Shown here: piece by piece, positions 1 through 64,000 of the stretch | How the letters are laid out: every line of letters starts with the position of its first letter | Numbering within the stretch: position 1 is the first letter of the stretch | From: Escherichia coli | GTDB lineage: Bacteria; Pseudomonadota; Gammaproteobacteria; Enterobacterales; Enterobacteriaceae | Reading direction: 5' to 3' (one strand) | Length of the DNA stretch: 64,000 bases | Assembly: GCF_001677475.2 (NCBI RefSeq) | Contig: NZ_CP015229.1 | Made by a program: the position numbers and the translations under genes | The notes under the pieces: generated by a model | The model's input: the letters and a program-made list of their open reading frames with translations, nothing else | The model's database searches: none | What the model was told of the DNA's origin: nothing

Positions 1-227
<227 letters not shown>

Positions 228-356
228 TTACCCGATTCTACGAGTTGTCATTTGTTACCGGTCAGTCTACACATTTCAGATGCTGCGTTAAAAAACCCAA
301 GTACTTCAAGTAGCACATCGTCATCAACACCCAGCCCCAAGATACGGTGATAAAAT

Positions 357-1424
357 TCAAGCCTTAAGAGGCTTTGTGTATGTTCGTGTAATCCATCCAG
401 TAATAAACTCGTCCCCTGATTTAACCTGCACGAAAAGCCATTGGCGATCTTTTTTATCTAAAACAGCCACTATAGTATTTTTGCCAATGCATTCAATCAC
501 CTCACTATTTATAGAAGGACTGACGTGTAATCTTACGTTCTCACCAGTTATAAAACGAAAACCATTGAGATCTTCCCAACTAATTTCTTTGTTTTCTTTA
601 ATTAATTGTTGTTTTGATATTGGTTTATCCTCAAACAGAGATATAAAATATGATTCTGCCTTGTGTATTCCCAGCAAGGTTTTCTCTTTTCCGTAATCAA
701 TAAAAGCACCAAACACAACTTGAGAAAATATAACCATTAGTAACCATTGCAGTGGATAAGGAAGCTCTTTAAATGAATCAACAAACTTTGAGCTAGGTTT
801 ATTTAATCCTTTATTTTGAACATTACTTTTGGTGTGTGATGTTTCAGTAGCACCTTCAGCATAAGCCTGCGCAATAGATGAAATCCCCTGCTCTATTATT
901 TGATGTAATGAAGCATTTCTTGTTCTAGCATAGTGATCTAGTACTTTCTTTATGTCTTGGCTTACATCTGTTTTATAACTTGCACTTTGTTGTAATTCTT
1001 TAAGTATCGCTTGCATGTTATTTAAACCAGCTTGCTTATTAAGCACCTCAAGCTGTTTTCGTAATGGCATAGCTATTTCGGCCTGTTTCCTTAGCATTTG
1101 AATATATCTATTTGCGTCATGAGGGAAAAGAGCCTGAGTCTGTTTCTGTAAAATCGCGATATGTTCACGATACTTGCTGCCTATTCCAGCCAAGTTCGGC
1201 ATACTAGCCAATTGTTTTCGAAGAGAGTTACTAATTACAGCTTGTCTATTCAATCTTGTCATATTTTGAAAAGAATGTTTTTCTATTCCTAATTGTTTTT
1301 GCAAGATCGCTACGTGATCTTTGTATGATGGAATGAGCACTGACTGTTTATACAGTAACTTCAACTCATTAGAATTAGTAATTTTTGTCATATTATTCCA
1401 TTTATATAATAGAATATTACGCAA
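357..1424 (-). CDS. hypothetical membrane protein: KQ-rich repeats, one TM segment, C-terminal SH3b-like domain
   Basis: 355 aa ORF; repeated (H)IAILQKQ / LRKQ motifs; hydrophobic stretch LPYPLQWLLMVIFSQVVFGAF; C-terminal NVRLHVSPS...GWITRTY resembles bacterial SH3; AT-rich codon usage. Confidence 0.5.
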   Translation of the reverse strand: MRNILLYKWNNMTKITNSNELKLLYKQSVLIPSYKDHVAILQKQLGIEKHSFQNMTRLNRQAVISNSLRKQLASMPNLAGIGSKYREHIAILQKQTQALFPHDANRYIQMLRKQAEIAMPLRKQLEVLNKQAGLNNMQAILKELQQSASYKTDVSQDIKKVLDHYARTRNASLHQIIEQGISSIAQAYAEGATETSHTKSNVQNKGLNKPSSKFVDSFKELPYPLQWLLMVIFSQVVFGAFIDYGKEKTLLGIHKAESYFISLFEDKPISKQQLIKENKEISWEDLNGFRFITGENVRLHVSPSINSEVIECIGKNTIVAVLDKKDRQWLFVQVKSGDEFITGWITRTYTKPLKA

Positions 1425-1465
1425 CCAATGTTTTATTGATTGCGTTAATCTTTAACACAGAAAGA

Positions 1466-1942
1466 TCATTTGCCTCGTTTAATACATCCATCCATTTTGG
1501 CTTGTTGATACAACTTACTTAGCCCAGAAAGAGGGAATGTAGCAATTTTTTCATTATCAACATAAGCATCAATCATATTAGCATTTGAATCTGCTGCATC
1601 TTGCCAAAAGGCATACCACCAAGAATCTCCAACCATTGATCCAAGATTGCTAAAAGGATATTGCTCACCATCTATAGTTAATACTATTTTATTCTTGTCA
1701 GCATTATACTCTTTTTTATTATTCGACGAACTTAGCAACAAGCCTAAACTACCTGCACTATCTGGTGAACCATACATGAATCCCATATCACATAAAAAAC
1801 TTATCTTATCACCATTATGATTATGGATTGTATATTCTCTCCCCCCTCTCTCTTCAATTACATTCCATTGTAGAGGATCAATTTTTGCAAATGTTCCTGC
1901 TGAAACTAACGATACAAATAATAAAAACCATCTCATATTCAT
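1466..1942 (-). CDS. hypothetical secreted protein
   Basis: 158 aa ORF; N-terminal signal-peptide-like MNMRWFLLFVSLVSAGTFA; AT-rich. Confidence 0.5.
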   Translation of the reverse strand: MNMRWFLLFVSLVSAGTFAKIDPLQWNVIEERGGREYTIHNHNGDKISFLCDMGFMYGSPDSAGSLGLLLSSSNNKKEYNADKNKIVLTIDGEQYPFSNLGSMVGDSWWYAFWQDAADSNANMIDAYVDNEKIATFPLSGLSKLYQQAKMDGCIKRGK

Positions 1943-1964
1943 TCTTTTCGCTTCTTATCTGTAA

Positions 1965-2315
1965 TTATTCTGCAATATCATTTGCCCATTGCACGGCAGC
2001 AAAATGAGTACCCAAACCACTCAGGAAAGCAATTACCCCCAAAACAATACTTGCTGCTGTTGATTCAAACAAAGTACCAATACTATAGCCAATAGCTCCC
2101 CATACTAAGCTAAATACAATCATCAATGGTATTGCCAGAAATTTTATTCTTAAACTAAAAATCAGTCCAAGAAAAGAACCGCCAAAGGCCCACCATGATT
2201 TAGACATTAAACCTATCAGTATTGACAGAATTCCTATTTCAATAAAGAGAATATTAGATTGCTCTTCATTGAATTTCGCATTTGTTACACCTTTACGAAC
2301 ATGTTCAGATGACAT
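1965..2315 (-). CDS. hypothetical small integral membrane protein
   Basis: 116 aa ORF with several hydrophobic helices; first gene of the minus-strand low-GC cassette. Confidence 0.45.
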   Translation of the reverse strand: MSSEHVRKGVTNAKFNEEQSNILFIEIGILSILIGLMSKSWWAFGGSFLGLIFSLRIKFLAIPLMIVFSLVWGAIGYSIGTLFESTAASIVLGVIAFLSGLGTHFAAVQWANDIAE

Positions 2316-2461
2316 GATTAACTATCTCCTGCCACAGATAAAACGCCTTAAAATAACATTTTGTAGCATAAAGTTTCACCATGCAATGGTCAAAATCTTT
2401 GACCCATATCAATTAAACTCATACATTTTAGTTACCAGGGAAATAATTTACATGGTTACAA

Positions 2462-2478
2462 GTTGCTCTAATTATTTT
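2462..2478. promoter_or_regulatory. C1 repressor operator-like site (14/17 to ATTGCTCTAATAAATTT)
   Basis: gttgctctaattatttt in the divergent intergenic region between the cassette and the c4/icd/ant module. Confidence 0.4.
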
Positions 2479-2549
2479 ATTTTTTTAGCTTCATATGCTA
2501 CATTAACTTGCTTGCGTGCTAATGCATTTTCGGTTTATCCTAAACAGGC

Positions 2550-2627
2550 ATCTTAGTAAAATGGATGCCGGGATTGGAACCCCGGATAATGCAAAAGGCG
2601 ACACAGACGCCAAAAGCGTCTTTTTTT
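2550..2627 (+). ncRNA. c4: c4-type antisense RNA candidate (immI); ends approximate
   Basis: hairpin ccggg-attggaac-cccgg (2568-2585) then gacgc-caaaa-gcgtc + T7 terminator (2606-2627); loop complementary to gttccaa at 2730-2736 in the icd leader; block conserved with second copy at 50709-50811. Confidence 0.4.
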
Positions 2628-2812
2628 GTGTCATGCCATCGCACAGCCATACGTAGCACATAGCTCCGAGATCAATGGTAGTGCTGGCTGGGCTGCCGAA
2701 AGGCAGGCCGGTTCCCTTTTGCGCCGGTAGTTCCAACCCAGTCAGTGCTACCGCCATTGAGATTGGAACCTCACGCGGTAGCTCCTTAAATTAGCAAAAG
2801 GAGGCTGCCATT

Positions 2813-3034
2813 GTGGCTACTATCCCTACCCCTACTCATCCTGAATTTATCTGGCGCTTTTACTCCTGCCAAAAACACCACTATCACTTCGTTATCGCAG
2901 CAACAGAAGACGAAGCACGCTCTCAATTGCCTGATGGCCCCTGCATTTTTACTGCCCGTTTTTCAACTAACTCGCGCAATTCACTTAGTTACTGGAACCT
3001 CCCCTTCTCTGCCGACGTTCAGGGGGGTTTATGA
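2813..3034 (+). CDS. icd: Icd-like small protein (cell-division inhibitor of immI)
   Basis: 73 codons, GTG start with aaaggagg RBS; stop overlaps ant start (ATGA); position and size as P1 icd (from memory). Confidence 0.7.
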   Translation: MATIPTPTHPEFIWRFYSCQKHHYHFVIAATEDEARSQLPDGPCIFTARFSTNSRNSLSYWNLPFSADVQGGL

Positions 3035-4074
3035 AAAAACCTCTCGTCACCCGGAATGAAATAGCCGAAGCGATCGCCCTGCATACTGCCTGTATGCCGA
3101 CACGGGAGATCCCCGGCGCAATTGCCAACTATTTCATGATAACCAAGCGTTTTTATACCCGGATAGATAAGGCTGTGATCAACAGGCTACTGATAGCCGA
3201 GATCAGGGATTATTTGATTGAACAAGGACGTCTACGTTACGCAACAGTGGCAGCAGAAATGAGAAAGGAGGCACATAGAATGACCGGTAATAATTTGAAT
3301 GTTGAAAAACCAGCACCTGTTGCTTCAGCTACGCCAGCACCAGCCGTGAATGTCATCCCCAACACCGGAGACACAATCGACAGCCAAACATTGTTGAAGA
3401 TGGTCAATGAGGCACGCAAGTTATGTGGAGAACCATTGGTTAGAAACAATAAATTCATCGAAAAAATACTCGACGAATTAGAAGGTGAGGACGGTTACAC
3501 AAAAAGTGCAACCGTGCCGCCAGGTGGCGGTACGCCTATGGTTGTCATAACCATGACCTACAAACAAGCCCTGCGAGTTGCCGCGCGCGAGTCAAAAGCG
3601 GTCCGCCGTTCGCTGATCGACAAACTGGAAGAATTGCAGCAGGCAAACTCCCCTGCCCCATCGATCCCCCAAACATTACCAGAAGCTCTACGCCTGGCTG
3701 CCGAGTTGGCAGAACAGAAAATGCAGTTGGAACAACAGCTGGTGGCCGCAGCCCCTAAAGTCGATTTTGCCGACCGGGTATCAGTGGCCAATGGAATCCT
3801 GATCGGGAACTTTGCAAAGGTCGTTGGACTTAAGCAAAACGCCCTTTTCTCATGGTTGCGCCAGAGCGGCATTCTCATGGCTTTTGGTGAGCGCAAAAAC
3901 GTACCGCGCCAGCAATACATTAATGCCGGGTATTTCACGGTGAAAGAAGTGGTGCTGGATGATGAAAATGGCTACCAGATACGGCTGACGCCCCAATTAA
4001 CGGGTAAAGGCCAGCAGTGGTTAACTCGCAAGCTACTTGATGCTGGTTTGTTAAAACCAGTAGCAATAGGTTAA
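3031..4074 (+). CDS. ant1: antirepressor Ant1 (KilAC/ANT C-terminal domain)
   Basis: 347 aa; translationally coupled to icd; C-terminal PQTLPEALRLAAELAEQK...GKGQQWL block shared with kilA and the second ant-like gene. Confidence 0.8.
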   Translation: MKKPLVTRNEIAEAIALHTACMPTREIPGAIANYFMITKRFYTRIDKAVINRLLIAEIRDYLIEQGRLRYATVAAEMRKEAHRMTGNNLNVEKPAPVASATPAPAVNVIPNTGDTIDSQTLLKMVNEARKLCGEPLVRNNKFIEKILDELEGEDGYTKSATVPPGGGTPMVVITMTYKQALRVAARESKAVRRSLIDKLEELQQANSPAPSIPQTLPEALRLAAELAEQKMQLEQQLVAAAPKVDFADRVSVANGILIGNFAKVVGLKQNALFSWLRQSGILMAFGERKNVPRQQYINAGYFTVKEVVLDDENGYQIRLTPQLTGKGQQWLTRKLLDAGLLKPVAIG

Positions 4075-4084
4075 TAAAAGAAAA

Positions 4085-4112
4085 AAACCTGCCAGCAAAC
4101 TGGCAGGTTTCT
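4085..4112 (+). terminator. intrinsic terminator after ant
   Basis: acctgccag-caaa-ctggcaggt hairpin followed by tttct. Confidence 0.55.
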
Positions 4113-4151
4113 GAGCAGATCGTCCAACCCGATCTGGATCGAGTTAGAAAA

Positions 4152-4169
4152 ATTTGCTCTAATAAATTT
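4152..4169. promoter_or_regulatory. C1 operator upstream of kilA-repL
   Basis: atttgctctaataaattt, near-perfect match to the P1 C1 operator consensus. Confidence 0.7.
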
Positions 4170-4238
4170 CGTTTTATAAGTGCAAATAATCACCATTTCG
4201 AGCTGGTGATTGAAGGTTGATGCAAATTTGGAGAAAAA

Positions 4239-5039
4239 ATGCAACAAACATTCAATGCGGATATGAATATATCAAACCTTCATCAAAATGTCGATCCTTC
4301 AACCACTCTGCCCGTTATTTGTGGTGTTGAAATTACGACCGACCGCGCTGGCCGTTACAACCTTAATGCTCTACACAGAGCGAGCGGACTCGGTGCCCAT
4401 AAAGCGCCAGCTCAATGGCTAAGAACGCTGTCAGCCAAACAGCTCATCGAAGAGCTTGAAAAAGAAACTATGCAGAATTGCATAGTTTCGTTCGAAGGCC
4501 GTGGCGGCGGCACGTTTGCCCATGAATTGCTCGCTGTGGAGTACGCAGGCTGGATTTCTCCCGCGTTTCGGCTGAAGGTAAACCAGACATTTATCGACTA
4601 TCGAGCCGGAAGATTACAACCTGCTATTCCGCAGAGTCTCCCTGAAGCTCTCCGTTTGGCTGCCGACCTGGCAGAGCAAAAGCAACGGCTGGAGCAAAAA
4701 ATGCTTATGGATGCACCTAAAGTCGAATTCGCCGAACGCGTTGCTACCGCCAGCGGGGTTCTAATCGGCAACTATGCCAAAGTGCTCGGCCTGGGCCAAA
4801 ACTATCTCTTCACCTGGTTGCGTGATAACGGAATTCTGATCGCAACCGGTGAACGCAGGAACGTCCCCAAACAAGAATACATATCCCATGGGTATTTCAC
4901 CCTTAAAGAAACCGTGATCGATACAAGCAATGGAAGCAGGATTTCTTTCACGACTCGTATAACCGGCAAAGGTCAGCAGTGGCTGATGAAGCGATTGCTT
5001 GATGCTGGTGTGCTGGTACCTGTCGCGGCAACGCGCTAA
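4239..5039 (+). CDS. kilA: KilA (KilA-N domain plus KilAC domain)
   Basis: 266 aa; C-terminal PQSLPEALRLAADLAEQK...GKGQQWL block; followed by repL as in P1. Confidence 0.8.
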   Translation: MQQTFNADMNISNLHQNVDPSTTLPVICGVEITTDRAGRYNLNALHRASGLGAHKAPAQWLRTLSAKQLIEELEKETMQNCIVSFEGRGGGTFAHELLAVEYAGWISPAFRLKVNQTFIDYRAGRLQPAIPQSLPEALRLAADLAEQKQRLEQKMLMDAPKVEFAERVATASGVLIGNYAKVLGLGQNYLFTWLRDNGILIATGERRNVPKQEYISHGYFTLKETVIDTSNGSRISFTTRITGKGQQWLMKRLLDAGVLVPVAATR

Positions 5040-5068
5040 CAGACGTAGTAAGAACCACCAGCATTGTA

Positions 5069-5914
5069 ATGCTGGCTAAAGTCACTTTCCTGAGCTGTAT
5101 AACGATGAGCGATTTTACTTTTTCTGGCTATGAATTGGCCTGCTTTGTAACACACTCCGGTCTATCCCGTAGCGCCGGGCATATCCTGTCGCAATGTGCA
5201 AATCTCGCGGCAACAACCAGTGAATACTTCATTCACAAGCCTCACCGCCTGATCGCGGCAGAAACTGGTTATAGCCAATCAACCGTCGTTCGTGCATTCC
5301 GTGAAGCTGTAAACAAAGGAATCCTGTCGGTAGAGATTGTTATCGGCGATCACCGTGAACGCCGCGCTAACCTGTACCGGTTTACACCATCCTTTTTAGC
5401 CTTTGCTCAACAAGCCAAAAATGCGCTAATTGAAAGCAAATTAAAGATCTCTTCAGCCGCAACCAAGGTTAAAGCTGTTCTCGCTAACACATTGGCTTTA
5501 TTTGATTTTTTATCCACACCCCCATGTCAAAATGATACCCCCTCCCCCTGTCAGGATGACGTGGCAATAAAGAATAAGAAGTCACAAATTAAAAAAACAA
5601 AAAGATCAGTTTCCGGCGGTACCGGAACGACCAGCCTCAAAAAACTGACTTCATGGATCGCTGAGGCAAAAGCAAAGGCTGACAATCTGCGGTTATCCAA
5701 AAAACGCGCTCAAAAACATGAGTTCAAGCAGAAAGTAGAGGCGGCAGCGCGGAAATATGCTTACCTGAAGAACAAGCGTTCTCCTGATATTGGCGGGATA
5801 TCAAACTTCGATAATCTGCCGCATTGCATGACGGTAAACGAAGCTCTTAATGAGGTTTTAGCCAAAAATAAAGATAACGAACAATGGGGTATACCGGCAG
5901 GATTCAGAGGTTAA
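5069..5914 (+). CDS. repL: lytic replication initiator RepL
   Basis: 281 aa, position after kilA; size matches P1 RepL (from memory). Confidence 0.7.
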   Translation: MLAKVTFLSCITMSDFTFSGYELACFVTHSGLSRSAGHILSQCANLAATTSEYFIHKPHRLIAAETGYSQSTVVRAFREAVNKGILSVEIVIGDHRERRANLYRFTPSFLAFAQQAKNALIESKLKISSAATKVKAVLANTLALFDFLSTPPCQNDTPSPCQDDVAIKNKKSQIKKTKRSVSGGTGTTSLKKLTSWIAEAKAKADNLRLSKKRAQKHEFKQKVEAAARKYAYLKNKRSPDIGGISNFDNLPHCMTVNEALNEVLAKNKDNEQWGIPAGFRG

Positions 5915-5917
5915 TGA

Positions 5918-5934
5918 ATTGCTCTAATTAGAAC
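5918..5934. promoter_or_regulatory. C1 operator-like site after repL
   Basis: attgctctaattagaac. Confidence 0.5.
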
Positions 5935-6082
5935 TATACATACTTTCAACACTTCTAGTTTGCCATGAGGCAAACTCATAGGCGTCTTGGTAAGAGGACA
6001 CAGTTGCCAAAACTGGACGTCCCATTATTGCAATTAATAAACAACTAACGGACAATTCTACCTAACAATAAGTGGAGTTAAC

Positions 6083-6787
6083 ATGTTGAACCGAAGAACA
6101 TTTAATGTATTCTGCGATGAATCCTGTCACCTACTAAATGATCATAATAAAGTCATGGTATTGGGTGCGCTTTGGTGTCCAGGCACTATCACAAAAAAAA
6201 TTGCTAGAGACATCAAGGAATTAAAATTAAAACACAATCTAAAACCTGATTTCGAAATCAAGTGGACTAAAGTATCTGCGTCCAAAGTTGAATTTTACTT
6301 AGATGTCGTAGATTACTTCTTCAGCAACCCAGCATTGCGCTTTAGAGGTGTTGTTGTTCCTGATAAAGAGCAACTGGACCATGCTCGATTCCATCAAGAT
6401 CATAATACTTTCTATTATAAGATGTTTTTTTATGTCTTAAAAAACATAATAGAAAGTAACAACACATACAATATCTACCTAGATATAAAAGATACTTTAG
6501 GTATTGAAAAAATTGAGAAATTAAGAGGGGTTCTTCACAATGATCGCTATGATTACAATCATGAGTCGATAAACAGAATTCAACATATACGATCTCATGA
6601 AGTGCAACAATTGCAGCTAACGGATCTTTTCATTGGTGCGTTAGGCTACGTTCATCGAGGAATGAATAGCAACGCGGGAAAAATCCAAGTCATAAACAGG
6701 ATAAAATCACATACAAACAGGGAGTTACTAAAAAGCACTCTTCCAACAGAAAGTAAATTTAATATTTTCGTGTGGGAGGCTCGCTGA
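6083..6787 (+). CDS. hypothetical protein, DUF3800-like (N-terminal CDES motif, C-terminal QLQLTDLF motif)
   Basis: 234 aa ORF, aagtggag RBS; strongly AT-rich compared with flanking phage genes. Confidence 0.55.
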   Translation: MLNRRTFNVFCDESCHLLNDHNKVMVLGALWCPGTITKKIARDIKELKLKHNLKPDFEIKWTKVSASKVEFYLDVVDYFFSNPALRFRGVVVPDKEQLDHARFHQDHNTFYYKMFFYVLKNIIESNNTYNIYLDIKDTLGIEKIEKLRGVLHNDRYDYNHESINRIQHIRSHEVQQLQLTDLFIGALGYVHRGMNSNAGKIQVINRIKSHTNRELLKSTLPTESKFNIFVWEAR

Positions 6788-7251
6788 TGCTTCAAATGCC
6801 AGATTTATTGTACTTCAATGGAAGTTGGCAAGAGTATATAGACGATGTATATGATGTTGTCAGAGAAGATATTTTAATCTCTAATATAACGTTTAAGGGT
6901 CTCCCTGTTCGATTACGTTATTCACCGGAATATGATGGGAAAGAGTTCGGATTTTGGCATTTAGTATCAGAGGGAAAAATAGAAGAAGAACGTATACCCG
7001 ATCTTGAACGGTGCAAACGAATTCGCTGGATCGCGCATATGATAAGGAATTATAACCATTGCGATATATCATGTTGGTCTGAAAGACGAGGACCAACTGA
7101 AGAGTGGGTAATCTGGAATGAGTATGAAAACTACGTTGTTGTGCTATCCGCACGTAGAGACTATTGGCTTCTCAAAACAGCCTATGTTGTAACCTATGAC
7201 AGTAAAATCAGAACACTCAAACAAAGCAGAAAAAGAGCACTTGGGACATAA
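6787..7251 (+). CDS. hypothetical protein, partner of the DUF3800-like gene
   Basis: ATG at 6787 overlaps upstream stop (TGATG), ggagg RBS 7 nt upstream; 154 aa; AT-rich; Cys/His cluster CKRIRWIAHMIRNYNHCDISC. Confidence 0.5.
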   Translation: MLQMPDLLYFNGSWQEYIDDVYDVVREDILISNITFKGLPVRLRYSPEYDGKEFGFWHLVSEGKIEEERIPDLERCKRIRWIAHMIRNYNHCDISCWSERRGPTEEWVIWNEYENYVVVLSARRDYWLLKTAYVVTYDSKIRTLKQSRKRALGT

Positions 7252-7416
7252 AAAGCTGAACCCGACACATATTACTATGTATCGGGTTCGATCGCTCTTT
7301 CTACACATGGTAGATGAGTAAGGCAAATCTAACCGATCTACTTTAGCTTTTCAATAGCTAGCTATAACTTTCCGCACATATTCTTCTGATAATTACGGGA
7401 GAGCGGTTGGGTTTTC

Positions 7417-7713
7417 TCATGCTTTTCTGCGCAGAGAAGCACACTTATTCAGCAATAATAAATGCAATTCTTTGTTATCACTAAGTATTTCTACACACCA
7501 ATATCGTAACGTGTTCACTTCAAGTGTAGCCAGCACCTTATGTCGAAAAGCCCCCTCCCCTACACATAACGATGCCTGACATTCTGCTAAGGCACATAAC
7601 CATGTATTGGCATCATAGAGAATCCAATAATGCTCATCTGAAATAGTTATGCATCCAATTATTTCGAATCTTCTTTCTATCGTCTCAGGAGAGTATGAAA
7701 AATCAATTTCCAT
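7417..7713 (-). CDS. hypothetical protein
   Basis: 98 aa ORF between hairpin 7261-7290 and terminator 7752-7782; weak. Confidence 0.3.
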   Translation of the reverse strand: MEIDFSYSPETIERRFEIIGCITISDEHYWILYDANTWLCALAECQASLCVGEGAFRHKVLATLEVNTLRYWCVEILSDNKELHLLLLNKCASLRRKA

Positions 7714-7751
7714 AACATGCTCAAAATCTATCTATACCGGCATAATTTAAG

Positions 7752-7782
7752 CACAAAAAAGCTCCCGTAGGAGCTTTAAAAT
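7752..7782 (-). terminator. intrinsic terminator ending the structural operon
   Basis: aaagctcc-cgta-ggagcttt hairpin with flanking A/T runs. Confidence 0.5.
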
Positions 7783-7796
7783 ACAAGGGATGACTT

Positions 7797-8306
7797 TTAA
7801 TCCCACTCAATCCAGTTGTAGACGATACGAAGTGACGGGCGCACAGCAGCATTCACATCTTCGGTACTAAAGTCGATTGCATCACTGTAGATTTTGCAGT
7901 CCAACATTTCAATTGTTGTAGCAGCTTTTGTCACGGCGTTAACCCCGGAAGATTTGGATTCAGGGGTCGCAGCCATCGTGATATCAACATAGTCCTTCGC
8001 CGCAATGCGATCTTTAATGAACTGAAGAATATCGCCTTCGATAGTCTCCACGCACTGGACCTGGATTTCCCCGGAGTTACGGATTGGACCGTGCTGGTTG
8101 AACTTCACACCATTCGGGCCATAGTCCTCCACATCCTCGCGGGTCATTTCAGGGATTTGCGACGTGCGAACCAGTACGCTGATATCTTCATGGCCTGCAA
8201 AAGTGAGCTGGAATTCAGAAGATACCAGTCGTTCGCCTTTGGCCGCGTTGGCAGTATAGCGGCCCTTAATAAATTTACGGTTTCCCTTAGTGTTATTGTG
8301 CCCCAT
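7797..8306 (-). CDS. virion structural protein (possibly tail tube-like)
   Basis: 169 aa, last gene of the contiguous minus-strand structural operon. Confidence 0.5.
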   Translation of the reverse strand: MGHNNTKGNRKFIKGRYTANAAKGERLVSSEFQLTFAGHEDISVLVRTSQIPEMTREDVEDYGPNGVKFNQHGPIRNSGEIQVQCVETIEGDILQFIKDRIAAKDYVDITMAATPESKSSGVNAVTKAATTIEMLDCKIYSDAIDFSTEDVNAAVRPSLRIVYNWIEWD

Positions 8307-8317
8307 ATAAAATCCTT

Positions 8318-8899
8318 TTACTGGAACGCCCGAACAATATCGGAGCTGTTATATATCGAAGAACCGGTCAACTGGAGGTTGACGGTGTTTTTCAGGAAAT
8401 ATCCATTACTGTCCCTTGGCGCATCGAGATCAAAACTTAAGTCCTGGATGGCGACATCGGTGATGTTGATCCGGCGACCAATGTTTAGCGTCACGCGCTC
8501 CGGGATTCGACCACCAACATTGGCCGCTTTTAGTTCCGGGCTAATCATGGCTGTCAACGCGGCGATAGCGCCTGAAACTTCAATGAATGGATTGTTCAAA
8601 GCAATGAAAGTTACAGGCAGCGTGAACGTCGGCGGAGTCCCCCCTTCCCAAACCATTAAGCTATTCCAACGGGCAACCGACGTTGTTTCAGTACCTACTT
8701 GCACAAAACCACCCAGAGCACCAGAAACAGATCCCATGGACATACCGGTAAACGGCGCTTCCCAATTCTGGGCCATGTTCATTGCCGCTCCCTGGCTGAT
8801 ATATCCGGTAACCTGGTACTGAGAGTTCGTTAAAGTAACTTTCAGATATGGCGATACACCGTCAGCCTGGCTGTAAACCCCATAAGCTATAGGAGCCAT
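8318..8899 (-). CDS. virion structural protein
   Basis: 193 aa ORF in the operon. Confidence 0.5.
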   Translation of the reverse strand: MAPIAYGVYSQADGVSPYLKVTLTNSQYQVTGYISQGAAMNMAQNWEAPFTGMSMGSVSGALGGFVQVGTETTSVARWNSLMVWEGGTPPTFTLPVTFIALNNPFIEVSGAIAALTAMISPELKAANVGGRIPERVTLNIGRRINITDVAIQDLSFDLDAPRDSNGYFLKNTVNLQLTGSSIYNSSDIVRAFQ

Positions 8900-8934
8900 T
8901 CAAGTTAAAGGCCGGAGTTCTCCGGCCTCCTCCT

Positions 8935-9750
8935 TTAGCCAAGGCGCTTACGGCGCAGTTTCATTGACTTTTTGCGGGCAAGTTTTGCCGCGCCGGTCTG
9001 GGCTTTTCGACGAGCTTTTTTCAGCGCCGATTTTTGAGCCGCAGTCAGACGTTTTTTACGCAGGCGTTTACGGATGAGTTTGATCTCACCGTTACGAACA
9101 ACCTTCTTAAATGCTTCAGTCAGCATTTCATCAGAAGTGCCAGCAACAACAAACGCCGCTTCCAGTTCGTCGCGGTCGTCGCTATCTAAACCAGCGATAG
9201 AGGCACCAACATCAGCAGCTGCGTCGTCGTCCTCATCGTCAGCCAGTGCTTCGATCAGGTCATCATCTACACCGCATGCTGCGAGGAAGTCAGCAACATT
9301 TGCCCATGCTTCGTTATAGGCATCGTCCTGTTCTTCTGTAACTTCGGAGTCGTCGTCGTCAGAGATACCAGCGATAGCTTGAACGAAACCATCAAGGGAG
9401 TCGAAAGTCAGATCACCGCTATCAGCCCAGGCGAAAACGGCGTCGGCCGCATCACTCAACGCATTCTGCATAGCACTTCGATTTGCAGCTTCCAGAATCA
9501 TCTGGTGCGCCTGTTCGACGGTCCATTCTTTACCGTCTTTCCCTTCCAGAATTTGCTCAGGAGCCGGGTCAGATGGAACGTTATCGTTAGTCTGTGCCGC
9601 CGGTTCCGGATTATTATTAATAACAGGATCTGTTAGCGGTTCGGCGCTTGCTCGGGCAGACTCCATCAGCTGCACAGGATCAGAGTTCAAAGCGAAACGG
9701 GACAGTCCATTCCCCAAAAATGCCCCGGATTGAAAAAAGTTTTTGCTCAT
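8935..9750 (-). CDS. virion-associated protein with acidic core and basic C-terminal tail
   Basis: 271 aa; D/E-rich middle, K/R-rich C-terminus. Confidence 0.5.
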   Translation of the reverse strand: MSKNFFQSGAFLGNGLSRFALNSDPVQLMESARASAEPLTDPVINNNPEPAAQTNDNVPSDPAPEQILEGKDGKEWTVEQAHQMILEAANRSAMQNALSDAADAVFAWADSGDLTFDSLDGFVQAIAGISDDDDSEVTEEQDDAYNEAWANVADFLAACGVDDDLIEALADDEDDDAAADVGASIAGLDSDDRDELEAAFVVAGTSDEMLTEAFKKVVRNGEIKLIRKRLRKKRLTAAQKSALKKARRKAQTGAAKLARKKSMKLRRKRLG

Positions 9751-9759
9751 TGTATTCCC

Positions 9760-11349
9760 TTACTTAATAAGCAGCGGTACGCCCTGGATACGACGGGCTA
9801 CGCCAGTCGGGCAGCAGGCCCAGACTACTTCCCATTTATCGAATTCCGCCTGCGTAACTTTCAGCACATACGGTTCTGTACCGTCAGCATCAGGATCACG
9901 AGGAGCCACCAGAGCGCCGGAGGCGACAAAGCGATCTAAAAGTTTGGTCATCCCTTTAGTCAGTCCAGACTCAGTAATGCCGTCCGGGTTATGCTTCATC
10001 TGTCGGGCTAACTGGACAAAGAAACGGCTGATTGCGTTCATCAGGGATGGTACGTGCTGGAAATGCAGATAGTTGTCCTGCGTGCAACAAGTTAAAGCAT
10101 CATCGATGATCATCTGGCCCGAAGTACCTACAGATACTTTATTGAGTCGGCCCTTGACCATAGCTTCTTCGTCCGGGGTGTCTTCAGGATACAGCGGCTG
10201 AAGTGATGCACGAGCAATGACGGCACGTTCTTCACCAGCCGGTGAGTAATGCCAACCGCCGACATCGGAGTTTTTCTTAACGCCACGAGCTTTCGCCGCA
10301 TACGCCGCGCCAGACAGACCGAAGACCACACGGGATTGGGTCCATTTGTCTTTGCAGGAGAACGGGAAGTGATAGACAGAACAGCTTACATAATCGGTAC
10401 CAAGTAAACCGGTATCCTCAACAGCTGGTAGTGCTTCTGCGTACGTTAATGTCGGTTTGACATCAAAGAAGCCATCAATCAGGCGATCTGCACAGATTTT
10501 ACCTAATGCGGTGATAGCCGCATTGTCATAGCAGCCCAGGCCAAGAACAGCGGTGTACATGTACGGCGCATTGTTCAGCACTTTCACCGCACGCAGGTAC
10601 GCAGCGGTTGAGATTTTCGACTGATCACCGTTGGTACCACCAGTGAACGCCAACGATTTTTTATTTGTTACTTTCGCCGTCGAAATCAGCTCTTCATTAA
10701 CAACCGCGCGCAGATATTTAGAACGGGCTTCCAGAGCCGTAGGCAGATAACACAAGCGGCCCATGTCATCTTTCGCTTCTTCCGCCAAAGACACAGTGTG
10801 TGTCTCCAGGGTCGTTACCACGCCGAGCGAAGTCGTCTGGGTCAGTTTCAGGAGGAAGCGTTCATTACCTGCGCTGTCCGCTGTTGCCGTTTCGATGGTT
10901 AACTCACGGGTAGGTGAAATACACGGATCACCATCATCAACGTAGATAGCAAAGGCTTCGCCGCTATCAAGTTCAATTTCAGAACCGTATGGCAACGCAC
11001 TGTAAGCCGGTTCGCCTGATTCATCGAACATAATAACCGGGAACTTCGCATCATCCGGAACAGCACGGACAACATAACCAGACGTTTGCTGAATAGCTTC
11101 GTATACATGGCGAATTGGTTCGAACTGTGAGCCGGAAGACGGCTTCAGCGGTTCGCCGAGAACATCTTCGTAATTGGACTCAGTAACCGCAAGAACAGTA
11201 AACGGCTTGCCACGCGCAAATACGCCAATACCAGCCCACAAGCTGCTATTTAATGCAACACCGGTAGATAACGTCGCATCTGCATTGATCGGGCTAACCG
11301 CGACGCCGGATGCATTACCTAATGACTGTTGAATTGAATATTGAGACAT
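9760..11349 (-). CDS. tail sheath-like protein (P1 gp22-like by size and position)
   Basis: 529 aa ORF; order 575-529-271 adjacent to par locus matches my recollection of P1 genes 23-22-21. Confidence 0.5.
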   Translation of the reverse strand: MSQYSIQQSLGNASGVAVSPINADATLSTGVALNSSLWAGIGVFARGKPFTVLAVTESNYEDVLGEPLKPSSGSQFEPIRHVYEAIQQTSGYVVRAVPDDAKFPVIMFDESGEPAYSALPYGSEIELDSGEAFAIYVDDGDPCISPTRELTIETATADSAGNERFLLKLTQTTSLGVVTTLETHTVSLAEEAKDDMGRLCYLPTALEARSKYLRAVVNEELISTAKVTNKKSLAFTGGTNGDQSKISTAAYLRAVKVLNNAPYMYTAVLGLGCYDNAAITALGKICADRLIDGFFDVKPTLTYAEALPAVEDTGLLGTDYVSCSVYHFPFSCKDKWTQSRVVFGLSGAAYAAKARGVKKNSDVGGWHYSPAGEERAVIARASLQPLYPEDTPDEEAMVKGRLNKVSVGTSGQMIIDDALTCCTQDNYLHFQHVPSLMNAISRFFVQLARQMKHNPDGITESGLTKGMTKLLDRFVASGALVAPRDPDADGTEPYVLKVTQAEFDKWEVVWACCPTGVARRIQGVPLLIK

Positions 11350-11409
11350 AACTTTCCCTGTTATGCGCCCCGCACGGGGGCGCTATGTTAAACGGAGAAC
11401 TTCCCCTGA

Positions 11410-13137
11410 TTACTCAGAGTCACCGGCATCAATCGTGTCGCCGCTTATGAAGTTAAGCCCGCCTTTTTTGGCCATTGTCAGCGTTACACGAGTGAAGTAA
11501 TCAGCGCCGTTGCGTGGGTGCATATCGTTGATAGCCGAACCCCACAGCGTGGTACGGTTGACCAGCGCCGGAGTGGTCGGATGCTGGAACGGGATGGCCG
11601 GGACAGCATCACCAGTCACGAAGCCTGCTTTACCCGGATTTTCATCACGGACGTAGCACAGCACATCCATCGAGCTGAACTGAATGTTCTCTGTCGTTAA
11701 GTTCTTACAAATACCAGCAGGTACTTCGTACACTTTCACGTTACCGAACAGGGTACCGATGTAGTGAACATACGGAGTCTGGATATAGTCTTCGGCTGGC
11801 TGGAAGAAATCCTTCGGCAACTGTTTGAAGAAAGATGCTGCATCAGCACCAGCAAACATCCCCATCGCACCAGAAGATTTAACGCGCTCAATAATGTCGC
11901 GATATACAGTCTGGAATTTGCCACGAATGATGGTTGCCCATACATCAAAGGACTGGTTAACCGGCAGAGCGATGTCAAAGGTGTCGGTCGCAAGAGTGCG
12001 CCAGATCATGATGCGAAGACGCAGCATATCCTGTTCATGAGACAGGTATTCCTTCAGGGTGCGGAACTGTAGGGAACCCAGGTCCAGACCAAATTCACGC
12101 TGTGCTTCATACGCCGCCTGTACCGTGTGCTCAGCCGCGATAACGAACTGGCTTGGGAACAGGGTGTATTTCTTCATTTCGTGGTTGATCAGCGGGATCA
12201 GCTCAGGAGCGGCTTCAATATTGATTTCCGTCTCAATTGCGATCTCAGTGCCTTTATCCGGCGCTTTGGAGAACGACAGGGCAATCTGACCAATGTTGTA
12301 GTTCAGAGAGCAAGTAACAGTGATTTGCTCACCAGCAGCATTAGTAAACGAGTGAAGTAGGCTGCCGGAACCGTTATCAACAACAGACTTAATACGGTTA
12401 ACGTAGATGTTAGTGCGACCTTTTCGGATTGGTACATTCTGGCCTTCGAAGTCTTCCATCTTGAAGGTTGCGGTTTTGCTGGTGCCATCGGAGCTTGCCA
12501 CCAGCACATAGCGGCGGCGTAACTGGCTGTACACACCGACGGATTGCATGTCCAGAACATCACCAGCAGCATAAGAACCAAAAGAGGAACCTGCCACGTT
12601 AAAGACTTCATAGATGTCGGACTGGTCACGCGTAACCGGAATGAAGGTACACGCATCAGCGGTAGCTGCCCCCAACTGAACAGGCAGGATCATCGCGAGG
12701 AATAAAGGCAGACGCATAACACCGTCAGAAACGCTCATCATCTCTGCTGCGACGGATTCCAGCATCGCTTTATTAGTGGCATCCATGCTATTGCGGGTGG
12801 ACTCAATCAGGCAGTTTTCCAGCGTCTGGTGGCAGGAGGCCAGAATTTCCGGACGCGGCATAGATTTATGTGCTGCGGCGTAGTCAGCCAGTGCACTTGC
12901 CCACGCTGTAGCGATTTGAGCGGTGGCATTATCAGAGATACCCGCAAAAATCGGGTCTTTGCGTGCAGCTTCAAGGATAGATGCGGCACGCGCGGCATCA
13001 TCTTTGATGAATTGGTTATCAGTACCGAACTGTGCTGCACTTGCCCAGCCAAGAACGGCTTTAGAGCGTTTTGCGATATCTGCAATACGATTCTGGTATT
13101 CGCGTAAGTTACTCAAGTTACTCTTCCTTAAACACAA
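11410..13137 (-). CDS. large virion structural protein (P1 gp23-like, putative major head protein)
   Basis: 575 aa ORF immediately upstream of the sheath-like gene. Confidence 0.45.
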   Translation of the reverse strand: MCLRKSNLSNLREYQNRIADIAKRSKAVLGWASAAQFGTDNQFIKDDAARAASILEAARKDPIFAGISDNATAQIATAWASALADYAAAHKSMPRPEILASCHQTLENCLIESTRNSMDATNKAMLESVAAEMMSVSDGVMRLPLFLAMILPVQLGAATADACTFIPVTRDQSDIYEVFNVAGSSFGSYAAGDVLDMQSVGVYSQLRRRYVLVASSDGTSKTATFKMEDFEGQNVPIRKGRTNIYVNRIKSVVDNGSGSLLHSFTNAAGEQITVTCSLNYNIGQIALSFSKAPDKGTEIAIETEINIEAAPELIPLINHEMKKYTLFPSQFVIAAEHTVQAAYEAQREFGLDLGSLQFRTLKEYLSHEQDMLRLRIMIWRTLATDTFDIALPVNQSFDVWATIIRGKFQTVYRDIIERVKSSGAMGMFAGADAASFFKQLPKDFFQPAEDYIQTPYVHYIGTLFGNVKVYEVPAGICKNLTTENIQFSSMDVLCYVRDENPGKAGFVTGDAVPAIPFQHPTTPALVNRTTLWGSAINDMHPRNGADYFTRVTLTMAKKGGLNFISGDTIDAGDSE

Positions 13138-13149
13138 GGCACTTGTGTG

Positions 13150-13380
13150 AATCCCTTTTCGGAAGAGATTTTATTGAAAGTCACTTGTTGACTTTCTCGC
13201 GAAAAGTAATTTTTTAAATTTTTTATGCGGGGAAGTGGACGGTGAAAGCAGGCGTTAAATCGTGGGAATTTCAGTCTGAAATTTTTCTAAAAAATATATT
13301 TAAATCATAATGTTATCAATGAAATTGGCGCAGGACATTTTAGGCAGGGGAGGAGGCTAAAACCACCTCCCACCAGCGGG
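13150..13380. other. parS: parS centromere region (approximate)
   Basis: AT-rich region just downstream of parB with repeated tgaaat/atttca heptamer-like boxes. Confidence 0.4.
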
Positions 13381-13381
13381 A

Positions 13382-14347
13382 TTATTCCCCAGCAGACATT
13401 TTCCCAATGATTTTTTTTATTGCTTCGTCAATTTCAGTTTGCACTTCAGACGGGAGTCTGGAGAACTCGTAGGCGACTACCCGTTTTTTCGGATCGGACT
13501 TCTTTCTGGCGTATTGACGACGGTCAGAGAAGTCTCGCAGCTTCTCAATCACCACAGATTTAACCGGCGCGGGCTTCAGGCTTTTGCTTTCCGCTTTGAA
13601 GATAGCCAGTATCTTCGATTTATCCTCTTTCGCGCCCTCAGTCTCTGCAATTCGTTCGCGCACCGTATCAACCAGCTCTTCAATCGGCACGCTTTTAGCG
13701 TTAGCATCCTCGGCGATCTGGAGCAGTAACTGGTAATCTGGCAGGGCGAGATCGCTGGCAACAGGGAAGACAGCAATCATCTCATCCGGCACCGCGGCAG
13801 CCTGGAAAGCTCGCGTCACTTTAGCCTTTGAGATGTTCTCAGCTCGGGCGATCTCTTCTTTGGTCATATTCTTACCGTACATAACCTCGAAGCGTTTACC
13901 CAGCTCGCGCAGAGTGTGTTCGCGGGCTGTCTGGATATCAATGGCCAGCTGGCGGGCATCTGCCAGGCTGATCTCATCTTTCGTCACCAGAATCTCAAAT
14001 TTCGTTTCATTGAAGATACACGCAGCGCGGCGACGTGATCCGTCCAATACCTCAATGCGCTCCCCAACCATACGACCGATAGCCGGGAAGAACTGTTGCA
14101 ATTTAATGGTGCGGGAAATATCGCTTACCGACTCAGGGGTGAGCAGAGACTGATCGCGGCCGTTAACTGCCGGGTCAACGAACGTGCGCGACTCAATCTC
14201 ACCACTCAGCACAACGGTAAGCAAAAATTTAGCCTGGCGGCCAGATTTTAGGGTAAAGGTTTTGGTGCCTTCACTGCCTTCAAGCATGCGAGCAAACTCG
14301 GAGCTATTCTTGCCCAGCACTCGTCCACGGGAAACTATTTTTTTCAT
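13382..14347 (-). CDS. parB: partition protein ParB
   Basis: 321 aa, overlaps parA stop, ParB-type sequence. Confidence 0.85.
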   Translation of the reverse strand: MKKIVSRGRVLGKNSSEFARMLEGSEGTKTFTLKSGRQAKFLLTVVLSGEIESRTFVDPAVNGRDQSLLTPESVSDISRTIKLQQFFPAIGRMVGERIEVLDGSRRRAACIFNETKFEILVTKDEISLADARQLAIDIQTAREHTLRELGKRFEVMYGKNMTKEEIARAENISKAKVTRAFQAAAVPDEMIAVFPVASDLALPDYQLLLQIAEDANAKSVPIEELVDTVRERIAETEGAKEDKSKILAIFKAESKSLKPAPVKSVVIEKLRDFSDRRQYARKKSDPKKRVVAYEFSRLPSEVQTEIDEAIKKIIGKMSAGE

Positions 14348-15555
14348 GCCGCCTCACCCCTAACAAACTCAATTCGATCAAACACAGCCTTAGTGAAACG
14401 CTCGGCCTCGGTTCGTGCCTTCTTCAGCGCCTCTGCACTGCCTGGATACGATTGCGGGTTGGCACTGATTACGGTGTCGAAAGACTCGCCGCATCGCTCA
14501 AAGCCATCCAGACGAGGCAGAGAAGAGTCCAGAATGTTGCTGGCGTAAACCTCACGCGCAAGGCTGTGTGATGTCTCGTGATCGCGCTTGCCGGTCATCT
14601 TCGACATAAAACCAATGCTGGCGCTCAAACGCGGTTCTACGCCTTCCTCCTCCAGTTGCTCCAGCATTTCTGGCAGACGGGTGAGATATTTCAGTGTTGA
14701 GTGGAAGTCAACCTGGGCTGGTGGGGTAGGGGTAAGCAGCAAATCGCTGGCCGCCAGACCGTTGAGCAGGAACGGATCCAGGTGTGGACCGGTATCAATA
14801 AAGATAAAGTCATAATCATCCGCAACACGATCAATGATATTGCGTCGAAGGATTTCGTACTGATTTTGTCCGGGAAGATGCTCTTCAACCAGCTCTTTCC
14901 ATTGGCTGGCAACAAAGCCATCGTCGATAGAGGCTGGAATCACGTCTACGCCAGGAACGATGGTCGGACGAATCACCTCTTTGCGTAGCGTCTCCGCGTC
15001 CAGGTCGTTCAGCATCGCCTGCGCGGCGGTTTCCAGGATGGAACCAATACTGTGAGTATGGTCGAGGAACATTGTGCTGGATGCCTGAGGGTCAAGGTCA
15101 ATTACCAGAATGCGCAGATCGTGACGCAGTAAATCCTGATGCACACGCAGAGCGTGCGCCAACGTAACTGTGGAAACCGTTTTGGATACGCCACCCTTCA
15201 GGTTTACGACAAAAATAACGTAAGGCGATTTGTGAATGTCGCGATATTTGGGGATCTTACGGTGGGCATAGATATCAATGACGTTCTGGATGGTCAGCGC
15301 GTACTGTTCAACGTTACCGACCTGTTTCTTGTTGAACTGGTACCCATCATCTTCCATCTCTTTGATGGCCTGCTCCACAATGCGGCGGCTCAGCTTCGGC
15401 AACTTTGCCACAGCGTTACGAGTGAACGTCTGATAATACTCGGTCTGATTGAACTCTTTGCGCTGATCTTCAATATCCTGACTCATGGCCTTAAGTAATG
15501 CGCTTGCACGAAGAGCTATGGTGCCAACACCGCCGTAATCGCGTTTCATCATCAT
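14344..15555 (-). CDS. parA: partition ATPase ParA
   Basis: 403 aa; Walker A NLKGGVSKT; strong similarity to P1 ParA as recalled. Confidence 0.9.
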   Translation of the reverse strand: MMMKRDYGGVGTIALRASALLKAMSQDIEDQRKEFNQTEYYQTFTRNAVAKLPKLSRRIVEQAIKEMEDDGYQFNKKQVGNVEQYALTIQNVIDIYAHRKIPKYRDIHKSPYVIFVVNLKGGVSKTVSTVTLAHALRVHQDLLRHDLRILVIDLDPQASSTMFLDHTHSIGSILETAAQAMLNDLDAETLRKEVIRPTIVPGVDVIPASIDDGFVASQWKELVEEHLPGQNQYEILRRNIIDRVADDYDFIFIDTGPHLDPFLLNGLAASDLLLTPTPPAQVDFHSTLKYLTRLPEMLEQLEEEGVEPRLSASIGFMSKMTGKRDHETSHSLAREVYASNILDSSLPRLDGFERCGESFDTVISANPQSYPGSAEALKKARTEAERFTKAVFDRIEFVRGEAA

Positions 15556-15659
15556 CTCCTTATCATTTCGTATGAGTGAATTGTACGTTTGATTCTGCTA
15601 CGTGCAACTTTTTTTGATTCGTGCGTCAATTATTGCACGTAAAGAAATGGCGATGAGGC

Positions 15660-15950
15660 TATTAGATGTGTGCTGGAGGGATGATGCAGGACCAGAATGT
15701 GCGATAGAGGGAAGTCGCATTGAATTATGTGCTGTGGAGGGATCGCTGGTATCAAATATGTGTGCTGGAGGGAAAGGCAGAGAATTACATGTGCACTGGA
15801 GGGAAAAACGGATGGACAGATGTGTGCTGGAGGGAAAGTCTGGGCAAACTGCGGGGCGTCCCCCTCCAGCGCACATCAAAAACAGGAAATTGGACAAGCC
15901 TTCCCGTCAGCACACATTTTTTTAATGCAGCTTCCCTCCAGCACACACTT
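15660..15950. repeat. incA: incA iteron array (RepA-binding 19-mers, both orientations)
   Basis: about 8-9 copies of GATGTGTGCTGGAGGGAAA-like repeats at roughly 15665, 15724, 15757, 15787, 15820 (+) and 15850, 15895, 15925 (-). Confidence 0.85.
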
Positions 15951-16809
15951 ATTCGGGAAGTTTCAGCTTTGGATTGCGAGAATGGACGATTACAAAACTT
16001 TCCCGGCCTTTCTTCTCAATTGAACAGTCGAGATAGCCGATTGTTTTAAGCTGTTCTATCGCTTTCTTAATGATACGGTTTTGCTCGCCAACAGCTGACT
16101 GCAAAGCCAAGCGCTCACGGATTCGCGCGAACGATAGGGGCAACGGGTTCTGCGGAAGGCTTTCGATGAAAGTGTAAATGGCTTGTGCAGCTTCTTTCTT
16201 CGGAAGGGCACGCAAGGCGTGGTGTTGCAACAGAACGCGATAATCAAGCTGGAACAGCTCCCACAGCTTCGAATCAGCCTCCAGCTCTATCAGATCAAGG
16301 TCAGCATCAAAACGCCCGACCTTCAGCAGACCAGTCTGATAGCCGCCTTTAGCATCTTTTCCGCGCTTAAAGGCGATACCCTTGTTACGCAAGCGACCAA
16401 GTGATTCATGAATGGTTAAACGCAGTTTCGCATCCAGACGTTTTGAGGGGAAACCACAGGCTTTAGCGAATTCCTGAAACGATAACTGGATGGTGTTTGA
16501 GGACAAGCCGTATTTGCTGAACGCGTAGATGACACCGATCCACGTTTTGAAATCAGTATCCATATCGAGTCGAGGACCAGTGATTTTAATATCATCGTAA
16601 CCCTCGGCTTTAGCTATCTCCAGCTGGGAAAACGCTTTGGTGGCATCAATCTCTTTACTTTCTCCTTTGCTCTTTGATGGCTTCGGCACGAATACCCCCA
16701 AGCGCATCAACGCTACAGGCTGCACAGTGTTGTTTGAATTAACTGTTAGTTCTTTTGCCTTACTTTCAATGTCTGCGTAAAGAATATCGGAGATAAATGA
16801 TTGATTCAT
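15949..16809 (-). CDS. repA: plasmid replication initiator RepA
   Basis: 286 aa, flanked by iteron arrays; matches P1 RepA as recalled. Confidence 0.9.
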   Translation of the reverse strand: MNQSFISDILYADIESKAKELTVNSNNTVQPVALMRLGVFVPKPSKSKGESKEIDATKAFSQLEIAKAEGYDDIKITGPRLDMDTDFKTWIGVIYAFSKYGLSSNTIQLSFQEFAKACGFPSKRLDAKLRLTIHESLGRLRNKGIAFKRGKDAKGGYQTGLLKVGRFDADLDLIELEADSKLWELFQLDYRVLLQHHALRALPKKEAAQAIYTFIESLPQNPLPLSFARIRERLALQSAVGEQNRIIKKAIEQLKTIGYLDCSIEKKGRESFVIVHSRNPKLKLPE

Positions 16810-16859
16810 ATTACTTTTTCCGAATTATGTGGATAGTTTTTATTAGTGGTGATAACTAC

Positions 16860-17095
16860 CCAGGCTTTCCCGTCAGCACACATCCTATATCCCGCCAGCA
16901 CACATTAGCAACCCGTCAGCACACATTTTTATCCCTCCAGCACACATCGTTTTCCCTCCAGCACACATCGCGATACACTTCTAAGCCAGACGTGACGCGG
17001 CCTGCAACGATCAGGGATCTATATGGATCTAATTGGGATCTGTATGGACCTAATTATTGGATCTACCCAGTGGATAATGTGGATAAGTGAAAAAC
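16860..17095. other. oriR: incC iterons plus oriR (GATC cluster and tandem DnaA boxes)
   Basis: five CCAGCACACAT-type iterons 16866-16969; five GATC sites 17009-17063; tgtggataa DnaA box 17078-17086 and near-copy 17070-17078. Confidence 0.85.
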
Positions 17096-17126
17096 CGGCC
17101 AACATAGCCGGTTGGAAGGAAGGGTA

Positions 17127-17519
17127 TTATTCTACGCTTTCGATAAGAAGACCATGTTCATAACATTTAAGCTCATCGCCTTCGTACAGGAATTGGTATC
17201 CAATACCACCATTTTCATGGACATTAGGGAATAACTCATAACTCACTGAAGAGCAAATCACACCAATGCAACGATCAACGCCTTCTCGTTCTTCAGTGCT
17301 GAAAAAATCCTCTTCGGTAAGAACATGAGTACATTGCTCATCAGCATAGGTCGGAAATACATGCTCGATGCAATCCGGGTGTTTTAAACCAAGCTGATCG
17401 GCAAGCTCGAAAGCATGACGGTATTGTTCAGATCCTGGCTTGCCAACAGTGATGTGCTCAATTTTGTAGATTGAAGTCGCTTTGTTGATAGTTTGCTTTA
17501 CTGTTACTTTATCAGACAT
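17127..17519 (-). CDS. hypothetical protein
   Basis: 130 aa ORF next to oriR. Confidence 0.45.
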   Translation of the reverse strand: MSDKVTVKQTINKATSIYKIEHITVGKPGSEQYRHAFELADQLGLKHPDCIEHVFPTYADEQCTHVLTEEDFFSTEEREGVDRCIGVICSSVSYELFPNVHENGGIGYQFLYEGDELKCYEHGLLIESVE

Positions 17520-17530
17520 AAAAATCCCTT

Positions 17531-17863
17531 TTAGTTACCGCTGATAGCGCGGTTGTAATCATTAACGTTGCGATTCTTCCTGTTAATCCCCATCAGCATC
17601 GTTTCTGTATCGAGGATATACGCTGGCAGATCATCAAAATATTCACTGCTAAACTCTGGCATTCTGCACATAAATGCACTTTTGGGGGCAGGGTGGTTAA
17701 CCTTTGTCGGCGTCGGCGTTAAATTCGCTGATCGACTCCCGGAGCAACCGCTGAGTGTCAGCAGGAATGCGCTGGCGAACATTACCCGCCGCAACCAGTT
17801 GTTTCTGAACTTCAGCTTTTCGTTCCATTTGCCTGTCAGCATATTTGGCTTGTTCTGATTCAT
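17531..17863 (-). CDS. lipoprotein (o-spanin-like); true start probably internal near 17782
   Basis: signal peptide plus lipobox LTLSGCSG, proline-rich TPTPTKVNHPAP; 5' end overlaps the upstream gene in another frame. Confidence 0.5.
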   Translation of the reverse strand: MNQNKPNMLTGKWNEKLKFRNNWLRRVMFASAFLLTLSGCSGSRSANLTPTPTKVNHPAPKSAFMCRMPEFSSEYFDDLPAYILDTETMLMGINRKNRNVNDYNRAISGN

Positions 17864-18146
17864 TTTTCACTTCCTGGCTGTGAAAATGTTGCTCTGCTTT
17901 GTTCATCGTCTCAATGGTCTGGTTAAGATCCATTATTGACTTATCACGTTCCTTAACAGCCTGATCAAGACTGCCAATTTTCTCCATGGCTTGCTTTAGC
18001 TGATGACGTTCCCATGCAAACCCAGCACCAACAAGTGCGCAAATCAGAACAAGAACACCAGTAGCAGCAAGTTTCTCCTTCAAAGACAAAGCTGTTTTTA
18101 ACGTAGAAAAGAATGACATGTCTTCCTCCTGAAGAAAAATTATCAA
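17697..18146 (-). CDS. membrane-anchored coiled-coil protein (i-spanin-like)
   Basis: N-terminal TM GVLVLICALVGAGFAW followed by charged coiled-coil region; 3' end overlaps lipoprotein gene. Confidence 0.5.
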   Translation of the reverse strand: MIIFLQEEDMSFFSTLKTALSLKEKLAATGVLVLICALVGAGFAWERHQLKQAMEKIGSLDQAVKERDKSIMDLNQTIETMNKAEQHFHSQEVKNESEQAKYADRQMERKAEVQKQLVAAGNVRQRIPADTQRLLRESISEFNADADKG

Positions 18147-18418
18147 TGAAGTCCTTTGTTACTGTGCCGCTTTGTTTAATTCATCAAGAACAGAATCAGG
18201 AACCAAAGCGGCGACTGCGCTGGCTGTGCTGGTCTTATTTGCTGATGCTTCCGCAAGCGCGGTACCAATAGCATGGCCATAAGCAGTTATGGCTATGCTG
18301 GCGCTTTCCTTCGCCCGTTCATACTGCTGTTGCAATGCAACAGTGGGCGCTGTTGTTTGGTTGAAAACTCCCCCAAACTGTTCAGTTGCTACTTTCAGAG
18401 CTTCAATTTGCTTTTCTG

Positions 18419-18946
18419 TTAGTGCTGGTGGGGGAATGGCAGTGCCGCCGCCTGAACCAGTGCCTGACGAGCTTTCAGAGCCAGTGTTAAGGGTCTGGTT
18501 AATCTCCCCATAGCAGCGACTAAACTTGATGTATTAAGCGCGTTTACAGCGTCCTCAAGCGATTTAGTAATAGTCACATCACCAATGGCAATAGAGATTG
18601 GCAGTTCTGAAACTTCTCGCTCATTAGCACGGCAGTAAACATCCCAACCAATATCGAGTTGAAGCAGCATTGACAGATCTGCATAACCAGCCAACAGGTC
18701 CGCGTGCTTAGTTGCCAGTTCTCCAATGTTCGTTAAGCCGGTTGTGGTTGTTCTGATCGTTGAAACATAGCTGGTAATAGTGTCAGGATAGACAATTGTA
18801 TCCAAAATTAATCCGGTCAATTCTTCTGCAAGCTGTTTTGCCGTGTTAGCACTGCTTCGTGCCGATGTTATGGCACCTGGTGTTTTCATCCCACCGGCTG
18901 CGGCCAATTTTTTATATGCGGATAATTGGTAGTCTTTTTCCAGCAT
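18419..18946 (-). CDS. hypothetical protein
   Basis: 175 aa ORF. Confidence 0.45.
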   Translation of the reverse strand: MLEKDYQLSAYKKLAAAGGMKTPGAITSARSSANTAKQLAEELTGLILDTIVYPDTITSYVSTIRTTTTGLTNIGELATKHADLLAGYADLSMLLQLDIGWDVYCRANEREVSELPISIAIGDVTITKSLEDAVNALNTSSLVAAMGRLTRPLTLALKARQALVQAAALPFPHQH

Positions 18947-18954
18947 GATATCTC

Positions 18955-19239
18955 CTAACTTACCTGAACCAGGCCGTCACCTGACGCTACGGTAGAGCCG
19001 CATGAAACAGGGTCACCAACGCATACGATCCCTTTACCATTGACGGTAAACCATGCCCTGGTTGATATAGCTTGCCCACCGTGCGTACTGTTTCCATCGG
19101 TATGCTGTGCATATTGCTTACCATCAACTAACACTTCGACTCCGTTGACTTTAAGTAGTGGTTCACTCTCTACAGGAGGCCTGGATGGGAATCCTCCGTG
19201 CCCCGAACAAATGCTGTCTTTTGTTGCAATACTTGCCAC
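18955..19239 (-). CDS. PAAR-like small protein (putative spike tip)
   Basis: 94 aa; CSGHGG, HTDGNSTHGG, GDPVSCG motifs. Confidence 0.45.
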   Translation of the reverse strand: MASIATKDSICSGHGGFPSRPPVESEPLLKVNGVEVLVDGKQYAQHTDGNSTHGGQAISTRAWFTVNGKGIVCVGDPVSCGSTVASGDGLVQVS

Positions 19240-19319
19240 GTAATCACCAATTATTTGCTCTGGTTTTCGTTATTTTAACCTATGTTACTTGTGGTCTACA
19301 TAGCGTTCACTATTGCATA

Positions 19320-19336
19320 ATTGCTCTAATGAATAT
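19320..19336. promoter_or_regulatory. C1 operator-like site
   Basis: attgctctaatgaatat. Confidence 0.5.
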
Positions 19337-19407
19337 TGTTTTTTATGTAGTATTTTCGGTACCATTCAGCCATCGCCCTTCAATGGGCATTTGTTTGGAG
19401 TCGTCAG

Positions 19408-19692
19408 ATGCAGATGGAGCTAATAAGCCGCAAGGAGTTCGATAGCCGTGTAACCAGCGGTGAACTCGACAACTTGCAGGCTATCAAGGTGAAAGAAGGC
19501 TTTTGCCTCATTGGGAATCAGAGCGGAACAAATCGCGTTTTTATGCTTCGCCGTACGGATTTGAAGCCATTTGTCTGGAAGAACGAAATTGGTCCCAGCT
19601 CATACGCTCAAACGAGGGGGTGCCACAACTTGGCCTTTTTCTACAAAGACGAGCTTTCTGTGGTTGATATTCAAGGGTTACAACATGTTTAA
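19408..19692 (+). CDS. hypothetical protein upstream of the RdgC homolog
   Basis: 94 aa ORF overlapping hrdC start by a few nt. Confidence 0.45.
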
Positions 19693-33993: not shown

Positions 33994-34239
33994 TTGGCAG
34001 AGCGTGTTGATGATGCAGAGCTGAGCATGAATCAGTTAGAAGCTCTCAAAGACATGGCCATCGATAACATCAGAAAGCAGGCACAGGTCGTGAGCCAGGT
34101 ATTTACAGGGAAGTGTCGTTACTGCAATGAATCGATTGAATCAGGCATTTATTGTGACGCTGAATGTGCGCAATGGCACAGGGAAGAGCAGGCTGCAAAA
34201 CAGCGTAAATATGGCATGCGACCGGCAGGATTTGACTGA
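33994..34239 (+). CDS. TraR/DksA-like C4 zinc-finger protein
   Basis: 81 aa; CRYCNESIESGIYCDAEC. Confidence 0.45.
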   Translation: MAERVDDAELSMNQLEALKDMAIDNIRKQAQVVSQVFTGKCRYCNESIESGIYCDAECAQWHREEQAAKQRKYGMRPAGFD

Positions 34240-34330
34240 TTATGTTGCGCTTTACTGAGGAAGAGTATTAGACGTCAACTAGTTTTGCCGACTCGCGCCA
34301 ACTATACTGGCCGCACCCTTCAGGGCGACA

Positions 34331-35086
34331 TCAAGTCGCGCTTGTTACTGCCTTCGCTGTCTTTTTCCTGTAGCTTTCCCCTTTCAGTTCGAACATATAT
34401 CCGTGATGGAGCAGCCTGTCTGCCGCAGCCACCGCCATAGTCTCATCCACGAAGATGCTGCCCCACATGCTGAACGGATGGTTACTGGTTATCACCAGGC
34501 TCCCACGTTCATAGCGATGCGCTATTAACTCGAACAGCACACCCGTTTCGGCACTATCGCGTTTGACATAGCCAAGATCATCCACCACTATCACCCGGTA
34601 GCGATCCAGTTTCAGTAGCAGCTCATTCAGTTTCAACTGAGCTCTGGCTTTACGTAGTTCCTGCAACAGCTCTCCTGCGCTGTAGAACCGGGCCCGGTAG
34701 CCCTGACCTACTACGCCATCCACGATCGCTGCCGCCAGATGGCTTTTCCCCAACCCGCTGGCTCCGAACAGCAGAACGTTTTCTCCTGCATCAACCCAGT
34801 CTGTCGTTTCACAGAGTTGCCGGAACTGAGCTCCATTCAGTTCCGGCACCTGACTGAAGTCGTATTCGCTCAGCGTTTTGGCAACTGGCAACCGGGCCTC
34901 CTTTTTATAACGACGCAGTTTTTCACTCTCGCGCCACAGGAGTTCTTCATTGCATAGCGTCAGAAGATAGCGCGATGGTGTCCAGCCTTCTGCCAGCGCT
35001 CGTTTTTCCAGAGCGTGCCATTCAGCTCCAACTCGTGTCAGGCGTAGTTTACGCAGGCTATGTTCAAGGTGATGGATATTGCTCAC
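34331..35086 (-). CDS. istB: IS21-family helper ATPase IstB
   Basis: 251 aa; Walker A GASGLGKSHLAAA. Confidence 0.85.
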   Translation of the reverse strand: MSNIHHLEHSLRKLRLTRVGAEWHALEKRALAEGWTPSRYLLTLCNEELLWRESEKLRRYKKEARLPVAKTLSEYDFSQVPELNGAQFRQLCETTDWVDAGENVLLFGASGLGKSHLAAAIVDGVVGQGYRARFYSAGELLQELRKARAQLKLNELLLKLDRYRVIVVDDLGYVKRDSAETGVLFELIAHRYERGSLVITSNHPFSMWGSIFVDETMAVAAADRLLHHGYMFELKGESYRKKTAKAVTSAT

Positions 35087-36635
35087 TGCGAACCTCCCTT
35101 GCCACGCAGTAGTTGCTCATAACTGCTCAGGTTATGCTGTATCACATTGACTACCGGCAACGCCTTTTCTTTTATACCCAGGAAGCGCATCAGCCGGTGC
35201 AGATCCACGTTTCCCGGGGTATTCAGCATCTGCTCCATACCTTTTGCCACGACTGAGATATCGTCGTATCCTGCAGCCAGTTTCAGGGCATGTACCATCA
35301 GCCTTCCTGCCATATCGGGCTCCAGATGATTACATAAGCGACGCCACAGCCTCCGCCATTCATCGTCCGGCAGGATGTCATTTCTCAGCGTTGCATGGCA
35401 GAACGCACCGGGCTTTTTTGCCAGACTGTCGATCACATGTCGGAAGTCGATACGACGGGCCCGCGTCTTCCCTTTTTCTGGTCTGACGCGAGGGCAGCTC
35501 ATGACCTCGCTGCTGCCAACGTAACAGCTCAGACGATCGTCCCATAACCTGACCCGTAACAGTTGACCTACAAGCCGGGAAGGTACGCTGTAGACGACGT
35601 GCTTCACATTGATGGTACTGCTGCGACTAACCCTCACAGTCAGCTCATCATAGTCAGCACTGCGACGAAGCGGCAGCGGTTTCAGATGAAGACGTTCTTC
35701 CTTGACCAGATCCTGATTGTTACGGTTGTGCCGCATAACCTGCTGAGTGATGAAGGCCTGATATTCTTCTATGGTGCTGAAGTCGTTACTGCCCCGCAGT
35801 ATCAGCGCCTGACAGATACGCCTTTTCAGATGTCCGTGGGCACTTTCAACCGAGCCATTTTCGTGGCCCCGACCGGCATTATTGTGTACGCCCTGCATTC
35901 CGTAGTGCTGACAGAGAGTAGCATAACGCTCAGTCAGCTCGCGGCGTCCATTCCGTAGTGCTGACAGAGAGTAGCATAACGCTCAGTCAGCTCGCGGCGT
36001 CCATCTTCGCCCTGTTGTTTCCATGCTGCCCTCAGGCTGTCCGTTTTATGTTCTACCGGCACTCCGCCCAGTTGTCCGAGGGCTTCCTGCAGGCCTTCAG
36101 CCAGAGCAGAGAAGCTCTCACCACCCAGAACAACCCGCATCCAGCTCCAGTGGCTCCATTCCAGACGGAAGTGATACAACTTATGCGCCAACAACTTACC
36201 GGCGATGGTGACAACTACACCTTTCAGTTCAGTAAAGTCCGACAGGCCTCGCAGGCCGGGCTGATGTTGCTGGCGGAACATGACCTCCTGCTCTGTACCA
36301 TACTGTAGTTTCCATTCGCGAACCCGCCGTTGCATTGTTCTTCGAAGGCTGTTGGGGTACTGGCCGGGATATTTATCCTGTAGCATCTCCAGTAGAGTTG
36401 TTGGTGTCAGAGCCGGCCTCTCTTTCAACAGAGGAACAAGCATGCTGTCCCACACAGCTTCCAGAGGATCTTTGCGTGTGCGCCAGTGCCGAACACTGTT
36501 TTTTGCCCACTCTCCTTTTTCGATCCGACGACCAGAACGGACTGAGATACCAGCCTTCATGGCCGAGATATGCTGAGTTATACCTTTCTTACGCTGAGTC
36601 ATATAGTAACTGACCTGAGAAGTATTGAGCGTCAC
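35083..36635 (-). pseudogene. istA: IS21-family transposase IstA, frameshifted by a 53-bp tandem duplication
   Basis: N-terminal HTH ORF (36635-35934) and C-terminal catalytic ORF (35898-35083) separated by an exact 53-bp direct duplication. Confidence 0.75.
35896..36004. repeat. exact 53-bp tandem duplication inside istA
   Basis: 35899-35951 identical to 35952-36004 (tccgtagtgctgacagagagtagcataacgctcagtcagctcgcggcgtccat). Confidence 0.9.
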
Positions 36636-37452
36636 GCCATTTCCTGTTGGATCATGTAAATGACACTCAGGTTACAAAACCGGCCAGAATAATCGGCGCC
36701 AGGCGGACTGAGTTATTGTCGTCTCATAGAAGAGTTTCAGGCTTTTAGTGAGCGTCGAAATAAGGGGCGGTCCAGGCCAAAAACCAAAAAGGATCCATTC
36801 TTATCGCTTGCGCCGGTAAAAGAAGTTTCTCCACATGCGAAGGCACTTGCAGCACTGGCAAAGAACCCAGACCTGCGCGACGGAAATTGCGAGCACTTCG
36901 AGCAGGTTTTCATTTTTGATTACTTCGAACGCAAGCACCCTGACATCTATGAGCTGTTGCATGCAACGCCTAACGGAGGGAAACGTTCAAAAGCAACCGC
37001 CGGGAAAATGAAGGCTGAAGGGCAGAAAAAAGGTTATCCGGACATGAGTCTCGATAAAGCATGCGGTATTTATCACGGCATGCGAATTGAGCTTAAAGAA
37101 CCAAATGGTAAAGCCCCGACGAAAGAGCAGATCGCCTGGATGCGCAGGCTTAGAGAGGAAGGTTACTACGTCGTTCTTGCGTATGGTGCAGAACAAGCGA
37201 TAACCGCCATCCTGGAATACATGAGCCTTAAAAAGGGTGAGGCTATTGAGCATGTATTGAACGGTGACAAGTGGTTGTACGCTACATGAAATAATAAATT
37301 AATTAGTGCATATGTGTTCTTTGATACAGCGCACATTAACATCGGGAGAATAATCGTGTCATCCAAGGCTAATTATGAATCGCTGGCATCGATCATGCCG
37401 CGTAATGAACAGGAAGCAGATGCTGTAGTGGACCCGGTAATCGCTGAAATGA

Positions 37453-38115
37453 ATGCTCGCCTGGAGGCTGAATTTGCAGCTGAGAATGAACATACCACCC
37501 AGGGCGACTAGGACTGTTTTTTGTGTCGGTAGCGGTCCGTCACTCACTCGTGAGGACTGTGCTGCTATAGAAAAAACTGGCTGTTCAATCATCGCGGTTA
37601 ACAATTCCTGGCAGATGTTCGATGACATTTATGCCTTATACGCCGGTGATTTGTCATGGTGGAAGCAATACGGTTCCACCATACCGGGAGGGAGGTTCCG
37701 CAAAGTGACAGCCAACCTGGCGGCGGCGAAATCATTTTCGTTGGAGTACAGGCGATATTGTGGACCGGCGGAAGGGGTAAATAGCGGCGCGCAGGCTATC
37801 AGTCTGGCTGCTGAATCAGGGGCTGAAGTAGTGGTATTAGTCGGCTATGACTGTTCTCTGCAAAACGGCCTTCATTGGCATGGCGCGCACCCTCAAGCCC
37901 TACGGAATCCAACGCAGGTGTCTATTTCAAAATGGCAACAGCAGTTCCTGGATACCCGCAAAAAACACGCAGATTTACATATTTTGAATGCAAGTAGGAG
38001 CAGTGCAATTCAATGTTTCCCAAGAATAAATTTAGAGGCAGTGATCGCGTTATTATCGTCGGCAGTGGCCCAAGCGCCGCAAACTTTGTTGCGCCGCGCG
38101 GAGTGCCGATTATAG
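37453..38115 (+). CDS. Rossmann-like protein with GSGPS motif (MptE/DUF115-like)
   Basis: 220 aa; VFCVGSGPS...AVNN...GYD; 3' end overlaps next paralog. Confidence 0.5.
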   Translation: MLAWRLNLQLRMNIPPRATRTVFCVGSGPSLTREDCAAIEKTGCSIIAVNNSWQMFDDIYALYAGDLSWWKQYGSTIPGGRFRKVTANLAAAKSFSLEYRRYCGPAEGVNSGAQAISLAAESGAEVVVLVGYDCSLQNGLHWHGAHPQALRNPTQVSISKWQQQFLDTRKKHADLHILNASRSSAIQCFPRINLEAVIALLSSAVAQAPQTLLRRAECRL

Positions 38116-38639
38116 CGGTCAATGGGGCCATCGACTGGCTTAACCGCGCTTCTTATTTTTTCACCCTTGATCCATCCCCAGACAATATGCGGCGCGTTGG
38201 TCGTGGCCGCCGTCGCCGTGGTGTTTGTTATTGCATGGCACTACCCGATGTTAAAGAACGTGAAGTCAGAGACGGCGTTCTGTGCTTCCGTCGTGTGGCT
38301 GAACGTGGCATGGAGCCAAAAAATACGAATTCTCCCGAGTGGTGGGCGTGGCGCTGGTCCGCACATTTCGGACTTTGCGAAGATGAGAATGAAATTGCCA
38401 GCGGCAATAGTGCATATGGCGCTCTGAACCTGGCTTTCCATATCGGATTCAAACATGTCGCCCTGGTGGGCGTTGACGCTACACAAGAACCACGCGTTCA
38501 CTCCGGCGGCACGCCAAAAAATCTAAGTCACCTGCCTTTGTTATTCCAGTCTGCGCGTGAACAGATTGACGTTGTTTCATGCGGGAAAATGGGAGGTATT
38601 CCGCAGATGACTCTTAAAGAATGGCTGAAGAATACATGA
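38013..38639 (+). CDS. Rossmann-like protein with GSGPS motif, paralog of previous
   Basis: 208 aa; IIVGSGPS...AVNG...GVD. Confidence 0.5.
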
Positions 38640-39313
38640 TGGCACCCACAATTTATCACCGTATCGACGGTACCAAATACAGGAATGTCTGGGTTGTTGG
38701 TGATCTGCATGGTTGCTACACCAGACTGATGTCCGAACTCCATCGTGTGGATTTTGACCCGGCGCAGGATTTACTGATATCGGTCGGCGACCTTATCGAT
38801 CGCGGTACTGAAAATGTCGAATGTCTGGAACTATTGCAGATGCCCTGGTTCAGGGCAGTAATGGGGAACCATGAGCGGTTGATGCTCGATGCGTTAAGTC
38901 CTGATGGCAACGTGAATAACTGGCTAATGAATGGCGGACAATGGTTCTTCATGCTGGACACTGATCAGGAAATATTAGCCAAGGCGCTGGTGGAGTTGGT
39001 AAGACGACTGCCCTATATCATTGAGTTGAACACCGGGCAAGAAACTATCGTTATAGCCCATGCCGACTATCCGGATAATGAATATCAATTCGGTAAGGAG
39101 GTGCCGCTTTTCAACGTTGTCTGGGCGCGCGAGCGTATCAGTGATTCGATGGATGATATTGGTGGCGAAATTTCGGGCGCAGATCGTTTTATCTTTGGTC
39201 ACACTCCGGTGAAAATCCCGAAGACATTCTGGAATCAGCATTATATCGACACTGGTGCCGTATTTTGCGGAAACCTGACATTGATGAAAGTGAAAGGTGA
39301 TGGTGCAGCATGA
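38621..39313 (+). CDS. ppp: serine/threonine protein phosphatase (metallophosphatase, lambda PP-like)
   Basis: 230 aa; GDLHG, GDLIDRG, GNHE motifs. Confidence 0.8.
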
Positions 39314-40011
39314 AGATTGCTTTAGTTCTTCGCTCTGGTGGTGACTATAACGCTTCCGATGTGCAGTGGCTGGTTAATCAACTGCCAAAAGGCTATGAAA
39401 TTATTTGCCTGACAGACCTGAAGCGTTTACATGTACCTGGCGTCAAAGTTGTCCCATTGATCAACCAGTGGCAAAAGTGCCGTGGCTGGTGGGCGAAAAT
39501 CGAGTTGTTCCGACCGGATATAACCGATGATCTGTTCTATCTGGATTTGGACACGGTTATTGCCGGTGATATACGCCCAATCCTTGAGAATCCACCAACC
39601 AGCTTCACCATGCTTAGGGATTTTTACCATCCACAATATCGTGGTAGCGGTGCCCTGTGGATACCAAATAGTGTAAAAGCGCATATCTGGAGTTCATTCT
39701 GGCAAGATCCGGAAGGTTGGATTTCTCGTTGTGTCACTACTGAGTGCTGGGGTGATCAGGGGTTCTTACGGAAGGTTATGGGCGATGATACACCAGCATT
39801 TCAGGATCTGTATCCGGGATGGTTTGTAAGTTACAAGGCCGATGTTGTGGAACCTGGTTCAAAATATGCAAGCGCGCGTTACTCCAGGGGGAATGGGGCA
39901 TTACCAAAGGACTGCCGAATAATCTTTTTCCACGGCAAACCGCGACCTCGCGAAGTGTCAGAGGATTGGCTTCCCCTTATTAGCTCGTTTTTTGAGCTAG
40001 AATCAGAATAA
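39310..40011 (+). CDS. hypothetical protein with DxD motif (possible glycosyltransferase)
   Basis: 233 aa; [10 protein letters not shown]. Confidence 0.45.
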
Positions 40012-40012
40012 T

Positions 40013-40029
40013 ATTGCTCTAATAATTCC
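40013..40029. promoter_or_regulatory. C1 operator-like site, with inverted copy at 40063-40078
   Basis: attgctctaataattcc and tttttattagagcaat flank a terminator hairpin. Confidence 0.55.
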
Positions 40030-40038
40030 ATATTTTTA

Positions 40039-40068
40039 AAACGTGATGTACACTCATCACGTTTTTTA
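40039..40068. terminator. bidirectional intrinsic terminator
   Basis: aaaacgtgatg-tacactc-atcacgtttttt. Confidence 0.6.
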
Positions 40069-40312
40069 TTAGAGCAATCTGCAAGGTGCACTATGTGGCC
40101 ATTCCGACGGAAATATCACTACTGGCTGATCGCCTTTGTTACGCCGACCGGCGGTATCAGGCATGTCATCACCAGGTATCGCAACAAGAGGCTCACCTTA
40201 GCCAGAATTTTACAGGCTGCCATAGGTGAGGGGCTGGATACAAATTGCGTAGTCCTTCCACCTTCATACTTAGGAAAAATGACCGAAGAACAAGCTAATA
40301 CGGAACTTTGAA

Positions 40313-41575
40313 ATGAGCACTTCAGCACAAAACCAATCAATCGAAAATGTATCTATCCCTGACGTCCTGAATGCCGGTATCCCGGCCATTATCCAGAACA
40401 TCCGAGCCGCGCAACGCCGCGTTAGTTGTGATGACCTCACAGCGCGTTTTTTTGATAATGCGGTTCAGTCAGCGGAGATGCTTCACGCACAGCTTATTGA
40501 TGTTTATAACGCAGAAGCTGATAGCCATAACTCCCTGGTAGATGAAGCCGAAAATATGCAGTTGGATCTCGGCCTGAAGGGTAAAGAAATTGAAGAGCTT
40601 CATCTGCAAATTGAACATTTGAAACGCCAGCAACAGGATGCGATCGACGATGCGACGCATGACGCCAACCTGCGTGCTGATAATGCCGAACGTATAAGCA
40701 TTGAGCTGGAAACAAAACTCAATGAAATGACAGCGATGGTTGAACTGCGGAACTCACAGATTTCAACGCTAAAATCTCAATATAAAGAGATCATGAAACT
40801 TGATCCTTTTAACCTTGAGAAACGCTATAACAAAGCCAAAAGTGAGCGACAGGAACTGCGTAAGCAGGTCGCCGACCTTAACCAACAGCTCAAAAAGACT
40901 ATTAAAGATGCAAGTGAGGCGCGCGTGGCATTTGCTAATAAAAAAGCAGAGGTTACCGCGCTGGTTAATGAGAATGCCAAATTTGCGACGCTCAAGAAGG
41001 AAATGTATGGCATTACTGAGCGCCGTTTCCCTGCAAGCAAACTTCATCCGACGTTAGGGCAAATCTCCTTCTTCCCGCGCCTCCTGGCTTATGGGATCTC
41101 ATCGCCTAAAGAGTTCAATAACGAGCGTCCTTATATCGTTTCTAAGCTGGACTTTGCTTATCAGTTCTGCTGCGACATGGGCTATGCCATTGATATCCGA
41201 ATCAACGAATGGTTGATGCCAAACTTCCAGCCGTTGGCAATTTTCCGCGAGTTCCAGCCGGAAGGTTGGGTAGAGTTCTTCCATGAATTGATCTGTAAAG
41301 AGATGGAAAGCCGCCGCCCGGAACTGGTCCGTCGAGTTGAGTGGGCGCAAGAGGTTATGTTGGCAGATGCAGAGCTGCCGTTCGAACCGGAATTCATTGA
41401 TGATCTGGCAACTAAAGGACTGCATACCCTGTTTGATGTGGTTACCCGCCGTCATGAGCAGTTGGTTGTCGAATTGGGTTTAGAGGAAACTGCGGCAAGA
41501 AGACTTCTCGATGTTTGCTATGCACGTAGCGATGCATGGGAAAAAGAGAACGGCGGCACTATTTACGTTCGCTGA
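40313..41575 (+). CDS. hypothetical coiled-coil protein
   Basis: 420 aa ORF. Confidence 0.5.
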   Translation: MSTSAQNQSIENVSIPDVLNAGIPAIIQNIRAAQRRVSCDDLTARFFDNAVQSAEMLHAQLIDVYNAEADSHNSLVDEAENMQLDLGLKGKEIEELHLQIEHLKRQQQDAIDDATHDANLRADNAERISIELETKLNEMTAMVELRNSQISTLKSQYKEIMKLDPFNLEKRYNKAKSERQELRKQVADLNQQLKKTIKDASEARVAFANKKAEVTALVNENAKFATLKKEMYGITERRFPASKLHPTLGQISFFPRLLAYGISSPKEFNNERPYIVSKLDFAYQFCCDMGYAIDIRINEWLMPNFQPLAIFREFQPEGWVEFFHELICKEMESRRPELVRRVEWAQEVMLADAELPFEPEFIDDLATKGLHTLFDVVTRRHEQLVVELGLEETAARRLLDVCYARSDAWEKENGGTIYVR

Positions 41576-41599
41576 TAGTTACAGTGTCACTTTTAATGC

Positions 41600-41632
41600 T
41601 GGTGGAGTGCGCCCACCAGCATTTTTTTCGTC
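41600..41632 (+). terminator. intrinsic terminator
   Basis: gctggtgg-agtgcg-cccaccagc then atttttttc. Confidence 0.6.
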
Positions 41633-41647
41633 CAATGAGGAGGGCAT

Positions 41648-42154
41648 TTGAGTATTTTCAATAAACACGCACACCAGGAACGTCCGTACATCGTCATAGT
41701 AGATATTGATGGGACGATATCAGAGGCAACGGAAGACAGGCTGCATTTACTTCCACCACCAGGTAAAGGTGCATTAACAGAGCACTGGAACGAGTTTAAC
41801 CTTGCCTGTGAAACTGATGCTCCCATTACTCCAGTTATTGATATGGTGCGCCAGTTATCCAGCATTTACACGGTCTGGTTTGTAACCGGGCGCTGTGAGA
41901 TCGCAAGGGATAAAACACGAGCCTGGCTGCGAAAGTACGTAACAAACGGGGATGAGCCTTTGCTATCTATGCGTCCTGCCACCGATGACAGAAATGACGG
42001 TCCAGCAAAGATTGATCTCCTGAAGAAAATTGGTCTAAGTAAAATTGCGTTCGCGCTGGAAGATAAGATTGAAGTGGCGCGTGTTTTCAGGAGTCACGGC
42101 GTACTTACATTAATGGTTAGGGAGTATGAAAATGCGCTTCTTCATCAACAATAA
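41648..42154 (+). CDS. HAD-superfamily phosphatase-like protein
   Basis: 168 aa; IVIVDIDGTI motif. Confidence 0.5.
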   Translation: MSIFNKHAHQERPYIVIVDIDGTISEATEDRLHLLPPPGKGALTEHWNEFNLACETDAPITPVIDMVRQLSSIYTVWFVTGRCEIARDKTRAWLRKYVTNGDEPLLSMRPATDDRNDGPAKIDLLKKIGLSKIAFALEDKIEVARVFRSHGVLTLMVREYENALLHQQ

Positions 42155-42163
42155 TTGCTCTAA

Positions 42164-42180
42164 TAAATGTTGATTTTTAA
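42164..42180. promoter_or_regulatory. C1 operator-like site
   Basis: attgctctaataaatgt. Confidence 0.55.
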
Positions 42181-42348
42181 AACAGAGAAAGTGAAAATAA
42201 AAACATGCCGCAAGGCGCGGCATGTATCCAATCAATCACAGGAGCTGAAAATATGAACACGGCATTCAAAATCATTATGGCCGCGATCTATTTCTGGCTG
42301 TTCTCTATCACTTTTGGCGGCATCGTCGCGCATGGGTAAGGGGGATGC

Positions 42349-43077
42349 ATGAAAGGCGAAGTGAAAGAGCGCGGCATGATTTTCAACGATGAGATGGTCC
42401 GGGCCATCCTCGAAGGAAGGAAAACGCAGACGCGGCGGATAATGAAAAATCAGCCTGCGGAAGTTGGTCCAGAAGCACCAGTGATGGTTAGAAAAATTGG
42501 TGCAGGTTTTCAGTGGTACGGGGCTGATGGTGTAAGCAGTGTTTTCAATTGCCCCTTTGGTATCGTCGGCGATCGAATTTGGGTTCGTGAAACATGGGCG
42601 ATATTAGGCAATGAGGATGGTTGCAGTGTGGACTGGAACGACAACCCTTGTCGTGGCGATGAGAAGAACGCAGCAAGGATTTATCGGGCCAGTTGTGAGC
42701 AAAAGCCTGGTGATTACGGCTTATGGTCGATACCCGATGATGCCGACTGGAAACCTCACACTGTGAATGAAAAGTTTGATGGTGGGTGGCGTCCATCAAT
42801 TCACATGCCGCGATGGGCATCACGCATTCTGTTGGAAATTACCAACGTGCGCGTTGAGCGGTTGAACGATATCAGCGAATGCGATGCAGGGGCTGAGGGC
42901 GTTCCGCCTGCTGGAAGTTTACTTCCTGATTACCCGGGAACATTCCTTACTCCCAATGGGGACTTCGCAATGGCCAAGGTTGCGTTCCAGCGTCTGTGGG
43001 AGTCCATCTACGGCGAAGAAAGCTGGAACGCTAATCCCTGGGTGTGGGTAATCGAGTTTAAGCGCATTCAGGAATAA
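42349..43077 (+). CDS. ASCH/PUA-like domain protein (start may be internal Met)
   Basis: 242 aa; MIFNDEMVRAILEGRKTQTRR motif typical of phage ASCH proteins as recalled. Confidence 0.45.
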   Translation: MKGEVKERGMIFNDEMVRAILEGRKTQTRRIMKNQPAEVGPEAPVMVRKIGAGFQWYGADGVSSVFNCPFGIVGDRIWVRETWAILGNEDGCSVDWNDNPCRGDEKNAARIYRASCEQKPGDYGLWSIPDDADWKPHTVNEKFDGGWRPSIHMPRWASRILLEITNVRVERLNDISECDAGAEGVPPAGSLLPDYPGTFLTPNGDFAMAKVAFQRLWESIYGEESWNANPWVWVIEFKRIQE

Positions 43078-43080
43078 ACC

Positions 43081-43353
43081 GTGAGTATGCATCAAGTCGT
43101 CAGCTTTTCAGGTGGACGAACATCGGCTTATCTCGTTCATCTGATGGAAGCACAGCGAAAAGCTGGCGCTAGCGTCCATTTCATTTTTATGGATAAGTCT
43201 TACGGCTGGACTGAGTGCGATACCTTCGAAAGGTATTACGATTGGTCGAGAAACAAATGGTGGGCAGTCACTGACGATGGGGAAGAATCAGCATCGAAAC
43301 TAACTCACTGGATGCCACTACCAGAACCGCCACAGGAGTCGAAGAGTGAATAA
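43081..43353 (+). CDS. hypothetical protein
   Basis: 90 aa ORF in co-directional run. Confidence 0.35.
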   Translation: MSMHQVVSFSGGRTSAYLVHLMEAQRKAGASVHFIFMDKSYGWTECDTFERYYDWSRNKWWAVTDDGEESASKLTHWMPLPEPPQESKSE

Positions 43354-43552
43354 AGCAGAGTTATTTCAGAAAATATCGGCTCTCGCGACTGAATGCCACG
43401 CTATAGCATCTGAGCTTGATGTTGGCGATGAACGAACCGAGATGTTCGAAATATACAGTGTGCTGCGCAATCTCTGTCGGCGTGGCTACGCCACTCAAGT
43501 AGGGCGAATGACTAACCCACTACTCTCATCCTGTGATGAGGATGACGAATGA
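43346..43552 (+). CDS. hypothetical protein
   Basis: 68 aa ORF overlapping neighbours. Confidence 0.35.
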   Translation: MNKAELFQKISALATECHAIASELDVGDERTEMFEIYSVLRNLCRRGYATQVGRMTNPLLSSCDEDDE

Positions 43553-44214
43553 TGCATAAATCAGTAGCCGGTGAGTTTCAGAAGGAAGTCGATAATACTA
43601 CCGTTCTATTGGACGATATTTTAAGCATTCTCGCGCTGCTTGAGGCTGGCGATTGGTCAGAACATTGCACTAAAACAGAGCTAGGCGGTCGGCTTGAAAG
43701 AGAGATTACACGGCTTGTTGGTGATGCGCAGGAAGCTACAGTCACTAGTTATGAGTTAATCGCTGAAGCCTGGCGTTTGATGGATGGACAAGATCCTAAA
43801 ACAAGCGATTGGCATAGCAAGGCTTCGAAGTATTTAAATTCCAATAGGGTAGAAAAAGTTGATGATGTGAAACCGAAGCCAGTAGACCACGGTTTCCGCG
43901 ATAACTGCGAATGCTCTAGTTGCCAGACCACGGCCCGTATTTGTTCCGAATTGACAGATAAGTCCAGCCTAATCTACGAAGTTAATGTAGGCGGTAATAC
44001 ATGGGTCGAATGCACAAGAGCTGCATACGTAAGAGCAAAAGACAAGGGTGAATTAACCAGAGTTGTTACCAATCACCCAAATAATGAGCTTAAAGATCAC
44101 CAGATTCGAGAACTGGTGAACGAGTTGAGGGATATTGCGGTTCAGTACCACGGAACGCAGCAATTGCGGGAGAAGATTGCCAGAGCAGTGAACAACTCAG
44201 TCCGTAAAAAATAA
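43549..44214 (+). CDS. hypothetical protein
   Basis: 221 aa ORF. Confidence 0.45.
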   Translation: MMHKSVAGEFQKEVDNTTVLLDDILSILALLEAGDWSEHCTKTELGGRLEREITRLVGDAQEATVTSYELIAEAWRLMDGQDPKTSDWHSKASKYLNSNRVEKVDDVKPKPVDHGFRDNCECSSCQTTARICSELTDKSSLIYEVNVGGNTWVECTRAAYVRAKDKGELTRVVTNHPNNELKDHQIRELVNELRDIAVQYHGTQQLREKIARAVNNSVRKK

Positions 44215-44655
44215 GCAATAGTACGATAAAGAGGCCCCATGCTCTTGATGGGGCCTGTAGCAACTAGCGTTATGGACGCTGGTTTACGTACTCAATGATC
44301 GCTTTGATAATCGCGAACATCGGCGGCACGATTTTGAACAGTAAGTTAACCATAACAGGTCTCACTTAGTTTTATCGCGCCTAGCTGCAAATACCTTTGG
44401 GCTTGCCTTTGCAGTTGCAATATCTGTAGTCGCCAGATACTTACGGCACGATTTCGAGTTAAGGTAAGGTTTTAGAGTCACCAAAAACCTGGACTTAAAT
44501 CTTCTTTGAGAACAACGATGTTTAGTAAATGGTCATTATTACCTGGTATGACCACTCAACGTTTCTTGATGAATCCAGTACATTCGGTTAATCTTAATTC
44601 AGTCGCCAGATACTTATGGCTCAGGAACAGAGCCGCAAACTCTGTTTCCTCTTAA

Positions 44656-44688
44656 AAAGCCCAGCCTAGTCAACTGGGCTTTTTAATG
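44656..44688 (+). terminator. intrinsic terminator
   Basis: aaaaagcccag-cctagtcaa-ctgggcttttt. Confidence 0.55.
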
Positions 44689-44981
44689 TCTATTTTTAAC
44701 CCAATGAACCTTCAATACCGCAACATCAGTGTCTTGCGAATTAAGATAGTGTGTATAGGTTATACATGCAAGTGCATAACTCTGTGGATAACTCAGGAAG
44801 GAAAAAGTAGCTTCCGCGCAATTTAGGCCAGACAAGGCTTTCGCAAAAGTCAACGGAGAGAAAAAATTTGTTAAAAATAACGTTTGTTGGAATTGTATAT
44901 ATTTATGCCTTTCAATAGTTAGCATCTTATTAACATCTTTTTTAAGAGATAGAGTTCAAAAATATATAGCTTCAACATATA

Positions 44982-44997
44982 CCGTATGTATATACAG
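44982..44997. promoter_or_regulatory. LexA box-like site upstream of humD (one mismatch)
   Basis: ccgtatgtatatacag = CTGT-N8-ACAG with CCGT left half, about 20 bp before humD start. Confidence 0.45.
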
Positions 44998-45015
44998 TAT
45001 TAAGAGGCGAGTATT

Positions 45016-45405
45016 ATGGGCTTCCCTTCTCCTGCGGCGGATTATGCTGAGAGCCGTATTTCTCTTGATCAGCAGATAATTAGACATCCTTCAGCGACCT
45101 ACTTCATGAGGGCAGCTGATAGTCATCACCGTGAGGGAATATTGCAGGGTGCTTTGCTGGTGGTTGATTCTTCGCTTACTCCAGTTGATGGTTCGCTGCT
45201 TGTCTGCGCTATGGAGGGTGAATATCGCATAAAGAGATACCGAAAGTATCCGCGTCAGCACCTTGAGGATTTAAGCACCGGGAAGAAAGAGGCGTTACCA
45301 GTAGATGACGATGGTTACACGGGTAGTAATGCTGTTTTTGGTGTGATCACTCATGTCATTAATGATGCCCGAAGTGGGGAATTTGATGATTGTCCGGTGA
45401 TTTAA
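45016..45405 (+). CDS. humD: UmuD-like S24 peptidase
   Basis: 129 aa; LexA/UmuD-type fold sequence; sits before phd-doc. Confidence 0.8.
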   Translation: MGFPSPAADYAESRISLDQQIIRHPSATYFMRAADSHHREGILQGALLVVDSSLTPVDGSLLVCAMEGEYRIKRYRKYPRQHLEDLSTGKKEALPVDDDGYTGSNAVFGVITHVINDARSGEFDDCPVI

Positions 45406-45440
45406 GCTGCAAAGTGCTGGTGCTTTATGCCTGTGAAGTT

Positions 45441-45470
45441 TATAATTGTGTACACATAACGAGTACACGA
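45441..45470. promoter_or_regulatory. phd-doc promoter/operator region
   Basis: tataat -10 followed by palindromes GTGTACAC and GAGTACAC. Confidence 0.45.
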
Positions 45471-45477
45471 GGTGTTT

Positions 45478-45699
45478 ATGCAATCCATTAACTTCCGTAC
45501 CGCGCGCGGCAACCTTTCTGAAGTGCTCAACAATGTTGAAGCCGGGGAAGAGGTTGAAATCACTCGCAGAGGCCGTGAGCCAGCAGTAATTGTCAGCAAG
45601 GCTACTTTCGAAGCCTACAAAAAAGCGGCGCTGGATGCCGAATTTGCATCCCTGTTTGACACCCTGGACTCCACCAACAAGGAACTGGTAAACCGATAA
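45478..45699 (+). CDS. phd: antitoxin Phd
   Basis: 73 aa [39 protein letters not shown]... matches P1 Phd as recalled. Confidence 0.95.
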
Positions 45700-46079
45700 T
45701 GAGGCATATATCACCGGAAGAACTTATTGCGCTTCATGATGCGAATATAAGCCGCTACGGCGGCCTGCCGGGAATGTCAGATCCGGGTAGGGCAGAGGCC
45801 ATTATCGGGAGAGTTCAGGCCAGAGTTGCCTACGAAGAGATCACCGACCTTTTCGAAGTCTCCGCCACCTACCTGGTGGCTACTGCGAGAGGGCATATAT
45901 TCAATGATGCCAATAAGCGTACCGCGCTAAACAGTGCGCTGCTATTTCTACGCCGTAACGGGGTGCAGGTATTTGATTCACCAGAACTGGCAGACCTTAC
46001 CGTAGGGGCTGCGACCGGAGAGATATCTGTATCTACTGTCGCCGCCACGTTACGTAGATTGTATGGTTCTGCGGAGTAG
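45699..46079 (+). CDS. doc: toxin Doc (Fic-fold)
   Basis: 126 aa, ATG overlaps phd stop; Fic-like [11 protein letters not shown] motif. Confidence 0.95.
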
Positions 46080-46083
46080 ATTA

Positions 46084-46263
46084 ATGGCACGTAAATACAA
46101 CAAATTGTCCCGTAGAGCGTTAAAGATGCTTCTTGATGGCGTGAGTCGCCGCGAGGTAAAGCAATACCTGGTTGGTAAGCAAATTGGTGCCAGGACCGCT
46201 ATTGCTGTGTTATGCCGTCAGGAAATGGTTGTGCTTAAACAGAAAATGCCGGGCAGCAGATAA
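46084..46263 (+). CDS. small HTH-like protein downstream of doc
   Basis: 59 aa from ATG 46084 (MARKYNKLSRRALKMLLDGVSRREV...). Confidence 0.4.
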   Translation: MARKYNKLSRRALKMLLDGVSRREVKQYLVGKQIGARTAIAVLCRQEMVVLKQKMPGSR

Positions 46264-46290
46264 AGCCCAATCAGTGATTAAAGGTGTGAT

Positions 46291-47334
46291 GTGAAAGCCG
46301 TAATTACTCCCTTTGTACAAAAAGAGCTTGGCCTCGCCACATTCAAAGTGGATCAGGAAGTCAGAAAGCTGGTGGAGGCTGGCCGTAAATTTATTATGGA
46401 GCCGGTGCCGCGTGAGTTAATCGAGCACATGGACGACGGCCTCGTTGTTTCCGAGCAAACCATGGCAACAAATGAGGCGTTGCAGCCGTTTTTTAACAGC
46501 GATGAACTGTTTCGCCGTATTGGTGGAATTGACGCGCTGGTGGCGTGGTTGCGCAGGAAAGAGGGGCGATGCCAGGCCGCAGATCGTAGTTGGTGTGACA
46601 ACCATATTGTCCACGCTGAACGAGACAATAGCGCGGTGTTGTTGTGCTGGCATCACGATAACCATTACCGGATGCGTGGTTTTAATGAGCTGAAAGAAAC
46701 GCTGCATAATAATCGCGTTAACTGGATGCTGGATGTCGCCCGTCAGGAAATGGGGCTTTCAGATGGCCATGATTTAAGTATTCAGGAACTGTGCTGGTGG
46801 GCTTTCATGCGCAACATGATGCACCTGATGCCGGAAGAAGTCTGCCGTATATCAATAAATAAGATGAAAGCTGCAACGCAGGATAGCGGACCTCTGAAAG
46901 AGGCGGATATTCGCCCGTATGACGATCGCGCTACAGCATATGTTCAGATGATGGAAGAACGCGCCGCGCCGATGCGTGCAAAAGTATGCCCTGTGGATGT
47001 TGACTCCGACCCAGGTATGGCGCATTTCAAAATACCAAAACTTCAATCGCTAAAATTGCCCGAGTACATGGACTTTGTGGCTTCCCGTCCATGCTGTGGC
47101 TGTGGAGCTGCGAGAGCTGGCGCTCACATTACGCCTTATATCGTTCGTCATAGTCGATTATGCGCGCATGACATTTACGCAATTCCTCTGTGCCAGTCAT
47201 GCCAGCGTGATATTGAGCGTGACCGCGATAATTGGGAGAAAACGCACGGCAGGCTGGCGATGCATCAACGATTGTTCTTTGATTACGCGCTTGGAGTCGG
47301 CGCTATCACAAGTCATTCGTCGTGTGTTAGATAA
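46291..47334 (+). CDS. hypothetical Cys-rich protein (P1 pdcB position)
   Basis: 347 aa; multiple Cys/His clusters. Confidence 0.55.
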
Positions 47335-47335
47335 A

Positions 47336-47352
47336 ATTGCTCTAATGCATTG
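47336..47352. promoter_or_regulatory. C1 operator upstream of lpa
   Basis: attgctctaatgcattg. Confidence 0.55.
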
Positions 47353-47422
47353 ATATTTCTTTAATCTAGTGTATTATATTGCACGTTGATTAGTTGACAT
47401 GGGCTAATCAGTAGGTGACAGG

Positions 47423-47875
47423 ATGTTACTTAACTGGCAGGGACGCCACTTCATGGAAATAAATCACTCACGAATAACATCGTATGAGATTGCGGATTAC
47501 ATGATCCGCACTAAATCTCTTCTATCAGCGAAAGAACTCGCAGCAATCCTTGAAAAGGAATACCCGCATCTGGATGTCGATAAGCGCGACGTTTATCTGC
47601 GCTTAAAGGCTATCGCTGTGTCTAAGTATTCGTCTGTTTTGATTGATGACAGTACACGCCCACGTAGATTTCAGATCCACTCTCTGAATCCTGAATTCTT
47701 TCGCCGCAGCCGCGCGCCGCGCCGGTTTGATGAAAAACTCCAGAACGAACTCTATATGACGCAGGACGAAAAGGAACGCCGGGAGCACCAGCCTTGGGTA
47801 ATGGCGCGTCAACTTTTCAATAAGGTGGCCCGTCAGCACCGTCATTACGGTAATGCCACATCCGCACGTATCTGA
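47423..47875 (+). CDS. lpa: late promoter activator Lpa-like protein
   Basis: 150 aa ORF directly upstream of pacA, aggtga RBS. Confidence 0.55.
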   Translation: MLLNWQGRHFMEINHSRITSYEIADYMIRTKSLLSAKELAAILEKEYPHLDVDKRDVYLRLKAIAVSKYSSVLIDDSTRPRRFQIHSLNPEFFRRSRAPRRFDEKLQNELYMTQDEKERREHQPWVMARQLFNKVARQHRHYGNATSARI

Positions 47876-47960
47876 TTGATTGCTTGCCCGTTCCGGGCCT
47901 TTTGACATGTGACTTTCGTTACCCTCGCGTCAAAAAGAGTTTTTACGAAAGGAAGCATAA

Positions 47961-49154
47961 GTGACCTGGGACGATCACAAGAAGAATTTTGCTCGCCTGG
48001 CGCGAGATGGTGGTTACACCATCGCACAGTATGCCGCCGAGTTTAATCTTAACCCTAATACCGCACGTCGTTATCTCCGTGCCTTCAAAGAAGACACCAG
48101 GACAGCGGACAGCCGCAAGCCAAATAAGCCAGTCAGGAAGCCACTAAAAAGCATGATCATTGATCACTCTAATGATCAACATGCAGGTGATCACATTGCG
48201 GCTGGAATAGCGAAAAAACAAAGAGTTAATGCCGTTGTCAGTGCCGCAGTCGAGAATGCGAAGCGCCAAAATAAGCGCATAAATGATCGTTCTGATGATC
48301 ATGACGTGATCACCCGTGCCCACCGGACCTTACGTGATCGCCTGGAACGCGACACCCTGGATGATGATGGTGAACGCTTTGAATTCGAAGCTGGCGATTA
48401 CCTGATAGATAACGTTGAAGCGCGGAAGGCCGCGCGCGCTATGTTGCGTCGGTCCGGGGCCGATGTTCTGGAAACCACTCTTCTGGAAAAGTCTCTTTCT
48501 CATCTCATTATGCTGGAGAACGCCAGGGATACGTGTATTCGCCTGGTGCAGGAAATGCGCGATCAGCAAAAAGACGATGATGAAGGTACTCCGCCTGAAT
48601 ACCGTATCGCGAGCATGCTAAACAGCTGTTCCGCGCAGATAAGCAGTCTGATCAACACCATTTACAGCATCCGGAATAACTATCGAAAAGAAAGCCGGGA
48701 GGCGGAAAAGCACGCTTTATCTATGGGGCAAGCTGGCATTGTTAAGCTGGCATACGAACGAAAGCGTGAAAATAACTGGTCAGTGCTGGAAGCAGCTGAA
48801 TTCATCGAGGCGCATGGTGGGAAAGTGCCGCCCCTGATGCTGGAGCAAATCAAAGCCGATCTGCGTGCTCCTAAGACCAATACCGATGATGAGGAAAGGC
48901 AAACTGCCGTCGGTGGCCCTTCTCTTGAAGATCTGGACAAAGTTGCGCGAGAACGGGCCGCCAACCGCCGCGCCGATGCCGCATTGTGGATTGAGCAACG
49001 TAGGGAAGAAATCGCCGATATCGTTGATACAGGCGGTTATGGAGATGTTGATACTGAAGGTGTATCAAACGAACCATGGCTGGAACAAGACCTGGACGAA
49101 GACGAGGAGGAAGACGAAGAAGTTACCCGCAAGCTATACGGGGATGATGATTAA
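47961..49154 (+). CDS. pacA: terminase small subunit PacA
   Basis: 397 aa, GTG start with aaaggaag RBS; contains the pac hexamer clusters. Confidence 0.85.
48154..48310. other. pac: pac packaging site (seven TGATCR hexamers in 4+3 arrangement)
   Basis: TGATCA at 48154, 48161, 48172, 48186; TGATCG 48282, TGATCA 48294 and 48305. Confidence 0.85.
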
Positions 49155-50638
49155 TGGCCAGAAGTTGCGTAACGGATCCGCGTTGGCGCGAGCTGGTGGC
49201 GCTATATCGTTATGACTGGATTGCGGCGGCAGATGTTTTGTTCGGCAAAACACCTACCTGGCAGCAGGATCTGATTATTGAGTCTGTGCAGGAACAGGGT
49301 AGCAAGACATCTGTTTCGTCTGGTCACGGTACCGGGAAATCAGACATGACTTCTATCATGATCATGTTGTTCATAATCATGTATCCCGGTGCCCGCGCCA
49401 TTATCGTTGCGAACAAAATTCAGCAGGTAATGACCGGTATATTCAAGTACATCAAGATAAACTGGGCTACGGCCACCAGCCGTTTTCCATGGCTTGCTGA
49501 TTATTTTGTTCTGACAGAAACCGCTTTCTATGAGGTTACTGGTAAAGGTGTATGGACTGTAGTACCGAAGGGCTTTCGTCTGGGAAGTGAAGAAGCTCTC
49601 GCTGGTGAACACGCAGACCATCTTCTGTATATTATCGATGAAGCCTCCGGTGTCAGTGATAGAGCTTTCGGTATCATCACCGGTGCTCTTACCGGACAGG
49701 ATAACCGCATCTTATTGCTGTCACAGCCTACACGCCCAAGCGGCTATTTCTACGATACTCACCATAAACTGGCCAAGCGTCCTGGTAACCCTGATGGCGT
49801 TTATACGGCGATCACGCTTAACAGTGAGGAATCACCGCTGGTAACGCCAGCATTTATCAAAATGAAGCTGGCGGAGTACGGCGGGCGTGATAACCCTATG
49901 TACATGATTAAGGTACGCGGCCTATTCCCTAAATCACAGGATGGCTTCCTTCTTGGACGTGATGAGGTTGAACGTGCAACGCGGCGGAAAGTCAAGATTG
50001 CCAAAGGATGGGGCTGGCTTGCATGTGTGGACGTTGCTGGTGGTACGGGACGGGATAAGTCCGTTATCAATATCATGATGGTGTCCGGCCAGCGAAATAA
50101 ACGCCGTGTAATCAACTATCGAATGCTGGAATACACAGACGTTACAGAAACGCAGCTTGCTGCCAAAATTTTCGCAGAATGTAATCCTGAGCGATTCCCC
50201 AATATCACCATAGCGATAGACGGCGATGGCCTGGGTAAAGCAACGGCGGATCTGATGTACGAGTATTATGGTATTACCGTACAGCGTATACGCTGGGGTA
50301 AAAAGATGCATAGCCGTGAAGATAAGAGCCTGTACTTTGATAAACGTGCTTATGCCAACGTTCAAGCCGCAGAGGCCGTAAAATCTGGTCGTATGAGACT
50401 GGATAAGGGTAATGAAACTATTGAGGAAGCGTCGAAAATCCCTGTAGGGATTAACTCCGCAGGTCAATGGAAGGTGATGAGTAAGGAGGATATGAAGAAA
50501 AAACTCAACCTGCACTCACCAGACCATTGGGATACATATTGTTTCGCTATGCTGGCGGATTATGTTCCCCAGGATGAAGTGCTTAGCGTCGAAGACGAAG
50601 CGCAGGTTGATGAAGCTCTGGCATGGCTTAATGAATGA
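49154..50638 (+). CDS. pacB: terminase large subunit PacB
   Basis: 494 aa, overlaps pacA stop. Confidence 0.85.
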
Positions 50639-50640
50639 AT

Positions 50641-50658
50641 ATTTGCTCTAATAAATTG
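50641..50658. promoter_or_regulatory. C1 operator immediately after pacB
   Basis: atttgctctaataaattg. Confidence 0.6.
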
Positions 50659-50734
50659 TGTTTTTTAACTACCGATGTTACATTGAACCTGACCTCTTGC
50701 GCCTTGAGGCATTTTCGGTTTATGCTGATCAGGC

Positions 50735-50811
50735 ACCTCATTAAAACGGGTGCCGGGATTGGCCTCCCGCTTAAGTCTAAGGCGATACAGACGCCGCTCG
50801 CGTCTTTTTTT
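50735..50811 (+). ncRNA. second c4-type antisense RNA candidate with different loop; ends approximate
   Basis: hairpin cggga-ttggcc-tcccg (50754-50769) then gacgc-cgctc-gcgtc + T7 (50790-50811); loop complementary to ggccaa at 50895-50900. Confidence 0.4.
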
Positions 50812-50976
50812 GTATCGGCGTACACGCACACCTCTACAATGGTGGGCTGTATGGGGCTACCTTCGGGTAGGCTGGTTACCTTGGACGCCAGTAAGGCCAA
50901 CTCCGTACAGTCCACCGCCAGCAAGATTGGTCTCTTCTGCGGTGGTTACATACCAACGTCTAAGGAGGCTGCCATT

Positions 50977-51198
50977 ATGGCTACTACCCCTACCCCAGCT
51001 CACCCTGAATTCATCTGGCGCTTTTACTCCTGCCAGAAACGTCACTATCACTTCGTTATCGCACCAACAGAAGATGAGGCACGTTCTCAGCTTCCGGATG
51101 CTCCCTGTATTTTCTCCGCCCGTTTTTCTACCGATTTGCGCAATTCTCTCAGTTACTGGTGCCCCCCTGTAAACGCTTGTGCTCAGGAGGGACTATGA
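50977..51198 (+). CDS. Icd-like small protein, paralog of 2813-3034
   Basis: 73 aa MATTPTPAHPEFIWRFYSCQKRHYHF..., taaggagg RBS, stop overlaps next ATG. Confidence 0.65.
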   Translation: MATTPTPAHPEFIWRFYSCQKRHYHFVIAPTEDEARSQLPDAPCIFSARFSTDLRNSLSYWCPPVNACAQEGL

Positions 51199-52310
51199 GA
51201 ACGTCATTAGTCACCCGTGAAGAGATGATCGAGGCAATTGAACAGCACACTGCTTGTATCAGTACCAGGGATATACCAGGCGTTATAGCCAACTACTTCA
51301 TGATCACCAAACAACTTTACCGGAGAAAGGACAAGAACGCGGTTCACCGCATCCTGCTGTCTGATATCCGCGAATACCTGCTCGAACAGGGGCATCTGAA
51401 TTACGCAACCGTCGCAGCCGAAACACGCAAGGAGGCACACAGAATGAAAGCAACTAACGTTAAATCAGAAAAAGTTCATGCACCTTCAGTTCAGGAGTCA
51501 GAGCTGGTGGTTGTTCAGAATCAGTCTGATGAAATTCCCGTTCTGGAATGGCTGGGAGTGCGTGTAGTGACAACCAAGATCCTTGCTAAGGGGTATGGGA
51601 CCGATGCGGATAACATCAAGAAGAACTTTTCCCGTAATGCTGAACGTTTTTGTGAAGGCAAGCATTTCTATAAAGTTATTGGAGATGATTTGAACAATTT
51701 GCGGGTGACTTTAAGTAACTCACAAAATCCCATCTCTCCTAAAGCCCGCTCACTCATCCTCTGGACGGAACGAGGAGCTGCCCGTCACGCAAAAATGCTC
51801 GAAACAGATCAGGCATGGGCATTCTTTGAAAAACTGGAAGACAGCTACTTCCGACAAAAAGAACAGCAACCGATCGCAATCCCCCAGACGCTTCCAGAAG
51901 CTCTGCGCCTGGCTGCCGAGCTGGCTGAACAAAAGCAACTTCTGGAACAGAAAACCCACCAGCTAAATCAGCAGCTGGTGGCCGCAGCCCCTAAAGTCGA
52001 TTTTGCCGACCGGGTATCAGTGGCTAAGGGGATCCTGATTGGGAATTTTGCAAAGGTTGTTGGACTTAAGCAAAATGCGCTGTTTGCCTGGTTACGGGAG
52101 AACGGCATCCTGATTGCGTCCGGCGGACGTAAAAATGTACCGTTTCAGCAGTACATAAACGCCGGATATTTCACAGTGAGAGAAGTGGTGCTGGATGATG
52201 AAGATGGCTATCAGATACGGCTGACGCCTCAATTAACGGGGAAAGGCCAACAGTGGTTGACGCGTAAACTGCTCGATGCTGGCTTGTTAAAACCGGTGGC
52301 GGCTGAATAA
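51195..52310 (+). CDS. antirepressor-like protein (Ant N-terminus, Bro-N-like middle, KilAC C-terminus)
   Basis: 371 aa from ATG 51195 (ORF track starts earlier at 51159); N- and C-terminal blocks shared with Ant1. Confidence 0.7.
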   Translation: MRTSLVTREEMIEAIEQHTACISTRDIPGVIANYFMITKQLYRRKDKNAVHRILLSDIREYLLEQGHLNYATVAAETRKEAHRMKATNVKSEKVHAPSVQESELVVVQNQSDEIPVLEWLGVRVVTTKILAKGYGTDADNIKKNFSRNAERFCEGKHFYKVIGDDLNNLRVTLSNSQNPISPKARSLILWTERGAARHAKMLETDQAWAFFEKLEDSYFRQKEQQPIAIPQTLPEALRLAAELAEQKQLLEQKTHQLNQQLVAAAPKVDFADRVSVAKGILIGNFAKVVGLKQNALFAWLRENGILIASGGRKNVPFQQYINAGYFTVREVVLDDEDGYQIRLTPQLTGKGQQWLTRKLLDAGLLKPVAAE

Positions 52311-52316
52311 TGGAAG

Positions 52317-52340
52317 AATGCCCGGTTGATGCCGGGCATA
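52317..52340. terminator. bidirectional terminator between ant-like gene and c1
   Basis: atgcccgg-ttgat-gccgggcat. Confidence 0.55.
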
Positions 52341-52342
52341 AT

Positions 52343-53194
52343 TTATTGCGCGCTTTCGGGGTTGTCGTTTACTGGCTGCCCCTTCTTAGTTTTACGGCTG
52401 CGCGTAACTGATGCGGCTGACTTAACCTTTTTCTCTTCGCGAGTGATGGCAATTTGTTTTTTTACATTTTCAATATCTGCCAGGCGATATATTTTTGCTT
52501 GCGGCCAGCGGTCGCAGATGATCGGTTCTATGGAGTCATAAAGGCTAAATTTTGCTTTTTCGAATTCACCGTTGATGATAATTCCATCACGGAGAGTTTC
52601 ATCGCAGATAAACACGCCACACAGTGGCACATGGTAACTAACTGATTTACCATCATTGTAGTTAGGGCTACTGGAAATGTAGTGGACGCGCAGCATTGTT
52701 TCGCTAAAGCCGTGTACGCGCATACGGAATTTTTCATCCTCTGGGTACTGCTTCATTAGCTCTTTTGTTGCTTCCAGGTTCTCTATGTATTTCGCACTGT
52801 GCTCATTGATCCCCGCGCTTTTTTGGATGCGAATGTCCTTATCAATCAGATGAATAATGCGGCCAGCGGTCATGTTGACGCTGTTCACAGCTTCTGTCTG
52901 ATAAGTCGTAACCTTACGTACACCGCGAAGGATGTTAGGCACAGGATATAAAATAGTCTTTGGGATATTGAGGTCTGGGTACTGTTCCAGTTCCCGCGCC
53001 ATTAAAGTCCATTTATCAATTTCAGCCTGAATGCTGTCTGTTTCTTTGAACGGTAGAACGACAACCGGGCGTACAGGACGACCGTCGCTGGCGGCATCAA
53101 CGTGTTGGGCGCGTGCAACAGCTTTTTTTAGAAAGAGATCCCTGAAGCTGACGAACTCCTGGTACAGTTGTTCGCCGTAGACATAATTTATCAT
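52343..53194 (-). CDS. c1: C1 primary immunity repressor
   Basis: 283 aa; length and sequence match P1 C1 as recalled; C1 operator matches across window. Confidence 0.9.
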   Translation of the reverse strand: MINYVYGEQLYQEFVSFRDLFLKKAVARAQHVDAASDGRPVRPVVVLPFKETDSIQAEIDKWTLMARELEQYPDLNIPKTILYPVPNILRGVRKVTTYQTEAVNSVNMTAGRIIHLIDKDIRIQKSAGINEHSAKYIENLEATKELMKQYPEDEKFRMRVHGFSETMLRVHYISSSPNYNDGKSVSYHVPLCGVFICDETLRDGIIINGEFEKAKFSLYDSIEPIICDRWPQAKIYRLADIENVKKQIAITREEKKVKSAASVTRSRKTKKGQPVNDNPESAQ

Positions 53195-53290
53195 TGATCC
53201 TCCTCCAGAATTGACATGGTCAATAACGCCCGGCTGAGAAAACCGGTCATTACTGACCTATATTATAGAGGGATCAAACAAAAATAATAG

Positions 53291-53304
53291 ATTTATTAGT
53301 GCAT
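53291..53304. promoter_or_regulatory. C1 operator variant upstream of c1
   Basis: atttattagtgcat, inverted variant of the operator. Confidence 0.4.
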
Positions 53305-53514
53305 TTATTGTGAGTCTAACTGGTTAGTTGCCATGAGATATTCGATTGTGTCAGTGAGGTCATCCAGGTCGTCTTGGGTGATGCGGTACTCCTGATTGGA
53401 TATCTTTGAGTAGTGTTCAGCAATGGCGCGAGCAGCGTCGGTTTCGGCGGGGTCTACAGATAAAGCGTTAGAGCAATGTCTAACATCGTCGATGGTTGGT
53501 GGAATGAAAGCCAT
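53305..53514 (-). CDS. coi: C1 inactivator Coi
   Basis: 69 aa directly upstream of c1. Confidence 0.75.
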   Translation of the reverse strand: MAFIPPTIDDVRHCSNALSVDPAETDAARAIAEHYSKISNQEYRITQDDLDDLTDTIEYLMATNQLDSQ

Positions 53515-53754
53515 AATTATGCCTCACTGTATTGACAACACAGAGCCTGAAGCTCTGACCTACTGTTTCACCCATGTTCCATGCTGGGGTTATCTATCAA
53601 CATTGCGCTGTGTGTAAGATGAGCAATGCATAGCTGTAATGCCGTTGTATAAGGTTTCCCTGTTTGCTCATTTCCTTCTGAGCCGCTCTACAACGCTGAA
53701 GACACATTAAATAGTGAATCCAAAGTCGTATTACGAAACGGTGGCAAAACTATA

Positions 53755-53770
53755 ATTTATTAGAGCAATT
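53755..53770. promoter_or_regulatory. C1 operator (inverted orientation)
   Basis: aatttattagagcaat. Confidence 0.6.
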
Positions 53771-53835
53771 GTCAAACAACTATGAAAAACAATCCAGTTT
53801 TTGGCTGGTGGAGTGGGATTTATCTCTCAAAATAT

Positions 53836-53852
53836 ATTGCTCTAATAATTCT
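53836..53852. promoter_or_regulatory. C1 operator
   Basis: attgctctaataattct. Confidence 0.6.
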
Positions 53853-53894
53853 TGTTTTTTATGCGCAGCTGGACGTAAACTCCTCTTCAGACCT

Positions 53895-53928
53895 AATAAC
53901 TTCGTATAGCATACATTATACGAAGTTA
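53895..53928. other. loxP: loxP recombination site
   Basis: exact ATAACTTCGTATA-GCATACAT-TATACGAAGTTAT. Confidence 0.98.
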
Positions 53929-54118
53929 TCTTAAGGGTTATTGAACATGATCAATTTACCTGTAAATCCATACAGTTCAATACCTTATCAGGTCAAATAG
54001 TGATCACTTGATCATTTGATCAAGGTTGCGCTACGTAAAATCTGCGAAATGTTGGCAGTGTTAGTGCTCCAGATTTCGCGTAGCGCACTTAGCACCACCA
54101 ATCAATCAGAGGTGAAAA

Positions 54119-54340
54119 ATGGGATATTCAGCTGCTAAAGTGTCCACTCATCTTGAGCTTGAGAAAAACCGTGGTTACTGGCGGGCAAAAGGGTTTGAGC
54201 GTGATAGTTACCAACTGTCATTATCTCGCGGTGAAGAGAAAATAGAACGCACGCGCGGTCGCTGGCGTTTCTATGACGAGAACCATAAACAGGTAAAGGC
54301 AGATCCAATCCTGTACACTCTGCTGAAAACAATAATTTAA
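54119..54340 (+). CDS. hypothetical protein between loxP and cre
   Basis: 73 aa ORF, aggtga RBS. Confidence 0.4.
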   Translation: MGYSAAKVSTHLELEKNRGYWRAKGFERDSYQLSLSRGEEKIERTRGRWRFYDENHKQVKADPILYTLLKTII

Positions 54341-54359
54341 CTTGATCATGAGGTGATGC

Positions 54360-54755
54360 ATGTTTAATAGCCTGACGGATGCCAAGGTAAACGCCTTACT
54401 TAAGGACGCAAAACAAAAAGCTGCTAACCCTGGAACGAGTGAAAATGAACGTGCTATGGCCGTTGCAATTTGGGAGTTAGCAGAAGAAGTAAAGCGAAAC
54501 CGCATGCAGTACACTCGGGTTTACCAGCAATTTGATGGTGCAAGCTGGAAAGATATCGAAGAGGCTGAATATTCAGCATGCAAAGAAGAAAAAAAGACTG
54601 TTCGGATTTTGCATGAAGCAGCAACTCCAATCACTGTAGAAATCCCCGATCACAGATATTTCGAGAACGATGATCTACCTGGGGATGTGATTCGAATTAT
54701 TGATGAGATACTTCATGAACAAGGCTTAACTGTTAAAATTACGCATAATAAATGA
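54360..54755 (+). CDS. hypothetical protein, stop overlaps cre start
   Basis: 131 aa; ATGA overlap with cre ATG at 54752. Confidence 0.45.
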   Translation: MFNSLTDAKVNALLKDAKQKAANPGTSENERAMAVAIWELAEEVKRNRMQYTRVYQQFDGASWKDIEEAEYSACKEEKKTVRILHEAATPITVEIPDHRYFENDDLPGDVIRIIDEILHEQGLTVKITHNK

Positions 54756-55783
54756 CTAAATCGTTAACCGTTCACCAAAATTTGCCTGCATTGCCGGTCG
54801 ATGCAACGAGTGATGAGGTTCGCAAGAACCTGATGGATATGTTCAGGGATCGCCAGGCGTTTTCTGAGCATACCTGGAAAATGCTTCTGTCCGTTTGCCG
54901 GTCATGGGCGGCATGGTGCAAGTTGAATAACCGGAAATGGTTTCCCGCAGAACCTGAAGATGTTCGCGATTATCTTCTATATCTTCAGGCGCGCGGTCTG
55001 GCAGTAAAAACTATCCAGCAACATTTGGGCCAGCTAAACATGCTTCATCGTCGGTCCGGGCTGCCGCGACCAAGTGACAGCAATGCTGTTTCACTGGTTA
55101 TGCGGCGGATCCGAAAAGAAAACGTTGATGCCGGTGAACGTGCAAAACAGGCACTAGCGTTCGAACGCACTGATTTCGACCAGGTTCGTTCACTCATGGA
55201 AAATAGCGATCGCTGCCAGGATATACGTAATCTGGCATTTCTGGGGATTGCTTATAACACCCTGTTACGTATAGCCGAAATTGCCAGGATCAGGGTTAAA
55301 GATATCTCACGTACTGACGGTGGGAGAATGTTAATCCATATTGGCAGAACGAAAACGCTGGTTAGCACCGCAGGTGTAGAGAAGGCACTTAGCCTGGGGG
55401 TAACTAAACTGGTCGAGCGATGGATTTCTGTCTCTGGTGTGGCTGATGATCCGAATAACTACTTGTTTTGCCGGGTCAGAAAAAATGGTGTTGCCTCGCC
55501 ATCACCCACCAGCCAGCTATCAACTCGCGCCCTGGAAGGGATTTTTGAAGCAACTCACCGATTGATTTACGGGGCTAAGGATGACTCTGGCCAGAGGTAC
55601 CTGGCCTGGTCTGGACACAGTGCCCGTGTCGGAGCCGCGCGAGATATGGCCCGTGCCGGAGTTTCAATACCGGAGATCATGCAAGCTGGTGGCTGGACCA
55701 ACGTAAATATTGTCATGAACTATATCCGTAACCTGGATAGTGAAACAGGGGCAATGGTGCGCCTGCTGGAAGATGGCGATTAG
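54752..55783 (+). CDS. cre: Cre tyrosine recombinase
   Basis: 343 aa; sequence from LTVHQNLPALPVD onward matches Cre as recalled. Confidence 0.97.
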   Translation: MTKSLTVHQNLPALPVDATSDEVRKNLMDMFRDRQAFSEHTWKMLLSVCRSWAAWCKLNNRKWFPAEPEDVRDYLLYLQARGLAVKTIQQHLGQLNMLHRRSGLPRPSDSNAVSLVMRRIRKENVDAGERAKQALAFERTDFDQVRSLMENSDRCQDIRNLAFLGIAYNTLLRIAEIARIRVKDISRTDGGRMLIHIGRTKTLVSTAGVEKALSLGVTKLVERWISVSGVADDPNNYLFCRVRKNGVASPSPTSQLSTRALEGIFEATHRLIYGAKDDSGQRYLAWSGHSARVGAARDMARAGVSIPEIMQAGGWTNVNIVMNYIRNLDSETGAMVRLLEDGD

Positions 55784-55800
55784 CCATTAATGCGTAAATG

Positions 55801-55817
55801 ATTGCTCTAATTCTTTG
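55801..55817. promoter_or_regulatory. C1 operator-like site
   Basis: attgctctaattctttg. Confidence 0.5.
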
Positions 55818-55833
55818 ATATTTATGGTGACAT

Positions 55834-56145
55834 ATGAGAAAGGATTTCAACATCGACGGAAAATATGTAGTGCTGTCTGTAAGCACTAATATTCAGTCGC
55901 CAGCCGTCATTGTCACTGTAAAGCTGAGCGATAGAATGCCTGATATTGACTCAATATCCGTTGCGTTTCCTGTCAAAAGTATGCGTAGTGCTGAACATTT
56001 CGTGATGAATGCCACCGAGGAAGAAGCACGGCGCGGTTTTGCTAAAGTGATGTCTGAGTTTGGCGAACTCTTGGGTAAGGTTAACAATGTCCTTTCAATC
56101 AGTTCAGCAAGGTCCAAAGCGTTAACAGCTTCCATGATGAAATAA
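55834..56145 (+). CDS. cra: hypothetical protein (P1 cra position)
   Basis: 103 aa ORF immediately after cre. Confidence 0.5.
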   Translation: MRKDFNIDGKYVVLSVSTNIQSPAVIVTVKLSDRMPDIDSISVAFPVKSMRSAEHFVMNATEEEARRGFAKVMSEFGELLGKVNNVLSISSARSKALTASMMK

Positions 56146-56277
56146 AAAAAAGCTTGGCAAGGAGCCAGGCTGCACAAAAGAGCGGGTTTGTATTCCGCAT
56201 CCAATCAATCAAGAAGGAGTATAGCACACTGGTACTGAAGTGAAAAAATGTGATTCGCGATAAACAAAATATCTATC

Positions 56278-56294
56278 ATTGCTCTAATTGATTG
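56278..56294. promoter_or_regulatory. C1 operator upstream of ref
   Basis: attgctctaattgattg. Confidence 0.55.
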
Positions 56295-56392
56295 CTATAA
56301 TTGAGCCGCGGTTTTTGTCAACTACGAAGACGAGCCATTACTTAACTCCTTGACATCATAGGCGGCCATTAGGCCGCCTTTTTTTTGACCAT

Positions 56393-56953
56393 ATGAAAAC
56401 AATCGAACAAAAAATTGAACAGTGCCGCAAGTGGCAGAAGGCAGCCAGAGAACGAGCGATCGCTCGGCAACGGGAGAAGTTGGCTGATCCGGTCTGGCGA
56501 GAATCTCAATATCAGAAAATGCGAGATACTATCGACCGCCGTATCGCTAAACAGAAAGAGCGCCCACCAGCCAGCAAAACGCGGAAAAGCGCGGTAAAAA
56601 TAAAATCTCGTGGCTTGAAGGGGAGAACACCAACGGCGGAGGAACGGCGCATCGCCAATGCTCTTGGCGCTCTCCCCTGCATTGCCTGCTATATGCATGG
56701 AGTAATATCTAATGAGGTGTCTCTGCACCATATCGCCGGTCGTACCGCGCCGGGTTGTCATAAAAAGCAATTGCCACTTTGTAGATGGCACCACCAGCAT
56801 GCAGCTCCGGCTGAAGTAAGAGAAAAATACCCCTGGCTGGTCCCTGTTCATGCCGATGGTGTGGTTGGAGGCAAGAAAGAATTCACCTTGCTGAACAAGT
56901 CAGAGATGGAGTTGCTGGCTGACGCCTATGAAATGGCAAACATCATGCACTAA
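56393..56953 (+). CDS. ref: Ref recombination-enhancement HNH endonuclease
   Basis: 186 aa; HNH-like CIACYMHG...HHIAG...CRWHH; position after cre/cra. Confidence 0.85.
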   Translation: MKTIEQKIEQCRKWQKAARERAIARQREKLADPVWRESQYQKMRDTIDRRIAKQKERPPASKTRKSAVKIKSRGLKGRTPTAEERRIANALGALPCIACYMHGVISNEVSLHHIAGRTAPGCHKKQLPLCRWHHQHAAPAEVREKYPWLVPVHADGVVGGKKEFTLLNKSEMELLADAYEMANIMH

Positions 56954-57114
56954 TAAATATATTATTTTTAATCTTAAATGATTGACAACTGACAAGTGAC
57001 TTGAGTCAGAATCATCACACGCCCGGTACGGATGGATCCCTTTTCAAATATTCCATGGACGGCACAGTCTGAGTACCGGGCGCTACCTTCAGTTGTATTG
57101 CTAAGCCGCCGCTG

Positions 57115-57783
57115 GTGGCTTTTCTTTTTGTAGGGGGAGCTATGGATAAGAAAATATGCGTTGTTTCGATGAACGTCGGCAAACCGGCGTCAATGACTGC
57201 TGCATGGATCAACAACGAGCTGATAATGGCTGAGCGGACCAGCTACCCTGAACGCCGCCGCGACATGGAACTCCAGCTGCTGCGCGAATTGCGAGAAAAA
57301 GAGGAAAAGGGTTTTATCGTGCTGGTGGAAGAGGAAAACAGCTTTATTACTGGTCGAGTTGGCCAGCGTGTAAGGTTGCGCGATCCCTTCATGAACGGCA
57401 GGCCGGTACTGATTGAAGCAATGCAGATTTACAAGGAGCTGGAACGCCAGAAAGCGATCAAGTTACCACGCAAGGAGTCCGGCAAGTACATTCTCCATCA
57501 AAGCATCTTCGATTCCGAACACGACAAAAAAGGCGATGAATTTTTCAACATCAACTGGAGCGAAATAACCACAGAGCACGTTCTGACGCTACTATGTTGC
57601 TTTGCAACGGAATACAACAACGTGGTGAGCGCGCACTACATTCAGGCAATGGCTGGTAGGATTAATACGCAGCGTGAGCCCTCGCTGATAGAGCCATTCA
57701 TCAATATTATTAATGCTACTCAACGAATGGGAGAAACACGTGTGCCGCAAGGCTTACTCACAGGTAAATATGATTACCTTTAA
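57115..57783 (+). CDS. hypothetical protein (P1 mat position; start may be internal)
   Basis: 222 aa ORF following ref. Confidence 0.45.
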   Translation: MAFLFVGGAMDKKICVVSMNVGKPASMTAAWINNELIMAERTSYPERRRDMELQLLRELREKEEKGFIVLVEEENSFITGRVGQRVRLRDPFMNGRPVLIEAMQIYKELERQKAIKLPRKESGKYILHQSIFDSEHDKKGDEFFNINWSEITTEHVLTLLCCFATEYNNVVSAHYIQAMAGRINTQREPSLIEPFINIINATQRMGETRVPQGLLTGKYDYL

Positions 57784-58267
57784 TTTCAAACTTATTACAC
57801 CAAGCAGCTAATTACAAATTACTACTTAAGGTAACCAAAAATTATTATTTGCAAAACACATAAAAAACAAAAACAAAACAATAAAAAACACAAATTAACA
57901 TCAACACCAAATGAAGACATTTTACTAACCAAGCCTCAGCATCTATTACCAGTAGATATAAAGGTGATAAATGGAGGAATTAATAGCACGCATATTAAGC
58001 TGGTTGTTTCATAATCAATAATTGAATAATAATTCAATGCGTCTCCATGATTTTTATGTAACGATGCACATTAATCGCATATATTTGTTGAATGATTTTC
58101 ATTTGAAATTTATTTAAAGTGAATAATTGATTTATTCAACCTCCTTATTTATTATTTTTCCGATTTTGTGCAGCGAAATGCATGAATATTTGCGAGAACA
58201 TAATCACACAGTAAACTAAAACATCTGTTATTATAAATCCGGATAATGTATAAACTCGAGGTTATCT

Positions 58268-61200
58268 ATGTCACTTTCTGTTTATAATAATAAAAAAAAT
58301 AGCTCTTCAGGGGGGAACTCTCCTCGCTTGACCCTACTGGCAGCTATAATCGGCGCATTATTTTCAAATGCTTACGCTTCAACAACTGCTATTAAAATTG
58401 ATAATGATGTTCAAGTTAATAAAGATAACCTCGATATTAATACGGGCAGTAATACAGGAAGTAATGGATATGCGATCTCTGTCACAAATTCAGGTGAACT
58501 AACTACCGAAGGTACAGTGACGTTATCTACAGAAGGTGATAAGGCAAACGGAGTTAATATATCCAGTGGGTCTAAAATTAACTCTCAAGGTGGGATTACA
58601 ATAACCACAAAAGGCAAAAACGCCTCTGGCATTTCACTTGATAATAATTCTTCAATGACTATCGCTAACGGTATGTCAATTACAACAAGTGGGATAAACG
58701 CTACAGGGATTAATGTTGACAAATCTTCACTAACTGTTGAACAAGGTGATATTAACACATCTGGTGTAAATGCTAGTGGTGTTTCTATTTTAAATGGAGG
58801 CCAAGCCAGTTTAAATAAAGTTAACATTACCACATCTGGAGATAATGCCAGAGGTATTGTTAGCTCTGGCATAAATAGCAAAATAGTAATTAGCGACTCA
58901 ACCATTACCACTCTGGGGGATAAAAAACCATCACAAGCATGGGGAGCTCGTGGCATATCTGCCGAAAACAACGGTTATGTTTCACTAACAAATACGCAGA
59001 TTAAAACTGATGGAACAGGGGCTTGGGGAGTATCTGCATCGTCAGCTGGCTCAGCTGAATTAGCTGATGTTCATATTTCCACTTCAGGCCAAAATGGCTA
59101 TGGTTTACGTGCAGATGGCAATAACTCTAGTATATCTGTATCTAAAGGACTCCAGGTAACCACTTCTGGCAAACAAGCTCATGCCGTAACTGCCTCTAAT
59201 AATGGGAATATAAATCTTGGAGTAAATGCATCTCTTGAAACATCAGGGACGCAGGCTAATACCATCCATATCACCGGTGGTAATGGTGGTATAATAACGG
59301 GTGATAGTATCTCAATAAAAACAAATGGCACATCAGCCAAAGGTATATATGTTACGGCTTTAAATCCCTCAGACTCAGCACCTGATTCACGCGTAGAGCT
59401 GACGGGAACATCAACAATCGCCACATTAGGTGATCAGTCAATAGGTGTGTGGGGGCATGGTAAAGTAGCTGATATTAGCTTCGAGCAAATAGCTATTAAT
59501 ACAGCCGGTACTGACTCATACGGTATAAATGCACAAAATGAAGCCACTGTTAATGCCCATACAGCCCAGATTATTACTAAGGGGCTAAACTCATATGGAG
59601 CAACAGCAAATTCAGCTGCAAAAATTACACTTGGTTCTGGTTCATCGATTACAACAAGCGGTGATTATGCTCATGGAATATGGGTCAGTGATGACAATAC
59701 AGTTATTAGTGGCAATAATGCATCCATTCATGTATCAGGAAAAGAGGCTGACTCTGTAGTCGCTGCCAATAATGCAAAAGTTGAGCTTACCCAAGAGAAT
59801 GGGGTGATGATTAGCGAAACTAGATATAACTTTAATGCTAATGGTGGTGCTATTTCCGCCACGTTAGATGGCAGCCAAATAAAGAATAACGGCACATTCA
59901 TCTTCTCAACCAGTAATGATGCCGGTGTGGGAGGGAACGTTGATGTTACAGTCAAGAATACTTCCTTTAATGGCGATATTCGCGCTGATAGTAACAGTAT
60001 TGCCAATCTTTCATTAGAAAATTCCAACTGGACTGGAACCGCGTATAATGGTGGCATTGTTAATTTAGCTAAAAACAGCATCTGGAATATGGTTAGCGAT
60101 TCGGATGTTGCTCATCTTAATAATAATGGCTCTATATATTTGGGCAGCGATGCAAAAAACACTTTAACAATTAATGGTGATTATACTGGCGAAAATGGCT
60201 ATATCTACTTTTCAGGCGTTCTTGGTGACGACACATCTCCAATCGATAAGTTGGTTGTAAAAGGAAATACAGAGGGTAAAACCTTTGTTTCCGTAAACAA
60301 CGTTGGTGGTATTGGGGCACAAACACTCAATGGCATCAACATTATCCAGGTTGATGGTCAATCTAACGGTGACTTTGTACAAGTTGGCCGAATTGCGGCT
60401 GGTGCTTATGATTACACTCTTGGGCGGGGGCAAGGCGATAAAAATGGCAACTGGTACCTAACTAGTGGCAAACAACCTGAGGATCCAACTCCGAACCCGG
60501 ACCCGGAGCCAAATCCGACCCCAACACCAGGTGACAATGATCTTCGCCCAGAAGCTGGTAGCTATACGGCAAACATTGCTGCTGCAAATACTATGTTCGT
60601 GACTCGCCTACACGAACGTCAGGGGCAAATGCAGTATACCGATGTGATTACCGGTGAATTGAAAACTACAAGCATGTGGATGCGTCATGAGGGTGGACAC
60701 AATCGCTGGCGCGACGGAAGCAACCAGTTAAAAACACAAAGCAACCGTTATGTTATGCAACTGGGCGGCGATATAGCACAGTGGGGTTGGAATAAAACGG
60801 ATCGCTGGCATCTTGGCTTAATGGCCGGATACGGTAATGACCACAATAATACAGAATCTGTGCGCACAGGATATCGTTCAAAAGGTAGTGTGAATGGTTA
60901 CAGCACTGGGCTGTATGCCACCTGGTATGCCAATGATGAAACACATAACGGGGCTTACCTAGACTCTTGGGCACAGTACAGCTGGTTTGATAACTATGTT
61001 AAAGGTGATGGATTGCAGAGTGAATCCTGGAAATCAAAAGGACTTACTGCATCACTGGAAACTGGTTATACCTGGAAGGCTGGTGAGTTTACGGGCAGCC
61101 AAGGTGGTTTGAATGAGTGGTATGTCCAGCCTCAGGCTCAGGTCATCTGGATGGGTGTTAAAGCGGACGAACATCGCGAAAGCAACGGTACCCGTGTTGA

Positions 61201-61522
61201 AAGCACCGGAGATGGTAATGTCCGTACCCGTCTGGGCGTGAAAACATGGATTAAAAGCCACAGTCGTATAGATGAAGGCAAATCCCGGGAATTCAGCCCA
61301 TTTGTGGAAGTGAACTGGCTGCATAACACCCGTGATTTTGGTACTCGTATGAATGGTGTGACGGTACATCAGGACGGTGCCCGTAATATCGGAGAAATAA
61401 AAACCGGTGTTGAGGGGCAGATAAATTCCAGACTGAACCTGTGGGGGAATGTAGGTGTTCAAGTCGGTGACAAAGGGTATAACGACACATCTGCAATGTT
61501 GGGTGTGAAGTATACCTTCTGA
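58268..61522 (+). CDS. type Va autotransporter (adhesin-like passenger plus C-terminal beta-barrel)
   Basis: 1084 aa; extended signal peptide; repetitive G/N/S/T-rich beta-helix-like passenger; Pro-rich linker PNPDPEPNPTPTPG; C-terminus ends KYTF; AT-rich upstream region. Confidence 0.85.
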   Translation: MSLSVYNNKKNSSSGGNSPRLTLLAAIIGALFSNAYASTTAIKIDNDVQVNKDNLDINTGSNTGSNGYAISVTNSGELTTEGTVTLSTEGDKANGVNISSGSKINSQGGITITTKGKNASGISLDNNSSMTIANGMSITTSGINATGINVDKSSLTVEQGDINTSGVNASGVSILNGGQASLNKVNITTSGDNARGIVSSGINSKIVISDSTITTLGDKKPSQAWGARGISAENNGYVSLTNTQIKTDGTGAWGVSASSAGSAELADVHISTSGQNGYGLRADGNNSSISVSKGLQVTTSGKQAHAVTASNNGNINLGVNASLETSGTQANTIHITGGNGGIITGDSISIKTNGTSAKGIYVTALNPSDSAPDSRVELTGTSTIATLGDQSIGVWGHGKVADISFEQIAINTAGTDSYGINAQNEATVNAHTAQIITKGLNSYGATANSAAKITLGSGSSITTSGDYAHGIWVSDDNTVISGNNASIHVSGKEADSVVAANNAKVELTQENGVMISETRYNFNANGGAISATLDGSQIKNNGTFIFSTSNDAGVGGNVDVTVKNTSFNGDIRADSNSIANLSLENSNWTGTAYNGGIVNLAKNSIWNMVSDSDVAHLNNNGSIYLGSDAKNTLTINGDYTGENGYIYFSGVLGDDTSPIDKLVVKGNTEGKTFVSVNNVGGIGAQTLNGINIIQVDGQSNGDFVQVGRIAAGAYDYTLGRGQGDKNGNWYLTSGKQPEDPTPNPDPEPNPTPTPGDNDLRPEAGSYTANIAAANTMFVTRLHERQGQMQYTDVITGELKTTSMWMRHEGGHNRWRDGSNQLKTQSNRYVMQLGGDIAQWGWNKTDRWHLGLMAGYGNDHNNTESVRTGYRSKGSVNGYSTGLYATWYANDETHNGAYLDSWAQYSWFDNYVKGDGLQSESWKSKGLTASLETGYTWKAGEFTGSQGGLNEWYVQPQAQVIWMGVKADEHRESNGTRVESTGDGNVRTRLGVKTWIKSHSRIDEGKSREFSPFVEVNWLHNTRDFGTRMNGVTVHQDGARNIGEIKTGVEGQINSRLNLWGNVGVQVGDKGYNDTSAMLGVKYTF

Positions 61523-61626
61523 ACTAAATAGCATCTAAGAACAAAGAGCAGAACCATGGATGGACTGCTCTTTACCATGACACCGATATTCCATTATTTC
61601 TATCTTTTGATATATATATTAACAAA

Positions 61627-61971
61627 ATGAATAATAAAAAAGAAACTTGTTATATAAAAGCACATATAGAAAGGCATGATATTACAGTTCATGTGTGGAT
61701 ATCTGCATCATTGACAGAAGCTGAATGCAGCGTACTTGAGTTATTATTAAAGGGATATAATATCACTCAGATATCAAAGTCCCGATTTCGCAGCATTAAA
61801 ACAGTTTCTTTTCAGAAATACAAAATATACAAAAAGTTAGGAATTCATAATGACATCACATTCTGGGTAGATATTTCATTATCCCCTTATGTGAGAATAA
61901 AGTTCTCCGGTAAAGATAGTACGTTCAAGAAATGTATATTACCATGTCCTAATTACATCTCGATGCAGTGA
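61627..61971 (+). CDS. small LuxR/GerE-type HTH protein
   Basis: 114 aa; LTEAECSVLELLLKGYNITQISK; AT-rich. Confidence 0.5.
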   Translation: MNNKKETCYIKAHIERHDITVHVWISASLTEAECSVLELLLKGYNITQISKSRFRSIKTVSFQKYKIYKKLGIHNDITFWVDISLSPYVRIKFSGKDSTFKKCILPCPNYISMQ

Positions 61972-62111
61972 TAACTGCACTCAAACAATATCTACCTATA
62001 CAATATAAATACTCCATGACCAAGAAACGCATGAAGATATGGAACTTCACAAGTTTGCTCTTCATGGAGTATGGCTATCAGAGGGGCCAGTAACCGCAAC
62101 CTTTAAGTATA

Positions 62112-62360
62112 TCAATCTATATTCAGGAGCAATGCATTATCTATGATGATTTGCTCCCATTCTTCGAATGCCCGGTCGCGGACGCCCTGGGGAACGCTGT
62201 TAGTTTTGAAATCGACGACCGTCCGCCATTTTCCGTCCGGACGGTACATCCGCAGAGCTTTACTTCCCCCTTCCCTGCGCACCTCAACGTTATGCTTATC
62301 AGCAAACTCTTGTAATGCTCGTAGCGTCCCATGCTTTACTGTGTAGTATCGCTTTTTCAA
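62112..62360 (-). CDS. small basic protein, possibly Lxc/Bof-like C1 co-repressor
   Basis: 82 aa; size as I recall for P1 Lxc; assignment by position only. Confidence 0.35.
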   Translation of the reverse strand: MKKRYYTVKHGTLRALQEFADKHNVEVRREGGSKALRMYRPDGKWRTVVDFKTNSVPQGVRDRAFEEWEQIIIDNALLLNID

Positions 62361-62797
62361 GTTTTCTCTCCAGCCTGTGCTAAGGCTTCAACTTCCAAAT
62401 CGTAAGACTCAAACTCATAGTCCTGGTCGTCAACCTCTTCAGGCACTGGCAGTAAATGCCAGGCTGAGTATATCTGACCATTATCAAAACGCTCCTGGCT
62501 GTAGAGCGTCGCGGCTATGAGCGTCAGCGCCGGGCGGTCATAACGGTAAATTTTGCGAACGTCACGGTCAACGAGACGACCGAAATTACCATAACCGCGC
62601 TCCAGTAATAATTTTTTAATTTCCGGCCAGTATGGGCCGTAGCTGCGGTACAGGCGGGGATTTTTCAGTAATCGCCCGCGTAGCCCTGACAGGAAGAAAT
62701 CAACGTATTCGTCTTCTGTCTTTCCTAACAACGCTGTACGGAGTACCGCCTCAAGATATGTTTTATTCGGTTTTATTGTATCAGATAGTGTGGCCAT
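62357..62797 (-). CDS. hypothetical protein
   Basis: 146 aa ORF overlapping downstream gene start. Confidence 0.45.
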   Translation of the reverse strand: MATLSDTIKPNKTYLEAVLRTALLGKTEDEYVDFFLSGLRGRLLKNPRLYRSYGPYWPEIKKLLLERGYGNFGRLVDRDVRKIYRYDRPALTLIAATLYSQERFDNGQIYSAWHLLPVPEEVDDQDYEFESYDLEVEALAQAGEKT

Positions 62798-62830
62798 ATT
62801 ATGCGACGCCCGGCGAACCGGGCGCTCCTG

Positions 62831-64000
62831 TTATGCGTATTGTTGGATGACGGCCAGAACGTCCGCCACGTTGTGTTTTGTCTCGATAATCCACCAGTTA
62901 CCCGGGAAATCGCTGTTCTTCGCCTTCGCTGGCAGCCAGCGAGCGCCGAATTTCGCCTTGATTGCGTCTTTCGCACGGAAAAGAATGCCTTTCATGCCGG
63001 ACGCCTCCTGAAGCCCAAATACCTCACCAGCGGCGAATTTTGGTGCGTACATCATCTTCAAGTCGGCGGTGGATACGCGATAATTCAGACCAAGAGACTG
63101 AGCTATGCTGGTGGCATCACCCTGTATTGATGATAACTCTTCTTGTTTCTCGTTTCTGGCGGCAATTTCTTCCTCCGTGATGTTGCCTAGGGCCAGGTTT
63201 ATCCGATCAGCGTCGGCCTGTTTCTCTTCATCAGTGCGCCCGGCAAGTGCCGTGTTAATTCTCTGCAATATCTCCACATGATTCTTGCGCATGCTGAGCA
63301 ATTCCGGCGTAACCTCGTTAAGGTCCACCAGCCCAAGAATGGCAAGGTCAGAAAACATTGATACCAGGTTGTAGGTCATGCGATAGCTGAGTTGGCCATA
63401 GGCTGATGGCAACTGCACCGAATCCATTTTATAGGCATCCATAAATTTAGAGCCTTCGTTTACGACATCCGCAATTGCAGGTGTGATTTTCCCTGTGGTG
63501 GCGGCCTCCCTGATTGCTGTTACCCACGATTGAGTCAGCGCGGCGACTGCATGATTCAGATTGGCTTTCCGTTCTGCTGCAATGCGCGCGCTTGCTGCGT
63601 CCATTGCCTGCTTGATCTCATCTTTATTGCTGTAAATGTCAATGGTGCCAAACTGTGTTGTGGTGATCTCATAATCTGACGACCGGAACTCATGGGTACC
63701 GAAAATAGCATTGGTGACCTCAAGTTCAGAATCCCCGTTACGAGTAGCCCCCTGGCTTGTTTTCTCCGGCATTCTGGCGATCGCATCCGCTATTTTCTCC
63801 TGAATTGCTTCAGGAGATAGCGTATCTCCGTATGACGCGATTACATCGCCATAATTGGAGCCAAACAGTTCAGTCAGGAATACTTCTGCCAAACGGACCT
63901 GGCGGTTATTCCCTTCCGACATCATACCAAGCACCCATTTTGCAATTGACGACTTCAGCGCGCCGTCACGGCGATCCGGGTAAACCGCATGCTTCAGTGG
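62831..64000 (-). CDS. hypothetical protein, probably 5'-truncated by window end
   Basis: ORF track gives 62831-63934 from a GTG, but the frame stays open to position 64000 with no convincing RBS. Confidence 0.45.
   Translation of the reverse strand, partial: PLKHAVYPDRRDGALKSSIAKWVLGMMSEGNNRQVRLAEVFLTELFGSNYGDVIASYGDTLSPEAIQEKIADAIARMPEKTSQGATRNGDSELEVTNAIFGTHEFRSSDYEITTTQFGTIDIYSNKDEIKQAMDAASARIAAERKANLNHAVAALTQSWVTAIREAATTGKITPAIADVVNEGSKFMDAYKMDSVQLPSAYGQLSYRMTYNLVSMFSDLAILGLVDLNEVTPELLSMRKNHVEILQRINTALAGRTDEEKQADADRINLALGNITEEEIAARNEKQEELSSIQGDATSIAQSLGLNYRVSTADLKMMYAPKFAAGEVFGLQEASGMKGILFRAKDAIKAKFGARWLPAKAKNSDFPGNWWIIETKHNVADVLAVIQQYA

Follow-up and report, generated by a model that had tools for sequence, protein, structure and literature searches.

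The closest described counterpart of the locus analyzed here is the sim locus of phage P1, whose product SimC reportedly mediates superinfection exclusion. Other small envelope proteins of phages and prophages, namely T4 Imm and Sp, P22 SieA, HK97 gp15, T5 Llp and TP-J34 Ltp, likewise act after adsorption, with T4 Sp working at the peptidoglycan step. In E. coli and Salmonella of clinical and animal origin, P1-like phage-plasmids are common, and they carry resistance genes; to our knowledge, apart from the classical sim gene little is understood of what determines their entry into a cell that already holds one. The simABC genes constitute one of eight low-GC hypervariable regions in P1-like phage-plasmids (PMC9603915), and P1 plaque formation does not need them (PMC10695390). 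In the annotation of P1 (NC_005856) the interval is occupied by simC-simB-simA, in P7 by the alternative allele upf50.0 (DUF5384)/upf50.5 (lipoprotein), which encodes two exported envelope proteins and has its own linked c4 allele.

We analyzed a stretch of 64,000 nucleotides of E. coli DNA, hereafter the window, which belongs to a P1-like phage-plasmid and contains three intact minus-strand genes at positions 357-2315, as identified in an open reading frame listing and referred to as A, B and C. The GC content of this region is 0.343 (0.34-0.36 for the individual genes) vs 0.471 for the whole window. The genes diverge from c4-icd-ant, with which they share an intergenic region that carries an Oc4-like C1 operator. 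Low GC content, common strand and divergence from the immI operon had all been proposed in a preliminary description and are confirmed here. The genes and the left flank of the region are the following:

1-258, minus strand: left flank with the 5' end of pmgC and the late promoter LPsit, 96% identical to P1 46374-46631
about 235-253, minus strand: LPsit, placed by alignment to P1
357-1391, minus strand: gene C, a 344-aa protein from the ATG at 1391 (PGAP start), assigned by open reading frame and Pfam SH3_3
1466-1942, minus strand: gene B, a 158-aa predicted secreted (periplasmic) YfjT-family protein, assigned by open reading frame, Pfam PF27224 and BLASTP
1965-2315, minus strand: gene A, a 116-aa predicted inner-membrane protein, assigned by open reading frame, hydropathy and family alignment

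Homology to P1 ends at window position 258, the variable slot having its left recombination boundary at ~259, and restarts on the right only at ~2840. A, B and C fill precisely the interval from pmgC/LPsit to Oc4/c4, and their transcription runs away from immI. The earlier statement that P1 sim maps nearby turns out to be exact: According to the P1 annotation and the flank homology, the slot is identical. The window contains no sim genes outside this slot, so that the A-B-C cassette replaces sim, with which it shares genomic position, orientation, low GC content and a non-essential accessory status. A-B-C is a non-homologous variant at an already known hypervariable locus. The region is an allele of this sim slot, a low-GC accessory locus flanked by the late tail operon (pmgC/LPsit) and the immI operon (Oc4-c4-icd-ant), and it may provide protection at the level of the envelope, most plausibly superinfection exclusion. 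Judged from position and localization only, superinfection exclusion or another form of envelope protection is plausibly the best explanation.

By sequence, all three gene products have the envelope features that had been ascribed to them, namely a multi-pass membrane protein, a protein with a signal peptide, and a protein that combines KQ-rich repeats, one TM segment and a C-terminal SH3b-like domain. Gene A is promoter-proximal, with GGAG 10 nt 5' of its ATG, and its product contains four hydrophobic stretches (about 22-38, 43-57, 60-82 and 85-108, by hydropathy), for which a topology of ~4 TM helices with both termini inside (N-in/C-in) is predicted. The sequence VRKGxTNAKFNE near its N-terminus is invariant in the A-family alignment. 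A falls into phrog_15014, a family without assigned function, and none of nine A-family members matched a Pfam family. Compared with alleles from DUF4760-B-A loci, dN/dS of A is 0.07-0.09.

The N-terminus of B, MNMRWFLLFVSLVSAGTFA followed by K, has by sequence inspection the classic n/h/c organization of a signal and the T-x-A cleavage motif (T-F-A before K); this predicted Sec signal peptide extends to about residue 19, and export itself is likewise predicted. B belongs to the YfjT family (PF27224), as judged by sequence: The family is precomputed on the 99%-identical cluster representative of B and on its homologue B', phrog_3429 includes both B and B', and BLASTP aligns B with K-12 YfjT at 26% identity over 142 aa (E 4.5e-7). 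Of the two family-wide conserved cysteines of the alignment, C51 is invariant and C153 is present in at least 90% of members. YfjT is encoded in the ypjK-yfjS-yfjT operon of the E. coli K-12 cryptic prophage CP4-57; it matches B in size, signal peptide and conserved Cys/Trp positions and, like B, is preceded by a small membrane protein gene within a mobile element, whereas its partners YpjK and the lipoprotein YfjS have no homology to A or C. Since YfjT itself is without known function, family membership gives B no mechanism. The dN/dS of B is 0.21. The AF2 model of B (pLDDT 87.5, with residues 1-20 alone of low confidence) has a beta-rich fold plus one long helix. A PDB sequence search with B gave no match; the best solved-structure match for the model is IalB (invasion-associated locus B, PDB 3dtd), which like the B model is periplasmic, beta-rich and of similar size. 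We rejected B as an IalB family member on account of 8% identity and no Pfam IalB match.

For gene C, an alternative start, the TTG at 1424, would yield a product of 355 aa (357-1424); the ribosome-binding site of gene C is only weak. From residue 30 to residue 121, the helical N-terminal region contains the motif L[QRN][KR]Q seven times, and hydropathy places one hydrophobic helix at about 213-234, followed by a conserved linker. Pfam SH3_3 (PF08239) matches residues 285-338 with an i-E of 2.2e-5, and is precomputed on most C homologues; this terminal SH3b domain is predicted to be periplasmic. In the family alignment the N-terminus is hypervariable and the C-terminus near-invariant, and dN/dS is 0.35-0.60 in the N-terminal repeats and 0.12-0.15 in the SH3b part. 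The predicted structure of C (pLDDT 45.6) was too poor for fold comparison and was left out, and a PDB sequence search with C returned only low-complexity helical noise.

The preliminary description had further considered homology to the P1 Sim proteins and to known exclusion families, neither of which was found. BLASTP comparison with SimA/B/C yielded only noise at E>3 for A, B and C, and in a profile comparison (hhalign) the B family reached a probability of <1% with SimC and SimB, only the signal peptides being aligned. Nor have A, B and C any homology to P7 Upf50.0/Upf50.5. No PADLOC-DB v2 component model matched any of the three at E<=0.1, NCBIfam gave no match, and Pfam returned SH3_3 and YfjT only, both without known function; in PHROGs, apart from a weak phrog_1794 match on the SH3b region of C, they hit function-unknown families only. 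Moreover, A, B and C have no Pfam or PHROG match to the families of T4 Imm/Sp, SieA, gp15, Llp and Ltp. As the same libraries also miss SimC, their silence is weak evidence against an exclusion role. The P1 Sim proteins are targeted to the envelope by signal peptides; here B has a predicted one, and A and C are instead predicted to be membrane-anchored. In architecture the two loci differ, P1 sim having no counterpart of the 4-TM protein A or the TM-SH3b protein C.

An allele survey of the slot in 63 P1-like loci gave the following arrangements:

SimC-SimB-SimA: 15 of 63 loci, plus two partial variants
YfjT-like B''-SimA-long: 14 of 63 loci
C-B'-SimA-long: 11 of 63 loci
Upf50.0-Upf50.5: 10 of 63 loci
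C-B-A: 5 of 63 loci
DUF4760-B-A: 4 of 63 loci

Every slot product among these loci has a signal peptide, a lipobox or a TM segment, which fits an envelope-acting accessory role. B-family genes, found in 35/63 loci, are the most recurrent component of the slot. Other alleles pair B'/C-type genes with a full-length SimA-type gene. The idea that A, B and C form a single cassette did not hold, as they are not co-inherited: A+B occurs without C, A alone amid chromosomal metabolic genes, and C-type genes either have other partners or stand alone, the latter at different places in further elements of ~90 kb. The C-B-A arrangement arose by recombination between an A-B unit and C as a separate gene and, as the three can be separated, they need not act by one joint mechanism. 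The full A-B-C cassette is present in 36 of 5,426 complete E. coli genomes, in every case on plasmids.

Composition of the slot is linked to the adjacent immunity region, for which the following features were identified:

2365-2393, minus strand: candidate sigma-70 promoter for A-B (TTGACC, 17-nt spacer, TATGCT), from a consensus scan with 9/12 matches
2462-2478, plus strand: C1 operator-like site GTTGCTCTAATTATTTT, 3 mismatches to consensus, aligning with P1 Oc4
2548-2626, plus strand: isrK-like RNA, Rfam 58.9 bits
2671-2758, plus strand: C4 antisense RNA, Rfam 76.7 bits

The operator-like site had been noted before at this very position; with it, the window contains 15 such sites in all, where 0.3 are expected by chance. 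The candidate promoter lies ~50 nt 5' of the start of A and ~70 nt from the Oc4-like operator; such consensus sites are no more frequent in the region than chance, and we therefore treat the A-B promoter as putative. The c4 allele of the window differs from those of P1 and P7 and represents a third type, with which gene A is linked in 9/9 loci. The linkage between promoter-proximal gene and c4 allele is complete throughout (9/9, 42/42 and 12/12). Among phages, the c4 region of the window is matched most closely by D6, which has no cassette beside c4.

The slot allele was assembled by recombination of an A-B unit with C, the A-B unit being inherited together with the third c4 immunity allele type. 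Taken as an exclusion module, the locus could work in the following way: Most likely, a promoter of the cassette itself would drive leftward transcription of the genes in the lysogen, and their products would populate inner membrane and periplasm, thereby protecting the lysogen at the envelope. C would be a bitopic inner-membrane protein with its fast-evolving repeats in the cytoplasm and its conserved SH3b domain in the periplasm, as predicted. SH3b domains in the periplasm usually bind peptidoglycan, and that of C may do the same; the peptidoglycan step of T4 Sp is also a conceivable target for an SH3b protein, or for a binder, located in the periplasm. Most plausibly, the products would act after adsorption and keep the genomes of superinfecting P1-like phages from entering, as SimC is said to do from the same position.

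Among the other readings, the one that survives best, although we consider it unlikely, is that A, B and C are independent lysogenic-conversion genes (morons) that serve host envelope physiology, stress tolerance or colonization, and that the slot merely tolerates insertions. The slot is indeed a recognized low-GC insertion hotspot (PMC9603915), each gene family is also found singly in non-P1 contexts, and K-12 keeps YfjT within a cryptic prophage. However, the sole characterized occupant of the slot, according to the P1 sim annotations, is an exclusion gene, and the resemblance of B to IalB is weak. Moreover, A, YfjT-like and SimA-long families re-associate in different elements (B-family genes reappear together with members of the A and SimA-long families in a distant 97-kb element and a metagenomic contig), which points to a shared task rather than random cargo, and lytic jumbo phages, in which morons for host fitness would be unexpected, have YfjT-like genes too. 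If the cassette does not mediate exclusion, the slot would be an ordinary moron locus.

Immunity to other weapons directed at the envelope, for example pore-forming colicins or T6SS effectors, with A acting against a pore-former and B against a cell-wall-degrading effector, appears improbable. Colicin pore-former immunity proteins have a size and topology like those of the small 4-TM protein A, and two distant YfjT-like genes adjoin T6SS genes: one the gene for Hcp (locus L094), while the other is located directly upstream of VgrG-DUF4123-VasX_N (locus L096). Yet these are only two anecdotal contexts, in neither of which the small protein encoded upstream is an A homologue; the contexts of YfjT-like genes are mostly phage or prophage, and Pfam gave no match to colicin or T6SS immunity families.

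A role in the lytic cycle, in which lysis or cell-wall penetration would be modulated, for example via the SH3b domain of C, is similarly improbable. Endolysins typically have SH3b domains, and C has a weak match to the phrog_1794 amidase over this region only; Pfam, however, finds no catalytic domain in C. The genes have the same orientation as LPsit/pmgC and directly precede it, just ahead of the late tail operon; LPsit is nevertheless downstream of the cassette, so that this late promoter does not drive A-B-C. Additionally, sibling phages whose virion and lysis genes are the same have non-homologous genes in the slot, neither A nor C was found among 50,697 deposited phage genomes, and the slot is dispensable in P1 (PMC10695390).

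That the region is hitch-hiking or decaying DNA without current function is very improbable, since the truncated, frameshifted remnant of B in locus L007, the likewise remnant simA of P1 and the absence from the window C of the N-terminus and the translational coupling of other alleles stand against three open reading frames that are intact across dozens of independent plasmids, fall into clusters of 183 (C), 245 (B) and 97 (A) members and have dN/dS values well below 1. This purifying selection supports the view that A, B and C are real genes.

Returning to envelope protection, the exclusion reading can be extended to a generalization that we regard as rather unlikely: A YfjT-like protein together with an A-type and/or SimA-long partner might represent a widespread, unrecognized class of phage envelope exclusion modules that would include yfjT of K-12 as well as the related genes of cryptic prophages and jumbo phages. 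P1 sim would then be one of at least five alternating non-homologous cassettes, each with a matching c4 type, and C would add a peptidoglycan-anchored part whose diversifying repeats track a phage or host partner. If the alleles are exclusion modules, the slot would constitute a compact natural library of non-homologous envelope anti-phage proteins. Exclusion would also give the YfjT family, part of the E. coli 'y-ome', its first function and, given the complete linkage between slot and c4, immunity at the level of the repressor and exclusion at that of the envelope would be inherited as a unit.

Finally, the junction between B and C differs from that of other alleles, in which B' and C share a 14-nt overlap (loci L011 and L007): The window C has lost this overlap and ~50 N-terminal residues, which, like its weak ribosome-binding site, speaks against the exclusion reading. 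The broken B copy in L007 was considered as redundant with B' and rejected, as it is a frameshifted, 5'-truncated recombination scar and uninformative. In the window, the 74-nt spacer between B and C contains one further element, which could act as an attenuator or mark a recombination junction:

1419-1445, minus strand: hairpin of 6+5 pairs, from a scan for terminator-like structures

The window belongs to a P1-like phage-plasmid. The flanks of the cassette are 96–97% identical to P1 and P7; homology to P1 ends at window position 258, just past LPsit, the late promoter that precedes pmgC, and restarts at ~2840 within icd. The same interval is occupied by simC-simB-simA and the P1-type c4 region in P1, and by upf50.0/upf50.5 and the P7-type c4 region in P7. 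This makes the cassette an allele of the sim slot, which bears out the statement in the preliminary description that P1 sim maps near here; no sim genes were found elsewhere in the window. The sim region is one of eight low-GC hypervariable regions in P1-like phage-plasmids (PMC9603915). The features of the interval are as follows:

1965-2315, minus strand, gene A, intact ORF of 116 aa, promoter-proximal
1466-1942, minus strand, gene B, intact ORF of 158 aa
357-1424, minus strand, gene C, intact ORF of 355 aa from a TTG start (RefSeq start: ATG at 1391, giving 344 aa)
2462-2478, C1 operator-like site in the divergent intergenic region, aligning with P1 Oc4
2548-2626, isrK-like RNA upstream of the C4 RNA (58.9 bits)
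2671-2758, C4 antisense RNA, beyond the operator-like site

The three ORFs thus run in the same direction as originally described, the operator-like site shared with the divergent immI side is present, and the cassette region is indeed AT-rich, with 34.3% GC against 47.1% window-wide. The envelope features ascribed to the proteins also hold: A has four hydrophobic segments separated by very short loops; the N-terminus of B is a canonical Sec signal, MNMRWFLLFVSLVSAGTFA/K; and C combines seven L[QRN][KR]Q motifs within residues 1–120 with a single hydrophobic helix at ~213–234 and, judging by a Pfam SH3_3 match at residues 285–338 (i-E 2.2e-5), a bona fide C-terminal SH3b domain. Pfam returned nothing further for C and no family for A, and a structure model of C was set aside for fold reading owing to its poor pLDDT of 45.6. 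Elsewhere in the window, a plus-strand segment at 58835-58942 shows weak tblastn similarity to the SH3b region of C (42% over 38 aa, E 0.065), which may mark a second SH3-like stretch of the phage-plasmid or be due to chance.

The immI leader and c4 region (2316-2840) is a third allele without a blastn-level match to P1 or P7, and phage D6 is 88% identical to the window over 2547-2961; the region probably defines a separate c4 immunity specificity. In RefSeq an 'ash family protein' CDS (~2675-2794) overlies the C4 RNA gene, apparently a misannotation. We collected 80 loci surrounding PmgC homologues; 63 of them contain both pmgC and icd, and in these the genes lying between the two were classified.

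Alleles of the sim slot (gene order in the pmgC to icd direction)
SimC, SimB, SimA: 15 loci, plus two partial variants
YfjT-like B'' (37% identical to B), SimA-long (224 aa): 14 loci
C-type, B' (168 aa), SimA-long (172 aa): 11 loci
Upf50.0, Upf50.5: 10 loci
C, B, A (window type): 5 loci
DUF4760, B, A: 4 loci
Composite of the DUF4760, B and the C-type, B', SimA-long arrangements: 1 locus (L007)

The promoter-proximal gene and the c4 allele are completely linked: A goes with the window-type c4 in 9/9 cases, SimA or SimA-long accompanies the P1-type in 42/42, and Upf50.5 the P7-type in 12/12. In some alleles C is replaced by a multi-TM DUF4760 protein of 297–333 aa, which lies between pmgC and B but is encoded by the other strand (2550-3443 (+) in locus L006, 2481-3443 (+) in L007), belongs to a PHROG family of unknown function and has no match in PADLOC.

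B falls into Pfam PF27224 ('YfjT') and shares 26% identity with K-12 YfjT (E 4.5e-7), which assigns it at the level of homology to this uncharacterised family; YfjT is encoded by the ypjK-yfjS-yfjT operon of the cryptic prophage CP4-57. An exhaustive HMMER search for the B family gave only 21 cluster representatives, most of ~150 aa with a signal peptide and two cysteines conserved across the family alignment. With 29% identity (E 5e-22) and the common phrog_3429, B' is by sequence a genuine, distant homologue of B. Where B' lies next to C, these genes share 14 nt, which implies that their translation is coupled. The window instead has a 74-nt, hairpin-containing spacer between B and C, and its C lacks ~50 N-terminal residues found in 389–394-aa versions. 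A and B occur without C, A homologues (58–65%) are found alone in chromosomal settings, and distant C homologues (40–48% identity) stand alone at different places in other ~90-kb elements of Salmonella, Citrobacter and Yersinia. The three-gene cassette is thus a recombinant in which a unit of A and B was joined to a C gene. Among the distant C homologues, those of 433–481 aa (5001-6446 in loci L008/L009) lie in ~85–98-kb Salmonella and Citrobacter elements, a different phage-plasmid-like family as they encode a 2,262-aa Eco57I/SNF2-type protein; their SH3b end is near-invariant and their repeat region completely different, with units such as SVSLSERITKLAQGSTIAD. Homologues of SimA-long and of A (58%) occur together with a YfjT-like gene in a metagenomic contig (L098) and in a diverged 97-kb element (L109), where the group adjoins icd, so these families re-associate over large evolutionary distances.

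A search of 50,697 deposited phage genomes did not find the cassette; at protein level they contain no match for A or C and only eight distant ones for B. It is present in 26 PLSDB plasmids (query coverage at least 80%) and in 36 of 5,426 complete E. coli genomes, plasmid-borne every time.

The data show the cassette to be an accessory group of envelope-targeted proteins, maintained by selection, that takes the place of sim and is passed on together with a distinct immI allele. In the lysogen, transcription would run leftward from a sigma-70-type promoter, the candidate being TTGACC-17-TATGCT (2393-2365), although such matches are no commoner here than by chance. A predicted N-in topology of A and C would place the SH3b domain of C in the periplasm, where such domains usually bind peptidoglycan. 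By analogy with SimC, drawn from position and localisation and not from homology, the proteins may act protectively while an entering phage genome crosses the periplasm or inner membrane, a reading we favour tentatively. As far as can be inferred the cassette would work like the P1 sim locus, yet the homology to Sim proteins considered earlier failed on searching, and A, B and C lie outside the Sim families. Nor did PADLOC or NCBIfam return any match for them, a silence of little weight since both also miss SimC. YfjT has no known function. Morons serving host fitness unrelated to phage entry are a somewhat unlikely explanation. Further YfjT-like genes are found within long arrays of small ORFs of phage type, in jumbo phages and twice beside T6SS genes, namely directly upstream of a VgrG-DUF4123-VasX_N effector cluster in an Entomomonas chromosome (L096, 4607-10468) and near Hcp (L094, 2697-5471). 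This neighbourhood may hint at an immunity-type role for the family or be coincidence, and immunity of the cassette against colicin or T6SS-type weapons appears improbable. We give equally little credence to a part in the phage's own lytic cycle; P1 plaque formation does not need simABC (PMC10695390). Non-functional cargo is very improbable given the signs of selection: A, B and C are real genes, with dN/dS of 0.07–0.09 for A, whose family shares an invariant N-terminal motif VRKGxTNAKFNE, 0.21 for B and 0.12–0.15 for the SH3b part of C (90–96% amino-acid identity). The N-terminal repeats of C, which differ in number and sequence among lineages, evolve much faster than the SH3b part (0.35–0.60, 41–61% identity).

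That the slot is variable and low in GC has been published before. The cassette itself is a real variant at this known accessory locus, non-homologous and uncharacterised. As far as our literature searches show, the slot contents, the allele series, the recurrent YfjT-like core and the c4-type linkage have not been described, nor has P1 SimA (52 aa) as a remnant of a 172–224-aa secreted protein. P1 SimA (3039-3197 in L001) matches residues 1–50 of SimA-long (signal peptide, phrog_3933; e.g. 5620-6138 in L007, also L035 and others) at 90% identity, and many P1-like elements carry SimA-long intact; simA of the reference P1 thus looks like a truncated remnant left behind by the recombination that introduced simB-simC. 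P7 Upf50.5 (2327-2848 in L002) is labelled 'DNA methyltransferase' by RefSeq and PHROGs, a name that looks like a propagated annotation error: the sequence is a 173-aa lipoprotein with a Gly/Ala-rich segment and the lipobox LLSGC, described in the original P7 note as an outer-membrane lipoprotein.

What the first reader, a model, noticed from the sequence alone, without database searches (positions are those of the whole stretch)
6083..7251. Low-GC two-gene operon (DUF3800-like protein plus Cys/His partner) downstream of repL with a C1 operator upstream
Two translationally coupled genes (TGATG overlap, good RBSs) with much lower GC than the flanking repL and structural genes, bounded by a C1 operator-like site (5918-5934) and a hairpin (7261-7290). 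Protein 1 (234 aa) has an N-terminal CDES motif and a C-terminal QLQLTDLF motif that remind me of DUF3800-type proteins; protein 2 (154 aa) has a Cys/His cluster. No characterised function is known to me for this pair. The position (where I believe P1 carries its rlfA/rlfB genes) and the operator suggest a cargo function derepressed with lytic genes, for example anti-defence or superinfection exclusion.
Basis: partly seen in the sequence, partly recalled or inferred. Interest (0 to 1): 0.65.

Follow-up and report, generated by a model that had tools for sequence, protein, structure and literature searches.

The report
P1 rlfAB genes plus hidden sRNA
The two genes are the long-annotated but uncharacterised rlfA/rlfB of phage P1, a swappable cargo cassette of a kind usually found inside bacterial restriction-modification operons, and the "boundary hairpin" is the terminator of an unannotated small RNA that accompanies these genes across many bacterial phyla.

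Summary
Window 6083-6787 and 6787-7251 are rlfA and rlfB of a P1-like phage-plasmid, 98.3% identical to P1. They are low in GC, translationally coupled, and lie behind the annotated C1 operator Orlf/Op55.

In 78 of 80 genomes from many phyla rlfA abuts rlfB. In 41 of 80 the pair lies within 3 kb of type I R-M genes, and other R-M types flank several more. Only 97 of 679 P1-like plasmids carry it, and knockdown does not affect P1 plating.

New here: the hairpin at 7258-7289 ends a roughly 73-nt RNA on the minus strand (7320→7248). This RNA has its own promoter, a near-invariant 5' hairpin and strong covariation, and matches no Rfam family. Every rlfB-selected locus with downstream sequence has exactly one copy.

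Best reading: a three-part defence or toxin-antitoxin-like cassette with the RNA as regulator. Its function is inferred, not shown. Anti-defence and replication roles are disfavoured.

The parts
5918..5934 (+). C1 repressor operator Orlf (former Op55). It lies 4 nt after the repL stop. Only the left 11-mer, ATTGCTCTAAT, fits the consensus. This is a backbone feature that sits at the left breakpoint of the cargo slot.
   Evidence: It is annotated in P1 at the equivalent position. The alternative alleles keep the 11-mer and diverge directly after it.
5957..5976 (+). A perfect 8-bp hairpin (AGTTTGCC-ATGA-GGCAAACT) in the repL-rlfA spacer. No T-run follows it, and its role is unknown.
   Evidence: The leader 5935-6082 folds with a z-score of -2.6.
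6028..6056 (+). Weak predicted sigma-70 promoter PrlfA: TTGCAA, 17-nt spacer, GACAAT (8 of 12 matches).
   Evidence: P1 annotates it at the equivalent position. The sequence was read. It falls below the threshold of the promoter scan.
6083..6787 (+). rlfA: a 234-aa DUF3800 protein with an RNase H2-like fold. Invariant residues are D12 E13 (CDESCH), E58 K60 W61, D134 K136 D137, and Q178 D181.
   Evidence: PADLOC PDC-M04A matches at E = 1e-95.
6787..7251 (+). rlfB: 154 aa, no Pfam or NCBIfam family. Near-invariant residues are F56 W57 H58, R69, R75, C76, R78, W81 and W97. The predicted alpha/beta fold weakly resembles BECR/RelE-type RNases. Its start overlaps the rlfA stop.
   Evidence: PADLOC PDC-M04B matches at E = 2e-51.
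7248..7320 (-). A conserved small RNA gene of about 73 nt, unannotated in P1. It has a 5' hairpin P1 (7295-7318, CUCAUCUACC-AUG-UGUAGAAAGAG), a linker, and a 3' hairpin P2 (7258-7289). A UCAGCUUUUU tail follows and overlaps the rlfB stop codon.
   Evidence: Cross-phylum DNA conservation. Alignment A4 and consensus structure. Covariation controls. Covariance model R1 scores 73.9 bits, E = 6e-16, and gives the only hit in the window. Strand test. No Rfam match.
7326..7354 (-). Promoter of the small RNA: TTGAAA, 17-nt spacer, TAGATT. The -10 hexamer ends 6 nt before the first position of the RNA model.
   Evidence: Promoter scan. The same -35/-10 signal sits at a fixed distance in 80 distinct homologous loci.
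7417..7713 (-). pmgF (98 aa, 38% GC). It lies inside the swapped low-GC segment (about 5929-7755). In other alleles a 198-aa ORF replaces it, whose N-terminus is 42-44% identical. It is not linked to rlfAB outside P1-like elements.

Best explanation
The locus is a self-contained three-part cargo cassette that P1 carries in a swappable slot between repL and the baseplate genes. It consists of rlfA, rlfB and a convergent small RNA of about 73 nt.

**Shown by sequence analysis**
- RlfA is an RNase H2-fold protein with a complete set of conserved acidic residues.
- RlfB is made in step with RlfA through a conserved stop/start overlap. It carries a conserved His/Arg patch.
- The small RNA has its own constitutive-type promoter, a nearly invariant 5' hairpin and a terminator hairpin.
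- The RNA accompanies every rlfB found.

**Inferred**
- The cassette is an anti-phage, abortive-infection or toxin-antitoxin-like module of the kind bacteria embed in restriction-modification operons.
- RlfA and RlfB form a nuclease complex.
- The RNA binds that complex through its conserved hairpin and holds it in check or programmes it.
- Loss of the short-lived RNA, or an infection signal, unleashes RNA or RNA:DNA cleavage that stops the invader or the cell.
- In P1 the genes are probably read through from the C1-controlled kilA-repL promoter on derepression, and only weakly from their own promoter in the lysogen.
For: **Identity**
- 98.3% nt identity to P1 rlfA/rlfB.
- PADLOC PDC-M04A at 1e-95 and PDC-M04B at 2e-51.
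- PDC systems are "guilt-by-embedding" predictions that have not been tested (bioRxiv 10.1101/2024.01.29.577857).

**Folds**
- Invariant D12/E13, D134 and D181.
- H58 is 100% conserved, R75 99%, R78 96% and R69 95% across 147 representatives.

**Linkage**
- rlfA lies directly upstream of rlfB in 78 of 80 genome loci; the other two are cut by contig ends.
- The stop/start overlap is 1 or 4 nt in 54 of 78 loci.

**Context**
- hsd genes lie within 3 kb in 41 of 80 loci and on both sides in 21.
- Other loci are flanked by type IIG or type III R-M genes, DUF1156 methyltransferase with a PLD helicase, or SIR2/pAgo-like genes.

**Cargo status**
- 97 of 679 P1-like plasmid records carry the pair. Alternative alleles carry hokD, Ail/Lom or other ORFs.
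- CRISPRi knockdown gives EOP 1.3 for rlfA and 0.88 for rlfB (PMC10695390).
- 302 relatives were found in 100,044 species genomes, against 28 in 2.9 million viral contigs, of which 16 share 93-99% identity with P1 RlfB.

**Small RNA**
- 96.3% of cells pair, against 83% when shuffled and at most 51% when slid.
- 16 of 19 pairs show compensatory changes; 0 of 500 shuffles reach the observed values.
- 111 G·U cells on this strand against 8 on the other.
- The promoter sits at a fixed distance.
- There is exactly one hit per rlfB-bearing locus (92/92, 20/20) and none in alleles lacking rlfAB.
- Five loci have the RNA co-directional with rlfB, which argues for action in trans.
- The RNA occurs without rlfAB in 25 metagenome loci, but an intact rlfB was never found without the RNA. 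P1-like contigs that lost the rlfB 3' half also lost the RNA and kept rlfA.
Against: - No experiment supports defence. PDC-M04 is only a prediction, and at least one other PDC candidate gave no protection when tested (PMC12409345).
- The RelE/BECR likeness of RlfB is weak. Foldseek finds nothing at E <= 0.001, and profile comparisons with RelE, YoeB and YafQ are null.
- RlfA's likeness to RNase H2 is structural only. Its catalytic residues are assigned from motif position, not from a superposition.
- The RNA also sits beside unrelated genes (a PIN-like PDC-S70 gene, methyltransferases). It may therefore be a general module rather than a dedicated RlfAB partner.
- One draft genome has a frameshifted rlfA with an intact rlfB, and one genome has the reverse. 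Neither protein therefore looks toxic on its own, which does not fit a simple toxin-antitoxin pair.
- In P1 the cassette lies behind a C1 operator and has only a weak promoter of its own. That is unusual for a defence system meant to protect the lysogen.
- No transcript data were examined.
Confidence: 0.5

Rival explanations
1. Replication accessory (the historical "replication-linked function"). RlfA would be an RNase H-like enzyme that processes the transcript or R-loop at the transcription-activated lytic origin oriL inside repL. RlfB would assist it.
For: - The genes lie immediately downstream of repL/oriL with no terminator between them.
- RlfA has an RNase H2-like fold.
- The genes are grouped with early replication genes in a P1vir transcriptome (bioRxiv 10.64898/2025.12.28.696737).
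- The PHROG and RefSeq label for rlfB is "replication protein".
Against: - Knockdown has no effect on plating.
- 582 of 679 P1-like plasmid records with the same repL-bplB backbone do not carry the full rlfAB region.
- None of the homologous genome loci examined carries repL. They sit mostly in R-M operons of unrelated bacteria.
- The replication label comes from position only (note: "possibly associated with lytic replication").
Confidence: 0.07
2. Pure addiction module. The cassette would be a toxin-antitoxin system whose only role is to stabilise whatever carries it (the P1 plasmid or an R-M operon), with no anti-phage function. RlfB would be the toxin and the small RNA the antitoxin, with or without RlfA.
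For: - The same slot in other P1-like plasmids holds hokD, a type I toxin.
- The architecture is a constitutive small RNA plus a putative RNase.
- An intact rlfB is never found without the RNA, whereas the RNA and rlfA can each stand alone.
- Toxin-antitoxin pairs (MazE/PIN, MNT/HEPN-like) sit in the same hsd operons.
Against: - P1 already carries phd/doc (own knowledge; Pfeifer and Rocha also list it).
- Embedding in R-M, BREX-like and pAgo neighbourhoods is the signature that has predicted working defence systems.
- The highly conserved 234-aa enzyme RlfA has no place in a minimal toxin-antitoxin model.
- This rival overlaps the best explanation rather than excluding it.
Confidence: 0.2
3. 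Anti-defence cargo (one of the first reader's options). The proteins would disable a host immune system during P1 lytic growth.
For: - The genes lie behind a C1 operator, among early lytic genes.
- They are nonessential on a laboratory host that lacks many defences.
Against: - The family is mostly chromosomal and is co-transcribed inside host R-M operons, with the hsdS stop overlapping the rlfA start.
- It is rare in viral contigs other than P1-likes.
- It is catalogued by PADLOC as a defence candidate.
Confidence: 0.04
4. The conserved element downstream of rlfB is not a functional RNA partner. It would be only a bidirectional terminator or insulator, or a DNA-level recombination site that marks the cassette end.
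For: - It sits at the cassette's 3' edge and, in P1, between convergent genes.
- The same element occurs next to unrelated cassettes.
- G·T wobble also forms in folded single-stranded DNA (own knowledge).
Against: - A sigma-70 promoter sits at a fixed distance in 80 distinct loci.
- The 5' hairpin is nearly sequence-invariant across phyla, which a terminator does not need.
- In five loci the P1 hairpin loop holds an extra stem.
- The element is kept even where rlfB stops earlier, so the tail is non-coding.
- The cargo-slot breakpoints in P1-like plasmids lie elsewhere, near 5929 and 7755.
Confidence: 0.12

Closest known systems
Phage P1 rlfA/rlfB (P7 rapA/rapB)
   Same: Same genes. The 1451 bp spanning both are 98.3% identical to P1 and 98.0% to P7, with the same flanks (repL, Orlf/Op55, pmgF, bplB).
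   Different: Nothing differs at the gene level. The P1 record annotates no RNA at complement(52905..52977), where the small RNA lies.
PADLOC phage-defence candidate PDC-M04 (Payne et al. 2024 preprint, guilt-by-embedding)
   Same: Both proteins match the A and B models strongly and are adjacent on one strand. The embedding in R-M operons was reproduced here independently.
   Different: PDC-M04 is defined as two proteins. No paper in the held library names it or tests it. The RNA component is not part of the definition.
DUF3800-associated RNA motifs (DUF3800-I to -XI; Weinberg et al. 2017, PMC5737381)
   Same: A highly conserved structured RNA lies next to a DUF3800 gene, in either orientation, and ends in a terminator hairpin. 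That is the situation the paper describes.
   Different: No Rfam 15 family matches this RNA, and the library includes DUF3800-I and -IX. This holds even at E <= 10 on 201-nt stretches. The paper's supplement could not be read, so identity with a motif absent from Rfam cannot be excluded. The RNA here is also found beside non-DUF3800 genes.
Retron type VII (RT + ncRNA + DUF3800 effector; Mestre et al. 2020, PMC7736814)
   Same: A DUF3800, RNase H2-like protein teamed with a structured non-coding RNA in a predicted defence system.
   Different: There is no reverse transcriptase in the window. RlfA keeps the Q of the QxxD motif, which the retron proteins lack. The partner protein RlfB is absent from retrons.
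PrrC anticodon nuclease in the EcoprrI type I R-M operon
   Same: It occupies the same place, between hsdS and hsdR, and is co-transcribed with the R-M genes. PrrC is the textbook case of a latent RNase that guards an R-M system.
   Different: RlfA and RlfB have no ABC-ATPase domain and no PrrC nuclease domain. No trigger is known. The P1 copy is not next to an R-M system.
Type III toxin-antitoxin/abortive-infection systems (ToxIN-like; own knowledge)
   Same: The proposed logic is the same: a constitutively made, structured RNA restrains an endoribonuclease, and the protein is never found without its RNA.
   Different: ToxI-type antitoxins are tandem repeats upstream of the toxin and are processed by it. 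Here there is a single hairpin RNA with its own promoter, usually antisense at the 3' end, plus a second enzyme (RlfA).
RNase H2/HII
   Different: No sequence-level similarity was found. Substrate and activity are unknown.

Membership tests
P1 rlfA/rlfB orthologues | Near-identical sequence in the same position between repL and pmgF/bplB of a P1-like element | tested here: met
   98.3% identity over 1451 bp to P1, with the same flanking genes.
Pfam DUF3800 (PF12686) | Match to the family HMM, with an N-terminal DE motif and a C-terminal QxxD motif | tested here: met
   E = 5.2e-14 over residues 8-189. D12-E13 and Q178-x-x-D181 are invariant in 26 homologues.
PADLOC PDC-M04 (candidate system) | Adjacent genes matching the PDC-M04A and PDC-M04B models | tested here: met
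   A at 1e-95 and B at 2.1e-51, with overlapping genes on one strand.
PADLOC PDC-M04 (candidate system) | Protects cells against phage | not testable with these tools
   No experimental report was found.
RNase H2/HII enzymes | RNase H fold with a DEDD catalytic set | tested here: inconclusive
RNase H2/HII enzymes | Cleaves RNA in RNA:DNA hybrids | not testable with these tools
   Needs a biochemical assay.
RelE/ParE and BECR-fold RNase toxins | Characteristic alpha-beta fold with a basic/His active site on the sheet | tested here: inconclusive
Type II toxin-antitoxin pair | Small labile protein antitoxin with a DNA-binding domain that neutralises the adjacent toxin; the toxin is never found intact without it | tested here: not met
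   RlfA is a 234-aa enzyme-like protein and is more conserved than RlfB in 73 of 75 loci. Natural loci exist with rlfA frameshifted and rlfB intact, and the reverse.
Type I toxin-antitoxin | Antisense RNA against the mRNA of a small hydrophobic toxin peptide | tested here: not met
   The RNA is antisense to the 3' end of rlfB in most loci. However, RlfB is a 154-aa soluble-looking protein, and five loci have the RNA co-directional.
Type III toxin-antitoxin (ToxIN-like) | Tandem-repeat antitoxin RNA upstream of, and processed by, an endoribonuclease toxin | tested here: not met
   The RNA is single-copy, has its own promoter and terminator, and lies downstream. Processing is not testable.
Rfam DUF3800-I...XI and all other Rfam 15 families | Covariance-model match to the RNA | tested here: not met
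   No match at E <= 1 on 5000-8000 or at E <= 10 on 7200-7400. None for the typical variant in L050. None at gathering score in 20 homologous loci.
PrrC/RloC-type R-M-embedded anticodon nucleases | ABC-ATPase N-domain plus a C-terminal anticodon-nuclease domain, embedded in an hsd operon | tested here: not met
   Homologues meet the embedding criterion (41 of 80 loci). No PADLOC, Pfam or NCBIfam match to PrrC or RloC was found.
Retron type VII | Reverse transcriptase plus msr/msd ncRNA plus a DUF3800 protein | tested here: not met
   No RT ORF lies in the cassette. An RT does sit next to rlfA in one homologous locus, L010.

The most novel reading that the evidence does not exclude
rlfA, rlfB and the small RNA form a new type of RNA-controlled immune or abortive-infection system. 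A nearly sequence-invariant hairpin RNA, conserved across bacterial phyla and in one archaeal MAG, would act as antidote or cofactor of an RNase H2-like/BECR-like nuclease pair. The same RNA family would serve other candidate defence cassettes, such as PDC-S70 and other DUF3800 proteins. That would explain the long-standing puzzle of the structured RNAs that accompany DUF3800 genes. Phage P1 in E. coli would be a ready-made model for testing it.
Probability: 0.35. Interest if true: 0.8.

Novelty: new variant of a known kind. Interest (0 to 1): 0.62.

Why it matters
rlfA and rlfB have sat in the genome of one of the best-studied phages for two decades with only a positional guess at their role. 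This work places them in a widespread, untested family of genes embedded in R-M operons. It gives fold-level predictions with named residues to mutate.

It also shows that the family includes an unannotated small RNA. That RNA is more conserved than either protein and is present in every rlfB-selected locus with downstream sequence.

DUF3800 proteins are known to associate with retrons, with Cas12a2/a3 and type VI-F CRISPR loci, and with eleven unexplained RNA motifs. No mechanism is known for any of them. A three-part version that lives on P1 in E. coli makes the question directly testable with standard genetics.

The result also flags a cargo slot in P1-like phage-plasmids, which spread resistance genes in Enterobacteria.

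Tried and rejected
- **Rfam for the leader, the hairpin and homologous loci.** Nothing was found.
- **Sequence-level links.** RlfB against solved structures gave only an insignificant antitoxin hit at E = 1.3. RlfA against solved structures gave nothing meaningful. hhalign of RlfB against RelE, YoeB and YafQ, and of RlfA against E. coli RNase HII, were all null.
- **NCBIfam.** No family matched either protein. The RefSeq names "oxidoreductase" and "replication protein" for RlfB have no support.
- **Zinc-finger reading of the Cys/His cluster.** Rejected, because the residues are not conserved.
- **Gene fusion as evidence of interaction.** The single "fusion" (L121) is a deletion derivative joining RlfA 1-114 to RlfB 15-153.
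- **PDC-S70 protein as a distant RlfB homologue.** Rejected: hhalign probability 11%, and the protein looks PIN-like.
- **pmgF as a system component.** Rejected: it is absent from all non-P1 loci.
- **A small ORF in the RNA.** Rejected: RNA lengths vary by non-multiples of three, and the stems covary.
- **Trans base-pairing of the RNA to the rlfAB mRNA.** The longest complementary run is 8 nt, so there is no support.
- **Literature searches.** Searches for PDC-M04 and for the RNA sequence found nothing relevant. The Lobocka 2004 P1 genome paper and the Weinberg 2017 supplement could not be read.
Full report
**1. What is at the coordinates**

- The window is a P1-like phage-plasmid.
- ORFs at 6083-6787 (234 aa) and 6787-7251 (154 aa) share one base between the TGA stop and the ATG start. 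Each has a good RBS.
- The 1451 bp around them are 98.3% identical to phage P1. There the genes are rlfA and rlfB, noted as "possibly associated with lytic replication"; in P7 they are rapA and rapB.
Only its left 11-mer fits the consensus.
- GC content is 35.0% for rlfA and 38.5% for rlfB, against 45-51% for the flanking backbone genes.
- The hairpin at 7258-7289 is real.

**2. The proteins**

RlfA
- It matches Pfam DUF3800 (E = 5e-14).
- The family is large: 5464 hits in the word-indexed search.
- It is very conserved, still 52-55% identical in Bacteroidota and Nitrospirota.
- Invariant residues are D12 E13 S14 C15 H16, E58 K60 W61, D134 K136 D137, and Q178/D181.
- This agrees with published remarks on DUF3800 (PMC7736814, PMC10910872).
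- The acidic residues sit where the RNase H catalytic set sits: the end of strand 1, the end of strand 4, and a C-terminal helix. That assignment is an inference. I could not superpose coordinates, and sequence-level comparisons are null.

RlfB
- It has no Pfam or NCBIfam family.
- The family is nevertheless large: 1790 representatives at 50% clustering.
- Across 147 representatives, with median identity 33% to the window protein, H58 is invariant. R75, F56, R78, W81, R69 and W97 are at least 94% conserved, and C76 is 90%.
- The model is confident (pLDDT 92).
- Foldseek finds nothing significant. I treat "RNase-toxin-like" as a lead worth about even odds.

**3. Where the pair lives**

- A scan of one genome per species found 302 relatives of RlfB in 100,044 genomes. 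They span many bacterial phyla and include one archaeal MAG.
- In the 80 loci fetched, rlfA lies directly upstream on the same strand in 78. The other two are cut by contig ends.
- The rlfB start overlaps the rlfA stop by 1 or 4 nt in 54 of 78 loci. RlfA is the more conserved partner in 73 of 75.
- Type I R-M genes lie within 3 kb in 41 of 80 loci and on both sides in 21. The typical order is hsdM-hsdS-rlfA-rlfB-hsdR, with the hsdS stop overlapping the rlfA start.
- Among 15 sampled loci without hsd hits, the neighbours include:
  - type IIG R-M with an Snf2 helicase;
  - type III R-M;
  - a DUF1156 methyltransferase with a PLD helicase;
  - SIR2/pAgo-like and DpdF-like genes.
- Individual examples are an Anaerolineales hsd operon that also holds MazE/PIN, an Algoriphagus element with an RT and a pAgo, and a Citrobacter P4-like satellite carrying rhuM-rlfA-rlfB-symE.
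- Both proteins match PADLOC's candidate PDC-M04 (1e-95 and 2e-51).
- PDC systems were predicted by "guilt-by-embedding" and were not tested. No paper in the library mentions PDC-M04.
- Viral contigs hold only 28 relatives, of which 16 share 93-99% identity with P1 RlfB.

**4. Status in P1-like elements**

- Of 679 plasmid records that match the repL-bplB stretch, 97 carry at least 80% of it, which includes rlfAB.
- In most of the sampled rows (33 of 60), window positions about 5929-7755 are replaced by other cassettes:
  - an 81-aa ORF plus hokD;
  - an 81-aa ORF plus a 198-aa ORF;
  - Ail/Lom plus the 198-aa ORF.
- A published comparison noted the same substitutions (PMC6906374).
- 120 of 5426 complete E. 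coli genomes have rlfAB, almost always on plasmids of about 90-100 kb.
- CRISPRi knockdown of rlfA or rlfB leaves P1 plating unchanged (EOP 1.3 and 0.88; PMC10695390).
- The left breakpoint falls directly after the operator's conserved 11-mer, which the other alleles keep. The operator therefore belongs to the backbone, not to this cargo.
- No terminator separates repL from rlfA. P1's predicted PrlfA matches the consensus at only 8 of 12 positions. Expression mainly by read-through from the C1-controlled kilA-repL promoter is plausible, but it is inferred.

**5. The unexpected part: a small RNA gene**

Conservation
- The first 70-90 nt after the rlfB stop are conserved at the DNA level in almost every locus (1116 significant blastn pairs among 79 sequences).
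- Between the window and Biostraticola they are 89.6% identical, although RlfB itself is only 66% identical.

Layout on the strand opposite to rlfAB
- A -35/-10 promoter comes first.
- Then comes a 5' hairpin whose consensus CUCAUCUACC-AUG-UGUAGAAGGAG is almost invariant across phyla.
- A short linker and a second hairpin of variable sequence follow.
- The RNA ends in the tail UCAGC(C)UUUU.
The promoter scan had already flagged TTGAAA-17-TAGATT on the minus strand at 7354..7326.

Structure
- On an alignment of 56 distinct sequences chosen through RlfB, not through the RNA, RNAalifold predicts two helices.
- 96.3% of cells form standard pairs, against 83.2% after shuffling and at most 51% when partners are slid.
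- 16 of 19 pairs, covering 130 cells, show changes on both sides. None of 500 shuffles reaches any observed measure.

Strand
- The strand given has 111 G·U cells. The opposite strand has 8 and pairs only 86.5%.

Promoter
- In 80 distinct upstream regions the best promoter has a 17-nt spacer in 58.

Variants and specificity
- In five loci the P1 hairpin loop holds an extra stem.
- A covariance model finds exactly one copy in each rlfB-bearing source that has downstream sequence (92/92, 20/20).
- It finds none in the alternative P1 alleles and nothing elsewhere in the 64-kb window or in 1.3 Mb of flanks.
- In P1 itself the RNA lies at complement(52905..52977), where the record has no feature.

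Prior knowledge
- No Rfam 15 family matches, and the library includes DUF3800-I and DUF3800-IX.
- Weinberg et al. described eleven unrelated RNA motifs near DUF3800 genes, several ending in terminators, with function unknown. This RNA fits that pattern.
- It may be a further member. I could not read their supplement, so prior description under another name cannot be excluded.

**6. How tightly the RNA is tied to the proteins**

- An exact-match metagenome scan for the 5' hairpin gave at least 120 stretches.
- Of the 80 loci read:
  - 46 have rlfB convergent and adjacent;
  - 5 have it adjacent in another register or orientation;
  - 4 have no room to tell;
  - 25 have the RNA, complete with terminator, but no rlfA or rlfB.
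- Neighbours in those 25 loci include a PIN-like PDC-S70 gene beside an HmaB/DUF1156 methyltransferase, a DUF3800_VII-like fragment, a nucleotidyltransferase-like gene and methyltransferases.
- The RNA is co-directional with rlfB in L115, L116, L118, L135 and L191. Antisense overlap is therefore not required, which points to action in trans.
- Natural decay gives an asymmetry:
  - The RNA occurs alone.
  - rlfA occurs alone. Two P1-like contigs lost the rlfB 3' half and the RNA together.
  - rlfB carries a W57-stop in Methylomonas, with rlfA and the RNA kept.
  - An intact rlfB without the RNA was never seen.
  - One draft genome has a frameshifted rlfA with rlfB and the RNA intact.

**7. Most likely mechanism**

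I read the locus as a three-component cassette of the defence or toxin-antitoxin world.

- RlfA and RlfB are co-translated and probably form a complex.
- RlfA is predicted to be a metal-dependent RNase H-type nuclease.
- RlfB provides an RNA-binding or RNA-cleaving His/Arg site.
- The small RNA is made constitutively and is recognised through its invariant hairpin. It would act as antidote or cofactor.
- Infection, or loss of the element, would lower the RNA level or deliver a trigger and free the nuclease activity.

What is shown by sequence analysis:
- the anatomy of the locus;
- the conservation of its parts;
- the genomic contexts;
- the covariation in the RNA;
- the strict co-occurrence of rlfB and the RNA.

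What is inferred:
- the protein complex;
- the enzymatic activities;
- the direction of control;
- the biological role.

The position inside R-M operons resembles PrrC. The RNA-restrains-RNase logic resembles type III toxin-antitoxin systems. The DUF3800-plus-ncRNA pairing resembles retron type VII. The locus fails the defining features of each (see the membership table). It works like them at most and is not a member.

**8. Rivals**

- **A replication role.** It is disfavoured by dispensability, by absence from most P1-like plasmids, and by a distribution centred on R-M operons.
- **Anti-defence.** It is disfavoured for the same distributional reasons.
- **A pure addiction module.** It remains possible and overlaps my reading. 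hokD occupies the same slot in other plasmids.
- **The conserved element as only a terminator or recombination site.** This is hard to square with the fixed promoter, the invariant 5' hairpin and the G·U strand bias.

**9. Novelty and verdict**

- The genes themselves are already known and already listed as a candidate defence system.
- What is new is:
  - the strictly linked small RNA, missing from the P1 record and from Rfam;
  - the fold-level picture of both proteins;
  - the cargo-slot context.
- I rate it a new variant of a known but uncharacterised kind: a DUF3800 protein with an associated RNA, embedded in R-M operons as a defence candidate.
- Interest is moderate to high. The reason is that it turns an open question into simple experiments in E. 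coli and P1.

Noticed in passing
window 5929-7755: This is a swappable cargo slot in P1-like plasmids. The left breakpoint lies directly after the 11-nt core of the C1 operator Op55, and the right breakpoint lies between pmgF and bplB. Alternative fillings are an 81-aa ORF plus hokD, an 81-aa ORF plus a 198-aa ORF, or Ail/Lom plus the 198-aa ORF.
   Followed up: partly
window 7417-7713 (-), pmgF: pmgF shares the low GC (38%) of the cassette. Its first 64 residues are 42-44% identical to the N-terminus of the 198-aa ORF that replaces it in other alleles. Its "morphogenetic" label is positional only.
   Followed up: partly
L154:48-668, L192:8447-9294, L124, L134, L166, L196, L200 and others (metagenome loci): The same small-RNA family (5' hairpin plus terminator) occurs without rlfAB. 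Its neighbours there include a PIN-like PDC-S70 gene next to an HmaB/DUF1156 methyltransferase, a DUF3800_VII-like fragment, a nucleotidyltransferase-like gene and methyltransferases. The RNA may be a shared module of several candidate defence cassettes.
   Followed up: partly
L045, L047, L075, L077, L086 (just downstream of rlfB): These RNA variants carry an extra stem of about 15-25 nt in place of the 5-nt P1 hairpin loop. They score lower with the model (40-45 bits).
   Followed up: no
L008:10633-11175 and L009 (Methylomonas sp. 11b): rlfB carries a single in-frame stop at the invariant W57 codon. rlfA and the small RNA are intact. The stop is seen in two independent assemblies.
   Followed up: yes
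L109, L110 (P1-like viral contigs); L121:5695-6555; L014:9283-9992: These are decayed versions. In L109 and L110 rlfB is cut at residue 82 and the RNA is lost while rlfA stays intact. L121 has an in-frame deletion fusing RlfA 1-114 to RlfB 15-153. L014, a draft genome, has a frameshifted rlfA with intact rlfB and RNA.
   Followed up: partly
L010:8470-17617 (Algoriphagus pacificus): An integrative element carries hsdM/S, a reverse transcriptase (RVT_1), rlfA, rlfB, hsdR, a 325-aa ORF and a Piwi-domain pAgo in one co-directional block.
   Followed up: no
L004:615-10465 (Citrobacter, Logan assembly): A P4-like satellite (Psu, Ogr/Delta, AlpA, D5-type primase) carries rhuM-rlfA-rlfB followed by symE.
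   Followed up: no
window, whole: There are fifteen matches to the 17-nt C1 operator consensus at up to 3 mismatches, against 0.32 expected. They include the overlapping pair at 23864-23891. Op55 is not among them, because its right half diverges.
   Followed up: no
window 200-2600: A second low-GC block (31-39%) corresponds by offset to P1 pmgC and the sim superimmunity operon.
   Followed up: no
window 6787-7251 (rlfB) in public records: RefSeq and NCBI name this protein "oxidoreductase", "replication protein" or "hypothetical protein". No Pfam or NCBIfam match supports any of these names.
   Followed up: yes
window 5957-5976: A perfect 8-bp hairpin lies in the repL-rlfA spacer, between Op55 and the weak rlfA promoter. 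The sequence is also present in P1, and its role is unknown.
   Followed up: no

Follow-up and report, generated by a model that had tools for sequence, protein, structure and literature searches.

The ppfA/mlp genes in a P1-like phage-plasmid: a probable overlapped two-component spanin

Introduction

Spanins are two-part systems that break the outer membrane in the final step of cell lysis. In phage lambda the two parts are Rz and Rz1, a type II inner-membrane helical protein and a small lipoprotein of the outer membrane that is read from the +1 frame, with the Rz1 gene wholly embedded in that of Rz and the pair forming part of the S-R-Rz cassette. Phage P2 shows a different layout, in which lysC begins within lysB and ends beyond it (the overlapped arrangement), the two genes directly following those for the holin and endolysin. 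The T4 spanin genes, PseT.3/PseT.2, are separate from one another, and they are also unlinked to the holin and endolysin genes of that phage.

For P1 itself the assignment of the gene pair ppfA/mlp as an overlapped spanin is already known: it was published in 2007, and a curated spanin database has carried it since 2018. The P1 entry in SpaninDB (Kongari 2018, PMC6139136 supplement) has the class ‘ovl’ and belongs to the ‘P1’ family of overlapped two-component spanins; gp064 (PpfA) is given as a 140-aa i-spanin with a periplasmic domain of 104 aa and no periplasmic Cys, and gp063 (Mlp) as a 110-aa o-spanin with a mature form of 71 aa and one Cys. Bednarek 2022 (PMC9025707) makes the same assignment, crediting it to Summer 2007. 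Several GenBank/RefSeq records label the two genes Rz/Rz1, while the P1 annotation of mlp mentions, by homology, a possible part in lysis regulation. Both genes are among the 21 extremely conserved genes of 77 P1-like phage-plasmids (PMC9603915), and the locus was found here in 765 plasmid records.

A first-pass annotation of the DNA discussed below, made from sequence alone, had arrived at a spanin reading for such a pair. The observation proves to be real but ordinary: that reading is partly confirmed, with corrections, and its interpretation is supported. Its discovery value is small, as the pair, the overlap architecture and the spanin assignment have all been published; what can be added is modest, namely comparative proof of selection on both frames, the correct start of ppfA and a structural outline of both subunits.

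The locus and its surroundings

The window (the whole stretch of DNA analysed, 64,000 nucleotides from Escherichia coli contig NZ_CP015229.1) is, judged by its sequence, a P1-like phage-plasmid, and the minus-strand pair at 17531..18119 corresponds to ppfA/mlp of P1. Nucleotide identity to P1 and P7 is 95-97% over the 2.5 kb that comprise repA-upfA-mlp-ppfA-upfB-upfC, and this gene order, which together with near-identical sequence was taken as the mark of P1 orthology, is common to the window and P1. Relative to P1 (NC_005856), PpfA has one changed residue (I45M, giving 99% identity; matches at 99% also appear in the homologue search) and Mlp has two (S7N, V32A). The ribosome-binding sites (RBSs), the 167-nt +1 overlap and the flanking genes (repA-upfA on one side, upfB-upfC on the other) are the same in both, so far as ppfA/mlp are concerned the differences from P1 and P7 being allelic only.

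ppfA and mlp are co-oriented, tightly packed genes within a five-gene unit on the minus strand, of which the first two genes encode virion tail-tip proteins. The first, upfC (18955..19239), specifies a PAAR-type spike-tip protein (PAAR_motif at 8.5e-6, just below the Pfam cut-off; phrog_281 at 2e-30), and the second, upfB (18159..18946), which lies directly upstream of ppfA, specifies the tail-tip ‘tripod’ protein, although in the window its frame is shifted by a 1-nt deletion near 18506. Since cryo-EM identifies UpfC, a monomer on the gp5 spike, and UpfB as virion baseplate proteins (PMC12810830), the upfC-upfA operon must be expressed in lytic growth. The last gene, upfA (17127..17519, minus strand), is replaceable, its place in relatives being taken by a Phage_gp49_66 gene or by nothing at all. 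A terminator-like hairpin, AACCGGC...GCCGGTT followed by TTTTCACTTAT (17093..17113, minus strand), which was picked out purely by consensus scan, would end the unit just before oriR.

It had been stated that the pair lies beside oriR, and in terms of distance this is fair, since the five RepA iterons (incC) of oriR at 16866..16969 and the nine incA iterons at 15666-15949 (both located by iteron scan and from the P1 annotation, and both context outside the spanin unit) are close; however, upfA and the hairpin intervene, so that the two do not abut. This position is in any case the normal P1 arrangement. The accompanying remark that recognisable holin or endolysin genes are missing from the vicinity holds good, as lyz, lydD/E and lydA/B/C all fall outside the window, and on the circular map ppfA/mlp are some 45 kb from lyz. 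A place within a holin/endolysin cassette is typical of spanin genes, not defining for them; here the neighbours are instead upfA, repA/oriR, upfB and upfC. P1 lysis genes are scattered over several operons (PMC9025707), and the odd location is explained by the pair forming the tail end of the tail-tip operon while the other scattered lysis genes lie beyond the window.

Regarding transcription, the P1 annotation shows only weak predicted sigma-70 promoters upstream of the unit, and no Lpa-dependent late promoter there. The window has 9 matches to a pattern for such late promoters derived from LPlyz, AAGTGATTT-N4-TANNNT, where 7.2 would be expected, which is uninformative; to read anything into the look-alike upstream of upfC at 19290-19272 (minus strand) would be unsupported speculation. 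In neither of two P1 transcriptome papers does the main text mention mlp, ppfA, upfB or upfC.

Coding status of the two reading frames

On comparative sequence evidence, both frames are genuine protein-coding genes, each with its own RBS. The list of open reading frames agrees with the two overlapping minus-strand frames reported at the first pass, the second being in the +1 frame: ppfA (17697..18119), the i-spanin candidate, was identified from its ORF of 140 aa, its identity to P1 PpfA, its phrog_89 match and its AlphaFold2 model, while mlp (17531..17863), the o-spanin candidate, was identified from an ORF for a 110-aa lipoprotein precursor together with PHROGs matches, dN/dS, AlphaFold2 and SpaninDB. 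The 167 nt that they share (17697..17863, minus strand) comprise codons 86-140 and the stop codon of ppfA, and codons 1-55 of mlp.

The length of 149 aa originally given for PpfA needs to be corrected to 140 aa, counted from the ATG at 18119, which follows an AGGAGG (18125..18130, minus strand) located 5 nt upstream. The TTG at 18146 that would give the longer form is not the start, because this AGGAGG lies inside the nine extra codons, ahead of the ATG, and its choice was an artefact of the ORF finder. The AGGAGG is retained in the window, in P1 and in four diverged relatives, SpaninDB has the same site, and PpfA homologues all begin MS[FI]FSTL. The RBS of mlp (17870..17875, minus strand) is embedded in ppfA codons Q82-E83-V84-K85; its sequence is AGGAAG in both the window and P1, whereas the relatives L003-L006 have AGGAGG, and it is always found 6-8 nt before a conserved ATG. 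Two alternative starts for mlp were rejected, Met8 and Met28, neither of which has an RBS; Met8 is not conserved, and a start at Met28 would, in P1, leave no basic n-region.

The overlap itself is a stable property of the pair. It measures 164-167 nt, in the +1 frame, in the window, P1 and L003-L006, and the genes also overlap in the more distant relatives L008 and L010; 8 lineages retain the overlapped lipoprotein ORF complete with lipobox and Cys66, among them L008/L010, in which PpfA identity is down to 29-31%, and the frame, lipobox and both RBSs persist in relatives at both 59-64% and 29-31% PpfA identity. Substitution patterns point in the same direction. In the part belonging to mlp only (54 non-overlapped codons) dN/dS is 0.05-0.15 in the mlp frame, as against 1.4-6.8 in the shifted frames, and in the part belonging to ppfA only it is 0.14-0.27. 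Synonymous divergence in the ppfA frame (pS) is 0.43-0.53 in the overlap compared with 0.65-0.70 in the ppfA-only part of the same pairs. Within the overlap dN/dS for the mlp frame exceeds 1, but this is confined to the weakly constrained n-region of the signal peptide, and the h-region and lipobox are conserved despite it. The first-pass annotation had named an untranslated lipoprotein frame as an outcome that would sink its interpretation; the conserved RBS, start and lipobox, together with the low dN/dS, indicate that the frame is translated.

Features of the two predicted proteins

PpfA is predicted to start with a short cytoplasmic stretch, cross the membrane as a helix and continue into a periplasmic domain of 104 aa, in which a long helix is followed by a hinge and then a C-terminal helix; it would thus have the single N-terminal membrane helix and helical or coiled-coil periplasmic domain expected of an i-spanin. 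As proposed earlier, there is one N-terminal transmembrane helix, residues 17-35 of the 140-aa form (LAATGVLVLICALVGAGFA; codons at 18015..18071, minus strand), this being the best 19-aa Kyte-Doolittle window, with a mean of 2.35. It contains the sole Cys of the protein, as in the SpaninDB remark ‘one [Cys] in TMD’. The flanking charges suggest a type II topology, with the N-terminus inside. The AlphaFold2 model (mean pLDDT 75.6) has helices at 13-110 and 120-138, between which residues 111-119 form the hinge, and hydrophobic periodicity gives p=0.003 at 3.6 residues and p=0.04 at 3.5 residues, in keeping with the long coiled-coil region originally described.

Mlp is predicted to begin with a signal peptide of 39 aa, the n-region of which is long and basic; in the mature part, of 71 aa, an extended linker leads to a C-terminal helix. 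The lipobox claimed for it is present as L37-S38-G39-C40 (17744..17755, minus strand; cleavage LTLSG/C), Cys40 (17744-17746) being the residue predicted to be lipidated. In all 8 of the 8 aligned Mlp homologues Cys40 is invariant, ‘FLL.L..C’ is conserved and the +2 residue is Ser; as this residue is Ser and not Asp, sorting to the outer membrane is predicted, and Mlp would thereby have both attributes of an o-spanin, a signal peptidase II signal with lipobox and a +2 position free of Asp. SpaninDB (PMC6139136) likewise places the LipoP cleavage site at position 39, though it flags the 39-aa signal as ‘too long’ and as having no PROSITE lipobox match, and the unusual length of the signal peptide was counted against the spanin reading. 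The AlphaFold2 model shows the C-terminal helix at 76-109 (34 residues, pLDDT 85-92) after an extended linker of about 36 residues. A proline-rich mature N-terminus had also been described; there is some enrichment, but it is only modest (4 Pro in the first 25 residues and 6 of 71 overall, one of them invariant).

It was further suggested that periplasmic Cys residues be sought in both proteins. Only one is present in the pair, Cys66 of Mlp (mature residue 27; codon 17666..17668, minus strand), invariant within a motif M-C in 8 of 8 homologues, and PpfA has none. Of 528 catalogued systems, 507 have at least one such Cys in one or other protein that could enter an intermolecular disulfide, and Cys66 makes a disulfide a candidate feature here too; because PpfA lacks periplasmic Cys, covalent stabilisation would be possible only through a Cys66-Cys66 disulfide in an Mlp homodimer.

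Relationship to known spanins

Spanin-specific profile searches, which had been put forward as a check, gave a divided result, positive in PHROGs and otherwise not. Both proteins fall among the PHROGs ‘Rz-like spanin’ families: PpfA matches three independent ones, phrog_89 at 1.5e-25 (profile positions 3-137 of 143), phrog_739 at 1.2e-5 and phrog_214 at 1.1e-4, and for Mlp there is a full-length match to phrog_30284 at 2.2e-77 and a second match to phrog_456 at 4e-5. There are caveats, in that the phrog_30284 match is partly circular because that family is probably the P1-like Mlp cluster itself, PHROG spanin labels may more generally derive in part from P1-family members, and matches among proteins combining a membrane helix with a coiled coil can be driven by composition. 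Neither protein matches Pfam PF03245 (Phage_lysis, Rz) or PF06085 (Rz1) even at E<=1, BLASTP against lambda Rz and Rz1 is not significant (E 0.26 and 0.007), and hhalign of the PpfA family profile with lambda Rz and P2 LysB gives a probability of 2-3%, the value for LysB being 2%. The sole NCBIfam signals are to the corresponding P2 subunits and are below cut-off, at 19.0 bits against 92.75 for PpfA with LysB (TIGR03495) and 14.3 against 27 for Mlp with LysC (NF038368). With all four methods sub-threshold, the pair was not filed under the Rz/Rz1 or LysB/LysC sequence families.

The PpfA family is also a narrow one. A profile search of 1.84 billion representatives returned 40 matches, mostly P1-like fragments, the long multi-stretch matches probably being coiled-coil noise. 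The full-length distant relatives are P0078, in a further P1-like plasmid where the order of genes is unchanged, P0084, on a contig of 1.2 kb, and the weak P0096 (E 2e-4), found in L011. The last of these lies directly after two small membrane proteins and directly before a separate lipoprotein gene, a layout like that of a lysis cassette.

As in lambda Rz/Rz1, a type II inner-membrane helical protein is combined in the P1 pair with a small lipoprotein of the outer membrane, for which the +1 frame is used, and the mechanism is presumably shared as well, whereby a periplasm-spanning C-terminal complex would fuse the membranes. However, whereas the Rz1 gene is wholly embedded, mlp runs for 166 nt beyond the ppfA stop codon, placing the pair in the overlapped class; Rz has two periplasmic Cys residues where PpfA has none; mature Rz1 is of 40 aa, very proline-rich and without a predicted helix, compared with 71 aa and a predicted 34-residue C-terminal helix for Mlp; and ppfA/mlp occupy an operon separate from the P1 endolysin and holin genes. 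The overlap is of the type seen in P2 lysB/lysC, although ppfA/mlp do not follow holin and endolysin genes as that pair does. T4 provides a parallel for an i-spanin with no periplasmic Cys, and for an o-spanin that exceeds Rz1 in size and is predicted to form a C-terminal helix (PMC6139136), but its genes are separated where those of P1 overlap, and its o-spanin has two periplasmic Cys, both essential (PMC6139136), where Mlp has one.

Proposed function and alternative explanations

Taken together, these features make it very probable that ppfA/mlp encode a two-component spanin with overlapped gene architecture, and the overlapped i-spanin/o-spanin reading originally offered is one on which PHROGs, SpaninDB and Summer 2007 (as cited in PMC9025707) concur as a prediction. 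The membrane and lysis steps are modelled on lambda Rz/Rz1 (Berry 2008, 2012; Rajaure 2015, all as represented in PMC9025707). By this analogy PpfA would be inserted in the inner membrane, its N-terminus facing the cytoplasm, and Mlp, once exported and lipidated, would reach the outer membrane through the Lol pathway and sit in its inner leaflet, so that the periplasmic C-terminal parts of the two could bind and form a bridge through the peptidoglycan mesh. Destruction of the peptidoglycan at lysis would fall to three holins (LydA, LydC and LydD) together with Lyz, the SAR-endolysin; the freed PpfA-Mlp complexes could then move and collapse, so that the two membranes fuse and nothing further holds back the phage. 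Expression of ppfA/mlp would probably be joint with that of the late tail-tip genes upfC and upfB.

Certain points count against this reading. The spanin status of PpfA/Mlp in publication is itself a prediction (PMC9025707), sequence homology to lambda Rz/Rz1 or P2 LysB is undetectable, and the pair is away from holin and endolysin genes. There is also a published CRISPRi study, in which the plating efficiency was 1.2-1.3 on knockdown of ppfA and about 0.2 on knockdown of mlp, both genes being scored as non-essential for plaques, while lambda Rz was scored as essential in the same study. One may conceive of the P1-family spanin as a mechanistically distinct type, regulated differently from cassette-borne spanins; as plaques showed no defect on CRISPRi knockdown, P1 might not need it for lysis, or it might also act in the lysogen envelope. 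This appears improbable. It would draw on the Cys-free periplasmic part of the i-spanin, the single invariant Cys of the o-spanin and its long C-terminal helix, would take the long basic n-region of Mlp as a by-product of the overlap, and would have the genes transcribed with upfC/upfB, possibly from sigma-70 promoters active in the plasmid prophage.

An explanation that dispenses with lysis altogether is that Mlp is an envelope lipoprotein expressed by the prophage in the plasmid-lysogen state, acting in superinfection exclusion or host fitness, for which T5 Llp, the Cor proteins and lambda Bor would be the models, with PpfA as a separate periplasm-facing partner. The proximity of the plasmid replication/partition region, the purely sigma-70-type promoters predicted upstream in the P1 annotation, the CRISPRi result, the placing of the pair outside Pfam Rz/Rz1 and the lack of a lysis phenotype for ppfA/mlp in published work (PMC9025707) are all compatible with it. 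Against this, the strict pairing of a type II helical membrane protein with a +1-overlapped outer-membrane lipoprotein is the signature of a spanin, both subunits match PHROG spanin families, SpaninDB (PMC6139136) classes the pair as a spanin, and the tight packing of the genes on the same strand behind two tail-tip genes suggests lytic-phase expression. Moreover, P1 has no other spanin candidate, yet phages of Gram-negative hosts need to pass the outer membrane (PMC9025707). The envelope-lipoprotein explanation is consequently considered unlikely.

There is still less to recommend the idea that PpfA and Mlp are accessory factors of the tail-tip membrane-piercing apparatus, working with UpfC/UpfB during infection or assembly and not in lysis. 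The apparent transcription unit that they share with UpfC (the PAAR protein of the spike tip) and UpfB (the tripod protein) would fit, as would the upfC-upfB synteny kept in every diverged P1-like relative examined, but the P1 virion inventory by cryo-EM (PMC12810830) contains neither PpfA nor Mlp, and, to judge from the signal sequences, a Sec/Lol-exported lipoprotein and a protein anchored in the inner membrane could not enter a particle assembled in the cytoplasm. In addition, the weak relative in L011 pairs with a lipoprotein gene near small membrane proteins and has no PAAR or tripod genes nearby. This possibility is accordingly very remote.

Finally, that the lipoprotein frame is an untranslated, chance open frame over and beyond ppfA can be given almost no credence, for although gene callers often skip mlp (it is missing from OP279344, and metagenome calls consist of 46-63-aa 3' fragments only) and its dN/dS inside the overlap exceeds 1, the comparative sequence data already refute it, through purifying dN/dS over the 54 non-overlapped codons in the mlp frame only, the restriction of values above 1 to the n-region beside a conserved h-region and lipobox, and the conservation of ORF, RBS, lipobox, Cys66 and C-terminal motifs even in relatives whose PpfA is only about 30% identical, and the confidently modelled C-terminal helix of Mlp agrees with this.

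Gene structure and overlap

When the segment 16800-19300 was compared with phage genomes by megablast, it was found to be 97.1% identical to P1 record OP279344 and 95.1-95.2% identical to the P1 reference and to P7. The P1 reference annotation gives the minus-strand order as upfC, upfB, ppfA, mlp, upfA, then oriR, repA, incA and parA, and the locus is found in 765 plasmid records, the majority of them from E. coli; taken together, these sequence comparisons identify the window as a P1-like phage-plasmid.

ORF listing and reading of the minus strand between 15.5 and 20.5 kb reveal two overlapping ORFs. The longer was listed as 17697..18146 (149 aa from TTG), but this start is an ORF-finder artefact, as the ribosome-binding site AGGAGG (18125-18130, minus strand) falls within its first nine codons. 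Given the position of this site, 5 nt before an ATG at 18119, and the N-terminus MS[FI]FSTL seen in all homologues, ppfA is 17697..18119 (minus strand) and encodes 140 aa. The ORF of mlp (17531..17863, minus strand; 110 aa from ATG) begins 256 nt downstream of the ppfA start in the +1 frame and shares 167 nt with it, so that the first-pass annotation was right about an overlap in a different frame, but not about the 149-aa length. Its own ribosome-binding site, AGGAAG (17870-17875, minus strand), lies inside ppfA codons 82-85, within the conserved codons for QEVK; neither Q82 nor E83 varies among close family members, perhaps owing to a double constraint from the protein and from this site.

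Gene callers frequently overlook or shorten mlp: it is absent from the annotation of OP279344, the closest P1 record, and in metagenome and Logan contigs it is called only as 3' fragments of 46-63 aa. This matches a known bias against overlapped o-spanin genes.

Selection on both reading frames

The pair was compared with four P1-like relatives (L003-L006; PpfA 59-64% identical) and two distant ones (L008 and L010; 29-31%). All six keep the +1-frame lipoprotein ORF (overlap about 164-167 nt), the mlp ATG preceded by a ribosome-binding site, a lipobox (LTL[SN][GA]C or LSLSSC), Ser at position +2, a second Cys in the motif M-C, and the C-terminal motifs DL..Y and N.KN..VN.YN. Nei-Gojobori estimates of dN/dS are 0.14-0.27 for the ppfA-only part in the ppfA frame and 0.05-0.15 for the mlp-only part in the mlp frame, with shifted-frame controls on these same parts giving 0.8-6.8; in the overlap, the ppfA frame gives 0.08-0.23. 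In this frame pS is lower in the overlap (0.43-0.53) than in the ppfA-only part (0.65-0.70), as would be expected from dual coding. Within the overlap the n-region of the Mlp signal is free to evolve, yet it remains rich in Lys and Arg. The conserved features and the dN/dS values refute the reading of the lipoprotein frame as a chance ORF; the frame is genuine, and is retained in relatives down to 29-31% identity.

Predicted protein architecture

In PpfA a single membrane helix covers residues 17-35 (mean Kyte-Doolittle value 2.35), bearing out the N-terminal helix noticed initially. Its periplasmic part is amphipathic, with periodicities of 3.6 residues (p=0.003) and 3.5 residues (p=0.04). 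An AlphaFold2 model (12-sequence alignment, mean pLDDT 75.6) predicts that residues 13-110 form a continuous helix, followed by a hinge (AGNVRQRIP, 111-119) and a further helix, 120-138; the last 25 residues are the most conserved section of the family. The Mlp model (AlphaFold2, mean pLDDT 70) starts with a signal helix, is extended over residues 40-75 and ends in a confidently predicted helix, 76-109 (pLDDT 85-92). The mature N-terminus, described earlier as proline-rich, does contain Pro, one of them invariant, but at only modest content (4 in the first 25 residues). By estimate from these models, a PpfA helix of ~74 residues plus the short helix, together with ~36 extended residues and a 34-residue helix in Mlp, would be enough to cross the periplasm.

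Relationship to known spanins

In PHROGs, PpfA matches phrog_89 (1.5e-25), phrog_739 (1.2e-5) and phrog_214 (1.1e-4), all "Rz-like spanin", and Mlp matches phrog_30284 (2e-77; this is probably the Mlp cluster itself) and phrog_456 (4e-5), so that "Rz-like spanin" families are matched by both proteins. A Pfam search with both gave no Rz or Rz1 match, NCBIfam gave only sub-threshold matches to the corresponding P2 subunits (PpfA to LysB, Mlp to LysC), and neither BLASTP nor hhalign found significant similarity to lambda Rz/Rz1 or P2 LysB. The pair is thus classed as a spanin by predicted architecture and PHROG assignment; sequence homology to Rz/Rz1 could not be demonstrated. Exhaustive profile searching shows the PpfA family to be narrow, essentially limited to P1-like elements. 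One weak outlier, P0096, is preceded by two small membrane proteins and followed by a separate lipoprotein gene, a layout resembling a lysis cassette.

The P1 reference annotates ppfA as "possible periplasmic function", and several other database records name the pair Rz/Rz1 or "Rz-like spanin". The SpaninDB supplement (Kongari et al. 2018, PMC6139136) has a P1 row of class "ovl", in which gp064 is the i-spanin (140 aa, periplasmic domain 104 aa, 0 periplasmic Cys, "one in TMD") and gp063 the o-spanin (110 aa, maturing to 71 aa, 1 periplasmic Cys), with a 39-aa signal marked "Too long signal sequence", a cleavage site called by LipoP at position 39 and no PROSITE match. Relative to these entries, PpfA of the window shows a single substitution (I45M) and its Mlp shows two (S7N, V32A), and the Cys counts (PpfA 0, Mlp 1) answer the check for periplasmic Cys proposed at first pass. 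The introduction of Bednarek et al. 2022 (PMC9025707) calls ppfA the o-spanin and mlp the i-spanin; these labels are reversed, since by sequence the lipoprotein is Mlp, and PpfA is the helical protein anchored in the membrane, in agreement with SpaninDB. Architecture, PHROGs and SpaninDB all support the putative overlapped i-spanin/o-spanin pair; the original observation is real, given corrections to the start codon, the Pro content and what intervenes before the origin. The feature is already known, and for that reason of low interest.

P1-type PpfA has no periplasmic Cys, unlike the most distant homologue, P0084 (29% identity; L010 311-748, plus strand), which has one near the hinge (…KADGCTDVIP…); disulfide patterns are thus not uniform across the family.

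Genomic context

Five oriR iterons (16866-16969) and nine incA iterons (15666-15949) are present, so the description "next to the plasmid origin" is right, although mlp is separated from oriR by upfA and a terminator-like hairpin (17113..17093, minus strand). The observation that the pair is not among holin or endolysin genes holds: mapping P1 onto the window shows that it spans OP279344 only from ~41 kb, through the record end, to ~7 kb, which leaves lyz/lydD/lydE (~16 kb) and lydA/B/C (~26 kb) outside. The lysis genes of P1 are dispersed over several operons (Bednarek et al. 2022, PMC9025707).

The genes upfC-upfB-ppfA-mlp-upfA are closely packed on one strand, between a promoter-like site (19278..19250) and the hairpin. 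A 2026 cryo-EM study (PMC12810830) identified UpfC as the spike tip, of PAAR type, and UpfB as a trimeric "tripod" seated on UpfC; with the five-gene packing, this puts the pair towards the end of an operon for the virion tail tip and points to expression during the lytic phase.

For this unit the P1 annotation predicts only two weak sigma-70 promoters, both inside upfB; the P1 record annotates none for upfC. Upstream of upfC (19250-19290, minus strand) lie a promoter-like TTAAAA-17-AATAAT and an element AAGTAACAT-N4-TAAAAT; the latter bears a loose likeness to the P1 late promoter LPlyz (AAGTGATTT-N4-TATCCT). A pattern derived from LPlyz has 9 matches in the window, too close to the 7.2 expected to be informative. 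Palindromic AAGTGACTTTCAATAAAATCTCTT (13163-13186) fits this pattern on both strands; it lies close to where the head gene meets the par genes and is a possible P1 late promoter.

Proposed mode of action

On the lambda model, PpfA would be anchored in the inner membrane, and Mlp would be lipidated and then sorted to the outer membrane, their C-terminal parts binding each other in a bridge that crosses the periplasm and passes through the mesh of peptidoglycan; once holins and Lyz had degraded the wall, the complexes would collapse, fusing both membranes. Covalent stabilisation would be possible only via an Mlp Cys66 homodimer disulfide.

Weighing against a spanin role, a genome-wide CRISPRi screen gave plating efficiencies of 1.2-1.3 for ppfA and about 0.2 for mlp, rating both non-essential for plaque formation, but rated lambda Rz essential. 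The absent plaque phenotype may be uninformative, since spanins are dispensable for lysis in shaken laboratory cultures (Bednarek et al. 2022, PMC9025707, concerning cultures rather than plaque assays).

Variation in neighbouring genes

Directly upstream of ppfA, upfB (18159-18946, minus strand) carries a 1-nt deletion near 18506 relative to P1 (P1 TGGAGGAC, window TGG-GGAG), which leaves an N-terminal ORF of 175 aa and a C-terminal one of 58 aa. None of the 481 plasmid records matching the 141-bp stretch at the deletion is at least 99% identical, and the seven closest of eight listed matches have one extra base, so the missing base is either unique to this element or the result of a sequencing error. 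What lies between mlp and oriR/repA differs from element to element: upfA (17127-17519, minus strand) in the window and P1, a Phage_gp49_66-domain gene in L003, L004, L006 and L008, and no gene in L005; in phage-plasmid JL22, upfA is interrupted by a blaCTX-M-55 transposon (PMC9603915).

Follow-up and report, generated by a model that had tools for sequence, protein, structure and literature searches.

The open reading frame (ORF) at 18955..19239 of the window, i.e., the whole stretch of 64,000 nucleotides of Escherichia coli DNA that was analysed, is upfC, carried by a P1-like phage-plasmid. Its product is, with an estimated probability of about 0.95, the P1 spike tip, which belongs to the PAAR superfamily as a minimal protein with a single domain and is orthologous to T4 gp5.4. 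The original prediction, which had read the protein as a PAAR-like virion spike cap, agrees with cryo-EM of P1 virions, in which UpfC is placed on the gp5 trimer (PMC12810830). This spike tip is already known: its gene is annotated and has been tested genetically, its structure is solved, and models of it in P1 baseplate maps date from 2025-2026. The identity of the protein, its fold, and the conservation of its ligands were tested here, and its position in the virion is taken from the published cryo-EM.

With P1, P7, RCS47, and further phage-plasmids of the P1 type, positions 17000-21000 of the window share 96-98% nucleotide identity. UpfC is identical to its P1 counterpart (YP_006534.1) in 93 of 94 residues (99%), the sole change being A86S, and to the protein encoded in P1 isolate OP279344 in all 94 residues, the A86S change being common to both. 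At the codon level, upfC differs from the reference P1 gene by 13 synonymous changes and a single non-synonymous one (A86S), which argues for purifying selection on the gene. Moreover, the upfB-upfC region (18100-19420) is present in 615 plasmid records, mainly from E. coli. In the P1 RefSeq record, parA, incA, repA, oriR, upfA, mlp/ppfA, upfB, and upfC follow each other on one strand, and the other strand carries the divergent, C1-controlled Pdmt-uhr-hrdC-dmt operon. The P1 UpfC orthologue group (Punavirus) is characterized by near-identity as well as by the synteny oriR-upfA-mlp/ppfA-upfB-upfC / uhr-hrdC-dmt, and both are found for the ORFs of the window. Like P1 upfC (product YP_006534.1; 9VYI chain A), the gene has a GTG start, the same length, and the same neighbours, with upfB downstream and the divergent Pdmt-uhr-hrdC-dmt genes upstream, whereas the conservative A86S change and the frameshift in the adjacent upfB set the window apart. 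Alignment of window positions 17000-21000 to P1 positions 62822-66645, in combination with the annotation of oriR at 62688-62929 in P1, locates upfC at approximately 1.85 kb from oriR and bears out the oriR-proximal location proposed for the gene. In the deposited P1-like genomes OP279344.1 (2949-3410) and MH160767.1 (55568-55849), upfC is intact but unannotated.

The ORF is a real gene, and its coordinates are given together with those of the other features in Table 1. Translation of its 94 codons yields MASIATKDSICSGHGGFPSRPPVESEPLLKVNGVEVLVDGKQYAQHTDGNSTHGGQAISTRAWFTVNGKGIVCVGDPVSCGSTVASGDGLVQVS. The CxGHGG, THGG, and GDxVxCG motifs from which the PAAR-like character had been deduced are all three present in UpfC, but their description as repeated did not hold, since they are three different motifs that occur once each. 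A literal P-A-A-R tetrapeptide is absent from the whole 94-aa sequence; in gp5.4-type proteins the crossover carries 'identical or similar' sequences (PMC12407873). An antisense ORF opposite upfC (19040..19243, plus strand, 67 aa) was set aside, as it came without supporting evidence.

Table 1. Positions of upfC, its sequence elements, and other features discussed in the text
Feature	Position (nt)	Strand	Remarks
upfC CDS, PAAR-type spike-tip protein	18955..19239	minus	94 aa; GTG start, TAG stop
Shine-Dalgarno-like GGTGAT	19243..19248	minus	3 nt upstream of the upfC GTG; putative function
UpfC motif CSGHGG	19192-19209		aa 11-16
UpfC motif THGG	19075-19086		aa 52-55
UpfC motif GDPVSCG	18997-19017		aa 75-81
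His14 codon (in CSGHGG)	19198..19200	minus	predicted metal ligand 1; invariant in 9-sequence alignment
His46 codon	19102..19104	minus	predicted metal ligand 2; invariant in 9-sequence alignment
His53 codon (in THGG)	19081..19083	minus	predicted metal ligand 3; invariant in 9-sequence alignment
Cys80 codon (in GDPVSCG)	19000..19002	minus	predicted metal ligand 4; invariant in 9-sequence alignment
C1 operator Odmt, ATTGCTCTAATGAATAT	19321-19337		in the 168-bp upfC/uhr intergenic region
upfB 5' part	18419..18946	minus	175-aa ORF, cut off by frameshift
upfB frameshift site	18506..18509	minus	G4 run (CCCC on plus strand); one base fewer than in P1 OP279344 and NC_005856
upfB 3' part	18159..18505	minus	approximately 115 codons in another frame; open, conserved, ends LNKAAQ-stop, aligns to P1 upfB
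ppfA with embedded mlp	17531-18146	minus	ppfA 149-aa ORF; PHROG Rz-like and Rz1-like spanin families
dmt with intein	20587-23844	plus	1085 aa, versus 754 aa in reference P1
Gene 5, trimeric spike, UpfC binding partner	29096..29728	minus	208/210 residues identical to P1 gp5; intact
loxP-like site, arms ATAACTTCGTATAGCAT / ATAACTTCGTATAATGT	53894-53931		pattern match

The search with PAAR profiles by which the prediction was to be checked supported it: PHROG_281 ('PAAR motif') matches the whole of UpfC at 2e-30, and Pfam PAAR_motif (PF05488) matches aa 51-91 only, at 8.5e-6 and 26.4 bits, which falls 0.6 bit short of the gathering threshold of 27 bits. This shortfall is marginal, and within the PAAR superfamily (PF05488 / cd14671) the tips of the T4 type form a divergent group. 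Comparison with the PDB by phmmer returned chain 9vyi_A, named 'UpfC', as the best match (1.7e-60), followed by the T4-like tips 9f4b, 5iv5, and 4ku0 at 5e-10 to 1e-7, and by the Vibrio cholerae PAAR protein VCA0105 (4jiv) at 3.7e-4. A profile was built from an alignment of nine sequences, with homologues from P1-like, T4-like, Vibrio, and Rhizobium phages collected by tblastn against phages. With this profile the PDB matches to 4jiv (VCA0105) and 4jiw reached 8e-18 and 3.5e-15, respectively, and the PAAR domains of the type VI secretion system (T6SS) effectors Tas1 and Tre23 (approximately 1e-5) as well as the eCIS tip Cis10 were also found. Judged from sequence, the likeness between UpfC and PAAR proteins far exceeds what chance would produce.

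Structure prediction, another check that had been suggested, led to the same family. The AlphaFold2 model obtained from the single sequence was unusable (pLDDT 40.5) and was replaced by a model based on the nine-sequence alignment (pLDDT 78, pTM 0.68). As modelled, UpfC has the conical PAAR fold of three wrapped beta-hairpins. In a Foldseek comparison with the PDB the top six matches of the model were all PAAR tips, including the P1 baseplate (9VYI) and 9F4B, both with a TM-score of 0.85, T4 gp5.4 (4KU0; TM 0.84), the T6SS PAAR proteins 4JIV and 4JIW (TM 0.78), and phiKZ gp163.1 (TM 0.60), and no non-PAAR PDB entry matched the model below E = 0.6. In T4 gp5.4 a tetrahedral His3Cys site holds Fe at the hairpin tips, and the H14A substitution abolishes binding to the gp5 spike (PMC12407873). 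By alignment, His14, His46, His53, and Cys80 of UpfC correspond to this Fe site, and we infer that they bind a metal in UpfC as well.

The deposited P1 record notes that UpfC is 31% identical to T4 ORF 5.4, and the product is named 'PAAR motif' in RefSeq. Gonzales et al. 2022 linked UpfC, by means of HHpred, to gp5.4, the spike tip of T4, and reported that deletion of upfC leaves P1 plaquing unaffected (PMC9024508). In the same study UpfC was undetected by LC-MS/MS of purified P1 virions, which its authors explain by the presence of one small copy per virion. In a genome-wide CRISPRi screen, upfC and upfB were classified as non-essential, as were the genes around them (PMC10695390). The P1 cryo-EM study of 2026 built a monomeric UpfC on trimeric gp5, in an arrangement strikingly similar to that of T4 gp5/gp5.4 (PMC12810830), and an independent preprint also locates UpfC at the needle tip, by means of an unrefined AlphaFold2 multimer superimposed on the map (10.1101/2025.07.21.665459). 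With respect to the presence in virions that the original prediction entailed, the proteomic analysis (PMC9024508) thus failed to detect the protein, whereas the cryo-EM model, with one UpfC monomer seated on trimeric gp5 (PMC12810830, 9VYI), places it there. Leiman and colleagues reported that, among the tail proteins of T4 and P1, gp5.4/UpfC is the sole pair that BLAST can detect, and found that T4 assembly proceeds without gp5.4, which is needed for fitness and for infecting mutants with deep-rough LPS (PMC12407873).

The binding partner of UpfC is encoded by gene 5, the product of which matches PDB chain 9vzk_q ('Gp5') at 1.6e-136, and its Phage_base_V OB domain scores 22.9 bits in Pfam, versus a cutoff of 23.8 bits. 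Gene 5 closes the late 26-25-7-24-6-5 operon, which has its LP26 promoter at 33877..33895. The distance between upfC and gene 5 is 9.9 kb, in agreement with the earlier notion that the spike cap is encoded away from the main baseplate cluster. Eight genes checked nearby (ban to 26) are at or near their P1 lengths; the departures are 2 additional aa in ban and 6 additional aa in gene 24, the latter with an upstream TTG start. No promoter is annotated upstream of upfC in the P1 RefSeq record, and a sigma-70 scan around upfC gave a number of matches equal to the chance expectation. A weak sigma-70 match at 19278..19250 (minus strand) was rejected as upfC promoter, because transcription would start too near the start codon. 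A late promoter of the Lpa type, sought with the LP26 pattern (at most 3 mismatches), was absent from 19240-19420; the search recovered the true LP26, and its total number of matches was near chance. The intergenic region between upfC and uhr also carries Pdmt, on the plus strand.

Among known spike tips, T4 gp5.4 (4KU0, 5IV5) parallels UpfC in that it has a similar size (97 aa versus 94 aa), superimposes with a TM-score of 0.84, conserves the His3Cys site, caps the beta-helix of a trimeric gp5 as a monomer, and can be missed without loss of plaque formation. The two proteins differ in that only approximately 30% of their residues are identical, and in their genetic setting, since gene 5.4 of T4-like phages is located within a 5-5.1-5.4-6-7 cluster, whereas upfC lies 9.9 kb from gene 5. 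In addition, T4 gp5 contains a lysozyme domain that is absent from P1 gp5, and a tripod like that of UpfB has not been described for T4. The T6SS proteins VCA0105 (4JIV) and c1882 (4JIW) share the conical PAAR fold with UpfC (TM 0.78) and likewise sharpen a beta-helical spike of the VgrG/gp5 type; unlike UpfC, they are parts of a bacterial secretion system and belong to a class that often carries effector extensions, and their identity to UpfC is 14-21%. The P2 gpV-type spike resembles UpfC in ending the central spike in a sharp, metal-stabilized tip, but its apex domain is fused to the spike polypeptide instead of being a separate monomeric PAAR protein, and the trimer contributes three HxH motifs that hold the Fe.

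The mechanism can be summarized as follows. One UpfC monomer folds into a small cone with pseudo-threefold symmetry, composed of three wrapped beta-hairpins. In the middle of the baseplate it docks on the beta-helix of the gp5 trimer, at its blunt C-terminal end, and gives the puncturing spike its sharp tip. The tetrahedral site of His14, His46, His53, and Cys80 would staple the tips of the hairpins, with a metal for which the Fe of T4 gp5.4 is the precedent. Upon sheath contraction the UpfC-tipped spike may be driven through the outer membrane, and the P1 tip has been proposed as an anchor for UpfB trimers, too. By analogy with T4, the tip probably improves fitness or permits infection of hosts with an altered envelope, next to being dispensable for plaque formation in the laboratory.

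The labels attached to the family in databases point to other functions. According to one of these, UpfC would be a PAAR adaptor of the T6SS type or a 'moron' membrane protein that carries or recruits toxins or takes part in host takeover, instead of being a part of the virion. This explanation is in line with the category of PHROG_281 ('moron, auxiliary metabolic gene and host takeover; PAAR motif of membran proteins'), with the product name in RefSeq, with the location of upfC among non-structural genes beside the plasmid origin, and with the matches of the UpfC profile to Tas1 and Tre23, two T6SS effectors, in their PAAR domains. These names are inherited from the family without functional testing, however, and UpfC is a bare PAAR cone of 94 aa that lacks N- or C-terminal extensions, effector domains, and other Pfam domains. 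The closest relatives of the protein are phage spike tips, and the cryo-EM reconstruction that puts UpfC on the P1 spike (PMC12810830) largely refutes an adaptor or moron function, which we regard as extremely improbable. The phospholipase function that is suggested by the product name of gene 5.4 homologues in many T4-like phage records, and by that of PDB entry 9f4b chain BA, deserves hardly any credence: no phospholipase family was matched in the Pfam search with UpfC, the modelled PAAR cone occupies the whole chain, and the same proteins are annotated elsewhere as 'cell puncturing device tip gp5.4'. It thus seems that a spike-tip protein was mis-annotated and that the 'phospholipase' and the 'moron' or membrane-protein labels were both propagated from record to record.

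A more subtle alternative is that UpfC is a vestigial passenger, a protein that retains its fold and perhaps its attachment to the spike without adding anything to infection by P1-like phages. Such a role would be compatible with the absence of a plaque or fitness phenotype upon deletion (PMC9024508) or CRISPRi (PMC10695390) and with the lack of an LC-MS/MS signal (PMC9024508), as well as with the frameshift that upfB, the proposed partner, has in the window. It is nevertheless very unlikely, as it is opposed by the strong purifying selection that is apparent from the ratio of synonymous to non-synonymous changes in upfC (13 versus 1), by the conservation of the region across the 615 plasmid records, and by the invariance of all four predicted metal ligands in the nine-sequence alignment. 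Moreover, T4 gp5.4 was likewise deemed dispensable until its role in fitness and in infection of deep-rough LPS hosts was found (PMC12407873).

The frameshift in upfB is located in a run of four G residues, where OP279344 has five and NC_005856 reads GGAGG, and the remaining 175-aa ORF matches the PHROG_1559 family over positions 1-154 of 263 only. Among the plasmid matches listed, 12 of 12 span 1 or 2 nt more than the 1321-nt query (18100-19420), and this observation, together with the near-P1 lengths of the neighbouring genes, indicates that the change in upfB stems either from a mutation private to this element or from a lone homopolymer sequencing error. The ATG of upfB (18946) is located 8 nt past the upfC stop, and an AGGAG sequence overlaps that stop codon, which suggests that upfB is translationally coupled to upfC. 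In NC_005856.1, the annotated start of upfB (3661-4506, 281 aa) lies within upfC, by 49 nt, and in OP279344 upfB (262 aa) begins at the ATG 8 nt past the upfC stop, with a good AGGAG. The latter ATG looks the more likely upfB start in comparison with that of the reference P1 annotation.

Three UpfB trimers have been proposed to form a 'tripod' at the spike tip, on basis of an AlphaFold3 model fitted to medium-resolution density (PMC12810830). UpfB matched no chain in the PDB, in agreement with the use of an AlphaFold3 model in that study. If the frameshift were a natural variant, a private 1-bp deletion would have removed the 'tripod', virions of this element would carry a bare UpfC tip, and upfC-upfB might constitute an exchangeable accessory that affects which envelopes (LPS types) can be penetrated. 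This scenario draws on the deep-rough hosts of T4 gp5.4 as precedent for LPS-dependent use of a tip, and an exchangeable, conditionally useful upfC-upfB module would be suggested by the location of these genes apart from the tail genes and without a recognizable late promoter; we consider it speculative and rather unlikely. The biological question at stake is what P1 infection gains from a spike tip that it can do without, and from UpfB as the partner of that tip; to this the window adds only a possibly natural upfB frameshift. The practical value of the analysis lies in annotation, as some P1 records omit upfC and databases label the family 'membrane protein', 'moron', or 'phospholipase'.

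Several other elements of the window were encountered along with upfC. The lipoprotein gene mlp (110 aa, signal LTLSGC) is contained in another frame within ppfA, and the matches of ppfA and mlp to the Rz-like and Rz1-like families suggest an embedded spanin pair directly downstream of upfC-upfB, far from the other P1 lysis genes. The enlargement of dmt is accounted for by a predicted intein with a homing endonuclease, which was recognized by its Hint_2 and LAGLIDADG_3 domains (Pfam) at approximately aa 77-420 and has the boundaries GGTP|CFTAGH...VVHN|CQAFS. It presumably interrupts the C5-cytosine methyltransferase half at its catalytic PCQ motif. In P1 isolate OP279344, dmt is also enlarged (3042 bp). 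Finally, the loxP-like site is consistent with a window that runs through the P1 lox-cre region.

Follow-up and report, generated by a model that had tools for sequence, protein, structure and literature searches.

How a nuclease-like gene of a phage-plasmid came to be cut in two by an insertion sequence (IS) whose own transposase gene is also split, and what each of the two lesions would have cost, are the questions raised by this locus. It lies in a 64,000-nucleotide stretch of Escherichia coli DNA (contig NZ_CP015229.1), here called the window, which belongs to a P1-like phage-plasmid (Punavirus). A sequence-only reading had proposed that an IS21-family element inserted into a VRR-NUC gene and was then inactivated by a tandem duplication. 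The analysis arrived at the same history with the partners named, namely insertion of ISEc10 into pmgM with a 6-bp target-site duplication and a separate 53-bp duplication that broke istA, and this account is very probably correct as a whole.

Target gene and insertion site

The interrupted gene is located between pmgL and pmgN, as pmgM is in P1. The gene pmgL (33994..34239, plus strand) is intact and lies upstream in the same late operon according to the ORF list, the P1 annotation and the collinearity with pE2-2. Its stop codon is found 2 nt ahead of the pmgM ATG, and the P1 annotation of pmgL and pmgM includes the late promoter LPpmgL. The 5' stump of pmgM (34242..34265, plus strand) consists of codons 1 to 8 (MLRFTEEE) and is the same as the pmgM starts of P1, RCS47 and pE2-2. 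When the stump was translated into the IS, a tyrosine and then a TAG codon followed, giving the 9-residue peptide MLRFTEEEY. The 3' part (36729..37289, plus strand) extends from the repeated codons 7 and 8 to codon 192 and the stop codon. It carries the VRR-NUC core with the E61/E64 helix, D111 and E127-x-K129, and its frame has no start codon before TTG 36957 (codon 83).

ISEc10 is inserted after codon 8 of pmgM. The left junction reads ACTGAGGAAGAG followed by TATTAGACG, and the right junction CGTCTCATA followed by GAAGAGTTTCAG, so that GAAGAG stands on both sides of the element, at 34260..34265 (codons 7 and 8) and at 36729..36734. The uninterrupted genes of P1, RCS47 and pE2-2 read ACTGAGGAAGAGTTTCAGG with one GAAGAG only. 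The comparison with related phage-plasmids lacking the IS, for which the sequence-only reading had called, thus showed the empty site, and the junction coordinates and the 6-bp target duplication were reproduced. Two fixed positions would share the same 6 bp by chance in about 1 of 4096 trials; because of this expectation and because the empty site was seen directly, chance is excluded. Target-site duplications of the IS21 family are 4-8 bp long, and duplications of 5-7 bp flanked seven of eight independent ISEc10 copies (6 bp in four).

Deletion of 34266-36728 and one GAAGAG restored the continuous ORF that had been predicted from ATG 34242. This ORF is 579 nt long, as is P1 pmgM, and the reconstructed PmgM differs by two amino acids from that of P1 and by one from that of RCS47 (one or two across P1, RCS47 and pE2-2). 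The joined flanks aligned in a single piece in every plasmid and phage record listed, and the empty site was present at 80% or more of the query in 487 P1-like plasmids and 18 phages. A 14-kb block is collinear with the P1-like plasmid pE2-2, with the IS as the sole break.

The claim that the target encodes a VRR-NUC protein was borne out by comparison with PDB entry 4QBL ('VRR-NUC'), a phage VRR-NUC Holliday-junction resolvase, which matched PmgM residues 77-179 (E = 8.1e-17, 64.9 bits). The putative catalytic D...(D/E)-x-K motif of the family is present in PmgM, whose GYPD (D111) and RIELK (E127, K129) align with GYPD and RIE(L/I)K of 4QBL. PmgM differs from 4QBL in having some 50 additional residues at its N-terminus, and its gene is interrupted here. 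Many phage proteins annotated as VRR-NUC also matched PmgM in tblastn, the distant ones aligning from about residue 48-64. The Pfam model PF08774 (VRR_NUC) matched residues 100-160 with 21.2 bits, below its gathering score of 23.8.

The confinement of this subthreshold Pfam match to residues 100-160 and the lack of distant homologues for PmgM residues 1-47 could be taken to mean that the IS disrupts no gene, the VRR-NUC protein starting at TTG 36957 and the upstream ATG ORF being fortuitous. Such a reading is scarcely credible. The curated pmgM coding sequences of P1, RCS47 and RefSeq are 579 nt long and begin at an ATG 2 nt after the pmgL stop codon, 4QBL needs about 25 residues upstream of PmgM residue 77, and the homologues begin at residues 48-64. 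Since the homologues and 4QBL extend upstream, a start at the TTG would truncate the conserved domain and remove the E61/E64 helix. A natural start at the internal TTG was rejected because of the curated coding sequences and the upstream-reaching homology. The gene does not naturally start at this codon, and the reading of pmgM from the ATG survived.

Identity and ends of the element

The element (34266..36728, minus strand) is 2463 bp long, which corresponds to the canonical 2410 bp of ISEc10 plus the 53-bp duplication, and istA and istB are oriented opposite to pmgM. It is the known E. coli element ISEc10. Copies annotated in RefSeq/PGAP as 'IS21-like element ISEc10 family' were 99.7-99.8% identical to it in nucleotide sequence, and by the ISfinder convention more than about 95% identity denotes the same IS. 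Over 2410 bp, identity to the copies of CFT073, RM9088 and OkiPb01695 was 99.8%; with the duplication removed, 4-6 nt differed from ISEc10 of strains OkiPb01695 and RM9088. The repaired IstA scored 226.4 bits with NCBIfam NF033546 transpos_IS21 (cut-off 160), and IstB 266.7 bits with NF038214 IS21_help_AAA (cut-off 200). With both proteins above the IS21 cut-offs, the earlier assignment to the IS21 family was upheld and could be narrowed to ISEc10.

At least 80% of the element was present in 345 plasmid records annotated as 'IS21-like element ISEc10 family'. BLAST against complete genomes gave 546 E. coli records with the element, in which the alignments ended at window positions 34266 and 36728; the usual boundaries (167..2629 of the query) agree with these ends. 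The termini TATTAGACG...CGTCTCATA were found in all nine ISEc10 copies compared, i.e. the window copy and eight independent copies of 2409-2410 bp. Common to the reference copies and the window copy are the termini, the istA/istB layout, the 4-nt overlap of the two genes and target-site duplications of 5-7 bp, whereas only the window copy has the 53-bp istA duplication and IstB L226.

The terminal inverted repeats were located by end alignment as an inverted-repeat pair at 34266..34313 (istB-proximal, the right end in IS orientation) and 36681..36728 (istA-proximal, the left end). They are imperfect, 48 nt long and 71% complementary. Long imperfect terminal inverted repeats holding repeated IstA-binding blocks (L1/L2, R1/R2) are characteristic of the IS21 family, and two conserved blocks per end, TAT.AGACG.CAA and GCGCC.A.TAT.CTGGCCG, were recognized by eye as putative IstA-binding repeats. 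IS21-family termini have the form 5'-TG...CA-3' with a signature 3' CA (PMC10122671). The comparatively defined ends of ISEc10 read TA-TT.../...CA-TA and not plain TG...CA; CA is found 2 nt in from the istA-proximal terminus, and the corresponding position at the other end has AA. Unlike IS5376 and IS21, ISEc10 has an additional TA beyond the TG/CA-like dinucleotide of its termini. As there is no TA at the empty site, this outer TA moves together with the IS. Activity of ISEc10 in E. coli is documented by new insertions near lpp that appeared under selection (PMC7482066).

Duplication within istA

The istB gene (34331..35086, minus strand) is intact and encodes the 251-amino-acid helper AAA+ ATPase, as seen from the ORF, the NCBIfam score and Pfam IstB_IS21 (E = 7e-62). 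Its start overlaps the istA stop by 4 nt. One or two amino acids differ from reference IstB; among these, L226 is a private conservative change, the other copies compared having Ile.

The istA gene contains an exact tandem duplication at 35896..36004 with a period of 53 and about 2.1 (2.06) copies. TRF reported 100% matches and a score of 218 for 35896-36004, and an identity check confirmed that 35899-35951 and 35952-36004 are identical. The period-53 match overruns two units by 3 nt, which places the microhomology CAT at the borders of the duplicated unit. As 53 is no multiple of 3, istA is frameshifted, and this occurs after residue 229 of 499. The 5' ORF (35934..36635, minus strand; 233 amino acids) comprises IstA residues 1-229 and four out-of-frame residues (DAAS) before a stop; its GTG start is the RefSeq istA start in another ISEc10 copy. 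The 3' ORF (35083..35898, minus strand; 271 amino acids) corresponds to residues 229-499 in the repaired translation and is not preceded by a convincing ribosome-binding site. Removal of 53 bp restored a 499-amino-acid IstA that is 2-4 residues off the RefSeq proteins, in agreement with the proposed splitting of istA by this duplication.

The junction-to-junction segment was compared by BLAST with complete E. coli genomes and PLSDB, and exact patterns of the left junction and the duplication joint were searched in IMG/VR, JGI metagenomes and GTDB genomes. Neither the insertion nor the duplication was found in PLSDB, INPHARED, 5,426 complete E. coli genomes, IMG/VR, JGI metagenomes or GTDB, and no record with ISEc10 in pmgM was present in the E. 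coli genomes, PLSDB, IMG/VR, JGI metagenomes or GTDB. With a 90-nt query spanning the joint, no duplicated copy was detected in the 5,426 E. coli genomes; the sole 'full coverage' matches were two overlapping pieces on one 56-bp stretch and represent the unduplicated state. In an exact-protein look-up the 233- and 222-amino-acid N-terminal fragments of IstA were not on record, and the 271-amino-acid C-terminal fragment was called on three low-coverage metagenome contigs. These contigs were rejected as the same lesion, the duplication being absent and other small indels being present. The plasmid pe1-39_A, with ISEc10 among tail genes, was likewise rejected as the same phage-plasmid, as its flanks match neither P1 nor pE2-2. 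Both the insertion and the duplication appear to be private and recent, each resting on one sequence.

The joint is present in none of about 550 full-length ISEc10 copies of complete E. coli genomes and in no plasmid, phage, metagenome or GTDB contig searched, and the exact truncated IstA products are absent from the record. From this it might be argued that only the insertion is real, the 53-bp duplication being a sequencing or assembly artefact in an ordinary, intact and autonomous ISEc10. Absence elsewhere is, however, also expected of a recent private mutation. The two 53-bp units are identical and stand in unique, non-repetitive sequence far from the window ends, the 3-nt microhomology at their boundary is typical of genuine slippage duplications, and private lesions are common in IS copies (a frameshifted istB in copy L007, other istA indels in L016-L018). 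An artefact is thus unlikely.

Predicted activity of the element

IstA and IstB of ISEc10 belong to the same NCBIfam family as those of IS5376 and IS21 and have the same order of HTH-HTH, DDE and beta-barrel domains (PMC10122671, PMC11208146). IstA has 499 amino acids here compared with about 400 in IS5376 and is too divergent for phmmer to align it to the PDB chain; no match to PDB was obtained even at E = 10, so the DDE positions rest on motif and spacing. In IS5376 IstA the triad is D124, D187 and E233, the DDE domain covers residues 120-285 and the beta-barrel 300-355, and mutation of the triad abolishes integration (PMC10122671). By motif and spacing relative to this triad, and not by alignment, the catalytic residues of ISEc10 IstA were placed at putative D133, D199 and E246, with a D..D..E spacing of 66/47 versus 63/46 in IS5376. 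The 5' ORF holds the HTH region and the putative D133 and D199, and the 3' ORF the putative E246, the beta-barrel domain and the C-terminal region; Pfam Mu-transpos_C_2 matched at residues 311-366.

With this division the window copy is predicted to have lost transposase activity and is probably non-autonomous. As istB and both terminal repeats are intact, it could still be moved in trans by an intact ISEc10.

The same features bear on the order of the two events. A donor copy might have been duplicated first and the defective element then moved into pmgM by IstA acting in trans. Both terminal repeats and istB would permit this, and E. coli genomes are often rich in ISEc10 (up to 14 places per genome, 12 on one chromosome), so that helper copies are plausible. 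On the other hand, a transposing defective lineage should leave siblings, but no other ISEc10 copy with the duplication was found, and the window contains no second ISEc10. The reversed order is rather unlikely, and these observations suggest that the insertion came first and the duplication second.

Proposed history

ISEc10, with its DDE transposase IstA and AAA+ helper IstB, would have transposed into pmgM after codon 8, and repair of a short staggered cut typical of the family would have produced the GAAGAG duplication. PmgM would thereby have been reduced to a 9-residue peptide and the nuclease core left without a promoter-proximal start codon, and late transcription from LPpmgL would now have to traverse 2.46 kb of antisense IS. 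A scan for promoters and terminators (33800-37500) showed no convincing outward promoter to re-express the 3' part of pmgM, promoter-like sites being fewer than in shuffled sequences.

A separate event would have duplicated the 53-bp segment of istA, probably by replication slippage or a microhomology-mediated event between two CAT triplets. One polypeptide would then carry the HTH domains and both catalytic Asp residues, and the catalytic Glu would be encoded, together with the beta-barrel and the C-terminus, by a second ORF whose translation is improbable. No transposase would be made from this copy, which, having kept its ends and istB, may be a non-autonomous element movable by an intact ISEc10 in the same cell.

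The fitness cost to the phage is probably small. CRISPRi against pmgM (efficiency of plating 0.38) and its deletion showed that the gene is nonessential for lytic growth of P1 (PMC10695390), and in phage phi456 an IS1 has inserted independently into pmgM. The IS copies known from phages of the P1 type (IS1 and IS5 in P1, IS1 in pmgM of phi456) likewise are flanked by target-site duplications and lie in a lytically dispensable gene or region; in comparison with these, the IS of the window is of a different family and at a different position.

It is also conceivable, but highly improbable, that the split istA is not simply dead. If expressed, the 233-amino-acid N-terminal fragment, with both HTH domains and part of the tetramer interface, might bind ISEc10 ends or poison IstA tetramers and so act as a trans-dominant inhibitor of host ISEc10 copies, in the manner of IS1 InsA or the inhibitor protein of Tn5. 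In that case the phage-plasmid would be the carrier of an anti-transposition factor, and the loss of the PmgM resolvase could also push it towards a plasmid-only lifestyle.

The locus, with an IS insertion and a disrupting duplication, represents known kinds of event, implying no new mechanism or family, and it matters chiefly for annotation. The gene pmgM should be annotated as a pseudogene with a mobile element inserted in it, the two istA ORFs should be merged into a single frameshifted transposase gene, and the IS should be labelled ISEc10. As none of the other records searched contains the junction or the 53-bp joint, the two could be used to mark the lineage of this plasmid.

Identity and borders of the element

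The segment 34000-37600 was read and its ORFs were listed. At the left junction ACTGAGGAAGAG is followed by TATTAGACG, at the right junction CGTCTCATA by GAAGAGTTTCAG, and the two ends, 34266-34313 and 36681-36728, are imperfect inverted repeats of each other (48 nt, 71% complementary). When 34266-36728 was compared with PLSDB by BLAST, 345 records contained at least 80% of the element, the top match being 99.7% identical. The matches listed measured 2410 bp each in the record and aligned as two pieces because they lack a 53-bp duplication present in the window copy; their annotation was 'IS21-like element ISEc10 family transposase / helper ATPase IstB'. Complete E. coli genomes gave 546 records with 80% or more of the segment, and there the alignments usually ended at query positions 167 and 2629, corresponding to 34266 and 36728.

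For comparison of the ends, eight independent ISEc10 copies were fetched. All eight shared the termini TATTAGACG...CGTCTCATA; seven were 2410 bp long and one 2409 bp. Target duplications of 5, 6 or 7 bp, varying from copy to copy, flanked seven copies (6 bp in four of these), and none was found for the eighth, which adjoined another IS21-like element. The borders of the window copy and its 6-bp duplication GAAGAG (34260-34265 and 36729-36734) are therefore typical of ISEc10. Removal of one 53-bp unit yielded 2410 bp with 4-6 nt differences from the copies of OkiPb01695 and RM9088, encoding a stop-free IstA transposase of 499 aa and an IstB helper ATPase of 251 aa. Repaired IstA passed the NCBIfam IS21 transposase model (226 bits, cut-off 160) and contained a Mu-transposase-type beta-barrel at residues 311-366, while IstB passed IS21_help_AAA (267 bits, cut-off 200) and Pfam IstB_IS21. 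The sequence-only reading had proposed an IS21-family element, which proved to be ISEc10. A search for a second ISEc10 copy within the window found none.

All nine copies, including that of the window (34266-34274 and 36720-36728; L002-L009 in other records), end with TA-TTAGACG... and ...CGTCTCA-TA. The TG/CA dinucleotide usual in the IS21 family lies 2 nt inside one end, with TT/AA at the other. One copy (L003, plasmid pe1-39_A, NZ_AP040955, 1501-3923) was located among tail-protein genes with the 6-bp duplication GGCGTG. Its host is a different phage-like plasmid of 98 kb, and the flanks of the element there matched neither P1 nor the P1-like plasmid pE2-2.

The interrupted gene

As an empty-site query, both flanks were joined through one GAAGAG. 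At least 80% of this query was covered in 487 P1-like plasmids and 18 phages; it aligned in a single piece in the plasmid records listed (best 99.3% identical) and in the full-length phage matches, including RCS47, P1, P7 and SJ46. P1, RCS47 and pE2-2 are alike at the insertion site, CTGATTATGTTGCGCTTTACTGAGGAAGAGTTTCAGG, with one GAAGAG. The window is collinear with pE2-2 throughout except for mosaic accessory blocks, and in the 14-kb block 26318-43005 the IS is the only interruption.

The target is pmgM, in P1 a 579-nt CDS of the LPpmgL-driven late operon starting 2 nt past the pmgL stop and labelled as a VRR-NUC domain protein in RefSeq. The reconstructed gene of the window was exactly 579 nt long and undamaged apart from 1-2 amino-acid differences. 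PmgM matched structure 4QBL ('VRR-NUC', E = 8e-17) and shares its GYPD and RIE(L/I)K motifs (D111, E127 and K129); the Pfam VRR_NUC model alone scored slightly under threshold. The interruption of a VRR-NUC gene, read from the sequence alone, was thus borne out by this match and by the empty sites.

Interrupted by the element, the gene reads MLRFTEEEY and a stop from its 5' stump, and the only in-frame start codon left for the 3' part is TTG 36957 (codon 83). Distant phage VRR-NUC proteins begin to align at about residue 48-64 of PmgM, and the 4QBL chain extends about 25 residues N-terminally beyond the position aligned to residue 77. A start at this TTG would therefore cut the conserved domain, and the alternative that pmgM naturally begins there was rejected.

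The 53-bp duplication in istA

The units 35899-35951 and 35952-36004 were identical, as the sequence-only reading had stated, and Tandem Repeats Finder reported 35896-36004 (period 53, 2.1 copies, 100% matches, score 218). The identity runs 3 nt past two complete units; the unit therefore starts with CAT and originally had CAT directly after it, a microhomology. istA begins at GTG 36635 (minus strand), as in RefSeq, and its frame is shifted past residue 229 by the second unit. The first ORF (233 aa) ends with ...HYGM-DAAS-stop, and the second (271 aa) comprises IstA residues 229-499; its ATG has no adequate Shine-Dalgarno spacing by inspection. The splitting of istA by the duplication, as described in the sequence-only reading, was confirmed by the 499-aa frame regained on removing one unit.

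In IstA of IS5376 the triad is D124, D187 and E233, with a DDE domain at 120-285 and a beta-barrel at 300-355, and triad mutation abolishes integration (PMC10122671). Since a phmmer search for a PDB relative of ISEc10 IstA gave no match, we infer its triad from motif (LSDFTE, HKTD, NGSVE) and spacing as D133, D199 and E246 (spacing 66/47, versus 63/46 in IS5376). On this placement the frameshift would separate the Glu from the two Asp residues, leaving neither polypeptide with a complete active site. With both ends and istB intact and istA split, the copy should be non-autonomous yet movable by an intact ISEc10. ISEc10 is experimentally active in E. coli (PMC7482066), and copies are often numerous there, in up to 14 places per genome.

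Order of events

Contiguous cover of the junctions or the duplication was absent from complete E. coli genomes, PLSDB and INPHARED, and neither the left junction nor the duplication joint turned up when JGI metagenomes, GTDB genomes and IMG/VR were scanned for exact matches. The shortened N-terminal IstA products were not on record. The 271-aa product was called on three low-coverage ENA metagenome contigs (L016-L018), whose ISEc10 copies have other small indels in the istA 5' half and no duplication, which may reflect independent decay or assembly errors.

Because none of the other records searched carries them, insertion and duplication both look private and recent, which fits the undecayed pmgM halves. 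For the same reason this one assembly is the sole evidence for the duplication; its exactness, its internal position within unique sequence and the microhomology at its bounds favour a genuine slippage event. An already damaged ISEc10 copy may have been trans-mobilised into pmgM, placing the duplication first, but no sibling copy carries it, and insertion followed by duplication is the simpler order.

Other loci in the window

A bifunctional DNA methyltransferase resembling P1 dmt (20587-23844, plus strand, 1085 aa, C5 and N6 domains) contained an insert of about 340 aa, intein-like, directly past the GGTPC motif (especially 20821-21840), with Hint (residues 77-126) and LAGLIDADG homing-endonuclease (298-361) domains; these 1020 bp are missing from pE2-2. 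Also missing there is a 4.5-kb accessory block (57657-62111) encoding an autotransporter of 1084 aa (58268-61522, autochaperone AC_1 and beta-domain) and a small LuxR/GerE-type regulator (61627-61971), possibly adhesin or virulence cargo. A variable block (5929-7754), likewise not in pE2-2, encodes a DUF3800 protein (6083-6787), overlapped by a 159-aa ORF that has no match in Pfam.

Consequences for the phage-plasmid

The insertion is probably tolerated, because CRISPRi (efficiency of plating 0.38) and deletion show pmgM to be nonessential for the lytic growth of P1 (PMC10695390), phage phi456 (OR339795) carries an independent IS1 inside pmgM (1201-2336, equivalent to window ~37022), and P1 itself harbours IS1 and IS5. 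The phi456 IS1, a second IS in the same dispensable gene, has a rearrangement adjoining upstream. A modest cost through loss of the putative junction-resolving nuclease is possible, as is a polar effect on late transcription of pmgN-ppp downstream; against such an effect, a separate predicted promoter, PpmgN, is annotated there in P1. A consensus scan for an outward promoter in the IS able to re-express the pmgM 3' part gave none that was convincing.

The sequence-only reading was essentially correct in observation and interpretation. What it describes is the known element ISEc10, with a private frameshifting duplication, lodged in a P1 gene already known to be dispensable; it is of use in annotation and lineage tracing and does not represent novel biology.

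Follow-up and report, generated by a model that had tools for sequence, protein, structure and literature searches.

A conserved cassette in the phage P1 pmgN-pmgQ operon encodes WaaZ- and Maf-related transferase paralogs with a GT8-type enzyme and may build a glycan on a virion or other surface protein

The window analysed here, a 64,000-nucleotide stretch of an Escherichia coli contig (NZ_CP015229.1), is a P1-type phage-plasmid, and positions 37453-40011 hold its pmgO-pmgP-ppp-pmgQ operon, 98% identical to that of P1. P1 records agree with it at 98.0-98.5% nucleotide identity over 5.3 kb and P7 at 97.5%, and the genes annotated in P1 as pmgO, pmgP, ppp and pmgQ (P1 coordinates 79495-82150) map exactly to ORFs of the window, with gene order kept. 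The region thus belongs to the Punavirus P1 pmgN-pmgQ operon. All four ORFs drawn by the initial annotation lie where it placed them, on the + strand, and are given here together with pmgN:

37356-37511, + strand: pmgN, 51 aa, taken from the P1 annotation; a longer ORF spans 37314-37511, and the start of pmgO as annotated lies within the gene
37453-38115, + strand: pmgO, 220 aa, predicted WaaZ/Maf/GT42-fold transferase, paralog 1
38013-38639, + strand: pmgP, 208 aa, predicted WaaZ/Maf/GT42-fold transferase, paralog 2
38621-39313, + strand: ppp, 230 aa, lambda-type Ser/Thr (PPP-family) phosphatase
39310-40011, + strand: pmgQ, 233 aa, predicted GT8-like retaining GT-A glycosyltransferase

That these ORFs are pmgO, pmgP, ppp and pmgQ, already named in P1 and non-essential there, escaped the initial annotation. 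Knockouts in P1, for which a single-gene set exists (PMC9024508), show each of the four to be dispensable, and no function has been assigned to them; their label since 2004, "putative morphogenetic function", is a placeholder. For pmgN the two kinds of evidence disagree, a knockout indicating a non-essential gene and CRISPRi knockdown an essential one. In the literature we found pmgO, pmgP and pmgQ never tied to WaaZ, Maf or glycosylation, and PADLOC defence models gave zero matches over the sequence.

The operon is bounded by the following control elements:

37257-37283, + strand: PpmgN, predicted sigma-70 promoter, mapped from the P1 annotation
37296-37312, - strand: Oppp, C1 operator, mapped from the P1 annotation
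40013-40029, + strand: OpmgRa, C1 operator, consensus match, so named in P1
40038-40065, unstranded: intrinsic terminator hairpin and T-run, between OpmgRa and OpmgRb
40062-40078, - strand: OpmgRb, C1 operator, consensus match, so named in P1

The positions of PpmgN and Oppp follow from the P1 annotation as locus coordinate + 34399. Through these two elements the operon is predicted to be controlled by the C1 repressor, and the P1 annotation gives it as repressed in lysogens. Oppp is weak, with 4 mismatches to the consensus, and was hence missed by our window scan, which allowed 3; that consensus matched 15 times in the window against 0.32 expected. The C1 operators previously proposed to flank a terminator were recovered as such, the hairpin between them (-13.4 kcal/mol, z -5.3) being followed by a U-run, and together these elements mark where the operon stops and the pmgR-pmgS unit begins.

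PmgO and PmgP had been described as overlapping paralogs with GSGPS, AVN and GxD motifs, and we confirmed both the motifs and the relationship. The motifs lie at residues 25-30 (VGSGPS), 48-50 (AVN) and 131-133 (GYD) of PmgO and at residues 16-21 (VGSGPS), 35-37 (AVN) and 153-155 (GVD) of PmgP, in which an Arg-rich stretch is also conserved, along with a PEWWxWRW insertion. Pairwise comparison detects the N-terminal motif only (BLASTP E 0.003), and the family profiles align over 163 columns (hhalign 98.2%, E 5e-14); a natural PmgO-PmgP fusion, P0051, also exists. A model built from a concatenated PmgO-PmgP alignment, in which row pairing was arbitrary, reached a pTM of 0.52, and its inter-domain arrangement is not interpretable. 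In the family alignment residues 1-17 and 204-220 of PmgO are not conserved and, because the first of these segments is not, the real pmgO start may be the ATG at 37486. The overlap between the two genes, estimated earlier at about 100 nt, measures 103 nt, with pmgP read in the -1 frame. We considered a programmed -1 frameshift fusing PmgO to PmgP, suggested by a canonical A_AAT_TTA heptamer at 38028-38034 in this overlap and by the natural fusion, and rejected it; no such heptamer occurs in phiNP, EP_H11, L007 or XacN1, and we treat the one found here as chance.

The closest sequence-level relatives of both proteins belong to the WaaZ family. Against a 38-sequence WaaZ-family alignment, PmgP aligned over 195 columns (hhalign 98.9%, E 1e-17) and PmgO over 176 columns (97.7%, E 1.3e-12), and a WaaZ-family HMM scored them at 41.7 and 21.5 bits, respectively (hmmsearch). 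Neither protein matched PF27901 in our Pfam search, which used a copy that may predate that model; the P0051 fusion has a faint precomputed match to it (WaaZ_KDO_III). WaaZ, the KdoIII transferase of E. coli K-12 and R2-core LPS, shares SGPS, AVNG and helix-GxD motifs with PmgO and PmgP, and all three are soluble, without transmembrane segments, and found in hosts that supply CMP-Kdo. WaaZ is a chromosomal protein of about 283 aa, whose gene belongs to the waa cluster and has a genetic link to LPS (PMC6358824), whereas PmgO and PmgP are about 200 aa long, phage-borne, paired and encoded in structural or late operons; their pairwise similarity to WaaZ itself is weak, the likeness being known from profiles, and Kdo transfer by them is putative. 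Whichever target applies, the entry for PmgP (PHROG 2111, "unknown function") should be corrected, as profile comparison makes it a paralog of PmgO and a relative of the WaaZ family.

An MptE/DUF115-like reading of the two proteins survived in part. They have a fold in common with a solved MptE-like member, and some family members carry a precomputed PF01973 match, but their own scores against Pfam MptE-like (PF01973, formerly DUF115), 23.4 bits for PmgO and 20.9 for PmgP, fall below the gathering threshold of 34.6, and the partial matches span just the C-terminal SG...GxD segment. Both also share the fold and the nucleotide-binding motifs (N-terminal GxGPS, SG helix, GxD) of GT42 and Maf enzymes; in structural comparison Maf matched better than MptE-like proteins, and sialyltransferases matched as well. 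In CstII, one of the GT42 sialyltransferases CstI and CstII, the N-terminal G-x-G-P-S and the S-G...G-x-D align with PmgO and PmgP at a similarity that is not significant (E about 1), and invariant histidines after GxD (H141, H143 and H146 in PmgO; H173 in PmgP) are candidate counterparts of CstII His188. Maf and GT42 enzymes use CMP-activated nonulosonic acids, and Maf modifies protein in the cytoplasm. Maf (PDB 5MU5) is about 630 aa long and has flanking flagellin-binding domains, which PmgO and PmgP lack.

The ORF singled out earlier for its DxD motif, PmgQ, is by profile and model a predicted GT8-type retaining GT-A glycosyltransferase. Its DLD (residues 79-81) has D79 and D81 invariant in the alignment, its C-terminal H208-G209-x-P211-x-P213 is at least 90% conserved at the four named positions, and the two motifs align to the LDAD and HYTGATKPW of WaaJ. 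The PmgQ profile matched Gat1 (E 1.1e-7) and glycogenin (E 1e-4) in the PDB, and a Foldseek search with the AF2 model (pLDDT 95.4) returned GT8 chains, LgtC included, as nearly all of its top 50 matches (E 1e-8 to 1.5e-6). Pfam Glyco_transf_8 (PF01501) left PmgQ unmatched and matched 8 of 53 relatives weakly (best E 0.026). Polyubiquitin matches to the profile were discarded as repeat-summation artefacts, each single domain having E > 400. With the GT8 enzymes Gat1, glycogenin, GlyE, LgtC and WaaJ/WaaO, PmgQ thus has in common the GT-A fold, the DxD and the C-terminal His motif; compared with them it is shorter (233 aa), lies under the Pfam threshold and has LRSGG and GWWAKxELFRPD motifs of its own. 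The HMM and structure-based annotation that had been proposed as a check yielded WaaZ- and GT8-type transferases, and the MptE-like assignment stayed below threshold.

The product of ppp is the lambda-type phosphatase that had been suspected, matching 1G5B over its full length (E 1.5e-94) and scoring 59.5 bits against a cutoff of 21.5 for Pfam Metallophos. Because it falls below the NCBIfam equivalog cutoffs for PrpA and PrpB (278.7 against 326 and 240.1 against 332), we regard it as a phage-type enzyme and not an ortholog of the host proteins.

A scan of genome contigs returned just 14 loci, and scanning IMG/VR with the PmgP alignment returned P1 clones only; a divergent PmgQ alignment recovered diverse loci there, with at least 600 PmgQ relatives. 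The order O-P-(X)-Q is common to P1, phiNP, EP_H11, XacN1, L003 and L007, where X is a variable "accessory slot" between pmgP and pmgQ that ppp occupies in P1 and a GT1-type enzyme in EP_H11. In XacN1 a TylF methyltransferase is fused to PmgQ, in L099 and L103 class-I methyltransferases lie beside the cassette, and partners in IMG/VR loci include FkbM, Methyltransf_24 and TylF methyltransferases, sulfotransferases and a PIG-L deacetylase. What is conserved as a unit is PmgO/PmgP plus PmgQ, not all four genes, and PmgP is 54-63% identical between phages with unrelated capsid proteins.

We dereplicated the IMG/VR loci to 43 and, using crude ORF calling, looked at the closest large gene upstream: at least 20 of these genes encode a recognised major capsid protein, and the other 23 gave no capsid Pfam match. 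These capsid neighbours span five capsid Pfam families, the small flanking genes in IMG/VR loci encode gp6-like connectors and head-completion proteins, and the capsid-adjacent position recurs in L006-L008. P1 is an exception, its operon not adjoining the capsid gene. In L003, phiNP, L098 and the Serratia locus L004 the cassette adjoins lysis genes. Locus L104, on an Enterobacteriaceae chromosome, has PmgO, PmgP and PmgQ interspersed among four Big_1 proteins, one of them an inverse-autotransporter invasin, and in L004 copies of PmgO stand on either side of Big_1 proteins; we found no Big_1-like protein within the window.

The gene identities, the folds, the paralogy and the WaaZ and GT8 relationships are established here, and our best explanation of them, held tentatively, is that a late-expressed PmgO/PmgP/PmgQ cassette builds a glycan on a virion protein or another surface protein. 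For the donor sugars, the acceptor and a PmgO-PmgP complex we infer the following. The cassette would be switched on once the C1 repressor is lifted and in late growth. PmgO and PmgP, as paired WaaZ/Maf-type sialyltransferase-fold enzymes that probably act jointly, would use a CMP-activated donor to transfer an acidic 2-keto sugar. As we found no sugar-nucleotide synthesis genes near the cassette in P1 or the other carriers examined, host CMP-Kdo is the most plausible donor; it must also be assumed because E. coli K-12 makes no CMP-nonulosonic acids. PmgQ would carry out a metal-dependent, retaining transfer of a hexose from a UDP-sugar. The product would be a short glycan attached to a protein exposed at the surface (for phages, the likeliest is a protein of the virion such as the capsid), and Ppp is probably unrelated to its construction. 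A nucleotide, sugar or protein modification pathway had been suggested at the outset; its sugar branch is supported and its nucleotide (DNA) branch is not.

Several observations favour this explanation. The P0051 fusion and the kept O-P-(X)-Q order support the pairing of PmgO with PmgP; tailoring enzymes and glycosyltransferases as neighbours support a glycan context; capsid and head-completion neighbours support a link to the virion; and the Big_1 and invasin islands L104 and L004 support a protein target outside phages. Several of the closest solved relatives, namely Maf, Gat1, glycogenin and GlyE, act on proteins or protein-linked glycans. Against a virion target stand the activity of the closest sequence-level family, WaaZ, on LPS and not protein, the position of the P1 operon away from the capsid gene, the absence from PmgO and PmgP of the extra substrate-binding domains of Maf, and the lysis-gene contexts, together with capsid proteins that, where they adjoin the cassette, show no obvious Ser/Thr-rich (C-terminal) extension. 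The conservation of PmgP across unrelated capsids also fits a conserved host acceptor better, unless PmgP extends a chain and does not start it. Our literature search found no report of virion glycosylation for P1, and glycosylation goes unmentioned in the paper on the P1 virion proteome. We know of no precedent for protein-linked Kdo. The more specific proposal, that P1 and hundreds of other Proteobacteria phages coat their capsids, or other virion proteins, with a short acidic glycan which a dedicated WaaZ/Maf-type plus GT8 cassette makes from host CMP-Kdo and UDP-hexose, is doubtful; if true, no earlier system of virion glycosylation would be known from phages of Gram-negative bacteria, and no earlier case of Kdo linked to protein.

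Two known systems resemble the proposed one. In the mycobacteriophage Che8 and its relatives (Freeman et al. 2023, cited in PMC11256854), phage glycosyltransferases decorate capsid proteins using host sugar nucleotides; the host type differs, and the genes are found towards the 3' end of the genome and not beside the capsid gene. For P1 the glycan is a prediction. The mycobacteriophage glycosyltransferases are dispensable in laboratory growth, and to our knowledge no Maf/WaaZ-type enzyme takes part in mycobacteriophage virion glycosylation. Aah and TibC O-glycosylate the adhesins AIDA-I and TibA in the cytoplasm with a sugar nucleotide that is an LPS precursor, the enzyme gene adjoining the adhesin gene. 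This pairing resembles the L104 and L004 islands, in which PmgO, PmgP and PmgQ genes lie amid invasin-type Big_1 proteins; Aah and TibC belong to an unrelated enzyme family and use ADP-heptose as donor.

The main rival, which we consider unlikely, is remodelling of the host LPS core. Acting like WaaZ at the inner membrane, PmgP and PmgO would add an extra Kdo to the inner core of Kdo2-lipid A, and PmgQ would attach a hexose to the Kdo branch, in parallel to the waaZ and waaS glycoform switch of the host; newly made LPS would in consequence be missing the distal outer core to which P1 tail fibres bind, so that fewer progeny are lost to cell debris, or lysis would be helped by a weaker outer membrane. 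WaaZ-family homology equal in strength to the PmgO/PmgP paralogy argues for it, as do the faint WaaZ_KDO_III match of the fusion homolog and the finding that WaaZ-dependent KdoIII glycoforms lack the terminal GlcIII-HepIV and cannot bear O-antigen (PMC6358824). LPS core and LOS glycosyltransferases are moreover GT8 enzymes, with LgtC among the fold matches of PmgQ and WaaJ aligning at its motifs; PmgP is well conserved over hosts that all have a Kdo inner core, its Trp/Arg-rich insertion could be a membrane-interface element, and the lysis-gene neighbours fit. Set against these points, most loci have the cassette flanked by capsid and head-completion genes, LPS made late cannot displace the LPS already at the surface, and sulfotransferase and methyltransferase partners and invasin islands suit protein glycans better. 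Known LPS-converting genes of phages are usually neighbours of the integrase or tail genes and active in lysogens; in P1 lysogens the operon is repressed.

The idea that all four genes form one pathway, with Ppp dephosphorylating, for example, an acceptor or a sugar-phosphate intermediate for the transferases, is improbable. Translational coupling links ppp to both of its neighbours, through a 19-nt overlap with pmgP and an ATGA overlap with pmgQ; its position is precisely the slot that elsewhere holds glycan-tailoring enzymes, and the annotated P1-type relatives compared have the same arrangement. Ppp is nonetheless missing from every non-P1 cassette examined, and phage D6 has a ppp that is 89% nucleotide-identical, among nin-like early genes and without pmgO, pmgP or pmgQ; phage lambda, source of the 1G5B phosphatase, is not known to have such a cassette either. 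Ppp is probably a mosaic passenger of the accessory slot and, with either target, should not be annotated as part of the cassette.

That PmgO and PmgP are MptE- or thiamine-pyrophosphokinase-type diphosphokinases acting on a small molecule (pterin, vitamin or nucleotide) is very improbable: MptE-like is their sole Pfam match, at a sub-threshold score, but the structural ranking favours Maf, PmgP scores 41.7 bits for the WaaZ family against 20.9 for MptE-like, and the cassette is constantly found with a GT8 enzyme, sugar-tailoring enzymes and further glycosyltransferases. In decades of restriction and cloning work P1 DNA has behaved like ordinary DNA, and P1 knockouts of the operon genes leave antirestriction unchanged. 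Hypermodification of phage DNA with sugars by the cassette, at or before packaging, is for these reasons the least probable reading of all: DNA-modifying phage glycosyltransferases exist (10.1101/2023.12.21.572611), and the cassette lies within the head-gene region of many phages, but no base-activating enzyme (hydroxymethylase, TET-type or kinase) is present at any locus examined.

Should the virion be the target of PmgO, PmgP and PmgQ, virion glycosylation would extend from mycobacteriophages to phages of Gram-negative bacteria, with a bearing on phage immunogenicity, stability and therapy; should LPS be the target, the cassette would represent a new, late-acting route by which a phage edits its own receptor. 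In either case P1, a workhorse phage for which knockouts are available, would offer a tractable model for a gene set found in at least 600 viral contigs.

The four open reading frames of the region map exactly onto genes of phage P1, and the 19 full-length P1-type records, P1, P7, RCS47 and SJ46 among them, match the segment at 36900-42200 with 97.4-98.5% identity. The P1 annotation places the sigma-70 promoter PpmgN and the C1 operator Oppp upstream of the operon; two further C1 operators at its end appear both in that annotation and in an operator scan of the window:

37453-38115, + strand, pmgO
38013-38639, + strand, pmgP
38621-39313, + strand, ppp
39310-40011, + strand, pmgQ
40013-40029, operon end, C1 operator OpmgRa
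40062-40078, operon end, C1 operator OpmgRb

OpmgRa and OpmgRb flank a hairpin (-13.4 kcal/mol, z -5.3) followed by a U-run, so that the initial annotation of four ORFs, C1 operators and a terminator is borne out in every detail. P1 labels pmgO, pmgP and pmgQ "putative morphogenetic function"; P7 names them hdmB, hdmC and hdmD ("head morphogenesis"), noting similarity of HdmB to orf7 of Pseudomonas phage D3. In RefSeq, pmgO is already given as a sialyltransferase and pmgQ as a glycosyltransferase. CRISPRi and knockout both score each of the four genes as non-essential in P1 (PMC10695390; PMC9024508), and the literature searched reports no function for any of them.

Several features of the surrounding genes were also observed. 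CRISPRi knockdown scored pmgN as essential (EOP 1.4e-2), whereas its knockout is non-essential and knockdowns of downstream genes are harmless. The annotated 59-nt pmgN/pmgO overlap (37453-37511) may be an annotation artefact, since the first 11-17 residues of annotated PmgO are unconserved and most homologs begin near the second Met (ATG at 37486). Upstream, an IS21-family element (34262-36728; 86% identical to a stretch annotated as transposase and AAA family ATPase in a Klebsiella phage) is inserted at the 5' end of pmgM (36711-37289). Its transposase reading frame is divided into two ORFs (35083-35898 and 35934-36635, - strand), one with a Mu-transposase C-terminal domain. The insertion replaced the first six codons of pmgM (MLRFTE in P1), so this VRR-NUC gene has lost its start, and the late promoter LPpmgL now lies about 2.5 kb from the pmgN-Q operon. 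Downstream, PmgS (40313-41575) has weak coiled-coil-type matches only, and Pap (41648-42154) has a polynucleotide-kinase-type HAD phosphatase domain (PF25109, E 7e-12), giving P1, with Ppp, two phosphatases within 3 kb.

Compared pairwise, PmgO and PmgP are similar only in the N-terminal GSGPS...AVN stretch (BLASTP E 0.003); the alignment of their family profiles is full-length (hhalign 98.2%, E 5e-14, 163 columns), which identifies them, at the sequence level, as genuine, ancient paralogs. A natural head-to-tail PmgO-PmgP fusion of 376 aa from a phage contig (P0051) argues that the two work jointly. In the window, the frame of pmgP is -1 relative to pmgO, and two canonical slippery heptamers occur in their overlap (38013-38115), T_TTC_CCA at 38016 and A_AAT_TTA at 38028; a programmed -1 slip would produce a comparable fusion, but the heptamers are absent from four other O-P pairs and are probably due to chance. 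The highest-scoring structural match of PmgO/PmgP is the flagellin glycosyltransferase Maf (5MU5, 15.1), also returned by Foldseek, followed by archaeal MptE/HPPK (8SD5, 12.3), Campylobacter sialyltransferase CstI (2P56, 10.7), M. tuberculosis SteA (9HMY, 10.5), thiamine pyrophosphokinases (7.6-10.2) and mammalian GT29 sialyltransferases (7.7-9.1). The MptE/DUF115-like assignment first made for the paralogs agrees with the fold, but Maf scores higher, and the MptE-like matches, the only ones in Pfam, are all sub-threshold. PHROGs lists PmgO as "alpha-2,3-sialyltransferase" and leaves the function of PmgP unassigned.

P0051 also has a faint precomputed Pfam match to WaaZ_KDO_III, the family of WaaZ, the enzyme that E. 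coli needs to attach a third Kdo to its LPS inner core (PMC6358824). Profile comparison with an alignment of 38 WaaZ-family sequences, collected by exhaustive search, showed that both PmgP (98.9%, E 1e-17, 195 columns; WaaZ HMM 41.7 bits) and PmgO (97.7%, E 1.3e-12, 176 columns; 21.5 bits) align with WaaZ. These comparisons indicate that PmgO, PmgP and WaaZ are roughly equidistant members of one superfamily, which includes enzymes using CMP-activated 2-keto sugars.

In PmgQ, the DxD noted initially is invariant across the family alignment (D79, D81), H208-G209-x-P211-x-P213 is near-invariant, and LRSGG and GWWAKxELF are family-specific. Its profile retrieved GT8 enzymes from PDB sequences (Gat1, 1.1e-7; glycogenin, ~1e-4; GlyE, 2.4e-4); polyubiquitin matches in that search were repeat artefacts. 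The top 50 Foldseek matches to the AF2 model (pLDDT 95.4) were mostly GT8 chains (Gat1, glycogenin, WbbM, GlyE, LgtC, LARGE1, XXYLT1), and the two metal-site motifs line up with those of E. coli WaaJ. By profile and model, PmgQ is a divergent retaining glycosyltransferase of GT8 type.

The O-P-Q order recurs in the lambdoid Citrobacter phage phiNP (downstream of lysis genes), the 111-kb coliphage EP_H11, the jumbo phage XacN1, a D3-like Pseudomonas prophage (L007) and L003, a contig with a SU10/P22-type portal match in which O and P are fused. An Ochrobactrum locus (L006) has P-Q only and a Martelella-like contig (L008) has O and Q, in the same head-module position; in L006, L007 and L008 a major capsid gene and a head-completion gene flank the cassette. 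The deposited phiNP annotation (L010, 6450-7621) omits the PmgO homolog, leaving 6450-7091 unannotated, and begins the PmgP homolog at 7091, 3' of the GSGPS motif; a likely start at an ATG near 7001 would give a P1-like overlap of ~90 nt.

The slot between P and Q, occupied by ppp in P1, holds a GT1-type enzyme in EP_H11, a TylF methyltransferase fused to Q in XacN1 and class-I methyltransferases in two further loci (L099, L103). Ppp, first annotated as a lambda-PP-type phosphatase, is a full-length lambda phosphatase homolog (1G5B, E 1.5e-94). No cassette examined outside the P1 type contains ppp, and in phage D6 an 89% identical ppp sits among nin-like early genes, with pmgO, pmgP and pmgQ absent. 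This speaks against the proposal that all four genes form one pathway, and we read Ppp as a mosaic passenger outside the cassette; a tailoring role is possible.

Scanning IMG/VR with a divergent PmgQ alignment returned at least 600 relatives, the best 80 of which gave 58 loci after dereplication; the counts are approximate because genes were called with a simple greedy ORF picker. A PmgO-like gene lies immediately upstream of Q in 31 of these 58 loci and a PmgP-like gene nearby in 5. In 43 loci a large ORF occurs up to three genes upstream; at least 20 of these ORFs encode recognised major capsid proteins, spanning five capsid Pfam families, and three more encode collagen-repeat proteins. Small or downstream neighbours in these best loci comprise six gp6-like connectors, four head-completion proteins and two HK97-gp10-like proteins, together with enzymes for glycan tailoring: six methyltransferases (FkbM, Methyltransf_24 and TylF), three sulfotransferases and one PIG-L deacetylase. 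Collagen-triple-helix-repeat genes directly follow the portal gene in an alphaproteobacterial MAG contig (L106, 4258-5091) and an Enterovirga contig (L107, 6188-7378), each with a PmgO-like gene a few genes downstream.

Outside phages, cassette relatives occur in two chromosomal islands, interleaved on both strands with invasin and Big_1/Invasin_D3 proteins. In Enterobacteriaceae bacterium UBA7338 (L104, 235-14416), PmgO, PmgP and PmgQ lie among four Big_1 proteins, one of them an inverse-autotransporter invasin of 1177 aa; in Serratia plymuthica (L004, 4014-17785), Big_1 proteins lie between two PmgO copies, and PmgQ-PmgP adjoin phage lysis genes. These may be adhesin-glycosylation islands. 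The Serratia island also encodes a lipoxygenase.

HMM and structure-based annotation thus gives Maf/WaaZ-like PmgO and PmgP, GT8-type PmgQ and a lambda-type phosphatase. That PmgO/PmgP and PmgQ form a glycan-building cassette drawing on host sugar nucleotides is highly probable, given their folds and families, the natural PmgO-PmgP fusion and the other glycosyltransferases and sugar-tailoring enzymes that constantly accompany them. The likeliest donor for PmgO/PmgP would be host CMP-Kdo, since no sugar-nucleotide synthesis genes lie near the cassette in P1 or the other carriers examined, and E. coli K-12 produces CMP-Kdo and, to our knowledge, no CMP-nonulosonic acids. The acceptors would be surface-exposed proteins, favoured by the repeated placement beside capsid genes of different families, by the company of adhesins in chromosomes and by the action of Maf, Gat1, glycogenin and GlyE, all among the closest relatives of known structure, on proteins or protein-linked glycans. 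Taken whole, a cassette that builds a glycan on surface-exposed proteins, and on virion proteins in phages, is our preferred but tentative reading.

P1 binds the distal outer core of LPS, and the main alternative is that the cassette edits the LPS inner core as WaaZ does. The strong WaaZ homology, the 54-63% identity of PmgP between phages with unrelated capsids, the lysis genes adjoining some cassettes and the loss of the distal outer core in WaaZ-dependent glycoforms (PMC6358824) would all fit. However, the location in head modules, the sulfotransferase and methyltransferase partners and the inability of late-made LPS to substitute for surface LPS already present make this rather improbable. 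A pyrophosphokinase role for PmgO/PmgP and DNA modification by the cassette are both unlikely. Of the pathways first suggested, sugar modification is the one supported, through folds, families and partner enzymes, and nucleotide modification has no support.

The genes themselves were already known; this analysis adds the PmgO/PmgP paralogy and WaaZ link, the natural fusion, the widespread O/P + Q cassette with its variable accessory slot, the capsid-gene adjacency, the adhesin association in chromosomes and the exclusion of Ppp. We know of no characterised phage system combining a Maf/WaaZ-type enzyme with a GT8 enzyme. Virion glycosylation has been documented for mycobacteriophages only (PMC11256854), and existing P1 knockouts make the function of the cassette directly testable.
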